Positions 1 through 41,540 are shown, counted from the first letter of the stretch. The stretch: 41,540 bases of DNA from Candidatus Moraniibacteriota bacterium (GCA_038208355.1 JBBQYU010000002.1:1-41540); one strand, 5' to 3'. Notes: generated from the sequence alone by a model not told the origin. Made by a program: numbers and translations.

Positions 1-135
1 GAATCTGTTGCTAAAAATACTCCGGAAATGAGTCGGTGGGATGTAGGGAAATACGACCCTTCTAATCCGCGTCATATTTGGGTTTTGGATCAGCTTAATA
101 TTACCGATGGAGAACTTGTGTCCCTTGAGCAATAG
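1..135 (+). CDS. 3' end of an upstream gene (partial, product unknown)
   Basis: Frame 1 is open from the window edge to TAG at 133-135 (...WDVGKYDPSNPRHIWVLDQLNITDGELVSLEQ*). No motif recognised. Confidence 0.3.
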   Translation, partial: ESVAKNTPEMSRWDVGKYDPSNPRHIWVLDQLNITDGELVSLEQ

Positions 136-161
136 AGGTTCTGATGTCATCTGGGCGAAAT

Positions 162-183
162 AAAAGGGGTCAGGTACCTTTTT
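162..183. repeat. Left inverted repeat (REP-like hairpin-forming 22-mer)
   Basis: Exact reverse complement of 921-942. Internally AAAAGG/CCTTTT can pair around a 9-nt loop. Confidence 0.85.
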
Positions 184-253
184 AGGCGCAGTTGGTATAT
201 ATTGAAACCATGCCTAGGCCCGAAGAGGCATTAAAATTAAACATGAACATATA

Positions 254-934
254 ATGGCTCGCATTCCTCGTGCCGCTGCCCCCGATACTGTTTATCATGT
301 TCTCAATCGCGCTAATGGTCGGGAGCAGATTTTTCAGAAAGAAAAAGACTATGCTGCTTTCGAGAAAATTCTTCTAGAGGGAGGAGAGAAATTCAATATG
401 CGAATTCTTGCGTACTGTATTATGCCGAACCATTAGCATCTTGTGCTGTACCCAAGAACGGGTGAGGATCTCTCACAATTTATGCGCTGGATTACTCATA
501 CGCATACCCAGCGTTTCCACGCACACTACCACAGCATCGGATATGGACACGTCTATCAGGGAAGATTCAAGTCATTTCCAGTGCAAAGTGATGACTACTT
601 TCTCCAAGTATGTCGATATGTAGAGCGCAATTCTGTCCGAGCTGGGCTTGCTGAGAAGATAGAAGATTGGCAATGGTCAAGTGCCTGGATACGAAAAAGT
701 GGAACACTGGAACAGAAAAAAATTCTTGCAGACTGGCCGGTTAAGATGCCAGATTATTATGAGAAATGGGCGAACACGCTCTCGGAAGATGAAACAGAGA
801 AGTTGGAAAAAATACGATACGCTCTCAAGCGTGGGTCACTCTTCGGAGAGTATGATTGGATAATAAAAATTTCAAAACAACTTGGTCTAGAATCAACTTT
901 ACGTGAGCGAGGAAGACCTAAAAAAGGTACCTGA
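254..934 (+). pseudogene. REP-associated tyrosine transposase (RAYT / IS200-like Y1 HUH transposase) interrupted by one in-frame TAG
   Basis: ORFs 254-436 and 443-934 share one frame and are split only by TAG at 434-436. The joined product reads ...AYCIMPNH*HLVLYP..., which is the HUH motif with the stop in the middle position. It also carries ...CRYVERNSVRAGL...DWQWSS, the catalytic-Tyr region typical of IS200/RAYT proteins. Confidence 0.8.
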
Positions 935-942
935 CCCCTTTT
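921..942. repeat. Right inverted repeat (REP-like 22-mer)
   Basis: AAAAAGGTACCTGACCCCTTTT is the exact reverse complement of 162-183. It overlaps the transposase stop codon (TGA 932-934). Confidence 0.85.
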
Positions 943-967
943 CTTCCCGAAAGACCTGAAGCAGTTA

Positions 968-1660
968 TTGCTTGCTGAGATTGTACTAAGGACAAATGAA
1001 AATTTGGCGCGTAATGATTCGACAAGAGGCTATGCACTTAACCCTTTATTTGCTCCTATATTTCAGAATTACCGCACTGATAAATGGGGTGATTCTGTAG
1101 TAGAGTTTACTAAAAATCATGATTCCATACGAGAGTTGCTCGATAGGTCACGCGAAATTGTAAAAATCCCTATAAAAATTGATGGTAAAACATTTGAATT
1201 CTCAAATGGTGAGCATAATTTGTTACAAAAGGCGATTATCGAAGAGTTTCTACCCCTTTATGGTTATGGCTCGGAGGTTTTGTACGTTGGAGATACTGCT
1301 AATAAATATCTACATCTAAACCAAGATAAGCTTGATGCTCTGGGCTTTTTCAAGATTGATCATGGAGAATTGCCCGATGTAGTGGCTTACTCTAAAGATA
1401 AGAATTGGCTTTATCTCATAGAAGCCGTTCATTCATCTGGACCTATTTCTGAAATCCGTTTACTGGAGCTAAAAAAACTCACAGAGAAATGTACGATAGA
1501 TATAATCTACGTTACCGCATTTCTTAATAGGGACAAGTTTAGAACTTGGGTCAAAGATATTGCATGGGAGACAGAAGTTTGGGTAGCTGATAACCCGACA
1601 CACCTCGTGCACTTTAACGGTGACAAGTTTATGGGGCCGTACACTGCGCATGTAGACTAA
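968..1660 (+). pseudogene. BsuBI/PstI-family type II restriction endonuclease, probably N-terminally truncated
   Basis: ...ELPDVVAYSKDKNWLYLIEAVHSSGPISEIR...YVTAF...DIAWETEVWVADNPTHLVHFNGDKFMGP matches my recollection of the BsuBI/PstI catalytic C-terminal domain. Only a TTG start is available. The frame opens at 935, directly after the transposase stop and right IR. The ORF is 230 aa versus roughly 310-330 aa remembered for the family. Confidence 0.6.
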
Positions 1661-1666
1661 CGACCT

Positions 1667-2146
1667 TTATAGAAGTTTTAGTTCAAGTAGTCGAATGGTT
1701 GCTGCTTGCTTGCTAACTCCAAATGTTTTTGAGAGTTTTTCAATGTCCATCCCATTCTTTTTTACATGATCTTTTACCCAATCTGAAGGCATAAGGAGTA
1801 CGGAAGCAAAAAGGTTTGCTTCTCGTTCTATGGGTCGTGACTTATCAAAAACATCGTCTATTATTTCTTCTTGGTGTTCTTCTCCTAACCCATGACCTAG
1901 CAGAAAATGACCCAGCTCATGAGCAATAGTGAAGCGTTGGCGGAGAGGGTGATGACCTTGGTTCACGCCAATTACGCCGGCCTCTTTCTTTATAAGACCC
2001 GACAGTTTGTTATGAAAAGGAAACAAAACAACCTCTAGTTGAATTGCTTCTGCAACTTTTTTTACATCAACGGGAGGAATCTTGCAGCCAGCTCTTTCTA
2101 TTGCTTGTGTGGCAAGCTCCTCAATATATTTTGTATGTGATTTCAT
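1667..2146 (-). CDS. ImmA/IrrE-family zinc metallopeptidase (CapP-like)
   Basis: HEXXH motif in ...FTIAHELGHFLLGH..., followed by ...EREANLFASVLLMPSDWV..., typical of DUF955/ImmA. Its ATG overlaps the stop of the upstream XRE gene (ATGA at 2143-2146). Confidence 0.85.
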   Translation of the reverse strand: MKSHTKYIEELATQAIERAGCKIPPVDVKKVAEAIQLEVVLFPFHNKLSGLIKKEAGVIGVNQGHHPLRQRFTIAHELGHFLLGHGLGEEHQEEIIDDVFDKSRPIEREANLFASVLLMPSDWVKDHVKKNGMDIEKLSKTFGVSKQAATIRLLELKLL

Positions 2147-2454
2147 TTTTTACTACGATTCAAAAGAAAATTATCAAAATCATCGAGCGACTTCTTTACG
2201 TCGCTGCTATTCCCAGTACCTTTATCAGTGCGGAACATAGTTACGCTAGGCTCTAAAAAGAATGAGACATCCTTACCGAAAAAACTTGCCACCCTATGGA
2301 TATCTTGCAATTTAATCTCTCTGATACCCTGTTCAAAGTTTGAAATCCCCATAGATGAATAGCCGAGGTGTTCTCCTAGCTGCTTTTGCGTAAGACCTTT
2401 TTCCTCACGAGCCTCTTTAATGCGATCGCCAATTTTTTTAGAAATTTCTTGCAT
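2143..2454 (-). CDS. XRE-family helix-turn-helix transcriptional regulator (CapH/ImmR-like)
   Basis: HTH_3-like ...IKEAREEKGLTQKQLGEHLGYSSMGISNFEQGIREIKLQDIHRVASFFGKDVSFF. I prefer the ATG at 2454; the ORF track starts at TTG 2475, which would lie inside the predicted promoter. Confidence 0.85.
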   Translation of the reverse strand: MQEISKKIGDRIKEAREEKGLTQKQLGEHLGYSSMGISNFEQGIREIKLQDIHRVASFFGKDVSFFLEPSVTMFRTDKGTGNSSDVKKSLDDFDNFLLNRSKK

Positions 2455-2475
2455 ATTTTGCTTTGAATAAGCCAA

Positions 2476-2545
2476 ATTATAAAATTATACTTGACTACAC
2501 AGAACCTTGTGTATTACACTGTGTGATAGCGAACCATCTGTGTAC
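2476..2545. promoter_or_regulatory. Divergent promoter/operator region between the XRE-ImmA operon and the 126/365-aa cassette
   Basis: Minus strand: two TATAAT hexamers (complement of 2476-2481 and 2484-2489). Plus strand: TTGACT at 2491-2496, with TATTAC (2512-2517) or TACACT (2515-2520) as the -10. Inverted repeat TACACA-N6-TGTGTA at 2496-2513. ACACTGTGT palindrome at 2516-2524. Direct repeat GAACC..TGTGTA at 2502-2513 and 2531-2544. Confidence 0.45.
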
Positions 2546-2604
2546 TTATAGTACCAGACTGGAGCCAGAATTTCAAGCTCCATTGAGTAGGGAGGAATAG
2601 CGGA

Positions 2605-2985
2605 ATGTTTAATCATTATAGCAAAAATCCTATGGGATCAAGTAGCAACAGAAAGAAGAACGATAATTTTCGGGTGAACTCTCCTAAGAAACAAGGAGGA
2701 GATAAAGGGGCTGGCGGGAGTGGTGGTAATAGTAGTAAAGAAGATATCAATGTTACCTGCCCAATGGCCTTCGATGTGAGTATAAAACCCTCTCGGTTGC
2801 TTCCAGACGGCACCGCAGTAACAATACGGGGAACAGAGTTGGTCGCGATGGGAGAGTCAGTGGGGAAATTACAACCTCGTCAGATTCAAATGATAACAAA
2901 ATGCTCAGAAAAGGGGATTACCTATTCCGGAAAAATTCTGAACAGGAAAGATAAACCGTATGTCCGCTTCACTCAAAATACTTAA
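2605..2985 (+). CDS. Hypothetical protein, 126 aa: basic Gly/Ser-rich N-terminal tail plus compact C-terminal domain
   Basis: GGAGG at 2591-2595 lies 9 nt upstream of the ATG. The N-terminal ~45 aa are low complexity (...SSSNRKKNDNFRVNSPKKQGGDKGAGGSGGNSS...). No family recognised. Confidence 0.6.
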   Translation: MFNHYSKNPMGSSSNRKKNDNFRVNSPKKQGGDKGAGGSGGNSSKEDINVTCPMAFDVSIKPSRLLPDGTAVTIRGTELVAMGESVGKLQPRQIQMITKCSEKGITYSGKILNRKDKPYVRFTQNT

Positions 2986-4057
2986 TAGCAATCATCAGTT
3001 GTCATTATTTTCACTCGAGTGTCAAAGCGCCCGATATACTCCTTTTGTGCATCCAGACGAAAATTCAGCATTAAGAGTTCAGTGTGCGGGCAGAGAGAGA
3101 CTGAATGTTGTAACGTGTAGCGATGAGGGCGTGGAAGACGATCTCAAAGACGTTAACGGGCTGGATCTGGAAGATATTGATATCTTGGGGCAGACCATTT
3201 CAGTGGATTCTTTCATTCCTATAATCCCCCGAGGTCTCTTTGACCTATCTTCTGACGATATTTCCGATCCTGTAGTTGGTGTGATGCTGAATGACATACT
3301 AACGAAGAGGGGGAGCCTTCGTCATGGCCAGTATTATTTGCCCAAAGACACCGGTATCGACATAAACATACTCCACAGCCCTGTCTTTCACGGAAAGAAA
3401 ATAGTCCTTTTCTCTTGTGGGCAGGATATTATCATTGAAACGCTCTGGTGGAATCGTCAGGATCTCAATCTTTTCCAAGCGATTGCAAGTATGGGGTTTT
3501 TTGCAGTTACTGGTATGAATTTCTCACTATTCGTTGGCGAATGCCCTCTCAGTCACGCCCTTAATTTGAAAAAAAGCCTTTGTTACTGCCAGGGGTTGGC
3601 TAGTCTGGGTGTACAGACTATCCCTCATATATATGCTCTTAACGATCATCAAAGAAAGAGGTGGCAGTCTTGGCTTATTGCTCGGTCTCACATAAACTTA
3701 ATTACAATAAACACACAATTGCAAAGGAGTAGCAGGAGTGACATGAGTGAGGTTCTAAAAACAGTCAGTTTTCTACTTGAGAATACAAAAGTGAATATTC
3801 TTCTTCAGGGTAGAGGGAACGGACTACCGAAAGATCTCAAAAGAAAATATGCGAAGAGGCTTCACGTTGCAGCCTCTGGGCCACTAAAGAGAGCCTCTAT
3901 ACGCAAGGATAAGACACCAGATGAACACATTGAAGACTTCAAGAGAGGTCTAGGGCTAAATATGAAAACTACCCCTTTCGCGCCTGACGTTTTCGCTATC
4001 CAACTAATCAACTCCAGCCATTCCCAATTTGAAAGTCAAAAAAAGCCGCTATTTTAG
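2960..4057 (+). CDS. Hypothetical protein, 365 aa (function unknown; very tentative DUF4417-like central region)
   Basis: Long ORF overlapping the previous one by 26 nt. No catalytic motif recognised. The central ...IVLFSCGQDIIIETLWWNRQ...GMNFSLFVGECPLSHALNLKKS...GVQTIPHIY... loosely recalls the motif spacing of DUF4417, unverified. Confidence 0.65.
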   Translation: MSASLKILNSNHQLSLFSLECQSARYTPFVHPDENSALRVQCAGRERLNVVTCSDEGVEDDLKDVNGLDLEDIDILGQTISVDSFIPIIPRGLFDLSSDDISDPVVGVMLNDILTKRGSLRHGQYYLPKDTGIDINILHSPVFHGKKIVLFSCGQDIIIETLWWNRQDLNLFQAIASMGFFAVTGMNFSLFVGECPLSHALNLKKSLCYCQGLASLGVQTIPHIYALNDHQRKRWQSWLIARSHINLITINTQLQRSSRSDMSEVLKTVSFLLENTKVNILLQGRGNGLPKDLKRKYAKRLHVAASGPLKRASIRKDKTPDEHIEDFKRGLGLNMKTTPFAPDVFAIQLINSSHSQFESQKKPLF

Positions 4058-4199
4058 CAGTTCTTTTGGGCGTTTAAATCAAAGAAGAGTTCTTCTCAAT
4101 AGCTCTGGTCAGATTCTTGAAAAGCTAGCTACAAATATAAAAGTATAACAACTTCACTGTATCAGCTGACACCCTATTAATCAACCTAATCTTACAACG

Positions 4200-4430
4200 A
4201 TGTCTAAAAATATCCATGTAACACACCGCGCCGACGGACAGTGGGCTGTCAAAGGTGCCAACGATTCCCGTGCTTCAAGTTTGCATGAAACGCAACGAGA
4301 GGCTATTATTGCCGGTCGCGATATTGCAGTCAATAATCGCTCCGAGTTGTTCATCCACGGAATCGACAACAAGATTCGTGATCGAGACAGTTACGGTAAC
4401 GAGTCAGCAGTCATTGATAAGAAACACTAG
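4200..4430 (+). CDS. DUF2188 domain-containing protein
   Basis: ...HVTHRADGQWAVKGANDSRASSLHETQREAIIAGRDIAVNNRSELFIHGIDNKIRDRDSYGNE... fits the DUF2188 pattern as I remember it. Confidence 0.75.
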   Translation: MSKNIHVTHRADGQWAVKGANDSRASSLHETQREAIIAGRDIAVNNRSELFIHGIDNKIRDRDSYGNESAVIDKKH

Positions 4431-4472
4431 CTTTCAGCTAGTTTGGTAGTCTTCATCCACTGAATAAGACAT

Positions 4473-4506
4473 AAGAGTCACCTTAGAGAAGAGGGTGACT
4501 CTTTTA
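4473..4506 (+). terminator. Rho-independent terminator after the DUF2188 gene
   Basis: Perfect 10-bp stem AAGAGTCACC (4473-4482) / GGTGACTCTT (4494-4503), followed by a T-run. Confidence 0.65.
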
Positions 4507-4612
4507 TTAACCAAATCTACCCCTGTAACAGTTCCGTGACTTGTTTAAAGCAATATTCTGTATTTGGGTAAGAAATACAAAGATCTAATGTTCCGAAATC
4601 ATCCCATTTTGT

Positions 4613-4665
4613 GAGCTAACGAAAACGAGGCTGTAACAAGCCTTGTTTTTTGTTACCCGGGATGG
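4613..4665 (+). repeat. Repeat copy A: terminator-like hairpin plus TTGTTACCCGGGATGG box
   Basis: GAGCTAACGAAAACGAGGCTGTAACAAGCCTTGTTTTTTGTTACCCGGGATGG. The stem is AAAACGAGGCT / AGCCTTGTTTT with one G-T pair. Its first ~43 nt recur at 5384-5427 and its last ~19 nt at 7398-7416. Confidence 0.7.
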
Positions 4666-4766
4666 GATTGGAACTTGAGTATGGACAAATGAGGAGAAAT
4701 TATATAAACTGCAAAGTCCTTGAATTCAAGGGCAAGTTCTTCAATCATCATCCAAAGGAGGGCGAC

Positions 4767-5234
4767 ATGGATCAAAGATTCATAGAAGGTGAAGAGGCGA
4801 TGGAACTGACGGTGAGGATATGGACTGATCCGAAACTGATTCATTACATCGGAATGATCATTCCTCCCCGGCCCGGCATCCAACGATGTCTTACAATGTT
4901 GGAGTATCTACATTTCCCGCCATGTACTCCGCTCAACGATGAGTACCAGTTCGTCACTTATGAGTTCAGCGGAATCTTGTTTGGGGTGGTAAGTATTCCC
5001 AAGCAGAAGAAGCATCTCATGGAGACGATAGCGGATGAGTCAGGGCTTCGCATCGTCAAGGGTGTTCCAACTCTTCTTTCCAGCGATCGACAGGATTCAT
5101 TTCCGATTCAGTCCAGTGACGCGTACAGTCTGGAGAATAAACCAGGACATTCTGTCTACAACAGTACGCAGCAGCAGATACGAGCCATGCTCATTGCAGA
5201 ATACCGGGAATTGGAGGACAGGTTCGGAATATGA
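4767..5234 (+). CDS. Hypothetical protein, 155 aa
   Basis: AAGGAGG at 4755-4761 lies 5 nt upstream of the ATG at 4767. The ORF track's TTG 4650 extension runs through repeat A and looks unlikely. No family recognised. Confidence 0.55.
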   Translation: MDQRFIEGEEAMELTVRIWTDPKLIHYIGMIIPPRPGIQRCLTMLEYLHFPPCTPLNDEYQFVTYEFSGILFGVVSIPKQKKHLMETIADESGLRIVKGVPTLLSSDRQDSFPIQSSDAYSLENKPGHSVYNSTQQQIRAMLIAEYRELEDRFGI

Positions 5235-5248
5235 CCTAGCTGTCCGGC

Positions 5249-5280
5249 AAGCGCACGACCTACGGGTACGGCGCTTTTTT
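5249..5280 (+). terminator. Probable rho-independent terminator
   Basis: AAGCGC...GCGCTT stem with an inner ACC/GGT pairing, followed by T6 (5275-5280). Confidence 0.45.
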
Positions 5281-5383
5281 CTTTTCATACCAAACCAAGC
5301 AAAGGTCGCATTTGCCTTAAAGAAATCTTCAGGATTAGGAAAAGCCCGTCTCAGTTATATGTTTGAAAGCTGCCCCGCTAGGC

Positions 5384-5427
5384 GAGCTAAGAAAACGAGG
5401 CTGTGATAAAGTTTGTTTTTTGTTAAA
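5384..5427 (+). repeat. Repeat copy B (degenerate copy of A)
   Basis: GAGCTAAGAAAACGAGGCTGTGATAAAGTTTGTTTTTTGTTAAAAG aligns with 4613-4655 with a few substitutions and one indel. Its hairpin is weakened. Confidence 0.65.
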
Positions 5428-5518
5428 AGAAAGAGACGTGACTGTTTATACAAAAAAGGAATCAGTATATTTTGCAAACTACTTTGACGATATACGTAAT
5501 AATGAGTACGCTCAATAT

Positions 5519-6109
5519 ATGGAAAATGTGATATTCTCAGAATTAACAGAGATGGATTTGCTTGAGCGGGTACCCGCAAGTCCGGGTGCTTTTGGAGAGC
5601 TTGTTCAAAGATACCACATGCAACTTTCTCGTTTTGTTAATCGAATAAGCTTTTTTCAGTCTGAAGATATTGAAGACATACTCCAGAATGCTTATATAAA
5701 AGCCTATAGAAATATTCATCGCTACAATAAGAGTATGAAATTTTCTACCTGGTTGTATCATATTGTTCGTAACACTACGATTGATGAAATTAGAAAGGTG
5801 AGCGTGCGACCAAAGCTCTACTCATTAGAGGATGAAGATATACCAAAACTTTTTATTTCTCCAGAAAACCTAGAAGAATCAATGTGGAGGAAAGAAGATA
5901 TTTCGGAAGTAAGAAAAGCAATTGCAGCGTTGCCAGAGAAGTATAGAGAAGTTTTGGTGCTGAGATACATAGAAGACAAAACATATGAGGCAATTATGGA
6001 TATCGTAGAGCTTCCGAAAGGAACAGTAGCGGCACGGATCAGTCGATCCAAAAAAATTCTTCAAAAAAGTATCTCATCCACCAATTTTTTTCACACAACA
6101 CCTTTATGA
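5519..6109 (+). CDS. RNA polymerase sigma-70 family ECF sigma factor
   Basis: Region 2 is ...LQNAYIKAYRNIHRY...FSTWLYHIVRNTTIDEIRK. Region 4 is ...LPEKYREVLVLRYIEDKTYEAIMDIVELPKGTVAARISRSKKIL. The start is uncertain (ATG 5519 or 5552; the ORF track begins at 5363). Confidence 0.85.
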   Translation: MENVIFSELTEMDLLERVPASPGAFGELVQRYHMQLSRFVNRISFFQSEDIEDILQNAYIKAYRNIHRYNKSMKFSTWLYHIVRNTTIDEIRKVSVRPKLYSLEDEDIPKLFISPENLEESMWRKEDISEVRKAIAALPEKYREVLVLRYIEDKTYEAIMDIVELPKGTVAARISRSKKILQKSISSTNFFHTTPL

Positions 6110-6831
6110 TGAATTCAGTTGCTCAAAAAATAGCAGACAAGTTACGGGCTGAGAAAATTATTCCCATTTCTGAACGAAGAGTGAGTGCAGAGCGTATAGT
6201 GTATTGGCTAGCCGTAGCAACGCTCACCCTTTTGGCAGGTTTAATGATGTCTTTTGTTTTCTTATTCTTTATCCAGCTTTTTGGACCGAGAGATTTTTTT
6301 ATTCCAGGACACCCCCCATTCATGCGTTTCCTCCTCCTTTTCCCTTATATCTGGATTCTTTTTACTATTATCCTTTTTACCGCAATAGTTTTTGTGGTAA
6401 AGAAAACGCCTCACGGGTATAGATATCAGATAAGTTTTATCATCCTTCTTTTAATAGGTGGCGTTTCTATCTTCGCTACTTTGTTCCATCTCTCTCGGAT
6501 TGACGAAAGGGCGGAGAGAGTAATTTTAGGCAAAGCTCCCCAGGTATACACCACCTTTCTAGAAAAGCGTTGGAATCATCCAGACGATGGGGTATTGGCA
6601 GGAGAAGTAGTAAAGATTAGAGGGAAAGACTTTGATATTCAGCCGCCACAAGGGGATGTTTGGAAAATATTGACTGACGAGAACACTATTTTTGTAGATG
6701 AAGAATCTGTTGTTGAGGGGGATAGAGCGAGAATTATTGGCACAAGACAAGAGAGAGGCGTTTTTTTAGCTAAGAAAGTAAAATTGATAGACAGAGGAGC
6801 AAGGAATCAGAAAGAGTTTATTGGGAGATGA
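6106..6831 (+). CDS. Polytopic membrane protein, putative anti-sigma factor, with a C-terminal small beta-rich domain
   Basis: Its start overlaps the sigma gene stop (ATGA at 6106-6109). It has several hydrophobic segments. The C-terminal ...GVLAGEVVKIRGKDFDIQPPQGDVWKILTDENTIFVDEESVVEGDRARIIGTRQERGVFLAKKVKLI resembles the C-termini of ORFs 20410 and 24092. Confidence 0.55.
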   Translation: MMNSVAQKIADKLRAEKIIPISERRVSAERIVYWLAVATLTLLAGLMMSFVFLFFIQLFGPRDFFIPGHPPFMRFLLLFPYIWILFTIILFTAIVFVVKKTPHGYRYQISFIILLLIGGVSIFATLFHLSRIDERAERVILGKAPQVYTTFLEKRWNHPDDGVLAGEVVKIRGKDFDIQPPQGDVWKILTDENTIFVDEESVVEGDRARIIGTRQERGVFLAKKVKLIDRGARNQKEFIGR

Positions 6832-6918
6832 ATGCAAACTAATTTATTAGTAGACGTATCAATAAGTGTAGGTACAGAGTGCTAGCCCTGCTATCTACTT
6901 ATTAACTAAAAAATTCTT

Positions 6919-7353
6919 ATGAAATTAAACAAACGATTTATTCTTCCAGTCGCTGCCCTCGCCATTCTTTCGGGTGGAGCTATGGTAAGTATCAGTACCG
7001 TCTCGGCTCATGGCCGAGGAGAGCAATCTGGGCTTCATCGGCAGGCCAATCTTACTGAAGCAGAGAAAGCTCAAATGAAAGCAGAAAGAGAGACCAAAAA
7101 TGAGGCCCGTCTCCAGGCGCTTGTTGATGAAGGAAAGCTTACTCAGGCGCAAAAAGATGCTCTTATCGCAAAACATAATGAAATGAGAGCGGAGCGTGAG
7201 GTGAGTAAGGAGGAATTCAAAAATATGAGCAATGAAGAACATAAAACTTTACGCGAGACAAAGCGTGCCGAAAGGGATGCTTGGCTCAAAGAGCAGGGGA
7301 TTGACCCAACTATTATCCAGGCTCATGCAAAAGGACAAAGAGGAGGTAGATAA
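6919..7353 (+). CDS. Secreted helical Lys/Glu-rich protein with LTXXQ-type motifs (Spy/CpxP-like, tentative)
   Basis: Signal-peptide-like N-terminus MKLNKRFILPVAALAILSGGAMVSISTVSAHG. Contains motifs NLTEAEK and GKLTQAQKDAL. Confidence 0.5.
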   Translation: MKLNKRFILPVAALAILSGGAMVSISTVSAHGRGEQSGLHRQANLTEAEKAQMKAERETKNEARLQALVDEGKLTQAQKDALIAKHNEMRAEREVSKEEFKNMSNEEHKTLRETKRAERDAWLKEQGIDPTIIQAHAKGQRGGR

Positions 7354-7369
7354 TAAGAGATTAAGTGAG

Positions 7370-7403
7370 AAACAAAGCCCCAAATTCTGGGGTTTTGTTT
7401 TTG
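7370..7403 (+). terminator. Rho-independent terminator after ORF 6919-7353
   Basis: AAACAAAGCCCC / GGGGTTTTGTTT stem with one G-T pair, followed by a T-run. Confidence 0.6.
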
Positions 7404-7416
7404 TTACCCGGGATGG
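7392..7416 (+). repeat. Repeat copy C (partial): TTTTTGTTACCCGGGATGG box
   Basis: The 19 nt TTTTTGTTACCCGGGATGG are identical to 4647-4665. As in copy A, the box directly follows a terminator hairpin. Confidence 0.6.
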
Positions 7417-7433
7417 TTCAAATCAAGTGAGCT

Positions 7434-7462
7434 TTGATTCTCGTGGCGTTTTATGGTAACAT
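7434..7462 (+). promoter_or_regulatory. Candidate sigma-70 promoter for ORF 7497
   Basis: TTGATT (7434-7439), 17-nt spacer, TAACAT (7457-7462). Confidence 0.35.
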
Positions 7463-7496
7463 GCACATAAGTCTAACATATTAACTTTAGAGATAT

Positions 7497-8054
7497 ATGA
7501 TAGAAAAAATTATCAATGAAACAAAGGAAGGTGTTGTTGCAGCAATAAAAGGGACGGGAGACATTGTAAATGCTCTTCGATCGACAGTGAAGGACGTTAT
7601 TGTTGGGACAGTGAAGGATGCAGGAGATATGACAAACGTTGCAGTTGGTACAGTGGCAAGTATTACGAACGGAGCCATTACCGGAGCGGTCAGTGTCGGT
7701 ACAAATGCGGTTGATTCTGCCGCTGATATTGTAGGCGCTACTGTTAAGGGCGTGGCTGAAGCCGGTGGTGATGTTATGGGCGCATCAAAAGATGCTGTTT
7801 CTGGTGTTATTCACGGAACAGCTGGTGTTGGTGGCGATATAACGGGCGTAGCAGTTTCAGCGGTGGTAGGAGTTATAAAGGCCGCGGGAGACGTTGGAGC
7901 TGATGTCAGTCAGGCGACTGAACATGCTGTTATAGGAGCGATTCATGCCGCTGATAAAGTTGGAGCAGAAACCGGAAAAGCGGTACGAGATGCTCTACTT
8001 GCAAGTGCGGCACTTCCGCGAGAGATTGTCGAGTCGGCAATTAACAAAAAATAA
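7497..8054 (+). CDS. Gly/Ala/Val-rich protein built from about eight tandem 22-residue repeats
   Basis: The sequence can be stacked with 22-aa periodicity, e.g. KDVIVGTVKDAGDMTNVAVGTV / KDAVSGVIHGTAGVGGDITGVA / VSAVVGVIKAAGDVGADVSQAT / EHAVIGAIHAADKVGAETGKAV. There is no signal peptide or TM segment. Confidence 0.7.
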   Translation: MIEKIINETKEGVVAAIKGTGDIVNALRSTVKDVIVGTVKDAGDMTNVAVGTVASITNGAITGAVSVGTNAVDSAADIVGATVKGVAEAGGDVMGASKDAVSGVIHGTAGVGGDITGVAVSAVVGVIKAAGDVGADVSQATEHAVIGAIHAADKVGAETGKAVRDALLASAALPREIVESAINKK

Positions 8055-8095
8055 GGTTGGCGGGTTTTGTAACTTTCCACGAACTGGAATTACTA

Positions 8096-8123
8096 AAAAG
8101 AGGCTCGAAGAAGCCTCTTTTTA
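8096..8123. terminator. Bidirectional terminator between convergent genes
   Basis: AAAAAGAGGCT-CGAAG-AAGCCTCTTTTT: a perfect stem flanked by an A-run and a T-run. Confidence 0.7.
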
Positions 8124-8149
8124 GTATAAAAAATATCTAAACCAACACA

Positions 8150-9088
8150 TCATTTTTCTTTTCTGATGACATAGAGCGGTCTTCGGATGACTTCGCCGTG
8201 GATGTTCGCGATATACAAGGAGATGAGTCCGATGGACATGAGCAGAATGCCCACCAGAAAAACGATGAAAATAGCCAGATTTTCCGCATCGGAGAAGGTT
8301 TCAGCGAAGTGCCAGTGAAAAAAATACTTTCCCAAGAATATATAGGTCCCAGAAACGAAAGATATGCCGGTAATGAGAATGCCCAAAAGGCCGGTGAGCT
8401 TGAGAGGGAAAAGACTGAGCGATACGAAGCTATTTATGGCCAGGTTGAGGAGCTTCCAAAAACTGTAACTGGCTGTGCCATGAAGACGATCATTGGCGTC
8501 AAAGTATAGGTAGGCCCTTTTGAACCCCAACCAGTCGATGAGACCTCTGGTTAGGCGATTCGTTTCGGTTAATGTATTGAATTCATCGATGACATTTCTG
8601 TCGATTAATCGGAAGTCGGTGGCATTGGGAATAATCTCAATGGTTGATATGGCATTGAGTATTTTATAGAACAGGTGTGACCCCAACCGCTTCAGCCAGC
8701 TGTCGCTTCTGTTCTTTTTTCTGATGCCGACCACCGCCTCGAATCCCTCCTCCCATTTTTGGACAAACTTAGGTATCAATTCGACCGGATGCTGCAGATC
8801 GGCGTCCAGTATGATACAGGCATCACCAGAACAATGGTTGAGTCCGGCAGTGGTAGCTGCTTCTTTGCCGAAATTGCGCGAAAAATCAATAAATTTTACG
8901 TGGGAGTCTTTTTGCGCCAGTTGCTCAATTACCTGACTGGTGGTATCCAGGCTGCCATCGTTAATGAAAAAGATCTCGTATGTGTAGCGCGTTTCCAGCG
9001 GTCGTAACGCGGCCGATACCGCCTCGTAGAGGGGAAGGATGTTTTTCTCTTCGTTGTAGGCGGGGATGATAATGGAGAGGGATTTCAT
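8150..9088 (-). CDS. Family 2 glycosyltransferase, polyprenol-phosphate sugar transferase type (GtrB/ArnC/DPM1-like)
   Basis: ...IIIPAYNEEKNI..., ...FINDGSLDTT..., ...SRNFGKEAA..., ...ILDADLQHP..., plus two C-terminal TM segments. Confidence 0.85.
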   Translation of the reverse strand: MKSLSIIIPAYNEEKNILPLYEAVSAALRPLETRYTYEIFFINDGSLDTTSQVIEQLAQKDSHVKFIDFSRNFGKEAATTAGLNHCSGDACIILDADLQHPVELIPKFVQKWEEGFEAVVGIRKKNRSDSWLKRLGSHLFYKILNAISTIEIIPNATDFRLIDRNVIDEFNTLTETNRLTRGLIDWLGFKRAYLYFDANDRLHGTASYSFWKLLNLAINSFVSLSLFPLKLTGLLGILITGISFVSGTYIFLGKYFFHWHFAETFSDAENLAIFIVFLVGILLMSIGLISLYIANIHGEVIRRPLYVIRKEK

Positions 9089-9105
9089 AGATGAAATAAA
9101 AAGTG

Positions 9106-9828
9106 TTATTGGGAAACTGGATGATTGAAAAATGCTTTGAGGGTAGCGAATTCTTCCGGTCTTTCCGGATGAAAGATAATCTCAGTCTTTTGATTGTGGG
9201 CCAATTGGGTAATGAGTGTTTGGCGGGGGAGTGTGTGTACCCAATCCCAGCTTATCAGTATGTCTGATGTGGATGAAACCCCGGCGCGTCGAAAAGCTGG
9301 TGTATTGAATTTTCTCAGGATATTGAGTGCGAGCGCCACGAAAGTATAATTTTTTGTTGCTTGGGTGCCGAAGCGGACTTCCGGAATATCATATTTTTGC
9401 GCCAGTTTCAACAAAACTTGGAAATATGATGGGAAGAAATGAACGTGTTCGTGTGAGTTTAACCCGTCAGGATTTTTATGAAAGAGTATTTGGAATTTTT
9501 TGAGTTGTTCCTCCCATATCCACTGAACCTTCTCGGGCCGTCCTTCACCGAAGAAGTGATCTCCTATGAAGAGCAGAAGCCTTTTCAAAAAACCATCCTG
9601 GAGTTTGCGGTTATCGAGGATTTCGTTTTTTCTGTCCAGATGAATATCCAGTTTGGCCCCGGACCGGAGCAGAAACTCAATGTCGCTTGAACGGAGTACG
9701 CCATGTACCATAATGGAAATACGGTCTATTTTTTCCAAAGCCATAAGGGCAATGATGTTGTCGTTGCTGGTTTCGCTGATTCCAAAATCATCGAATGATA
9801 CGGTAACCTTTTCTAAAAGGGTAATCAT
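9106..9828 (-). CDS. ChbG/HpnK (YdjC-like) family carbohydrate deacetylase
   Basis: The N-terminal ...SFDDFGISETSNDNIIALMALEKIDRISIMV... and ...NSHEHVHFFP... fit the YdjC-like pattern. Confidence 0.65.
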   Translation of the reverse strand: MITLLEKVTVSFDDFGISETSNDNIIALMALEKIDRISIMVHGVLRSSDIEFLLRSGAKLDIHLDRKNEILDNRKLQDGFLKRLLLFIGDHFFGEGRPEKVQWIWEEQLKKFQILFHKNPDGLNSHEHVHFFPSYFQVLLKLAQKYDIPEVRFGTQATKNYTFVALALNILRKFNTPAFRRAGVSSTSDILISWDWVHTLPRQTLITQLAHNQKTEIIFHPERPEEFATLKAFFNHPVSQ

Positions 9829-9978
9829 AAAGGACGGTCAGAATGACGAGAATAAAGAGGCATGGAAAGCCTTAATAGGATTATACCACACTCGTTTCGG
9901 GTTTTTAGGGCTGTGAGTAAGCATTTTCTAGTAAGAATCTTCCTGCTATAATTAAAAAGAGCTGTTTTTACAATATTT

Positions 9979-11829
9979 GTGGACTGGATACACACTTTAA
10001 AAAAGAGGCGTTGGGAAATTCTCGGGGTGGTGCTCTGCATTGCTTTTGGTATTTTTTTGCGTGCTTATCATTTTTCAGATTGGCTCCATTTCGAAATTGA
10101 CCAGTCCTATGACACTCTACTCGTTTCTCCTGCTGTAGAGCATGGGATAGAGGAATTACCGTTGCTTGGTCCCACGGCGGGTGGTGGGAGAGCCCTTCGT
10201 TTGGGGCCAGCTTTTTATTATATGGAGTATGCGAGCGCCAAGCTATTTGGCAATACGCCTCCCGGCCACGCTGCTCTGGTGTTGATTCTTTCCATCCTCT
10301 CTCTACCGTTATTTTATTTTTTTTGTCGCATCTATTTTTCCAAGACTCTTTCTTTGGGGCTGCTTTTATTGTATGTTCTTTCACTCTATGCCGTTATATA
10401 TTCTCGTTTTTCCTGGAGTCCGAACGTGCTGCCTTTTTTTACGTTGCTTTTTTTCTACGCTCTTCTCAAAAGTTTTTCCGATAAAGAACCGAGGAGAGAT
10501 ATCTGGTTTATCGTGGCCGCCCTTGTCCTGGTCATCACGACCCAGATTCACTTCAATGCCTTTTTTATTATTCCGGCCGTGGCACTGGCGTTGTTTTTCA
10601 TTCGTCGGCCGAGATTTAAGTGGCAAACGTGGGGCATAGTTCTTCTTTTGGCCGTCTTTTTGTATTCACCGATGGTGTTGAGCGATATAGAGACCAAGGG
10701 GGAGAATCTTAGCTTTTTTCTTCAGAAATTCAAGCAGTCGGGAGGAGACAATAAAAAAATGGTAGAAAAGGCCGTCCAGGTGCTCAACTACGATGCTTCG
10801 GAGTATCTGCTCATCATCACCGGCAGTGACCATGTGAATGGGAAAAAGCTTACGGGATACGGTTTTTCTGCGCCCGGGAGTAAGGAATGGAAAATAGGTG
10901 CATTACTTTTCTTGGCTGTTGAGCTTGTGGCCCTTCTGTGGGCTTTGAGCAGGGAGGCCGATAAGGATAAGAGAATGTTTCTTTGGTTGATACTGTGCTG
11001 GTTTCTGCTCTCCACTTTTTACTTCTTCTCTGTCAAGAATAATAGTTTGAATATCTACCCGAGATTTTTTCTTGTGGTTTTGCCCGTTCCTTTCGTTTTG
11101 TTTGGACTTTTACTGGAACAGCTGGCGGCTTTCAAAAGACTGGGCATAGTAGTGGGTGGCGTTCTTCTGGTTTTGGCGATAGCTTCCAATGGGCGAGGCC
11201 TCCGGACCTATTTCATGAATCTGGCACGGGTCGCTCATGAACCAATCACGGTGCAGACAGAAGATGTTTTTCCCAATACGGCGCGCATCACCCTTGAGCA
11301 GCAGTATGCTATTACGAATTACATCAAATCTGTCTATCAGGAAAACCACTATCCGGTTTATCTCAAAGCGAAACACGAATACGAGCCGATTTTCTGGTAT
11401 CATTTGGAGCGACAGGGTATCTCGTATCAGGCAAAAATACATGGGTCTGTCTTGTATCAGCAGGGGAATTATTTTGAAGTCGGCTTTACGGGGAAAAACT
11501 TTCCCCATGATAAAAGGTTCTCCATAGCGAAAGAGAAAGATTTTGGAGCGTTGACGGTCTGGCATCTCATGCCAAAATCAGAGGACATTACTGCTTTGCG
11601 GCAAGAGGCGGCGCTGCAAGAAACACCTGTTCAGAAGGAACAAATCGCTCAGATTTTCACGTGGAAGAAGTTTTTTGCTGGAAGACAGGAGACTCAGGTG
11701 GAAGTCATCCGCTCGGGGAAACTCGAAGAAGAAGACAAGCGCGCCATTGAGGAAGACGCTCAGGCGGAAGGGCTTTCCGGGGAAGAGGTTAAGGCGGAGG
11801 TTGACAACGGTGTCGATGATCTGGAGTAG
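9979..11829 (+). CDS. ArnT/PMT-like (GT39/GT83-type) polytopic membrane glycosyltransferase with an acidic C-terminal tail
   Basis: About 420 aa with many TM segments, then a soluble C-terminal region. It is divergent from the GT2 + YdjC operon. It has a GTG start. The assignment rests on architecture and context, not on a sharp motif. Confidence 0.55.
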   Translation: MDWIHTLKKRRWEILGVVLCIAFGIFLRAYHFSDWLHFEIDQSYDTLLVSPAVEHGIEELPLLGPTAGGGRALRLGPAFYYMEYASAKLFGNTPPGHAALVLILSILSLPLFYFFCRIYFSKTLSLGLLLLYVLSLYAVIYSRFSWSPNVLPFFTLLFFYALLKSFSDKEPRRDIWFIVAALVLVITTQIHFNAFFIIPAVALALFFIRRPRFKWQTWGIVLLLAVFLYSPMVLSDIETKGENLSFFLQKFKQSGGDNKKMVEKAVQVLNYDASEYLLIITGSDHVNGKKLTGYGFSAPGSKEWKIGALLFLAVELVALLWALSREADKDKRMFLWLILCWFLLSTFYFFSVKNNSLNIYPRFFLVVLPVPFVLFGLLLEQLAAFKRLGIVVGGVLLVLAIASNGRGLRTYFMNLARVAHEPITVQTEDVFPNTARITLEQQYAITNYIKSVYQENHYPVYLKAKHEYEPIFWYHLERQGISYQAKIHGSVLYQQGNYFEVGFTGKNFPHDKRFSIAKEKDFGALTVWHLMPKSEDITALRQEAALQETPVQKEQIAQIFTWKKFFAGRQETQVEVIRSGKLEEEDKRAIEEDAQAEGLSGEEVKAEVDNGVDDLE

Positions 11830-11942
11830 CTTCTTTCATAAATAACGCATCGTCTAAAGTGTGGTTTTTAAGAAGTGTCTCGTCAGAGAGGCGCGGCTAT
11901 ATCGAGCAGAGCAGATTGAGACTGGCGGAGAAGCTCGTTTTC

Positions 11943-11971
11943 TTGACTTTTGTATAAAAGTATGCTATAAT
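11943..11971 (+). promoter_or_regulatory. Near-consensus sigma-70 promoter
   Basis: TTGACT (11943-11948), 17-nt spacer, TATAAT (11966-11971). Confidence 0.6.
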
Positions 11972-12005
11972 AAAAGTACCAGACCAACCAAGAAGGAGGT
12001 GTGGT

Positions 12006-12242
12006 ATGAAGACCGAAACAGCAAGAAAAGGAAAAAAGCTGCTGGCATCAGCAGTTCATTGGAGTCTCGGAGTTGTTGTGAGGCTACTCGATTCCACGCT
12101 TATTGAAGCATTCGTGGTGTGGGTGGGGTATCTCAGATTCTTTTTCCACCGCAGTACGTTGCGCGTGCACGTCATGAGCCTCGATTACCAGGAACGCTGC
12201 TACCAAGAGCAAGTAGCTCTGGAACGGCGGTACTGGGAATGA
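12006..12242 (+). CDS. Small hypothetical protein, 78 aa, with a central hydrophobic stretch (coding status uncertain)
   Basis: AAGGAGG at 11993-11999 lies 6 nt upstream of the ATG. The product has a basic N-terminus, the hydrophobic stretch ...LLASAVHWSLGVVVRLLDSTLIEAFVVWVGYLRFFF..., and a charged C-terminus. A terminator follows immediately. Confidence 0.45.
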   Translation: MKTETARKGKKLLASAVHWSLGVVVRLLDSTLIEAFVVWVGYLRFFFHRSTLRVHVMSLDYQERCYQEQVALERRYWE

Positions 12243-12246
12243 AAGG

Positions 12247-12297
12247 AACCTATCAATATCAAGCAGAGAACCTATCTGCGTTATTGATAGGTTTTTC
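12247..12297. terminator. Compound hairpin terminator
   Basis: Perfect 12-bp stem AACCTATCAATA (12247-12258) / TATTGATAGGTT (12282-12293), followed by a T-run. The loop holds a second small hairpin (GCAGA/TCTGC) and another copy of AACCTATC. Confidence 0.6.
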
Positions 12298-12324
12298 TGC
12301 TTTTCAGCCCCCAGGGGGATTTTT

Positions 12325-12603
12325 TTATGAGGTTCTGGTTTTTCGGGAAGGCTTGGGCTTGGCTATCGGAGCCGGGGCCTGAGAAATAATGGTTGGGGGA
12401 GCAGAGGAGCTTTTAAAATTGGATTTTATGCCGGTAGCGAGACTGGCCGTCTCTGTTTTGATATCCGCGGAAATGGTATCTAAGGGCGGGTTGGCAAAAG
12501 CCAGCTTTTTTGATCCGGTGACGTCAAAAACAACCGCTAGGGGTCCTAGTATGGCCACTATGGTAAAGAGCCAGAGCCAGAATTTTATTTTCATGTGGTT
12601 CAT
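12325..12603 (-). CDS. Small membrane-anchored or secreted hypothetical protein, 92 aa
   Basis: N-terminal hydrophobic segment KIKFWLWLFTIVAILGPLAVVF, then a Ser/Pro/Ala/Lys-rich tail. No obvious SD. Confidence 0.4.
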   Translation of the reverse strand: MNHMKIKFWLWLFTIVAILGPLAVVFDVTGSKKLAFANPPLDTISADIKTETASLATGIKSNFKSSSAPPTIISQAPAPIAKPKPSRKTRTS

Positions 12604-12814
12604 AAGGATAAAAGGAATTGATAGGTAACTGCCTGTATAAAACGTAACAGGCGGGGAAAAGTTTTCACAAGATTGGGCCCGAACCTTTCAAAAAAACAGC
12701 ACCGGCTTGCTGAAAGCTTTTTCTCTTGATAAACTAGGTAGGTTTTCAGAAGAGATTTTTATTGCTTCTGAGGTGTTCTGTAAAAGATACAGCAGCACAG
12801 AGGATTAAGTTTTT

Positions 12815-14149
12815 ATGAAGAGTCTGAAATCGGGCCTGAGCATACGGGCACGGTGGAGACCCCTTTTTCTTTTTATGGGCATATTGGCATCAGCGACGTT
12901 TATTATTGGATACTCCATGATTACTTTGGAGCATCGTTTAAGTTTGCACAAATCAATTACGGCTATTTTGTTGGGAGCAGTATTGTGGATTATTGTGGCC
13001 CTTATTTCTCCTGGCCATGTGGCAGAGATAGCCTTGCAAGAAGTGGGGGGAGATATTTTTTCGTTGATTGCCTTTTTATTGGGAGCCATGACGTTGGTGG
13101 AAATATTGGTGCACTATCGATTTTTTGATCTCTTGCGGGTACACCTCTTACGCCTCGGTCTTGGGGATCAGGCTCAGTTGTGGTTGATATCTGGACTGAC
13201 GTTTGTTTTGTCAGCCGTTATTGATAACTTGACCGCGACGATTGTCATGGTGCAGATTGCCCGGCGCTTTTTTCGCGGGTCGAACCTGCTCATTGCCGGA
13301 GCGGCTATCGTGGTGGCGGCCAATGCCGGCGGAGCTTTTTCTCCTATCGGAGACGTGACAACTATTATGTTGTGGCTGGCCGGGAAATATACTGCTTTTG
13401 AAATTATGAGCTGGGGATTTTTTCCGGCCCTGGCTCTGTATCTTACGAGCAATGCTTTGTTTGCCAGGATGGTAATGAAAAATACACAAGATCAGACTGA
13501 TGGGACAGAGGATGCTTTTCATTTGACCCGGTCTGAACGGAGCGTTATCGCAGTGGCCTTTTTCTCGTTTTCGTTGCCTGTGATGGCTCATCTGATTGGT
13601 TTGCCGCCATATATGGGTATATTGACTGGCTTGGGACTGACCGGTCTGAGTATCGCTTTTTTTGTGCACAACGCCCATCATCGCGACTCACATTTGGCTT
13701 CAGATATCGAAAAACTGCTCAAGGGGGTGGATTTTGCCAGTATCTTGTTCTTTATCGGCATCCTTTTGGCCGTGGGAGCGCTCAAGCATTTGGGCATCCT
13801 GGCTAATATTTCTGCCGCTGTGTTTGGGAGTGACCCCGCGTTCACCAGACTATTTGCCGGGAGTGTGTTTCTCGGCGTTTTCTCGGCGTTGGTGGATAAT
13901 ATCCCATTGACGGCGGCTGGCATCGATATTATCAAGAGTAGTGATCCGGCCATTTGGTCACTTCTGGCGCTTTGTGTCGGTACGGGTGGGTCATTGTTGG
14001 TTATTGGATCCGCAGCCGGGGTTGTGGCTATGGGGATGCTGCGGGAGTTAACATTCAAGCGGTATATCATGATTGCGACACTTCCTGCTACCGTGGGCTA
14101 TGTTGTCGCTTTGGCGGTGTGGAGCCTCGAGTACGCTTTCTTTCGCTAG
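12815..14149 (+). CDS. nhaD: NhaD-type Na+/H+ antiporter (ArsB/NhaD permease superfamily)
   Basis: ...SAVIDNLTATIVMVQIARRFF... and ...AANAGGAFSPIGDVTTIMLWLAGK... match NhaD signature regions as I remember them. About 11-12 TM segments. Confidence 0.8.
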   Translation: MKSLKSGLSIRARWRPLFLFMGILASATFIIGYSMITLEHRLSLHKSITAILLGAVLWIIVALISPGHVAEIALQEVGGDIFSLIAFLLGAMTLVEILVHYRFFDLLRVHLLRLGLGDQAQLWLISGLTFVLSAVIDNLTATIVMVQIARRFFRGSNLLIAGAAIVVAANAGGAFSPIGDVTTIMLWLAGKYTAFEIMSWGFFPALALYLTSNALFARMVMKNTQDQTDGTEDAFHLTRSERSVIAVAFFSFSLPVMAHLIGLPPYMGILTGLGLTGLSIAFFVHNAHHRDSHLASDIEKLLKGVDFASILFFIGILLAVGALKHLGILANISAAVFGSDPAFTRLFAGSVFLGVFSALVDNIPLTAAGIDIIKSSDPAIWSLLALCVGTGGSLLVIGSAAGVVAMGMLRELTFKRYIMIATLPATVGYVVALAVWSLEYAFFR

Positions 14150-14214
14150 AGTTGCCGTACCGGTGATTGTATGGAAAGATAGAGATACGATTTATTCGTA
14201 TAAATGAAAAAATT

Positions 14215-15072
14215 ATGAAAGAGATTATCATGCAGAACATAAACCAGCAGCCGTGGATATGGATATTCAACCATGGTTGGAAGGTGGCGACGATTCTGAT
14301 TGGTGCTTCAATCATTTATTTCTCCTTAAAAGTATTTATTCGTCATCTTGTGCAGCATGCGGTGCAGCCTAGTCGCTTGGTTTCGGCCGAGGCAGAACGC
14401 AAGCGGGAAGAGACGTTAATCAGGGTGTTTACCGCTACGATGCGGATTGTCTTGTGGTCTCTCGCGGTGATGATGATGCTTTCAGAGGTAGGTATAGATA
14501 TTGCGCCGATTTTGGCCGCAGCCGGGGTCGTCGGGTTGGCCTTCGGTTTTGGAGGGCAGTATCTGATTCGAGATATCATTTCGGGGATGTTTATCCTGTT
14601 GGAAAACCAGTACCGGGTGGGTGACGTCGTCTGTTTCGGCGAGGTGTGCGGTTTAGTGGAAGATATCAATTTACGGCTGACTATTCTGCGCGATTTGGAT
14701 GGGACAGTGCATTATGTGCCCAACGGAGAAATCAAGCAGGCTTCGAATCTTTCCAAGGAATTTTCTCGGGTGAACATGAACATCGGGATTTCGTACAGCT
14801 CGGATTTGGAAAAGGTTATTGCTGTGGTGGACCAGGTGGGCCAGGGTATGTTTGAAGATCCAGTCTGGAAAGAGATGATGCTCTCGGCTCCGAAATTTTT
14901 GCGGGTGGAGGATTTTGCGGATTCGGCCATGATTATCAAGATTTTGGGGGATACAAAGCCGATCAAGCAGTGGGATGTGGCCGGAGAATTGCGCAAACGC
15001 TTGAAGATTGCTTTTGATAAAAATGGCATAGAAATCCCATTTCCTCAGCGAGTGATTCATCAAGGGCGCTAA
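14215..15072 (+). CDS. Small-conductance mechanosensitive channel (MscS family)
   Basis: ...GVVGLAFGFGGQYLIRDIISGMFILLENQYRVGDVV...GLVEDINLRLTILRDLDGTVHYVPNGEI... is the MscS pore helix plus beta domain. I chose the ATG at 14215 over the track's TTG 14167. Confidence 0.85.
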   Translation: MKEIIMQNINQQPWIWIFNHGWKVATILIGASIIYFSLKVFIRHLVQHAVQPSRLVSAEAERKREETLIRVFTATMRIVLWSLAVMMMLSEVGIDIAPILAAAGVVGLAFGFGGQYLIRDIISGMFILLENQYRVGDVVCFGEVCGLVEDINLRLTILRDLDGTVHYVPNGEIKQASNLSKEFSRVNMNIGISYSSDLEKVIAVVDQVGQGMFEDPVWKEMMLSAPKFLRVEDFADSAMIIKILGDTKPIKQWDVAGELRKRLKIAFDKNGIEIPFPQRVIHQGR

Positions 15073-15160
15073 AATTTAGGCTAAATGTGGTAGTATGAGG
15101 GTGTCAGCCTCTGGGTCAGCCACCGAGGTTTGGGTATCAACAAAATAAACCAGTATTGCT

Positions 15161-15940
15161 ATGATTATACAATCAGCACCGTTAACGAAGGCGCAAAAGG
15201 AAGAGGCGGCGGAGAAGATTTTTGACCACAGCACGCCAAGTGTCGATTTCTATTTGATGTTGGCCTTGTCAGCGATCATCGTGACGCTGGGGCTTTTAAT
15301 TAATAGCCCGGCCGTGGTGATTGGCGGAATGTTGATTGCTCCTATTCTTTCTCCCATTTTGAGTTTTGCTCTCGGGATAGTGATCGGCGATAAGCGGCTC
15401 ATCAGGCGCTCCGGTATAGTGGTGATTTTTTCTTCATTGGCGGTTGTCGGCATTTCTTTTTTTATTGCTCTCTTGACCATACAGAAAGAAATCGCTTCCG
15501 AGATAGCGTCGAGGACGGCCCCGAGTATGGCCTATCTACTCATCGCCATTGTTTCGGGAGGGGCGGTGGCTTATGCCTTGATCAAGCCGAAACTTTCCGA
15601 AATTCTGCCAGGTATCGCTATTTCTGTTGCTTTGATTCCGCCGCTGGCCACTATCGGTATCGCGCTTTCTTTCTTTGAGGGGAAAATGTCTGTTGGAGCA
15701 TTTGAGTTATTTCTGGTAAACCTGGTTGGTATCATTCTGGCTGCCAGTGCCGTGTTTTCTTTTATGAAGCTCTATGAGGTGCGGGGAGTGGTGGAAAAGA
15801 AAATACAGGTTGAGGAAAAGGCCGTGCAGAAAGAACAGGAGGAGAAGAATAAGGAACATCTGGAAGCCATGGAAAAAACCGTGGCCGAGGTGCAGGAATT
15901 ATTGAATGAACAGAAGGATAAATCAACAGATAAAAAGTAG
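15161..15940 (+). CDS. DUF389 (TIGR00341-like) hydrophobic membrane protein with a coiled-coil C-terminus
   Basis: ...YLMLALSAIIVTLGLLINSPAVVIGGMLIAPILSPIL... fits DUF389. The C-terminal tail is Glu/Lys-rich. Confidence 0.7.
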   Translation: MIIQSAPLTKAQKEEAAEKIFDHSTPSVDFYLMLALSAIIVTLGLLINSPAVVIGGMLIAPILSPILSFALGIVIGDKRLIRRSGIVVIFSSLAVVGISFFIALLTIQKEIASEIASRTAPSMAYLLIAIVSGGAVAYALIKPKLSEILPGIAISVALIPPLATIGIALSFFEGKMSVGAFELFLVNLVGIILAASAVFSFMKLYEVRGVVEKKIQVEEKAVQKEQEEKNKEHLEAMEKTVAEVQELLNEQKDKSTDKK

Positions 15941-15959
15941 CCAAGAGAAAAAAGAAAGG

Positions 15960-15985
15960 ATGCACCGCTAGGCGGTGCATTTTTT
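15960..15985 (+). terminator. Rho-independent terminator
   Basis: Perfect 9-bp stem ATGCACCGC / GCGGTGCAT with a 3-nt loop, followed by T6. Confidence 0.75.
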
Positions 15986-16121
15986 ATAGACTCTTTTTTA
16001 CTGATGAGTAGGAATAGGCCGGTCTTTTTGGGAGTGGTGCTGAGAGTGGTGAAAACAAGCACCAGCATAAATCGTATCAAAGTTATGGTAAGAAGAGGTT
16101 ATTTTTAGTATCATTATTTCT

Positions 16122-16745
16122 ATGAGGATCATCAACTTCATCCAGGGTACACTCATTGGTCTCGGCCTGTTTTTATTGGTGCTCATTCCAGTCTCTTCGC
16201 TGTTTCTGGATATCGGGATACCGCTCCGGACCTTTTTGTATGACGCTTCGTTCGTTACCGTTTTCATGGTGATGATTATCCGCCCGCTCTCGGATATTTT
16301 TATCGAGTATACGTGGTTGCGACGGTTGGTTATCTTTCGTAAGGGTTTTGGTATTCTCTCTGCCTCAATTATCGTTGGGTTCATGGTGCAACAAATTCTG
16401 ACTCCGGATTCGACCTATTTCTCTACCCTCTTCTCGAGCCGTTTTTTCTCTTTTGATCATTACGCTATCTTCGCTCATTTGGGTGATGTTTCAGGGCTGA
16501 TCCTTCTCCTCACTTCTAATCGGCTTTCTCAGCGGCTCCTCAAGATGAATTGGAAACGAGTGCAGAAGCTTTCTTATGTATATTTTTATTCCGGAGGTAT
16601 TTACGAAGCGTTCTTCTTGCATAATTCTTTCGCTCTCTATGCACTTATGGCAGTGACCAACCTGACTGTTTTGGCTTGGGGGGCCAAGATGCTGCGCAAA
16701 GAAAGTGACCGAGTGTTCACTCCACTCGGGTCGCGTTTGGCATAA
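16122..16745 (+). CDS. Polytopic membrane protein (weak resemblance to ferric-reductase/MsrQ-like TM domains)
   Basis: Five or six hydrophobic segments. ...MIIRPLSDIF...FRKGFGIL... and ...TSNRLSQRLLKMNWKRVQKLSYVYF... recall the MsrQ layout, but the expected His after W-K-R-V is Gln. Confidence 0.4.
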   Translation: MRIINFIQGTLIGLGLFLLVLIPVSSLFLDIGIPLRTFLYDASFVTVFMVMIIRPLSDIFIEYTWLRRLVIFRKGFGILSASIIVGFMVQQILTPDSTYFSTLFSSRFFSFDHYAIFAHLGDVSGLILLLTSNRLSQRLLKMNWKRVQKLSYVYFYSGGIYEAFFLHNSFALYALMAVTNLTVLAWGAKMLRKESDRVFTPLGSRLA

Positions 16746-16895
16746 CGCCTAATCTGGGTCACGGATAGCCCCCTCGCCGGTGGCTGTTTTTTTACGAGGA
16801 GGTCACTCTCTTTTGCAGGAAGCGGCGAAAATGCAAAAATGAGCGAGTGATTTTTCCGTGTTACCATGGATACGTATGAAAAGTGACCGTAGCCT

Positions 16896-19301
16896 ATGCG
16901 AAGAGATAAAACAATAGCCGTCTATTTGGAGAAACATCCTCGGGCGACCGAAAAGGAACTCCGGAGAAAATTTGGTTTGAGTCGGCGCGAGACTCTCATT
17001 TTTTTGGGAGATGAACAACCCTTGGGAATAGTGTCGCAGCAGTCGGGGTGGCGGGTGAAACTCGGCGGTTTTTTGGGTGCGTGGTTTGCTGGTGACAAGA
17101 AAACCGTGCTGACGCTGGTAGGGGTTGCTTTTTTGGTGCGGGCCGGGTATGCCTATAGTCTTTGGCACAATCCGCTGCTCACGACATCATTACACGATGC
17201 CGCTTACTATGTGGAGTGGGCCAAGAATATTTTGACTCATGGTTGGATTGGGGATAAAGTTTTTTTTACGGAGCCGCTCTATGCTTATCTCCTGGCTCTC
17301 TTTCTTAAATTGTTTGGCGATGGGGGAACGACGGCCCTATTGGTGGGGCAATTTTTGCTGGGGGCCTTGCTGCCACTGCCTCTCTTTATATTGACGAAGC
17401 GGCTCATCAATCGTCGGGCAGCCATGATAACGGGGTTGTTGGCAGCACTCTATGGCCCATTCCTGTTTTATGAGGGGCTTTTGCTCAAGACTAGTCTAGA
17501 AGTATCTCTGTTACCTTGGGCGATACTTCTTTTTTTGGCTGCTTTTCGAGCCAGGAGTGAGCGCCTGTTTTTTTGGGCCGGCATAGTCCTTGGCGGCTTA
17601 GCGCTTGTGAAAGGGAACAACATCATTTTTTTGCCCGTGATTATCGGCCTGGTATTCTTTTTGTTGCGAGAGAGTACTGTCCGGAGGCGCGCCGTGTTAG
17701 CCGCTCTGTTCAGTCTCGGGGTGCTTGTCTGTCTGTTGCCTGTTACAATACGAAATTTCGTGGTCGGACACGATATCGTACCCACTAACTATTCTTTTGG
17801 GCTGGCCATCTATCAGGGCAGCTGGTGGGGAGCAGACGGGTCGACGGCCGAAGTTCCCCGTTTTTTGCGTCCCGATCCGCAGTATGAAGAGGCTGATGCA
17901 GTGGGGATGGCCCAAGCCTATGTTGGGAAAACCTTGCTACCATCGGAAGTCTCTCGTTTCTGGATTGCCAAGTCCGTGGAAGAAACACTCTCTGCGCCGC
18001 TCCATTTTGTGGGGACCGTGTTCAACAAGAGCGTGCTTATTTTCAATCATTCAGAGTTCAGTGATAATTATCAGTATAGTTTTTACCGTTCCCATATCCC
18101 ATGGTTATGGCTTTTGCCGAGCTTTTGGTTGGTCGCTGTTTTTGGTCTGAGTGGGGTGTGGCTGTTTTTTCGCCCGGTATTTTGGGCCGTCAGTCAGGGT
18201 CGGACGACTCAAGTCTCGGGCTCATCCGGTTGGCCTGAGTCGGCCAGAGTATTTGTGGGCCTTTTTCTCTCTGCTATTGCTGTTCTGCTTCTGACCACTG
18301 TCAACGCTCGTTATCGGATGCCGCTCGTACCTTTTCTTTTGGTTTTTTCCGGTGGCAGCATTTCTTTTCTGTGGTCGCTGTGGCAGGAACGTGAATGGTC
18401 GAGTATCATCCGTCTCGGGGTGTTTGGTGGGGCCTGTTTTTTACTGGCCGCGTGGCCGCTTACTTCGGTCAAACATGATAGCGAGGCCAACGCCTACCAC
18501 GCGCTCGCTTTTACGGCTCTCAAGCAAGGTGACTATGCCCAGGCTGAGGATTTATTGAACAAGACTATCGCCATAGATGGGCAGTATGGCTGGGCCTACG
18601 GAAATTTGATGCTGACGGAATTGGCCTTAGGCCACTACGATGCCGCCCAAAAAGCGCTGCAAAGGCTCATCATGTTACGGCCGGATGATCTGAGTAATTA
18701 TGACCGTTTGAAGATGCTGCGGCAGCTTCAGGGTGCCTCACCGGAAGTCATGCGCCAAGCGGTGAGAGATTTTTTGAGTCTGTCTGATGTGCCGGACTAC
18801 GATGCTGATTTCAATGAAGCGACGCGCTATTTATATCTCAAAGATGATCAACGAGCTGAAGCTGCTCTGGTGCGTTCTTTGGAACAGCACAACCAGCCAG
18901 TTTCTACCTTGATTGCTTTGGCCTCGTTGAAAAAAAATCAGGGTGATACTCGAGCGGCCAAGGAATACCTCACTATGGTGGTGGATCAGCACCCGGAAAT
19001 ATTTCTCGCCCGTTACAATCTGGCTAATCTATTTATTCAGGAAAATAACTTTTTTCCGGTAGCTTCCCTTTTGAAGGATATCTATGAGTTCACCCCTGAG
19101 CTTAGTGCGACTTGGTACAATTATGCGGTGGCGCTCATCAAGACGAAGAAAGATTCAGAAGCTATACCGGTTATGCAGGCCTACATCGAGCGCTATCAGG
19201 ATGACCCTGCGCATCAGGATGTGGTGGAAAAGTTCCGCGCAGCGCTCAAGCCCGCGGGCCAGGATCCGTTGCAGAATCTTTTACCTGGTGGGAAAAAATA
19301 G
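16896..19301 (+). CDS. GT39/PMT_2-like membrane glycosyltransferase fused to C-terminal TPR repeats
   Basis: The N-terminal ~480 aa are polytopic (...AAYYVEWAKNIL...FFTEPLYAYLLALFLKLFG...). The C-terminal ~270 aa carry TPR-like repeats (...AYHALAFTALKQGDYAQAEDLLNKTIAIDGQYGWAYGNL...). Confidence 0.7.
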   Translation: MRRDKTIAVYLEKHPRATEKELRRKFGLSRRETLIFLGDEQPLGIVSQQSGWRVKLGGFLGAWFAGDKKTVLTLVGVAFLVRAGYAYSLWHNPLLTTSLHDAAYYVEWAKNILTHGWIGDKVFFTEPLYAYLLALFLKLFGDGGTTALLVGQFLLGALLPLPLFILTKRLINRRAAMITGLLAALYGPFLFYEGLLLKTSLEVSLLPWAILLFLAAFRARSERLFFWAGIVLGGLALVKGNNIIFLPVIIGLVFFLLRESTVRRRAVLAALFSLGVLVCLLPVTIRNFVVGHDIVPTNYSFGLAIYQGSWWGADGSTAEVPRFLRPDPQYEEADAVGMAQAYVGKTLLPSEVSRFWIAKSVEETLSAPLHFVGTVFNKSVLIFNHSEFSDNYQYSFYRSHIPWLWLLPSFWLVAVFGLSGVWLFFRPVFWAVSQGRTTQVSGSSGWPESARVFVGLFLSAIAVLLLTTVNARYRMPLVPFLLVFSGGSISFLWSLWQEREWSSIIRLGVFGGACFLLAAWPLTSVKHDSEANAYHALAFTALKQGDYAQAEDLLNKTIAIDGQYGWAYGNLMLTELALGHYDAAQKALQRLIMLRPDDLSNYDRLKMLRQLQGASPEVMRQAVRDFLSLSDVPDYDADFNEATRYLYLKDDQRAEAALVRSLEQHNQPVSTLIALASLKKNQGDTRAAKEYLTMVVDQHPEIFLARYNLANLFIQENNFFPVASLLKDIYEFTPELSATWYNYAVALIKTKKDSEAIPVMQAYIERYQDDPAHQDVVEKFRAALKPAGQDPLQNLLPGGKK

Positions 19302-19386
19302 GTGAGTCGTCATACTGAAGGAGGCGAACATTGCCGCGCTGATGAGAGACGTCTATAATAGAGCGGATGAAACTATTTTTTTTGCT

Positions 19387-19971
19387 ATGGAATATACGGA
19401 TGAACAATTGGCAGAAGACAGCCTGCGGGGGCATGAACCAGCTTTCGCGGAACTGGTTTCACGTTATGTAAAACCTTTGTATCGTTTCGTCCTTCAATTC
19501 GTGCATGACCAAGATACGGCGGAAGATCTGGTCCAAGAAACGTTTGTGAAGGCCTGGAAGCATCTCTCCCGCTTTGATCGGACCAAGAAATTCAAGACAT
19601 GGATTTTTACCATTGCCAAACGTACAACCTATGATTTTTTGAAAAAAAAGAAAACCCTGTCATTCGTTCTTTTCGCTGATGAGGAGGGAAAAAATGTCTT
19701 AGAGAATGAACCGGACCAGCTTCCGTCGGCTGAGGATATTTTGGATCAAGAGACTACCGCTGAGCAATTGGCCGCTGCCGTCGGCCTTTTGACCCCGACC
19801 TATCGCACGCTTCTTTTGTTGCGCTATCAAGAGGATTTCTCACTGGCGGAAATCGCTGAGATATTACATGAACCATACAATACCATTAAAAGTCGCCATC
19901 AGAGGGCTCTGAAAAGCCTTAAACAGGAATATCAACAGACCACTGCGTCGAAACCATTTCCCCGAGCGTAA
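19387..19971 (+). CDS. RNA polymerase sigma-70 family ECF sigma factor (second copy)
   Basis: ...AFAELVSRYVKPLYRFVLQFVHDQDTAEDLVQETFVKAWKHLSRFD...FKTWIFTIAKRTTYDFLKK... and ...LTPTYRTLLLLRYQEDFSLAEIAEILHEPYNTIKSRHQRALKSL. The start is ATG 19387, or 19342 as in the track. Confidence 0.85.
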   Translation: MEYTDEQLAEDSLRGHEPAFAELVSRYVKPLYRFVLQFVHDQDTAEDLVQETFVKAWKHLSRFDRTKKFKTWIFTIAKRTTYDFLKKKKTLSFVLFADEEGKNVLENEPDQLPSAEDILDQETTAEQLAAAVGLLTPTYRTLLLLRYQEDFSLAEIAEILHEPYNTIKSRHQRALKSLKQEYQQTTASKPFPRA

Positions 19972-19988
19972 TATATTGTAGGAATACT

Positions 19989-20390
19989 ATGACAAAGATT
20001 CAAGAAACATTCACGTTGCTCAATCGGGCAGAGCCCAGCCAAACGTTCCAGACGCGGGTTTTGGAGCGCTTAGCGGTTGAGCAAGAGAGAATTTCACAGC
20101 GGCGTTTTTTTATGACCGTAGCTGGTGTAGTGACCTCGCTTGTGCTCTCGGTGTATGGTGTGTACGCTGTTGGAAGCACACTCGTGCAATCGGATTTCTG
20201 GCAGATGTTATCGTTGCTCTTTTCTGACGCCACTGCGGTAACTGCTTTGGGACAGGACTTTTTCCTCTCTTTGTTGGAAATGTTGCCGGCCGTCCAGATA
20301 GCGCTGGTGTTGGCACCGCTGTTTGCCCTTTTACTATCTCTTAGTGTTTTGGTGACTACCGACAGTCAAAGAAAGTATCATTTTGCGTAA
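19989..20390 (+). CDS. Membrane protein, putative anti-sigma factor
   Basis: Lies immediately downstream of the ECF sigma gene. It has a soluble N-terminal ~40 aa and then 3 hydrophobic segments. No zf-HC2 motif seen. Confidence 0.45.
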   Translation: MTKIQETFTLLNRAEPSQTFQTRVLERLAVEQERISQRRFFMTVAGVVTSLVLSVYGVYAVGSTLVQSDFWQMLSLLFSDATAVTALGQDFFLSLLEMLPAVQIALVLAPLFALLLSLSVLVTTDSQRKYHFA

Positions 20391-20409
20391 TTATTAGTTT
20401 TTATCTTGT

Positions 20410-20883
20410 ATGAATGCGAAAGAAATAGTGCAGTCAAAAAAATTTAAGGTACTGGTAGCGTTGTGCGGGGTGTCGCTCGTAGCGCTGCTTAGTTTTGCCT
20501 CAGGTGTAGTGGTAGGTCTTCACAAGGCTCGTTTCTCCTATCGTTTTGGAGAGAATTATGAGCGTAATTTCGCTACAAATTTTGGACCGGGCATGGGCCG
20601 GACAGGCGGAATGATGTCTTTCGGGAATAACGGGTTTAGAAACTCGCACGGTATCGTGGGAGAGATTCTTTCTGTTTCCGGAGAGAGCCTGCTTATCAAA
20701 GACCGGAACAATCAGGAAAGTACCATCCGGGTGAGTGGTTTGACTGTTATAAATAGCGGTCAGGATACAGTGGATATCACTCAACTCAAGACCGGTGACC
20801 AGGTGGCAGTCGTGGGAAGGCCCGGCGAAGATGGGGTCATTGACGCACGTCTTATCAGAATTTTTGTTGTGAATGCGAAATAA
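20410..20883 (+). CDS. Membrane-anchored protein with a C-terminal small beta-rich domain (DUF5666-like, tentative)
   Basis: N-terminal TM segment FKVLVALCGVSLVALLSFASGVVVGL. The C-terminal ...GIVGEILSVSGESLLIKDRNNQESTIRVSGLTVINSGQDTVDITQLKTGDQVAVVGRPGEDGVIDARLIRIF resembles the C-termini of ORFs 6106 and 24092. Confidence 0.6.
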   Translation: MNAKEIVQSKKFKVLVALCGVSLVALLSFASGVVVGLHKARFSYRFGENYERNFATNFGPGMGRTGGMMSFGNNGFRNSHGIVGEILSVSGESLLIKDRNNQESTIRVSGLTVINSGQDTVDITQLKTGDQVAVVGRPGEDGVIDARLIRIFVVNAK

Positions 20884-20924
20884 GGAGGCAGGAGAGAGAA
20901 AACCACAATCATTGAAAGAAACGT

Positions 20925-22109
20925 ATGAAACATTTTTTGCTGAAGCACTGGCGTCGCGGAGCTATAGTACTCGTCTTGGTCGGCGGTGTCTGGTATTTCT
21001 TTTTTCGCGGGACGACTCCGGGAGTAGTGCAGTACGTGACGACTCCGGCCGAAAAAGGGACCATTACAAGCTCTCTTTCGGGCAGTGGTAATCTGGTCGT
21101 TGATCAGCTGGCCACGGTTGACCCGACCATCTCGGGCACTGTTTCTAATCTGTCTGTCAACGTGGGTGACGCCGTCAGCAAGGGGCAGCGTTTGTTTACG
21201 ATTATCAACAATGATTTGTCGGTAAGTAGCGCGAAGTCGGTGGCATCGATTCAACAGTCTCAGAATTCCTTAGACTCTGCCAGTGTGCAGGTCAAACAGG
21301 CCAAAGAAGATTATCGGCTGGGAAAAAAAGATAGTGCCAGTAAAACGAAGGCCGAAGAAGATATCTTGAAGGAGAAGATAGCTATCGCTGAAAATGGTTT
21401 GGTATATGCTCAAAAGAGTTATACCGCTGCCCTGGCTGATTATCACAATCAGCAGGCGACAGCTGCCGAAAGGAATGTGGTGGCCCCGATAGCGGGGACG
21501 GTTAATGCCATCAATATCAAAAACGGTGACGACCTCAGTCGGTTGTCCGGGAATAGTTCTAGTCAGGCCCCGATTATTATCGGCGATATGAAAACACTGA
21601 AGGCCCAGGTACAGGTCAATGAAGTCGATATCGCCAACGTGGTGATTGGACAGAAAGTGATGATGACCTATACCGCAATAGATGGCCTGATGGTTTCTGG
21701 CAAAGTAGAAAAGATGGACTCGCTGGGGACAATCACTCAGGGAGTGGTCAATTACAATGTCACTATCGGCTTGGACACTATCGATAGTCGGCTGCGACCT
21801 GGGATGAGCGTGTCTGCCAAAATCATTACTGATGTTAAGCAGGATGTTATCACGGTACCAAACAGCGCTCTCAAGACGCAGGGCAACAAAACCTTTGTCG
21901 AGGTTTTGAATGATGCGACCAACCAACCGGAACAACGGACCATTGAAATTGGTGTTGCTAATAACACCGATACAGAAATCGTCGGTGGTTTGAGTGTAGG
22001 GGATAAGGTTATCACCCAAACGATTGACCCTAATGCTACTAAGGCAGCGACGCCGGCTGCCGGGAGTGGTAGTGGACTGAGAATTCCAGGGCTTGGTGGC
22101 CGAGGCTAA
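20925..22109 (+). CDS. Efflux transporter periplasmic adaptor (HlyD/MacA-type membrane fusion protein)
   Basis: N-terminal TM segment, a biotinyl-lipoyl-like segment ...GTVSNLSVNVGDAVSKGQRLFTI..., a coiled coil, then ...VVAPIAGTVNAINIKNGD... and beta-barrel regions. Confidence 0.85.
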   Translation: MKHFLLKHWRRGAIVLVLVGGVWYFFFRGTTPGVVQYVTTPAEKGTITSSLSGSGNLVVDQLATVDPTISGTVSNLSVNVGDAVSKGQRLFTIINNDLSVSSAKSVASIQQSQNSLDSASVQVKQAKEDYRLGKKDSASKTKAEEDILKEKIAIAENGLVYAQKSYTAALADYHNQQATAAERNVVAPIAGTVNAINIKNGDDLSRLSGNSSSQAPIIIGDMKTLKAQVQVNEVDIANVVIGQKVMMTYTAIDGLMVSGKVEKMDSLGTITQGVVNYNVTIGLDTIDSRLRPGMSVSAKIITDVKQDVITVPNSALKTQGNKTFVEVLNDATNQPEQRTIEIGVANNTDTEIVGGLSVGDKVITQTIDPNATKAATPAAGSGSGLRIPGLGGRG

Positions 22110-22138
22110 ATTGTGTGCTCACTTTTTCAACACACCCT

Positions 22139-22819
22139 ATGATTGAATGTAAGAACCTGACCAAAGTATATGAAACCGGAGAAGTGGATACCTTGGCCTT
22201 GAAAGATGTTTCTTTCAAAATAGACAAGGGGGAATTCGTGGCTATTATTGGACCTTCCGGATCAGGTAAGTCGACCCTGATGCATATCCTTGGAGCCTTG
22301 GAAACGCCGACGAGTGGGAGTTACGTGCTCGATGGTAAGGGAATTTCCGCCCTCGATGATGATGAACTCTCTCTCCTCCGTCAGCAAAAAATTGGCTTTG
22401 TCTTTCAGGCTTTTAATCTGTTGCCGCGGACGACAGTGCTGCGTAATGTCATGTTGCCTTTGCTCTACAGTGATACGACCAATGAGGAGCGTCAAGAACG
22501 AGCCCGAGCGTGTCTGCGGGCAGCAGGGCTGGAAGAGAGTAAATTTCTCAATCTCTCCAATCAGCTTTCTGGTGGTCAGATTCAACGCGTGGCTATCGCC
22601 CGATCGCTCATCAATAACCCGGCCATTATTCTGGCGGATGAACCAACTGGGAACCTTGATACCAAGACGAGTCATATCGTGATGCAGGCTTTTCAGAAGT
22701 TGCATCAAGAAGGACATACTATCGTCGTCATTACCCACGAAATGGAAATCGCCAATTTTGCCGATCGGATTATTTCTCTGCGTGACGGTATAATCGAAAG
22801 TGATACGTATACCCACTAA
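22139..22819 (+). CDS. ABC transporter ATP-binding protein (MacB/LolD type)
   Basis: Walker A GPSGSGKST, Q-loop, signature LSGGQIQRVAIARSL, Walker B ILADEPTGNLD and H-loop ITHE. Confidence 0.9.
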   Translation: MIECKNLTKVYETGEVDTLALKDVSFKIDKGEFVAIIGPSGSGKSTLMHILGALETPTSGSYVLDGKGISALDDDELSLLRQQKIGFVFQAFNLLPRTTVLRNVMLPLLYSDTTNEERQERARACLRAAGLEESKFLNLSNQLSGGQIQRVAIARSLINNPAIILADEPTGNLDTKTSHIVMQAFQKLHQEGHTIVVITHEMEIANFADRIISLRDGIIESDTYTH

Positions 22820-22829
22820 GACTCACTCT

Positions 22830-24047
22830 ATGATTTTTATCGATATTCTCGAAGAGACGTTTCATTCGCTTTCATCTAATCTGGTGAGATCCAGTTTGAC
22901 TATTTTAGGGATTGTCATTGGTATCGCCTCGGTCATCACCATGGTTTCTATCGGTCAGGGGGCACAAAACTCCATCGCCGCTAGCATTCAGTCTATTGGC
23001 TCGAACCTGATTGTCGTTTCCCCTGGCGCACAAAGCAGCGGGGGACTGAGTGGGGGGCGCGGGAGCGCCCAGACACTGACCATAAATGACGCAAATGCCC
23101 TCCAAACCGAACTGCAGAATATCAATGAGGTGGCTCCTGAAGTCTCCCAGCGGTATCAGGTGACGGCCAAAGGCACCAATACCAACACGCAGATAGTGGG
23201 TACGGTGCCGGATTACCTGACGGTGCGGAATATCGCCATCGGTTCTGGAACGTTTATTACTGATCAACAAGTGAAAACATCGAGCAAGGTAGCCGTTCTC
23301 GGACCATCGGCTCGTGACGACCTCTTCGGGGTAGATGTGAATCCTATTGGCAAGACTATCCGGATTAAAAATGTTGATTTTGAAGTCATCGGGGTGACTG
23401 CGGCCAAAGGAGGGAGCGGCTTCACTAACCCGGACGATTCTATTTATGTGCCGCTTACGAGCGCTCAACACTTTTTGTCGGGCGATATCTTTGTGACCAC
23501 TATTAGTGTGGCTGCCAGTGATGCTGCGGTTATCCCTGCCGTTCAAGAACAGATAACGAGTGTGCTTTTGAAGCAGCATAATCTGGCTGATCCGCAAGCA
23601 GCTGATTTTTCGTTGATGAATCAGGCGGATATCATCGCCACAGCCTCGAGTATTACTGGCACCTTTACCATTCTTCTGGCTTCGATAGCGGGGATATCGC
23701 TTTTGGTTGGTGGCATTGGTATCATGAATATGATGCTTACCACCGTGACCGAGCGGACCCGAGAAATCGGACTACGCAAAGCGGTGGGTATTCGGAGGAG
23801 CTACATTTTGTGGCAGTTCCTCTCAGAAGCGGTAGTGTTGACTTTTTTTGGGGGCATTGTCGGGGTAGCACTTGGTTGGGGGGCATCACTTTTGGTCACT
23901 CAATTGGCTGGTCTGGCCACGACGGTGTCTCTTTCTTCGGTACTCCTGGCCTTTGGGGTGTCCGCGGGAGTGGGGATTATCTTCGGATTCTATCCGGCCC
24001 AACGAGCGGCACGCTTCAGCCCGATGGAAGCACTGCGGTACGAATAG
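22830..24047 (+). CDS. ABC transporter permease (MacB-like periplasmic domain plus FtsX domain)
   Basis: N-terminal TM segment, a ~230-aa extracytoplasmic domain, then a C-terminal FtsX-type segment ...GGIGIMNMMLTTVTERTREIGLRKAVGIRR.... Confidence 0.85.
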   Translation: MIFIDILEETFHSLSSNLVRSSLTILGIVIGIASVITMVSIGQGAQNSIAASIQSIGSNLIVVSPGAQSSGGLSGGRGSAQTLTINDANALQTELQNINEVAPEVSQRYQVTAKGTNTNTQIVGTVPDYLTVRNIAIGSGTFITDQQVKTSSKVAVLGPSARDDLFGVDVNPIGKTIRIKNVDFEVIGVTAAKGGSGFTNPDDSIYVPLTSAQHFLSGDIFVTTISVAASDAAVIPAVQEQITSVLLKQHNLADPQAADFSLMNQADIIATASSITGTFTILLASIAGISLLVGGIGIMNMMLTTVTERTREIGLRKAVGIRRSYILWQFLSEAVVLTFFGGIVGVALGWGASLLVTQLAGLATTVSLSSVLLAFGVSAGVGIIFGFYPAQRAARFSPMEALRYE

Positions 24048-24091
24048 TCGGTGTATTATAAAAAAAGTTTAAATAAAGTAAGAAAAAATTT

Positions 24092-24523
24092 ATGAAAACG
24101 CACTATGTAGTATTGATGGTAGTGGCAGCCTTGGCTTTAGGTGCTGTCGGCGGGATGCAGTATGAAAAAAGTGTGGCGGCCAAAGCACCAGCTAATGCGC
24201 GCAGCTTTGCAGCTGGCAGCCGGGGAGGGAGCGGCGTAGCTAATCAGTCTGGTCAGCAGGGTATGCTGCGAGGGGGCGCCAATGGTGGAGGTTTTGTGAT
24301 GGGAGAAGTTCTCTCAAGCGATGACAAGAGCTTGACGGTCAAGACGGCCGATGGCGGATCAACCATTGTTTATTTTTCTCCAACTATGAGCGTCCGCAAG
24401 GCGGAGGCCGGGACGCTTTCTGATTTGGCTGTCGGTCAGCAGGTGGTGGTGAATGGCAAGAGCAGCACTGACGGGACGCTGTCGGCTGATACGATTTCTA
24501 TTGCTCCATCGGGGAGCAAATAA
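24092..24523 (+). CDS. Exported or anchored Gly-rich protein with the same C-terminal small beta-rich domain
   Basis: Signal/anchor segment MKTHYVVLMVVAALALGAVGG. The C-terminal ...GGFVMGEVLSSDDKSLTVKTADGGSTIVYFSPTMSVRKAEAGTLSDLAVGQQVVVNGKSSTDGTLSADTISI. Confidence 0.6.
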   Translation: MKTHYVVLMVVAALALGAVGGMQYEKSVAAKAPANARSFAAGSRGGSGVANQSGQQGMLRGGANGGGFVMGEVLSSDDKSLTVKTADGGSTIVYFSPTMSVRKAEAGTLSDLAVGQQVVVNGKSSTDGTLSADTISIAPSGSK

Positions 24524-24636
24524 GACGCTGCTTGATTTTTTATCAGGCGCTTGCTAGAGTGCTTGGCAGGAACAATTGTCCGTTATGGGCAATTTCTCTT
24601 TTCTCTTTTTTCTATGCCCGCTAAGACCGAAAAAAT

Positions 24637-25029
24637 ATGCCTGATAAAAAATTGTCTCACATTCAAATCAAACGTTCTCGGGCCGGTCTCGGGCTTTTTG
24701 CCGTGGCGCCCATCCGCAAGGGAGTGACGATTATCGAATATGTGGGGGAACGTATCGTGGTGAGTGATGGTGACCAGCGCGACAATCGTTATATTTTCAG
24801 TGTCAGTCCACGCATCGATATCGATGGTAGTCCTCGCTACAACACGGCTCGGTACATCAATCACTCTTGTCGTCCCAACTGCGAAGCTATCAATCGACGT
24901 GGAAAAATTTTTATCGTGGCCAAGAAGGCTATCAAAGAGGGAGAAGAGCTTTCGTATCATTACGGTAAAGATTATTTTGAAGGCTTTATTCAGTCCCTGG
25001 GCTGTCGTTGTGTGAAGTGCTCGGTATAG
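24637..25029 (+). CDS. SET domain-containing protein (putative lysine N-methyltransferase)
   Basis: ...GLGLFAVAPIRKGVTIIEYVGERI..., ...ARYINHSCRPNCEA..., ...GEELSYHYG..., and a post-SET Cys cluster CRCVKC. Confidence 0.85.
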   Translation: MPDKKLSHIQIKRSRAGLGLFAVAPIRKGVTIIEYVGERIVVSDGDQRDNRYIFSVSPRIDIDGSPRYNTARYINHSCRPNCEAINRRGKIFIVAKKAIKEGEELSYHYGKDYFEGFIQSLGCRCVKCSV

Positions 25030-25106
25030 ACTAAGCGAGAAATTTTTTTGGTTGTGTTGACAGCATTTTAGAAGATATTTTACTTTTTCCAAGAGGGGAA
25101 ATACCT

Positions 25107-25135
25107 TTGACAAAAGCGGGAAAAACGCTTATAGT
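25107..25135 (+). promoter_or_regulatory. Candidate sigma-70 promoter for the FNR-like gene and tRNA-Gly
   Basis: TTGACA (25107-25112), 17-nt spacer, TATAGT (25130-25135). A second TTGACA lies about 50 nt upstream. Confidence 0.5.
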
Positions 25136-25186
25136 AGAGGAGTAATAGGGTAATCCCTGTTTTTTTATTCTCCCAAAGAGAGTGTT

Positions 25187-25927
25187 ATGGCCAACTTCAC
25201 CTTGACCCTTCAGGAACATAAAAGCGTTGCCGATGGTACGGAAATGTTCGTTTTCGACAAACCGGCTGATTTTACCTTTGAGGCAGGACAGTATGTGGCC
25301 ATGCTGTTGCCGCAAACAGTCGTCCCGGATGATCGCCACGGCGTGCGCTCGCTGTCTATCGCCTCGGCTCCTTTTGAAGAGACGTTGATTTTTGCTATGC
25401 GCCAGAGCCAGAGCGGGTTCAAGCAGACTATGTTTGCTCTGGAACCGGGCGCCACGGTCGCTGTGACCAAGGCTATTGGGCATTTCACTCTTGCTCACGC
25501 TCAGGATGCTTTACCCATTGTTTTTTTGGTGGGCGGCATCGGCATTACACCGGTACGGAGTATTTTGAAGCAGGCGGAGCATGAGGGAAGTGAGCGGAAA
25601 CTTTTTGTTTTTTATTCCAATCGTTTTCACAAAGATGCGGCTTTTCATGAGGACTTGGAAAAAAGCACTCTCAAAAATCTGACCTATGTAAATACGTTAT
25701 CGCAAGAAACTGCCGCTTGTTCGTGTAAAAATGAAGAGCGCGGGTATATCTGCGAGAGTATGCTTGCCAAGTATCTAGTCGGGACGGGAGAGGCCTGGTA
25801 TTATCTGGTCGGTGCCCCGGGATTTATCGAGGCTATGGAAAAGATGTTATCAGAAATGGGTGTACCTCAAGAGCGTCAGGTATGTGATCCTTTTGCTGGG
25901 CTCACTCAGGCGAAAAGTAGCAAGTAG
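25187..25927 (+). CDS. Ferredoxin-NADP reductase-like FAD/NAD(P)-binding oxidoreductase
   Basis: FAD-binding R-x-Y-S-type motif VRSLSIASAP. NAD(P)-binding segment ...IVFLVGGIGITPVRSIL.... Two-domain length. Confidence 0.8.
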   Translation: MANFTLTLQEHKSVADGTEMFVFDKPADFTFEAGQYVAMLLPQTVVPDDRHGVRSLSIASAPFEETLIFAMRQSQSGFKQTMFALEPGATVAVTKAIGHFTLAHAQDALPIVFLVGGIGITPVRSILKQAEHEGSERKLFVFYSNRFHKDAAFHEDLEKSTLKNLTYVNTLSQETAACSCKNEERGYICESMLAKYLVGTGEAWYYLVGAPGFIEAMEKMLSEMGVPQERQVCDPFAGLTQAKSSK

Positions 25928-25997
25928 CGAGAGTAATACAATGGTAGTATGACAGCCTTCCAAGCTGTATACGCGGGTTCGATTCCCGTCTCTCGCT
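25927..25997 (+). tRNA. tRNA-Gly (anticodon UCC)
   Basis: Hand-folded cloverleaf. Acceptor GCGAGAG/CTCTCGC, D stem ATAC/GTAT, anticodon stem ACAGC/GCTGT with loop CTTCCAA, T arm GCGGG-TTCGATT-CCCGT. Discriminator U, no encoded CCA. Confidence 0.85.
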
Positions 25998-26007
25998 CAT
26001 ACAAGAC

Positions 26008-26036
26008 AAGCCGGGCACCAGCCCGGTTTTTGTTTT
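26008..26036 (+). terminator. Rho-independent terminator after tRNA-Gly
   Basis: CCGGGC-ACCA-GCCCGG stem-loop, followed by TTTTTGTTTT. Confidence 0.65.
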
Positions 26037-26151
26037 GGGAGACGGGAATAGAACGGGAGGGGATGGTCGGGGGAACCTCTCTTGACGGTAAGATTGGTAA
26101 AACCAGGTATCTCACCCAAACACAAGTTGAATATAATGGAATAATGAAGAC

Positions 26152-26180
26152 TTGACACATACTGGTTTATTATGTAACAT
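26152..26180 (+). promoter_or_regulatory. Candidate promoter/operator of the PadR gene
   Basis: TTGACA (26152-26157), 17-nt spacer, TAACAT (26175-26180). The palindrome ATGTAACAT overlaps the -10. The leader to the ATG at 26189 would be very short. Confidence 0.35.
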
Positions 26181-26188
26181 TGTTATAT

Positions 26189-26563
26189 ATGGGAAGAAAA
26201 AAGATTTCCGAAACAGAGTGTGGTCATCCCGAAATAAGATGGATGCAATTTTTGCTTTTGAGGGTTATTTTCGAAAAACCATCCTATGGATATGAGATTA
26301 TTAAAAACACTGAAAAAATTACAGATAATCAGAGTATAATTAAATCCGGTACGGCATATACGCTTTTGCGAAGGATGGAAAAAGAAGAGTTATTAAAATC
26401 CGCTTGGAAAGAAAATGAACATGGGCCCGCTCAGCGAATTTATAGTGTAACTCCAAAGGGAAAGGAATATCTTAATGCTTGGCTTAAAACGGTTATTCAA
26501 AGAAAAAAGATGATAAATAATATGGTTATTTTCTATAATAAACATTTTAAAGATGAAATTTAA
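26189..26563 (+). CDS. PadR-family transcriptional regulator
   Basis: ...PSYGYEIIKNTEKIT...SGTAYTLLRRMEKEELLKSAWKENEHGPAQRIYSVTPKGKEYL... is a PadR winged helix. Confidence 0.8.
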   Translation: MGRKKISETECGHPEIRWMQFLLLRVIFEKPSYGYEIIKNTEKITDNQSIIKSGTAYTLLRRMEKEELLKSAWKENEHGPAQRIYSVTPKGKEYLNAWLKTVIQRKKMINNMVIFYNKHFKDEI

Positions 26564-26644
26564 ATCAAACAAAGCTCGTTCGGAGATGAAAGAGTACGTT
26601 CATTTCGCTCGAATTTGCTAGATAAATAAATTGACTATAAGCAT

Positions 26645-27643
26645 ATGAGTAAAAAAGGAATTTCAATCATTGTAGTAATTATTGTTTTAATCGGCGGGAT
26701 AATCGGTTGGCGCTCTGTTCGCAATACTAATCAATCGCCGTATGAAACAAGCGTGGTTCAAAGGGGCAATCTTATTCAGGAGGTATCGGCTACCGGCAAA
26801 GTAGTGTCGCCAACCATGGTGAATTTACAATTTAAAAATAGCGGAAAAATTATTTTGTTAAATACTGAAGTGGGGAAAAAAGTTGTGGCGGGAGAAATTT
26901 TAGCCAAACAGGATTCTAGTTTGCTTCGTAGTCAATTGAAGCAAGCGCAGGCAGTGCTCAAAACTCAAAAATATAAATTAAGATCACTGGAAGAAAATAA
27001 GGTGCCAAACCATGATGACAAATATGATGTCAAGGCTCAAGAAGCCATAGTCGAGCAAGCACTGGCTGACATTGAAGTGCAAATGACGAAAATAAATGAA
27101 ACGGTTCTTGTGGCGCCTATTGACGGGTTTGTTCTTGCCAGCAATAGTGAGGTGGGTGAAATTGCAAAACCGGAAACAGTCATTGCGTTGGTCGCTTCAA
27201 CCGGTAGCCTGCAAATTGATGTAGATATTCCGGAAACGACAATTGCGAATGTAAAAGTTGGACAGACGGTAAAAATAAAGCTTGATGCATTTGATGATGC
27301 GACCGAATGGGCAGGAAAAGTGACAGACATTGATTCAGCTGGAACAGTAAAAGGCGGGGCTATCTATTATAAAACAACAGTAGTTTTTGAAGAGGATGAT
27401 GAAAGAATCAAGTCTAGTATGACCGCTAATGTCTGGATTAAAACAGCTGTTTCTGAAAACACTCTTTTTGTGCCGGTGAGCGCAATACAAAAAAAAGACG
27501 GTAAAAAAATTGTTCAAGTTTTAAAAGAAGGAGTGGTAACGGAAAAGGAGGTAATAACTGGCCTAAAAAATGATGCTGGCATGATTGAAATTATCTCCGG
27601 GCTTTCACAGGGTGAGGAGATAGTTCTTGGTAACAAAAAATAA
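26645..27643 (+). CDS. Efflux transporter periplasmic adaptor (HlyD family)
   Basis: N-terminal TM segment, ...VSATGKVVSP..., ...NTEVGKKVVAGEILAKQD..., a coiled coil, ...VLVAPIDGFVLASNSEVGE... and a C-terminal beta domain. Confidence 0.85.
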   Translation: MSKKGISIIVVIIVLIGGIIGWRSVRNTNQSPYETSVVQRGNLIQEVSATGKVVSPTMVNLQFKNSGKIILLNTEVGKKVVAGEILAKQDSSLLRSQLKQAQAVLKTQKYKLRSLEENKVPNHDDKYDVKAQEAIVEQALADIEVQMTKINETVLVAPIDGFVLASNSEVGEIAKPETVIALVASTGSLQIDVDIPETTIANVKVGQTVKIKLDAFDDATEWAGKVTDIDSAGTVKGGAIYYKTTVVFEEDDERIKSSMTANVWIKTAVSENTLFVPVSAIQKKDGKKIVQVLKEGVVTEKEVITGLKNDAGMIEIISGLSQGEEIVLGNKK

Positions 27644-27645
27644 AT

Positions 27646-28875
27646 ATGAACGCGACTGATATAAAAACGGCGTTCTTTATCGCTTATAAGACCATTGTTA
27701 AGGGACATAAATCCACGGTGGCGCTTATTATTTTTATTTTGTCGCTATCATTTTTTAATTTGATGTTTGTTTCCGGGTTTCTTTCTGGTTTTTCGGATGG
27801 TATTATGCGTTCCATGATTGACACTTCAACGGCCCATATTATTGTGATGCCACAGGAAGAACCGACGCGTAAGGATTTTATTTCCGAACAAAGAAGTGTA
27901 CGTGCGCAAATACAAACAATTCCCGGAGTTGTTGCAACTTCTAGCCACTATCAATTAGGTGGTTCTCTCTCGTATGACCGAGGAAATAATGGAAAATTCA
28001 AATCCGTTTCGGCACCAATAATCGGCGTGACACAATCAGAAGAAAAGGTTGTTTTGATGGTGAATAAAAACATGGTCTCTGGAGAGTTTCCAGACACATT
28101 GAATGAGGATGAAATAGTCTTGGGGGCAAATCTTTCAGGGGGGTTTGGCACGAAGCAAACTTCGGATCTTGGTGGTGCCGAAGTTGGTGATAAGGTGCAA
28201 GTAAATTATGCGAATGGCATAGCACGAACATATACGGTTAAAGGTATATTTAAAATTACTATGGGGGGGATTGGCGGGACCGCTTTTATTTCTGCTAAGG
28301 AGGCAGAGGCAGTACTTTCGACATACAATAATGCCTCTGAAATTATGGTGAGAGTTGATTTGGACAGAAGCACTCTGGATGAATATGTCCAGCGGATTGA
28401 GGCAATATTCCCCGAACTTAAAGTTGAAAAATACACTGCTCGATTGTCTACGGTCGGTATACTTGTCGCCGCCTTTGATATTATTGCGTTTATCGTGAGT
28501 GTGATCAGTATCATCGTAGCGGCCATAACAATCTTTGTGATGATTTATGTAAATGCTGTTAGTAAGCGCCGACAGATTGGTATTTTGAAAGCCATTGGGA
28601 TAAAAGAAAATATTATAGAGGTGTCATATATTATTCAATCGCTTTTCTATGCTATCTGGGGCGTCATTTTTGGATTGATGATAATCTTTTGGATAGTTAT
28701 CCCGTTTCTTGCAGTACGGCCGATTCCTATGCCATTTGGCAATGCGAGTCTCGTTTATACTTCGGTAGGGATTTTTATCAATATTGGCAGCCTTATAGTT
28801 TCAGGCATTTTAGCGGGCTTTATTCCTGCTAAAATAGTCGCGCGAGAAGATATTCTCAAATCAATTTGGGGTTAA
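27646..28875 (+). CDS. ABC transporter permease (FtsX/MacB/LolCE type)
   Basis: N-terminal TM segment, a large extracytoplasmic domain, then a C-terminal FtsX segment ...FVMIYVNAVSKRRQIGILKAIGIKE.... Confidence 0.85.
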   Translation: MNATDIKTAFFIAYKTIVKGHKSTVALIIFILSLSFFNLMFVSGFLSGFSDGIMRSMIDTSTAHIIVMPQEEPTRKDFISEQRSVRAQIQTIPGVVATSSHYQLGGSLSYDRGNNGKFKSVSAPIIGVTQSEEKVVLMVNKNMVSGEFPDTLNEDEIVLGANLSGGFGTKQTSDLGGAEVGDKVQVNYANGIARTYTVKGIFKITMGGIGGTAFISAKEAEAVLSTYNNASEIMVRVDLDRSTLDEYVQRIEAIFPELKVEKYTARLSTVGILVAAFDIIAFIVSVISIIVAAITIFVMIYVNAVSKRRQIGILKAIGIKENIIEVSYIIQSLFYAIWGVIFGLMIIFWIVIPFLAVRPIPMPFGNASLVYTSVGIFINIGSLIVSGILAGFIPAKIVAREDILKSIWG

Positions 28876-28885
28876 GAGCAATTTT

Positions 28886-29551
28886 ATGATCAAAGTAAAA
28901 AATCTTGTAAAAACATATCCTGGGAAAGTTCCGACGCTGGCACTCAAGGGTGTTTCGCTTGAAATTGCCGAAGGGGAATTTGTAGCCCTGATGGGCAGAA
29001 GTGGCTCAGGAAAATCGACGCTTCTACACCAGCTCGGTCTACTCGATATGCCGACAACCGGAAGTGTTGTTATTAATGAGCTGGACGTTTTGGCCTTATC
29101 GGATGCGGAAAGAACCAAATTTAGACTTCAGCATCTTGGATATGTCTTTCAAGAGTATGCGCTCATTGCTGAGTTTACGGCATTTGAAAATGTTTATTTT
29201 CCAGCTATGGCTCTGGGAGATTATAAAGCGAAGGAACGCACAGCATATTTTTTGGATATAGTTGGCTTGGGGGATCGAATAAATCATTATCCAAGCGAGA
29301 TGTCGGGAGGCGAGCAACAGCGAGTTGCGATTGCGAGAGCTTTGATAAATAATCCAAAAGTACTATTTGCCGATGAGCCTACCGCTAATCTTGATACCGT
29401 TTCATCGGAAATTGTTTTTAAACTTTTTCAGAAACTTAATAAAGAACTGAAACAAACTATTCTTGTAGTCACACACGAACCTGAAGATAAAAAATATGTG
29501 GACCGTGTCATTTGGCTGAAAGACGGACAAATTATTGAAGATGCTGCGTAA
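28886..29551 (+). CDS. ABC transporter ATP-binding protein (MacB/LolD type)
   Basis: Walker A GRSGSGKST, signature MSGGEQQRVAIARAL, Walker B LFADEPTANLD and H-loop VTHE. Confidence 0.9.
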   Translation: MIKVKNLVKTYPGKVPTLALKGVSLEIAEGEFVALMGRSGSGKSTLLHQLGLLDMPTTGSVVINELDVLALSDAERTKFRLQHLGYVFQEYALIAEFTAFENVYFPAMALGDYKAKERTAYFLDIVGLGDRINHYPSEMSGGEQQRVAIARALINNPKVLFADEPTANLDTVSSEIVFKLFQKLNKELKQTILVVTHEPEDKKYVDRVIWLKDGQIIEDAA

Positions 29552-29649
29552 AATGGTTATTGGAGAAATTCCTTTCCCCAGGCCGTTTCCCTCTAGAGAC
29601 TCGCCTGAAAGTCATACTTTTCTAAAACGTGTATAATAGAGGGACCATT

Positions 29650-30915
29650 ATGATTCCTCTTTTCATTCCGGAGCGTCGCAAGGCGTTTCCGACCAAAGTG
29701 TTTCTCGCCCTTTCTGGCCTCATTATTCTGGTGATGAGCCTGGGTTCTTGGTACTTTTTTGAAAAAAGGGTTAACCGGAGTGTTCCCTCACCACCCGAAG
29801 AAGTTGCTCCTTCTTCATCGCTTGCGGATTGGGTAGATGAACAGCCTGTTTTGGATGATGAAGGTGACAGTACTCCTTCTGGGGAAGGAGAGAAGGAATA
29901 TCCGGTGTTGCCGCCACCTGCGCCGCCCGTGATGGAAAAAATGAAAACCAAAGGCTGTGTGGCTGACGGCTTTCTCTCGGGGTATGGAGGCGATATCAAT
30001 AGTTCCATTGCCATGATCAATCGGTCGGAGTGCTACTACCTGCACCGGGCACTCGAGACGTGGCTCAAGCCACCGGATTTCAAGCTGGCTCGCAAGATTC
30101 AGTCAAAGGTGACCAAGCCTAACACGGTCTATGGTATGTTTTTAGCCGAGGCTATTGATACCAAAGCGAACTTTTTTTATCCTGATGAGCAACGGGATTT
30201 CGATTTTGACCGGATGTGTCGTAACGGCAGTAAAAACTATTGGGGTGAGCATACTTGCAAACCTTCGCTCGACCGGGAAGAGTACCGCAAGTACATCAAG
30301 TTCATTACGGATGAAGCGATGAATATCGGTATCCAGAGTTTTTTGTTCGGCGAGGTATTTTATCAGGATAATACAGACATGGACAAGACCTTCATGCCGG
30401 AAGTTATCCGGGGGATGCGGGAACACGCTGAGTATTTGGGGCTCAAGATTGTAATTGGGGCCCAGACAAATGATATCGCGGATGCCGCTTATCTGCAGTT
30501 GTTTGACTTTATTGAGGGAGGCGTGGGGCTTGGTAGTGATGGGAGCATCGAAGATGGCCCCTGTTTTTCCCGCTGGTGGCAAAAGCCGGGAGATTGGTGT
30601 TGGGCACTTCTGTGGCACCCAGAGTTTAAGGACAGAGCCAAAAATGTGTTTGTTCATTTCGACTGGAGTGGTAAGTTGGGCGATGATATGAGCGTCTTTA
30701 CCCGCATGGGGGAGCGCACTCGCCGAGCCACCCTAACGCGTTTGCATGCCTACTTCACTTCGCGGGATGTTGGTTTTCTCATGCCAATGTTGGCCACCCT
30801 GTATCGTGACAATGACGGGTGCAGTGGACCGAAGAAGCGTTTTTATTCGGCCAGCAAAAAGTATTCCTGCCAAGATGAAGAGAGTATCAATAGCATCTTA
30901 GGGCTAGGTAAGTAG
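29650..30915 (+). CDS. Membrane-anchored hypothetical protein with a Pro-rich linker and a Cys/Trp-rich ~300-aa extracytoplasmic domain
   Basis: TM segment VFLALSGLIILVMSLGSWYFF, linker ...PSPPEEVAPSSS...PPPAPPV.... No family recognised. I prefer the ATG at 29650 because the track's GTG 29629 overlaps a TATAAT hexamer (29632-29637). Confidence 0.6.
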   Translation: MIPLFIPERRKAFPTKVFLALSGLIILVMSLGSWYFFEKRVNRSVPSPPEEVAPSSSLADWVDEQPVLDDEGDSTPSGEGEKEYPVLPPPAPPVMEKMKTKGCVADGFLSGYGGDINSSIAMINRSECYYLHRALETWLKPPDFKLARKIQSKVTKPNTVYGMFLAEAIDTKANFFYPDEQRDFDFDRMCRNGSKNYWGEHTCKPSLDREEYRKYIKFITDEAMNIGIQSFLFGEVFYQDNTDMDKTFMPEVIRGMREHAEYLGLKIVIGAQTNDIADAAYLQLFDFIEGGVGLGSDGSIEDGPCFSRWWQKPGDWCWALLWHPEFKDRAKNVFVHFDWSGKLGDDMSVFTRMGERTRRATLTRLHAYFTSRDVGFLMPMLATLYRDNDGCSGPKKRFYSASKKYSCQDEESINSILGLGK

Positions 30916-30984
30916 GCTTTTTGTCGAGCATGCTTGCAAAAAAACTGGTATACTGTGAGAGAAGAACGTTACCTTGTTCAAATC

Positions 30985-31302
30985 ATGCAAAGTGGAAAGA
31001 TTTTTCAGAAACGAGAGGAAGACTTTTGCTGTGAGCAGTGTGGTTTTTTTGTCGTTGGTAACGGGTACACCAATCATTGTCCGAGCTGTCTCTACAGCAA
31101 GCATGTGGATGTGTTTCCGGGAGATCGTTTGGAGCCCTGTGGCGGACTGATGAAACCAACGGCATTGGAAAAAGGAACGGCGCTGGGGAAATTGACGCAC
31201 GTGTGTGTGAAATGCGGTTTTGTCAGAAAAAACAGGGTACATGAAGCAGATAGTTTCGAAACTCTTTTGGCTGTTGCTCGTAAGAGCGCAGAGCAACGGT
31301 GA
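30985..31302 (+). CDS. RNHCP domain-containing zinc-ribbon protein
   Basis: ...FCCEQCG...GYTNHCPSCLYSKHVDVFPGDRLEPCGGLMKP...THVCVKCGF... matches the RNHCP domain pattern. Confidence 0.8.
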   Translation: MQSGKIFQKREEDFCCEQCGFFVVGNGYTNHCPSCLYSKHVDVFPGDRLEPCGGLMKPTALEKGTALGKLTHVCVKCGFVRKNRVHEADSFETLLAVARKSAEQR

Positions 31303-31338
31303 GTATATCGGAAAAAGAAACATAAAAAAAGTCAGGAT

Positions 31339-33909
31339 ATGTTGTGGAAAGATTTTGCTTCTGAGGACGGAGAAAACATCATCGCTAACCTGTGGGGCTC
31401 CGAGGCTGGTTTGTCATTTTCTGAGGCTAAAAAACGGTTAGAATATAGTGCGGCCAGCCAAATCAAAGAACGAGTCTTTCCTTTGTGGGGCATTATCAGG
31501 CGGCGTGTCAATACTTCATTTTTTTATATTCTTCTGGCGGCGGCCGGTCTTTCTTTCTTTCTCGGGGAACGGCTGGATGGGTCATTCATCATCATTTTTA
31601 TTCTGATTAATATCAGTCTTGAGACCTATCAGGAATATCACTCAGAAAAAGCGGTGCGCTTGCTGAAGCGGTATCTGGTAGTCCATGCTCGGGTTCGTCG
31701 AGGTGGTAAGGTTATCAAGGTGGAAAGTACGGAGGTAGTAGTGGGCGATTGCGTTCTTTTGGAAGCGGGGGATCGTGTGCCGGCGGATATGCGTTTTTTG
31801 GAAGTGAATGGGCTGGAGCTTGATGAAAGTATCATGACCGGAGAGTCGTTGCCGGTTGGGAAGAAAGCCGATTGTTTGCGGGTGCCGCCGGCAGAAATGC
31901 ATGAGGCGAAAAATATCGGCTTTGCCGGCACCGTAGTAACTGGCGGTCGGGGAGAGGGAATTGTTTTTGCTATCGGTAAAGACACTGCTTTTGGTGACAT
32001 TGCCGCCCTGGCTGAAGGTGAGGAGATTGAAAGAGAAACAGTTTTTGAGAGAGGGATTACACAGTTTAGCCGTTTCATCGTCAAGCTGGTTCTTTTTACG
32101 CTCACCATCATCTTTTTTGCCAACATTCTTCTGCGGGGCGGGGATGCTAATTGGATTGAGCTGCTCATTTTTTCCTTGGCGCTGGCGGTATCCGTGGTGC
32201 CGGAAGCCCTGCCGGTCATTATTACAGTTGCCCTTTCGCGAGGGTCGATTCGTTTGGCTCAGAAGAAAGTGATTGTGAAGCGACTCTCTGCTATTGAGGA
32301 CCTGGGCAGTATCGAGGTGCTCTGTTGTGATAAAACCGGGACGCTGACAGAAAATCTGTTAGCGGTCACTCAGGTGCGGGCCGCTGATGAGCGCGCCTGT
32401 CTCAGGCTGGCTTTCGCCAGTTGTCTGGAGGAACCAACGGATCGGGGGAAACTCCATGATGCCTTTGATCTGGCTCTCTGGCAAGCCCTTTCGGTTTCAG
32501 AACACGAAAAGATGAAACGGGGGAAACGTTTGGATAATATTCCTTTTGATCCGGAACGGCGGCGTAATAGTGTGCTGTTCGAGAACGGACAAGAACGAGA
32601 GGTAATCGTGCGGGGGGCTCCGGAAGAAGTTTTGCGTATCTCGAAAAATGTGGATGCTTACACCGCTACCCAGTTGATGAACTTTGTTGCTGAGTCGGGG
32701 CGGCGGGGCGAGCGAGTATTAGCGGTGGCACGCAAGTCCTTTCCTCGTGGCAATACGTATTCAATTTATGAGGAGCAGCATCTAGAGTTTATCGGCCTTA
32801 TCGCTTTTGCTGATACACTCAAAAAGACTGCTCACGAGACCATCATTCAGGCTAAGAAATTGCACGTGGAAGTAAAAATTATTACCGGGGATAGTCCGGA
32901 GGTCGCGGGAGCAGTCGGGTATGCTGTGGGTCTTCTAAAAAATCCCGAAGATGTTTTGACTGGGAAGCAGTTGGAAGCTATGAATGATACGGAACGTCGA
33001 GCGGCCTTGCTCACTGGGTCTGTGTTTGCGCGCATATCGCCGCAGCAGAAATATGAAATCATCAAGACGCTTCAGGAGAGTCGGGAGGTCGGCTTTTTGG
33101 GGGAGGGTATCAATGACGCTCCGGCTCTCCGCTTGGCTGATGTGGCCATCGTAGTGGAGAGCGCCTCCGATATCGCTCGGGAAGCGGCGGATGTAGTGCT
33201 CCTGCATCGCAGCCTGGGATCGGTGGTGGATGGTATCAAGGAGGGGCGCATTATTTTTGCCAATATCATGAAGTATCTCAAGATTACCCTCACTTCTAAT
33301 TTTGGTAATTTCTATTCGGTGGCGCTGGCTTCACTCTTTCTTCCCTTCGTGCCGTTGATACCGATTCAGATACTGCTGCTCAACCTTCTTTCGGACTTCC
33401 CTATGATTGCTATTGCTACGGATAACGTTGATCCGGGAGAGTTGGAAAAGCCCAAGAACTATCAGGTGCATGAGGTCGTTTTGATGGCGACTTTACTTGG
33501 AGTGGTCAGTTCTTTCTTTGACTTCATGCTCTTTGGAGCTCTCTATCGAGTCTCGGCGGAAACGCTTCAGACAGCCTGGTTTGTGTTGAGCGTCATCACA
33601 GAAATAATCCTCATTTTTTCTCTGCGGACCACCTTTGTTTTTTTCCGGGCGCGCCGGGCTTCGTTGCCGCTTATCACTCTTTCCTTCTTGGCCCTTGTGG
33701 CGGCAGTAGCTTTGCCGTTTATCCCGGCCGCCGCTCAGGCCCTGCATTTCATTTCACCAAATTCGGAATTACTCCTGTTTATTGCGGCTTTGGTGATTGG
33801 GTATTTCTTCGCCACCGAGGCGGTCAAGCGTCTGTACTATCGTCATCTCCAAACACTTGATCAGGGAGGATTAGAAAGGCACGGGCGTCGGGTATTGTCG
33901 GTGCGGTAA
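31339..33909 (+). CDS. mgtA: P-type cation-transporting ATPase, MgtA-like (Mg2+ importer type, tentative)
   Basis: TGES (MTGESLPV), phosphorylation site CCDKTGTLTEN and hinge GEGINDAPALRLADV. The segment ...TLTSNFGNFYSVALASLFLPFVPLIPIQILLLNLLSDF... resembles the MgtA-specific segment. Confidence 0.75.
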   Translation: MLWKDFASEDGENIIANLWGSEAGLSFSEAKKRLEYSAASQIKERVFPLWGIIRRRVNTSFFYILLAAAGLSFFLGERLDGSFIIIFILINISLETYQEYHSEKAVRLLKRYLVVHARVRRGGKVIKVESTEVVVGDCVLLEAGDRVPADMRFLEVNGLELDESIMTGESLPVGKKADCLRVPPAEMHEAKNIGFAGTVVTGGRGEGIVFAIGKDTAFGDIAALAEGEEIERETVFERGITQFSRFIVKLVLFTLTIIFFANILLRGGDANWIELLIFSLALAVSVVPEALPVIITVALSRGSIRLAQKKVIVKRLSAIEDLGSIEVLCCDKTGTLTENLLAVTQVRAADERACLRLAFASCLEEPTDRGKLHDAFDLALWQALSVSEHEKMKRGKRLDNIPFDPERRRNSVLFENGQEREVIVRGAPEEVLRISKNVDAYTATQLMNFVAESGRRGERVLAVARKSFPRGNTYSIYEEQHLEFIGLIAFADTLKKTAHETIIQAKKLHVEVKIITGDSPEVAGAVGYAVGLLKNPEDVLTGKQLEAMNDTERRAALLTGSVFARISPQQKYEIIKTLQESREVGFLGEGINDAPALRLADVAIVVESASDIAREAADVVLLHRSLGSVVDGIKEGRIIFANIMKYLKITLTSNFGNFYSVALASLFLPFVPLIPIQILLLNLLSDFPMIAIATDNVDPGELEKPKNYQVHEVVLMATLLGVVSSFFDFMLFGALYRVSAETLQTAWFVLSVITEIILIFSLRTTFVFFRARRASLPLITLSFLALVAAVALPFIPAAAQALHFISPNSELLLFIAALVIGYFFATEAVKRLYYRHLQTLDQGGLERHGRRVLSVR

Positions 33910-33921
33910 AAATATGTGATC

Positions 33922-33958
33922 AAAAAAACACCCCTCGACTGGCTCGGGGGTGTTTTCT
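33922..33958. terminator. Bidirectional terminator between mgtA-like and thrS
   Basis: A-run, ACACCCC (33928-33934) ... GGGGTGT (33947-33953), then a T-run. Confidence 0.65.
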
Positions 33959-33972
33959 TTGAGCGAAGCAAG

Positions 33973-35241
33973 CTATTTTTTGGCAGTGATGGCTTCCTGG
34001 ATGAGAGCGAGAGCATCACCGATGGTCTGTAGGCCGAGCGAGCCGTCAGTCCGGTGTTCCAGGGTGACACTTTCGGCCGCGACTTCCTTGTCACCGATGA
34101 CGATGAGATAGGGGATTTTTTCCATTTTGGCCTTGCGGATACGTTTGCCAAGCGATTCATCGCTTTGATCAAGTTCCACCCTGATTCCTGCGGTACGAAG
34201 TTTTGTGGTCACACTTTCGGAAAAAATTCGATGGGCTTCTCCAATAGGGAGCACGGTCACCTGTACCGGGGCCAGCCAAACCGGGAAGGCTCCAGCGTAG
34301 TGTTCTATCAAAAAGGCAATGACTCGCTCGATAGCGCCGATGGAAGAACGATGAATGACCACAGGGCGTTTCTCTTGGCCGTCAGCGTCGATGTAGGTCA
34401 GGTTGAAACGGTCAGGCATACAAAAATCATATTGCACGGTGAAGGCGGTGTTTTCTTTACCGCGAGCATCCTTCATCTGGATGTCGATTTTTGGTCCGTA
34501 AAAAGCGGCTTCATCTGAGGCCTCGACGAATTCACTCTTGCGTTCTTTTAAGACGGAGCGCAGCATGGCCTCGCCTTCGTCCCAGGCCACATCATTTTTG
34601 TAGTATTTCTTGTCATCGGTTCTGTCACCGAGAGAGAGGCGGTATGAGTAGTCTGCTCCGAGCTTGAGCCCGAAAACGGAGGAGATATATTCGATGAGAT
34701 CGAGTGCCTTACCGACTTCTTCAGCCGCTTGGCCTTTATCTTTGCAAATGATATGGGCATCGGCCAGACAGAAACTGCGCACGCGGATGAGACCAGAGAG
34801 TTCGCCGGAGCCTTCATAGCGGTAGAGCTTGGCCAGTTCAGCGATGCGCAGGGGTAGCTCGCGGTAGCTGCGTGGGCGATCGGCATAGAGCTGGAAATGG
34901 TGCGGACAGGTCATGGGACGGAGCATGTATTCGTGCTCGTCGATAACGATGGGCGCGTACATGGAGTCTTTGTAGTAGGGATAGTGGCCCGACGTCTTGT
35001 AGAGGTCGAGTTTGGCGATGTCGGGAGTATAGACATGGCTGTAGCCCCAGGCAATTTCGGTGTCGACGATAAAGCGCTCCAAGACCCGTCGCAGGGTCGC
35101 TCCTTTGGGAAGCCAGAGTGGCAACCCGGAACCTACCAGGTCAGAAAAAGTAAAAAGTTCCAGCTCTTTTCCCAGACGTCGGTGGTCATTGCTGGCCAAG
35201 GCTTCGGATGCTTCTTGATTTTCTGTTTGGTTCTCGGACAT
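33973..35241 (-). CDS. thrS: Threonine--tRNA ligase, short form (catalytic plus anticodon-binding domains only)
   Basis: ...DHRRLGKELELF..., Zn ligands in ...RPMTCPHHF..., motif 2 IRVRSFCLADAHII, motif 3 ...SIGAIERVIAFLIEHYAGAFPVWLAP..., and a C-terminal anticodon-binding domain. ATG at 35241 (track TTG at 35250). Confidence 0.9.
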   Translation of the reverse strand: MSENQTENQEASEALASNDHRRLGKELELFTFSDLVGSGLPLWLPKGATLRRVLERFIVDTEIAWGYSHVYTPDIAKLDLYKTSGHYPYYKDSMYAPIVIDEHEYMLRPMTCPHHFQLYADRPRSYRELPLRIAELAKLYRYEGSGELSGLIRVRSFCLADAHIICKDKGQAAEEVGKALDLIEYISSVFGLKLGADYSYRLSLGDRTDDKKYYKNDVAWDEGEAMLRSVLKERKSEFVEASDEAAFYGPKIDIQMKDARGKENTAFTVQYDFCMPDRFNLTYIDADGQEKRPVVIHRSSIGAIERVIAFLIEHYAGAFPVWLAPVQVTVLPIGEAHRIFSESVTTKLRTAGIRVELDQSDESLGKRIRKAKMEKIPYLIVIGDKEVAAESVTLEHRTDGSLGLQTIGDALALIQEAITAKK

Positions 35242-35270
35242 AGCTTTCAAACGCGAATAGTTATGGCTTT

Positions 35271-35300
35271 ATAATAGCGCTTTTTAGGTTTATTGTGCAA
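35271..35300 (-). promoter_or_regulatory. Candidate sigma-70 promoter for thrS
   Basis: On the minus strand: TTGCAC (35300-35295), 18-nt spacer, TATTAT (35276-35271). Confidence 0.45.
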
Positions 35301-35307
35301 ATCACCC

Positions 35308-35335
35308 TTGACTTTCTTAAAATATGTGTTACCAT
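35308..35335 (+). promoter_or_regulatory. Candidate plus-strand promoter with an extended -10
   Basis: TTGACT (35308-35313), 16-nt spacer ending in TGT, TACCAT (35330-35335). Confidence 0.4.
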
Positions 35336-35341
35336 AGAGAC

Positions 35342-35419
35342 GATCATTGATCCTCCTGGTGCGGGTAACCGCGCCTTTACACCCCAAGCGGCAATAGCTG
35401 CGAGGGGTGCGTTTTTTTT
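35342..35419 (+). ncRNA. Candidate ~78-nt small RNA (promoter to intrinsic terminator, no ORF)
   Basis: Downstream of the 35308 promoter lie a CCUCC-containing single-stranded stretch (GATCCTCCTGG, 35349-35359) and a GCGG-GUAA-CCGC tetraloop hairpin (35361-35372). A long interrupted stem CACCCC..GCGGC-AATA-GCTGC..GGGGTG follows, then T8 on the plus strand only. Confidence 0.3.
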
Positions 35420-36842
35420 ATTTCTTCTCTTCGACTTCTTGGAAGGAAAGATTGAGATCTTTTTTGAGTTCAAAAGACTGGGTGTATTCCTTGTCTTTCG
35501 TTTTGATGGTGACGGTGACAGGGATAGTACCGGTGCCGGACTGTTTTTGGATAAGGAGACGGTAATCAGTGGGAGTGATGGTGTCGGGCAATTCGTATTC
35601 GATACCGGTTTCCAGAGTGCGCCCCATGATAGCATCGACTTTGTAGCCGAAGACCGTTTTGTTCATATCGGTCGATGCGGAGGTGAGTACTCCTCCCGTA
35701 TGCCGGCGGGACTGATCGATATACGTCGACCCTGAGGGGGCAAGGATACGGGTATAGGTGTGGTAGTCACTGGTGCGCCAGTCGCCGTGAGTGGCCGTGT
35801 GATTGTAACTGTAGGAAACGTTGGCTTTGGGCTTTTCTCCGGTGAAGTCCACGGTGTAGTTTAAGGTGCGTTTGACGAAGTAGTCGCTTTTTAGAGCGCC
35901 TAAGTTAGCATCGACGACCATGAGGTAATCGCCGGTCCAGTCAGTGACCACGCCGCCGTCCCAGTGGACACTGGTGATGAGAGATTGTAGCGGTTCATCA
36001 TGGAAATAAATCATGATGTCTTTGTTGCGCAGCTCAGCCTGGGCAAACTCGGCGATTTTAGGAATTTGTTCAACGTGGTTGAGGCGGTTGATCATTTCGC
36101 CGGCGATGCGCTTCATGACATTCTTGCGATTTTCTTTGAGTTCGGCCGGTACATTATCACCGAGGTAATTTTTTTCTACTGCCTCTTCTAATTTGAGCGC
36201 ACCGTCACTGCTCTCAAAGGTGCCGAAGCCCGGGACGGTGATGGCCCCGGTCAGATCGAGGGCGTGGTTGAATACATCGGCATTGACGGCGATGACCGCA
36301 TCGAATTTCTCACGCCCGCCACCTAAACGGTAGAAGTACTCGGCCTTTTGGGCGTTATAGGGGAAGTCCGGAGAAAAATTAGAATCGCGCATCATCCAAC
36401 GTTTGATTTGAGAGTAGCGGGTCAGGGGCCAGGGCGGGGTGATGGCAATGCCGGCGTTCTTGATGCGCTGATCGAGCAGGTTGGTATCTTCTACTACCGC
36501 CGAGATGATTTCAGCGTTCTTGACTTTGATGACAGCATATTGACCCAAAAATCCGCCGCCTGGACGCAGTTCATAATTATTTTGGAGGAGAATCAAAAAA
36601 ACGCGCACCCGATCATCATGGGCGGCTAGGGTTTGGACAAGACTATTGGCCACCTCGATTTCCTGTTTGGTGTCGGGCGCGATGGGCAGGAGCTGAGAGA
36701 CTTTTTGGAAAAAATTGAACGACCCGGCTGCAAATTCAGTTTTGTGTGATTTGGCGTAGAGGAAGGTGGAAAGTCCGCCTAAAATAAGCAAAAAAGCAAC
36801 AACGAGGACGATGATACGACCCTTAGTAAAGAAGGTATTCAT
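35418..36842 (-). CDS. DUF4012 domain-containing membrane-anchored protein
   Basis: N-terminal TM segment, then ...FLILLQNNYELRPGGGFLGQYAVIKVKNAEI..., the motif I associate with DUF4012. ATG at 36842 (track TTG at 36854). Confidence 0.65.
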   Translation of the reverse strand: MNTFFTKGRIIVLVVAFLLILGGLSTFLYAKSHKTEFAAGSFNFFQKVSQLLPIAPDTKQEIEVANSLVQTLAAHDDRVRVFLILLQNNYELRPGGGFLGQYAVIKVKNAEIISAVVEDTNLLDQRIKNAGIAITPPWPLTRYSQIKRWMMRDSNFSPDFPYNAQKAEYFYRLGGGREKFDAVIAVNADVFNHALDLTGAITVPGFGTFESSDGALKLEEAVEKNYLGDNVPAELKENRKNVMKRIAGEMINRLNHVEQIPKIAEFAQAELRNKDIMIYFHDEPLQSLITSVHWDGGVVTDWTGDYLMVVDANLGALKSDYFVKRTLNYTVDFTGEKPKANVSYSYNHTATHGDWRTSDYHTYTRILAPSGSTYIDQSRRHTGGVLTSASTDMNKTVFGYKVDAIMGRTLETGIEYELPDTITPTDYRLLIQKQSGTGTIPVTVTIKTKDKEYTQSFELKKDLNLSFQEVEEKK

Positions 36843-36894
36843 GTGTAGAGACAAGGAAATTAAAGCTTCTCCAATATAGCAGGAAGAGCGTGGT

Positions 36895-36923
36895 TTGAAA
36901 AGTGTGGGAATGTGCGCTACAAT
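36895..36923 (+). promoter_or_regulatory. Candidate sigma-70 promoter for tRNA-Gly(CCC)
   Basis: TTGAAA (36895-36900), 17-nt spacer, TACAAT (36918-36923), about 33 nt upstream of the tRNA. Confidence 0.5.
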
Positions 36924-36956
36924 GGCTTCGTTCGGAAAAGAAGAGTGGAAAAGTAG

Positions 36957-37027
36957 GCGAGATTAGTATAATGGTAGTACATGACCTTCCCAAGGTTAGG
37001 GCACGGGTTCGATTCCCGTATCTCGCT
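36957..37027 (+). tRNA. tRNA-Gly (anticodon CCC)
   Basis: Hand-folded cloverleaf. Acceptor GCGAGAT/ATCTCGC, D stem GTAT/GTAC (one G-U), anticodon stem TGACC/GGTTA with loop TTCCCAA, T arm ACGGG-TTCGATT-CCCGT. Discriminator U, no encoded CCA. Confidence 0.85.
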
Positions 37028-37062
37028 CTGAAAGCATCAGAGACTCCCTTCTAGGGAATTTT

Positions 37063-39000
37063 TTATTTTTCTGTTTTATTCTGCCACTCGTTGAGAGAAG
37101 TATTTATTTTGGCCAGTATTTTTTTGGCGAAGACTATGGCATAGTGTTCGTGTTGAATGGTTATCATTGTGTCTGTTTCGGGGTTGGTAAAGGAGAGATG
37201 AATGTTCGCGGGAAGATTGACTTGGGTACCATAATTGAGGAGCGCTAAGAATTCAGGATGTGTTGGTTTTTCTGTCGTGGTTTGGGCTCCCAAAACCAGC
37301 GGGTCGGCAGGTATATTTTCGGAAGTATTTGTTTCTGGTGGGGGGGATTCTTCAGGCTTAGGAAGAAGGGTTTGGTCAGGCGGAGATGCTGTAGGAATGA
37401 TGTTCGAAGGCGCGGGTTTTGTTGGCTCCTTCTGCCAGGCCCAGGCCTGGCCTTTTATTTTCTGATACACAACACCGTCGGCGGCCGGAGCATCAAGCTG
37501 GTAGCGTATGGTTTGGATGGTTTTTCCGTTGGGCGCTCGCAATTCTATTTTACCTTTTTGGTTGGGGAGGGTGAAAAAAGCACTGGTTCGTGTGAGATGA
37601 GTCTCTTGTTTGGGAGCGATGATGAAATCTTCTCGAATAGGATGATTGACGAGGTTTTTCCAGCCGGTGGCAATGCTCCAGTCTTTGAGATTGACCTCTT
37701 TTTTCTCCCGATTGACTATAGATATCCATTCCTGGTCCAGGTCGCTACCCGCTGGGTTGGGGAGGAGGGCCGTGATACGGACTTCTGGCGGTTGGTAGGA
37801 ACGGATTTTTAGAGTGAATGTTTCTACCACGTCTTCGACGCCGTCAGTCGTCGTCAGCCTGAGAGTATAGGTACCGTTTTTTGCGTACGCATGAGAGGGT
37901 TCTGCCTGGTAGCTTTTGTGGCCATCACCGAAGTCCCAGGTGTATTTGAGTTTTTGTTTGTCGGCGTCTTTTCCACTCGCGCTAAAAGCGACCGGTATGT
38001 CCCGATAGCCTTCTTTGGGCACACGTTCCTTAATTTTCGGGAGGTTGTTGAGATGATTTATCTGTCCCGGAGTCGGTGTGCCGCCACGCCAACCGCTTGT
38101 CGTGTAGTTGAGCGAGACATCTTCTTTAGTTTTTTCGTAGCTCATGGTAGCGACCATCGCCCCTATAGCATCGAAGAGAGTAATCGTCTCGTTGGTATTA
38201 TTGAGAGAGAGCTTAAAGTCTTGGTCGGTCACCACCAGCAGAGCGTGTTGTGTGATAGTGGTTCCAGTGGGGAAGACATAGCGACCGGTTTTGGTGGCGT
38301 CTCTGATAGTCCAGCCGGAAATATCTTGGTCGATATCACTGAAGTTGACGAGTTCGATAAACTCCCCGGCGTCATTTTTGGCCGCGGGGTTAGGGAAGAC
38401 TTCATTGATACGGATGGTGTAGGTTTGGGGAGGGAGAGTGGTATCTGAGGGTGGCTCTGGGGCCGGACAGACATCGAGCGTGCTGCCAGTAGGAGTGGGT
38501 TCCGTGAGCGAAAGCCAGCTGAGGTCGGCGGGAGTGCGGGTGAGGCTCTGGGTGACCGGGGCAAGATAGATTGTCTCAGCGCCCCAGGCTACAGAATCTA
38601 GGAGTGTGCCACCTGTTTCTTCGGGAGCATACAGGAGGACTGTATAGTTATCGGTCAGGGTCGTGGCCGTAGTGATATTGGCCAAGGAAGCAAAGGTCCC
38701 TTTGCTGTTGGCCCACAAAAAATACCCCTGCGCTGGTATACAGCTGTTTGATTTTATAACGGCGAGGGAGTTTTCGACGCCTTTGCTGTTACGGTATCTC
38801 AAACGGAAATGCGAGAGGTCGACTGGGGCGGCACTAAGATTGATCAGTTCGATGAACTCATTACTGTCGCTGGCCTTTTCTGTGCCGACGAGTACCTCGC
38901 TTAAAAAAATTTCCGGAGACGCTCCAAGAGCGCTGCGGAGAGGAACGGCGAGGACGTAAGTGAGAAGGATAATAAAAAAGAAAAGAAATATTTTCTTCAT
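37063..39000 (-). CDS. Secreted lamin-tail-domain (LTD) protein with a PKD domain
   Basis: Signal peptide. Three LTD-like segments: ...FLSEVLVGTEKASDSNEFIELINLSAAPVDLSHFRL..., ...IRINEVFPNPAAKNDAGEFIELVNFSDIDQDISGWTI... and ...VRITALLPNPAGSDLDQEWISIVNREKKEVNLKDWSI.... PKD-like ...KYTWDFGDGHKSYQAEPSHAYAKNGTYTLRLTTTDG.... Confidence 0.8.
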   Translation of the reverse strand: MKKIFLFFFIILLTYVLAVPLRSALGASPEIFLSEVLVGTEKASDSNEFIELINLSAAPVDLSHFRLRYRNSKGVENSLAVIKSNSCIPAQGYFLWANSKGTFASLANITTATTLTDNYTVLLYAPEETGGTLLDSVAWGAETIYLAPVTQSLTRTPADLSWLSLTEPTPTGSTLDVCPAPEPPSDTTLPPQTYTIRINEVFPNPAAKNDAGEFIELVNFSDIDQDISGWTIRDATKTGRYVFPTGTTITQHALLVVTDQDFKLSLNNTNETITLFDAIGAMVATMSYEKTKEDVSLNYTTSGWRGGTPTPGQINHLNNLPKIKERVPKEGYRDIPVAFSASGKDADKQKLKYTWDFGDGHKSYQAEPSHAYAKNGTYTLRLTTTDGVEDVVETFTLKIRSYQPPEVRITALLPNPAGSDLDQEWISIVNREKKEVNLKDWSIATGWKNLVNHPIREDFIIAPKQETHLTRTSAFFTLPNQKGKIELRAPNGKTIQTIRYQLDAPAADGVVYQKIKGQAWAWQKEPTKPAPSNIIPTASPPDQTLLPKPEESPPPETNTSENIPADPLVLGAQTTTEKPTHPEFLALLNYGTQVNLPANIHLSFTNPETDTMITIQHEHYAIVFAKKILAKINTSLNEWQNKTEK

Positions 39001-39056
39001 ATCATAGTATAGAGCGCATCACTATCAGTATCATACACGAAAAAAGAAAAAATGAC

Positions 39057-39085
39057 TTGGGAAATATCGAGAAACGTGTTACAAT
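39057..39085 (+). promoter_or_regulatory. Candidate promoter with an extended -10 for the 39112 operon
   Basis: TTGGGA (39057-39062), 17-nt spacer ending in TGT, TACAAT (39080-39085). Confidence 0.4.
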
Positions 39086-39111
39086 GTGGGTAAATAAATA
39101 AACAAACACAT

Positions 39112-39456
39112 ATGGAAGAATCAAAAACAAGCAGTACTAAAAAATCGACAATGGGCAATAATTGGATGATGTTTCTCTTGGAGAACATTTTCGGCAGCGT
39201 GCAGACGTTTGTCGACGGAGCCTTGGGGAGTGTACACGAAGCAGCGCATGTGTTTATGACTCGTTTGGCCTTGCGGGCGTTTGTTTTTTTCTTCACTTTG
39301 GCCGGTTTCATTTTTTTCTTTTCGGGAGCGTCAGAGCTCCTAAGCGCGGTATTTCGCATTCCCGGTATGGGCGGCATTACTGTGGGCCTCTTTATGCTCT
39401 TGCTCTCTCTCGTCATCCATGTGTTTAGCTTGCCGGAAAGAACTCATCGTCGCTAG
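39112..39456 (+). CDS. Small two-TM membrane protein (YqjE/DUF1469 'holin-X'-like, tentative)
   Basis: Two long hydrophobic segments (...LALRAFVFFFTLAGFIFFFSGA... and ...GGITVGLFMLLLSLVIHVF). Sits next to a DUF883-like gene, as in E. coli yqjD-yqjE. Confidence 0.4.
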   Translation: MEESKTSSTKKSTMGNNWMMFLLENIFGSVQTFVDGALGSVHEAAHVFMTRLALRAFVFFFTLAGFIFFFSGASELLSAVFRIPGMGGITVGLFMLLLSLVIHVFSLPERTHRR

Positions 39457-39498
39457 AATAGTCAGCTTCTTTCATTTATCCGTTGTAACAATAATCAT

Positions 39499-39747
39499 AT
39501 GAACAAAACAGAATTGCAGGGAAAAATCGCTGCCGAGATTGACAAGAGTCGGGCCAAAGCAGAAAAAGAAATTGCCAAGGTGAAGAAGCAGATTGATGGC
39601 ACCATTAGCAAGGTAGAGGGCTATGTGAAGAAAAACCCGGAGAAGGCGGCCATGATTGCTGCCGGCGTAGGAGCGGCTTTGGGATCGGTGTTGACCGCTT
39701 TCATGACTCACAAGAAGAAGTCAGCTGCCAAGAAAGGCAAGAAGTAG
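39499..39747 (+). CDS. DUF883 (ElaB/YqjD/YgaM-like) C-tail-anchored protein
   Basis: Lys/Glu-rich helical N-terminus and the C-terminal ...VKKNPEKAAMIAAGVGAALGSVLTAF... anchor typical of DUF883. Confidence 0.6.
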   Translation: MNKTELQGKIAAEIDKSRAKAEKEIAKVKKQIDGTISKVEGYVKKNPEKAAMIAAGVGAALGSVLTAFMTHKKKSAAKKGKK

Positions 39748-39774
39748 GGACAACTCATCGAAGACACTTCTTTT

Positions 39775-39800
39775 CCCACCACTCCCCGTGGTGGGATTTT
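39775..39800 (+). terminator. Rho-independent terminator
   Basis: CCCACCAC (39775-39782) / GTGGTGGG (39788-39795), followed by ATTTTGTTT. Confidence 0.65.
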
Positions 39801-39831
39801 GTTTGCTATACTGTATATACTACTTACTCTT

Positions 39832-40593
39832 ATGGGATATATCGGACTTTTAGTAACATTGGGTATTGTACTCCTCGGGGGAGGGTATTTCTTTTTTGGT
39901 TCCTCAGGGGAAGGCATCACCGCGGTCAATGATACCCCGCAGACTCCCTTGGTCTCGGGCTTGGCTCAGTATGAAAATGCCAAGGAGCAGGCGCTTAACG
40001 CCAAGGTGCTGGTAGAACAAAAGGTAGCTGAGACAATGGCGGCTGCTAGTGAGCCAGCCCCGGTCACAAAACCGGCTGAAACTCCAGCAACCACTCCGGC
40101 CGCGGAACCGGCCGTGACGGCGGAAAAAAGTAGCCTCAAGATTACCAATCGTCTGGTTGGTTTTGGTTTTTCTTCGGCTCAGCACCGCACTATCGATACC
40201 ATCGTGCTCCATTCGTCCTACGACGCCTCGGGAGCGGACCCGTATTCGGTGGCCGGGGTGATCGCTCAGTGGCGAGACTATCAAGTGGCTCCACACTACA
40301 TGATTGATCGGAACGGAGCGGTCTCTCGTCTGGTGGAAGACCAGAATATTTCTTACCATGCCGGGGTGAGTAAGATGCCGGATGGCCGCAAGAATGTCAA
40401 TGATTTTTCTATCGGCATCGAGATGCTCAATACCAAGACGGGACAGTATACCGCGGCTCAGTACACGGCCGTCAATGATTTGATCGCCTATCTCAAGGGG
40501 AAGTATCCAATCAAATATGTCGTCGGTCACGCTGATATCGCCCCTGACCGTAAAACCGATCCTTGGAACTTTAATTGGAAGAAGCTTCGGTGA
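39832..40593 (+). CDS. N-acetylmuramoyl-L-alanine amidase (Amidase_2/PGRP-type), membrane anchored
   Basis: N-terminal TM segment, an Ala/Pro/Thr linker, then ...IDTIVLHSSYD...APHYMIDRNGAVSRLVEDQNISYHAG...FSIGIEMLN...VVGHADIAPDRKTDPWNFNW. I prefer the ATG at 39832 because the track's TTG 39799 lies in the preceding terminator's T-run. Confidence 0.85.
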   Translation: MGYIGLLVTLGIVLLGGGYFFFGSSGEGITAVNDTPQTPLVSGLAQYENAKEQALNAKVLVEQKVAETMAAASEPAPVTKPAETPATTPAAEPAVTAEKSSLKITNRLVGFGFSSAQHRTIDTIVLHSSYDASGADPYSVAGVIAQWRDYQVAPHYMIDRNGAVSRLVEDQNISYHAGVSKMPDGRKNVNDFSIGIEMLNTKTGQYTAAQYTAVNDLIAYLKGKYPIKYVVGHADIAPDRKTDPWNFNWKKLR

Positions 40594-40710
40594 GGGTTTC
40601 TCCAAGGGGACTTACTGATACTGATGTTGAAGGAGAGGTGGAGTTTGTAGTGAGAGAAACGCGTTAGATTTATAGCGGAAGGGCTACTGAAGAGAGAGCC
40701 TTGTTTTATA

Positions 40711-40739
40711 TTGACAAAAACTATAAAATATGCTACAAT
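40711..40739 (+). promoter_or_regulatory. Near-consensus sigma-70 promoter
   Basis: TTGACA (40711-40716), 17-nt spacer, TACAAT (40734-40739). The spacer and -10 closely resemble the promoter at 11943. Confidence 0.55.
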
Positions 40740-40766
40740 AAAAAGTTGTAAAATGGCAACCGCTTT

Positions 40767-40793
40767 ATTCCCCAGCGCTAGGGGAATTTCTTT
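40767..40793 (+). promoter_or_regulatory. Terminator-like hairpin in the 5' leader of ORF 40812
   Basis: ATTCCCC (40767-40773), loop AGCGCTA, GGGGAAT (40781-40787), followed by TTTCTTT. It lies between the promoter and the AAGGAG RBS. Confidence 0.35.
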
Positions 40794-40811
40794 GACAACA
40801 AGGAGAACGCG

Positions 40812-41441
40812 ATGGAATTCTCGCCATGGTTGGCAGGGGCAGCGGTTTTTGTTGTCCTGTTGGAAGGTTTGGCCTCTTGGTCGGAAAAAACATTTTGGCC
40901 ACGACAACGTGGTGGTCCGCCGATAAAGCTGCCCTTTGTCTGGCACGGTGGCGTGGTGGTAGGAGACCTCATCCTGTTGCCCTACCTCTTCGGTCTCTGG
41001 GCCCCGCGGTTCCAGATTCCGATGTGGCTCTGGATCATTTTTTTTCCGGTGGCGCTGGTCATCACATGGTACTGTCACCGCGCGTGGTGGTTCCTCTGTG
41101 AGAAGCAGCCGGGGTTCATGTATCCCAATCGGCAAAAGAGCGAGGGCGACCCCCGGATCTGGTTTCATGACTTGCCGCGGTCAGCGCTGATCCACTTTGG
41201 CTACATGACCGCTACCCTCATGCTTATCGGTGGCTATCTCTGCTCGCCGATGACTGCCGAGGTAATGTGGCAGACCTTCTGGGTTTTGGTCATCTTTGTC
41301 CCGGTGGCGATTATTGAACCGGGGATTGTCCAAGGGTGGCCGCTGACCAAGAAGGATGTAACAATCAATGTCGGCATAGCAGTGGCTCTGTGGACCATCA
41401 TCGGGTTGGTCACGTGGGCCAAACTTGGCTCCATCACTTGA
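40812..41441 (+). CDS. Trp-rich polytopic membrane protein (hypothetical)
   Basis: AAGGAG lies 6 nt upstream of the ATG. Five or six hydrophobic segments. No family recognised. Confidence 0.6.
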   Translation: MEFSPWLAGAAVFVVLLEGLASWSEKTFWPRQRGGPPIKLPFVWHGGVVVGDLILLPYLFGLWAPRFQIPMWLWIIFFPVALVITWYCHRAWWFLCEKQPGFMYPNRQKSEGDPRIWFHDLPRSALIHFGYMTATLMLIGGYLCSPMTAEVMWQTFWVLVIFVPVAIIEPGIVQGWPLTKKDVTINVGIAVALWTIIGLVTWAKLGSIT

Positions 41442-41461
41442 TCCGACACGAGAAGCATTTC

Positions 41462-41496
41462 GAAGCCGCACGGTAATTACCGGAGCGGCTTTTTTG
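41462..41496 (+). terminator. Rho-independent terminator
   Basis: GAAGCCGC (41462-41469) ... GCGGCTT (41485-41491), followed by a T-run. Confidence 0.65.
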
Positions 41497-41540
41497 TTTG
41501 GTGTCTGGTGTTTGGGTGGGCTGCTTGATGAACTCCGTAC

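Follow-up and report, generated by a model that had tools for sequence, protein, structure and literature searches.

The window analysed here is a stretch of 41,540 nt from a Candidatus Moraniibacteriota bacterium (GCA_038208355.1, JBBQYU010000002.1:1-41540). Near one end, two minus-strand regulatory genes are transcribed away from two overlapping plus-strand genes, referred to as SMALL and BIG (Table 1). All four open reading frames placed here by an earlier reading made from the sequence alone (the sequence-only reading) were recovered, at 1667-2146 and 2143-2454 on the minus strand and at 2605-2985 and 2960-4057 on the plus strand, as was the 26-nt overlap of the latter two. Homologous loci are designated by L numbers.

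Table 1. Features of the SMALL-BIG locus and its flanks, numbered from the first nucleotide of the window
Feature	Coordinates	Strand	Evidence
Frameshifted RAYT/IS200-like (Y1_Tnp) remnant	159..945	+	Y1_Tnp E=1.4e-4 (weak)
BsuBI/PstI-type restriction endonuclease, decayed RM, no methylase	968..1660	+	BsuBI_PstI_RE E=9.5e-60
ImmA-like single-domain M78 (COG2856) zinc metallopeptidase, 159 aa	1667..2146	-	HEXXH at residues 76-80 (AHELGH)
XRE-family HTH repressor, 103 aa from ATG	2143..2454	-	HTH_3 E=6.5e-12; capH E=9.9e-8
Divergent control region	2455..2631	.	Between regulator pair and SMALL-BIG; 130-177 nt
SMALL, 117 aa (sequence-only reading: from 2605, 126 aa)	2632..2985	+	Homologue alignments A4/A5, AF2
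BIG, 365 aa, predicted (beta/alpha)8 TIM barrel, DUF4417 superfamily	2960..4057	+	47 homologues, alignment A2, AF2, Foldseek
DUF2188 protein, 76 aa	4200..4430	+	Pfam DUF2188 E=1.7e-22; PADLOC PDC-S16 E=1.9e-28

The accessory character ascribed to the surroundings was also borne out, with the RAYT remnant, the truncated PstI-like endonuclease, the DUF2188 gene and the higher A+T content all found again. GC content is ~0.40 over 1-7 kb, against 0.45-0.53 across most of the remaining window. The RAYT remnant is bracketed by 25-nt inverted repeats (159-183/921-945) that are 96% complementary. The endonuclease lacks most of its N-terminal HTH domain, of which positions 87-137 of a 140-position model are matched, and the syntenic locus L001 contains an intact C5 methylase with a 327-aa endonuclease. 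An Rfam scan of the window returned two tRNAs only. The DUF2188 gene was found only in three loci with XRE/M78-type regulators (the window, L001 and L029) and is probably an accessory of this version of the module. CapH/CapP-like pairs have been reported beside DUF2188 operons (bioRxiv 10.1101/2022.04.27.489752).

The product of the distal minus-strand gene matches Pfam Peptidase_M78 (E=1.5e-23; domain at residues 43-153), in agreement with the metallopeptidase called from its HEXXH motif, and carries the PHROG label metallo-protease. It lies directly downstream of the XRE gene, and the ATGA overlap of XRE stop and M78 start, taken earlier as a sign of translational coupling, was verified on the minus strand. 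The XRE frame is open as far as a TTG at 2475; translation from the ATG at 2454 gives a length in line with the 101-102 aa of its homologues and leaves a C-terminal tail of ~35 aa after the HTH. The description of the pair as a CapH/CapP-like switch held in part. The genes are divergent from SMALL-BIG and their best PADLOC matches are indeed capP (E=1.2e-32) and capH, but only positions 4-153 of the 242 in the capP model are aligned. The protease is considered ImmA-like rather than CapP-like because it consists of the peptidase domain alone, without the central and GAF domains characteristic of CapP/IrrE. Both proteins also match the NCBIfam ‘spr1629 family repressor/antitoxin’, a fused HTH-M78 model, far below curated cutoffs.

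The control region between the two gene pairs contains promoter-like sites on both strands, as identified by promoter scan. The plus-strand site has a -35 element GTGATA (2523-2528) and a -10 element TATAGT (2547-2552), and the minus-strand site has a -35 element at 2513-2508 and a -10 element TATAAT at 2489-2484. Four TACAC(A/T)/TGTGTA half-sites (2496, 2508, 2515 and 2539) occur in the same interval, together with an inverted repeat (2496-2519/2521-2544). A non-coding, promoter/operator-like block of ~45 nt (2514-2558) is kept in five XRE+M78 loci, although their BIG proteins share just 46-73% identity with each other. The hairpins that follow a TACCAGA motif were out of register when inspected by eye, and a conserved leader hairpin is not proposed here.

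The first plus-strand frame had been read as a 126-aa protein with a good Shine-Dalgarno sequence. The frame is present, and a GGGAGG Shine-Dalgarno sequence belongs to the ATG at 2605; the start at 2632 (MGSS...) is nevertheless more likely, since all homologues begin at this internal Met and the window and L001 share the same nucleotides immediately before it. The SMALL N-terminus begins with an invariant Met-Gly within the motif MGS..RK.ND..N.P, which leads into a Gly-rich disordered linker, and the tail as a whole is basic. The C-terminal domain of ~80 aa is compact and beta-rich with two invariant Cys residues. This division, already proposed by the sequence-only reading, agrees with the AlphaFold2 model, in which block-mean pLDDT is 40-50 for residues 1-40 and 85-91 for residues 41-117. 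A eukaryote-type N-myristoylation signal at the Met-Gly terminus was rejected, as position 6 is unconserved and the hosts are bacterial.

No family could be assigned to SMALL. There was no match in any HMM library searched (Pfam, PADLOC, PHROG and NCBIfam), the best fold match in the PDB had an E-value of 0.23, and sequence-profile search of the PDB gave nothing meaningful. A word-based search with the window SMALL alone found one relative, and an alignment profile was needed for the rest.

The AlphaFold2 model of BIG (pLDDT 87.2, pTM 0.85) confidently predicts a TIM-barrel enzyme with an extra Cys-bearing N-terminal extension of ~80 aa. Seventeen residues are invariant in alignment A2 (C53, D156, E160, W163, N187, F188, S189, E194, C195, N202, K205, P222, H223, Y225, N251, Q253 and G284), and in the model the Asp, Glu, His, Asn, Gln, Lys and Tyr residues among them fall at the C-terminal ends of the strands that form the barrel. 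Sequence-profile search of the PDB returned nothing meaningful. Foldseek matched the model to the metabolic phosphate-binding barrels PdxJ, TrpA, IGPS and OMP decarboxylase, and to TGT, with TM scores of ~0.4-0.55; TGT and phage DpdA-type proteins lie at 0.38-0.53. The top viral Foldseek matches were phage DpdA-type ‘queuine tRNA-ribosyltransferases’ (E=6e-5, TM 0.42-0.53). As a family assignment, TGT/DpdA was rejected at the level of sequence profiles, where hhalign gave probabilities of just 0.2-0.3% with E. coli Tgt, with phage 9g DpdA and with a DpdA profile of nine sequences; the fold likeness is no better than that to generic TIM barrels such as PdxJ and TrpA.

BIG does not match the Pfam DUF4417 model (PF14386) at E≤1. 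Its distant relatives do: 37/47 of the A3 set match PF14386 (best 1e-13), and hhalign of A2 against A3 gives a probability of 100% (E=1e-50). A tblastn search with BIG also reached annotated DUF4417 proteins on Streptomyces plasmids (E=4e-13). These comparisons place BIG in the DUF4417 superfamily, on a divergent branch of long-form proteins, and the loose motif spacing from which this kinship had been guessed pointed the right way, albeit below the level of the Pfam model. The long-form family comprises 737 representative clusters at E≤0.001. Across Pfam, PADLOC, PHROG and NCBIfam, neither SMALL nor BIG matches a phage structural, replication or housekeeping family. The PADLOC comparison suggested earlier did not place the effector genes among known or candidate defence models; PADLOC-DB v2 gave no match to SMALL or BIG at E≤1, and its matches were confined to the regulators and DUF2188.

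The two plus-strand genes are a genuine pair. SMALL lies directly upstream of BIG and overlaps it in 28/29 of the first loci as well as in the window, and directly precedes it in 30/33 metagenome loci with enough upstream DNA, ~60 loci overall. Of the other three metagenome loci, two (L083 and L084) encode SMALL and BIG as a natural fusion and one is a pseudogene. SMALL also adjoins BIG-like distant DUF4417-positive relatives. Strict co-occurrence and natural fusion indicate that SMALL and BIG form a functional unit.

The gene divergent from this unit varies when mapped on the BIG tree, being XRE+M78, a fused HTH-M78, an HTH-Panacea gene (SocA-like antitoxin domain) or none. The SocA_Panacea partner (E=6e-19 in L007, whose match to the NCBIfam Panacea model ‘SocA antitoxin’ is far below the curated cutoff) is present in 11/39 metagenome loci, and there is no Panacea gene in the window. 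It is divergent from SMALL-BIG at a distance of 200-300 nt, whereas canonical PanA and PanT share an operon. Panacea is reported to counteract unrelated toxins by the dozen, and an N-terminal HTH is present in 343 PanA proteins (PMC8832971).

The view of SMALL-BIG as the cargo of the XRE-ImmA switch was only partly upheld. In about half of the loci the switch gives way to HTH-Panacea or is missing, which makes SMALL-BIG the constant unit and the regulator the part that can be swapped. An autonomous XRE-ImmA pair (with DUF2188), adjacent to SMALL-BIG only because unrelated small modules crowd together in an accessory region, was also considered. In PADLOC, XRE+M78 (PDC-M69A/B, matched by the window pair) and DUF2188 (PDC-S16) are each listed as a separate candidate system, associations of HTH, metallopeptidase and DUF2188 have been independently reported (bioRxiv 10.1101/2022.04.27.489752), and many loci have SMALL-BIG without XRE/M78. 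This is improbable given that the same divergent layout recurs in ~20 loci, from 73% BIG identity down to a distant DUF4417-positive outgroup, with the intergenic block conserved between loci. When XRE+M78 is missing, another HTH regulator usually fills exactly the same position and orientation.

The distribution of BIG is patchy, with 16/185,579 species representatives that belong to Saccharibacteria, one Paceibacterota and Chitinophagaceae; most carriers of the module are ultra-small Saccharibacteria. Pseudoflavitalea rhizosphaerae KACC 18655 is a cultured carrier of the cassette. Neither a set of 50,697 phage genomes nor IMG/VR contains a member of the BIG clade.

Several loci bear signs of mobility. 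At eight loci the module is separated from tRNA genes by 59-370 nt, and direct repeats of 48-56 nt bracket exactly the three-gene unit in L017, L018 and L022; there are no such repeats around the module of the window or around those of L001, L003 and L015. Large serine recombinases occur within one to three genes in L002, L003, L006, L007, L024, L059, L088 and L092, a block of serine recombinase, regulator, SMALL, BIG and tRNA-Asn is syntenic in three diverged genomes, and in L012 the module sits inside an ICE-like region. Recombination directionality factors (RDFs) of serine integrases are structurally diverse. The eight recombinase loci and the syntenic block would suit SMALL-BIG as an accessory of a serine-recombinase integrative island, acting as an RDF or a replication/processing enzyme and controlled by ImmR/ImmA in the manner of ICEBs1 excision genes. 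This is quite improbable, as there is no recombinase near the module in the window or in most loci, and neither an invariant enzyme-like active site nor flanking repeats of the cassette's own without a recombinase fit an RDF.

Defence-type neighbours of the module include a C5 methyltransferase with a PstI-like endonuclease, an Eco57I-type enzyme with PLD-SNF2, N6_N4 methyltransferases, CBASS (SAVED/SMODS), an HD dGTPase-like protein, AAA_21 and an AbiEii-like protein. Patescibacterial genomes are RM-rich in general. An enrichment near defence genes is only partly apparent; RM, CBASS, dGTPase-like and AbiEii-like genes are often near, but housekeeping genes make up about half of the neighbourhoods, mainly at HTH-Panacea loci, and the comparison is qualitative. 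The housekeeping half, the best PDB folds and the Gly-rich loops that follow BIG strands 7 and 8 (seen in sequence and AlphaFold2 model) are what would be expected if BIG were an ordinary metabolic TIM-barrel enzyme, for example one of sugar-phosphate or nucleotide metabolism, accompanied by a small chaperone-like protein and a transcription factor encoded nearby. The patchy spread, the tRNA genes, recombinases and direct repeats, the TA- or defence-type regulators and the relatives on phages and plasmids make this very improbable, and the cassette has no conserved metabolic neighbour.

The relatives on mobile elements bear on a further reading, in which BIG is a DNA-modification or anti-restriction enzyme of a mobile element, with the DNA of the element or of the cell as its target, SMALL is its DNA tether, and an ImmR/ImmA-type switch turns on at island induction so that DNA is protected in transfer. 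In Streptococcus phage Javan318 a ParB_N+DUF4417 protein (E=8e-71) is encoded just upstream of the terminase module, and Streptomyces plasmids carry overlapping ParB_N and DUF4417 genes alongside relaxase and transfer genes. The DpdA-type viral fold matches, the serine recombinases and tRNA genes and the ICE-like region of L012 point the same way. This reading is rather unlikely, considering the absence of the BIG clade from phage genomes and viral contigs, the many copies that are isolated three-gene insertions without transfer genes, and the negligible hhalign probability against DpdA and Tgt. A Panacea antitoxin-type partner is also hard to square with a benign function.

The reading preferred here, with a probability of roughly 45%, is that the module is a horizontally mobile, repressor-gated conflict cassette (TA-like, or directed against phages or other mobile elements) with a two-subunit enzyme as payload. 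As the anatomy and the conserved block suggest, the XRE repressor would bind at the TACAC/GTGTA half-sites overlapping the two divergent promoters, keeping SMALL-BIG off and probably its own operon too. The co-translated ImmA-type protease would be activated by stress (DNA damage or infection, for example) and cleave the repressor, by analogy with ImmR/ImmA, DdrO/IrrE and CapH/CapP. SMALL and BIG, produced from overlapping and translationally coupled genes, would then act as one complex in which the barrel of BIG is proposed to act on DNA or a nucleotide. The basic disordered tail of SMALL may tether or gate BIG, and SMALL appears to be placed where the phage and plasmid DUF4417 proteins have a ParB N-terminal (CTPase) domain. 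The outcome would be growth arrest or a block to replication of the invader.

In sister lineages an HTH-Panacea protein with a promiscuous antitoxin domain stands in for XRE+ImmA, suggesting a payload that does harm if left unchecked. Expression has to be constitutive and tolerated at the several loci that lack a recognisable regulator, a point against strong toxicity. The phage and plasmid relatives occupy the positions of DNA-modification or anti-restriction genes, which is equally compatible with an enzyme of benefit to the mobile element and with a toxin. The proposed role in defence or abortive infection is credible but unproven, and mobile-element functions are live alternatives. A more speculative and rather unlikely reading is that SMALL-BIG founds a new class of two-component enzymes that modify nucleic acids or excise bases. 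An interchangeable tether (the SMALL tail in this cassette, a ParB-CTPase clamp in the phage and plasmid relatives) would bring the DUF4417 barrel to DNA, and the enzyme would serve cells as an immune or addiction effector under repressor control and phages in counter-defence. If true, this would be the first function for DUF4417, with a chemistry parallel to and independent of DpdA/DpdB.

To our knowledge, few immune systems besides RM are recognised in Patescibacteria (CPR). If the cassette is a new, widely shared mobile conflict system, it would extend what is known of how these epibionts handle phages and mobile DNA. The loci also give a first coherent genomic ‘grammar’ for long-form DUF4417, in which the small partner is obligate, the regulators are of stress or antitoxin type and can be exchanged, and the relatives on phages and plasmids have partners with a ParB domain. 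This makes the biochemistry of the family directly testable.

Among known systems, the regulator pair resembles ImmR/ImmA of ICEBs1 and phage phi105 in having a short single-domain HEXXH M78 protease co-transcribed with, and directly after, an XRE repressor, divergent from the genes it would control. Sister loci of the window also adjoin site-specific recombinases and tRNA genes. The window differs in having no integrase or excision genes, and the neighbour is an uncharacterised enzyme pair rather than recognisable excision or transfer genes. CapH/CapP of CBASS and other immune operons likewise places an HTH repressor and M78 protease upstream of and opposite to its cargo, with a DUF2188 gene in the operon at some CapH/CapP-like loci, as in the window. 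CapP consists of the M78 peptidase, a linker domain in the middle (called ‘HTH’ in the domain schematic of the paper) and a GAF domain at the C-terminus, with ssDNA in the inter-domain groove (bioRxiv 10.1101/2022.04.27.489752; 10.64898/2026.05.16.725639). In CapH/CapP the peptidase takes off an oligomerisation domain at the C-terminus of the repressor; in the window XRE protein the HTH is followed by the tail of ~35 aa. The shorter window protease covers the peptidase part only and has no Cys at the position of the cysteine-switch loop.

The Xre-COG2856 (HTH + M78) modules of TA type contain a regulator known as a promiscuous partner of many unrelated toxins, and like these and the PanA modules the SMALL-BIG unit is small, patchily distributed and mobile. 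Here, the XRE or Panacea genes are divergent from SMALL-BIG instead of in the same operon, and the payload consists of two proteins. DpdA/DpdB, a TGT-like DNA transglycosylase with a ParB-like ATPase, is a functional analogy only, a TIM barrel with a DNA-associated helper, and there are no preQ0 or queuosine biosynthesis genes near BIG. The ParB_N-DUF4417 proteins of phages and plasmids (PF14386) share a homologous barrel preceded by an upstream or N-terminal partner. In the present cassette, which is cellular or island-borne rather than phage-borne, that partner is SMALL, a novel protein, and not ParB_N, and the barrel carries its Cys-bearing extension and lies below Pfam detection.

The plus-strand genes SMALL, encoding a 117-aa protein, and BIG, encoding a 365-aa protein, form one functional unit. 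The four ORFs proposed by the sequence-only reading were all found where it had placed them, and the 26-nt overlap between plus-strand ORFs 2605-2985 and 2960-4057 was verified. Its treatment of the two plus-strand genes as a pair was borne out by co-occurrence and by two fusions. SMALL lies directly 5′ of BIG and overlaps it in the window, in 28 of the 29 loci fetched first, and in 30 of the 33 metagenome loci whose upstream sequence is 300 nt or longer. The exceptions include a single in-frame 488-aa SMALL-BIG fusion, present in two different metagenomes (L083, L084), that keeps the MG N-terminus; its residues 1-122 match the SMALL HMM (E=5e-16) and its residues 122-433 the BIG HMM (E about 3e-102). 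The window's layout recurs in L052, the locus of a distant relative (P0127) that itself matches Pfam DUF4417, where M78 and XRE genes are transcribed divergently from a 127-aa ORF that starts with MG and overlaps the barrel gene. Small ORFs with an MG start also occur in three other distant loci, and in two of these they are detectably SMALL-like. This conservation down to distant DUF4417-positive relatives makes SMALL-BIG an old, obligate pair. The other two exceptions look like decayed copies: a deletion in L025 joins the SMALL N-terminus to BIG residues ~131-314 in a 238-aa ORF, and frameshifts in L095 break both genes into fragments.

Coordinates of the cassette, its regulators and associated features, by locus
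Locus	Feature	Coordinates	Strand	Support
Window	XRE-family HTH protein	2143-2454	-	HTH_3 E=6.5e-12; PADLOC capH E=9.9e-8
Window	M78 peptidase, 159 aa	1667-2146	-	Peptidase_M78 E=1.5e-23; PADLOC capP E=1.2e-32; HEXXH at residues 76-80
Window	SMALL	2632-2985	+	
Window	BIG	2960-4057	+	
Window	25-nt inverted repeats	159-183/921-945		
Window	35-nt hairpins	4621-4655 and 5391-5425		
Window	194-aa ORF	4650-5234		
Window	tRNA-Gly(tcc)	25927-25998		
Window	second low-GC stretch	26000-29000		
L083	SMALL-BIG fusion	2104-3570		
L084	SMALL-BIG fusion	2185-3651		
L025	deletion-joined ORF	7914-8630		
L095	frameshifted cassette	2905-4116		
L051	ParB_N-DUF4417 fusion	4365-5447		DUF4417 E=8e-71
L015	insertion	6279-6846		
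L015	ORF of insertion	6257-6841		
L012	ICE-like region with cassette, dGTPase-like gene and CBASS-like operon	5904-7346 and 11453-14160		
L002	tRNA gene	7070-7158		
L006	tRNA gene	9225-9299		
L007	tRNA gene	9221-9295		
L024	tRNA gene	9373-9447		
L026	tRNA gene	9391-9467		
L020	tRNA gene	9321-9397		
L003	tRNA gene	6491-6577		
L017	direct repeats	6514-6568/9074-9128		
L022	direct repeats	6514-6569/9075-9130		
L018	direct repeats	5193-5240/7774-7821		

SMALL is a genuine protein family. The N-terminus contains the invariant motif M-G-S-x-x-x-R-K-x-(N)-D...N-x-P, followed by a linker rich in Gly and of predicted disorder, and by a beta-rich C-terminal domain of ~80 residues with two invariant Cys (AlphaFold2 block-mean pLDDT 85-91). 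Structure and sequence comparisons with the PDB both gave no match. The start originally assigned at 2605 is more likely at 2632, as all homologues begin at this internal Met (MGSS...) and the nucleotides directly 5′ of it are identical in the window and its closest relative. The GGGAGG Shine-Dalgarno sequence serves the ATG at 2605. Met-Gly (2632-2640 in the window) is the invariant start of all homologues, even of very distant relatives (MGSS, MGSG, MGQG, MGKG, MGSK), and precedes the conserved R-K-x-N-D motif. An exposed N-terminal Gly may be functionally important.

BIG is a DUF4417-superfamily barrel enzyme. The protein itself has no matches in Pfam, PHROGs, PADLOC or NCBIfam, and none of its 47 close database homologues is annotated; a full HMMER scan returned 737 representative clusters of relatives at E<=0.001. 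The tentative earlier suggestion of DUF4417 was right at the superfamily level: PF14386 is matched by 37 of 47 distant relatives, hhalign of the BIG set against the DUF4417-positive set gave a probability of 100% (E=1e-50), and tblastn found annotated DUF4417 proteins on Streptomyces plasmids (E=4e-13). The AlphaFold2 model, a confident one (pLDDT 87.2, pTM 0.85), has eight beta/alpha units after an extension of ~80 residues, in which C21, C42 and C53 are invariant or nearly so. The invariant residues D156, E160, W163, N187-F-S189, E194-C195, N202, K205, P222-H223, Y225, N251, Q253 and G284 are placed at or just past the predicted strand ends, as in a TIM-barrel active site. Foldseek returned generic barrels only (PdxJ, TrpA, IGPS, TGT; TM 0.35-0.55). 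That BIG is a metabolic enzyme is very improbable. The best matches in a viral structure library were phage DpdA-type ‘queuine tRNA-ribosyltransferases’; kinship with TGT/DpdA was not supported by profile comparison (hhalign probability 0.2-0.3%).

To our knowledge, DUF4417 has no known function. Action of BIG on DNA or nucleotides is tentatively favoured by analogy. In phages and plasmids, DUF4417 relatives come joined to ParB N-terminal domains by fusion or coupling, and SMALL, with its basic and flexible tail, sits where those domains do, upstream or N-terminal. In Streptococcus phage Javan318 (MK448905.1; L051) a ParB_N-DUF4417 fusion adjoins terminase genes, and on a Streptomyces plasmid a ParB_N gene overlaps the DUF4417 gene beside transfer genes. 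The ParB_N fusions share their order with the SMALL-BIG fusion, the partner being N-terminal to the barrel. The Javan318 protein is annotated as a ‘DNA modification methylase’. Its Pfam and NCBIfam matches include no methyltransferase domain, and the annotation was probably carried over from ParB-methylase fusions. A mobile-element enzyme for DNA modification or anti-restriction is a less likely alternative.

The regulators of the cassette are exchangeable. In the window, the XRE stop and peptidase start overlap as ATGA on the minus strand, as the sequence-only reading had described. An intergenic block of ~45 nt, spanning promoter-like -35/-10 elements and TACAC/GTGTA half-sites, is kept in five XRE+M78 loci among which BIG identity is only 46-73%. 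In L015 (Paceibacterota), ~480 nt are inserted between this promoter/operator-like block and SMALL, including a ~194-aa ORF. The XRE+M78 pair is the divergent partner in the window's clade, L016 and the outgroup L052; a fused HTH-M78 gene is upstream on the cassette's own strand in a Chitinophagaceae locus (L029). An HTH-SocA_Panacea protein substitutes for XRE+M78 at the same position throughout one Saccharibacteria sub-clade (11 of 39 metagenome loci), and several SMALL-BIG loci have no recognisable regulator. DUF2188 occurs with the cassette in only three loci, each having XRE/M78-type regulators, in agreement with the reported association of CapH/CapP-like pairs with DUF2188 (bioRxiv 10.1101/2022.04.27.489752). 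An autonomous XRE-ImmA-DUF2188 unit, simply adjacent to SMALL-BIG, is improbable beside the exchange of regulators at one position.

The unit is also mobile. The species-representative genomes that carry its clade are twelve Saccharibacteria/Saccharimonadales MAGs, three Chitinophagaceae, one of them the cultured Pseudoflavitalea rhizosphaerae (KACC 18655), and one Paceibacterota. In 50,697 phage genomes and in IMG/VR the clade was not found. A tRNA gene (Ser, Asn, Lys or Pro types) lies 59-370 nt past BIG in L002, L006, L007, L009, L020, L024 and L026, while in L003 it adjoins the M78 gene. On the opposite side there is often a large serine recombinase, giving the arrangement of a tRNA-associated integrative island. 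Such recombinases are adjacent to the module in at least eight loci, and a recombinase-regulator-SMALL-BIG-tRNA-Asn block is syntenic in three diverged genomes with unrelated flanks left of the recombinase. A role for the pair as recombinase accessory factor is nevertheless quite improbable. Three loci (L017, L018, L022) have exactly HTH-Panacea, SMALL and BIG enclosed by direct repeats, which are imperfect (85-91% identical) and 48-56 nt long. The right-hand copy coincides with the 3′ end of a neighbouring minus-strand ORF, which marks a discrete insertion and suggests that it was site-specific, with target duplication. L020 has neither this ORF nor the repeat.

The accessory character claimed for the surroundings is real, with the RAYT remnant, truncated endonuclease, DUF2188 and low GC all found. 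The GC content is ~0.40 over the first 7 kb of the window versus 0.45-0.53 over most of the remainder. The RAYT/IS200-like remnant is frameshifted and bracketed by inverted repeats (96% complementary, containing GGTACC), probably the ‘hairpin elements’ reported earlier. Of the BsuBI/PstI-type system, the methylase and most of the endonuclease's N-terminal domain are gone; both are kept in the syntenic L001. A terminator-like hairpin, duplicated at 86% identity, flanks a 194-aa ORF that matches no annotation and resembles another small inserted cassette. The second low-GC stretch (0.36-0.41), directly after tRNA-Gly(tcc), may be another tRNA-associated island.

In a raw, qualitative tally, roughly half of the loci have conflict genes as neighbours. 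These include C5 methylase with PstI-like endonuclease, an Eco57I-type enzyme paired with a PLD-SNF2 helicase, N6_N4 methylases, of which some are ParB-fused, CBASS SAVED/SMODS with a LexA-like regulator, an HD/HD_assoc dGTPase-like gene and an AbiEii-like AAA_21 ATPase. Housekeeping genes are the neighbours in the remaining half, which consists mainly of HTH-Panacea loci. The ICE-like region of L012 (primase, Replic_Relax, TrwB/DUF87) contains the cassette. Next to it are a CBASS-like SAVED-HNH and SMODS operon, preceded by a LexA/S24-type regulator, and an HD/HD_assoc dGTPase-like gene.

The XRE protein would repress SMALL-BIG, the ImmA-type peptidase would relieve this repression, and the payload would then harm the cell or an invader. 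The partner set speaks most strongly for a conflict role. HTH-Panacea proteins are promiscuous companions of toxic effectors (PMC8832971), as XRE+COG2856/M78 pairs are known to be from NCBIfam model names and the CapH/CapP reports. The role is also favoured because the unit is small and patchily distributed, with insertion signatures. Of the regulator-gated new effector proposed earlier, the regulator pair and the cassette are real; repression, relief and harm remain putative.

The switch probably resembles both ImmR/ImmA and CapH/CapP in its working. The proposed CapH/CapP likeness holds for the XRE/M78 pair with its capH and capP matches, but not for the architecture of the peptidase, which is single-domain as in ImmA and lacks the three domains of CapP. 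The payload belongs to none of the described defence, toxin-antitoxin or modification systems open to search. The whole is best classed, from sequence and gene context, as a putative repressor-gated mobile conflict cassette, a kind already known; what is new is its two-protein effector, SMALL-BIG.
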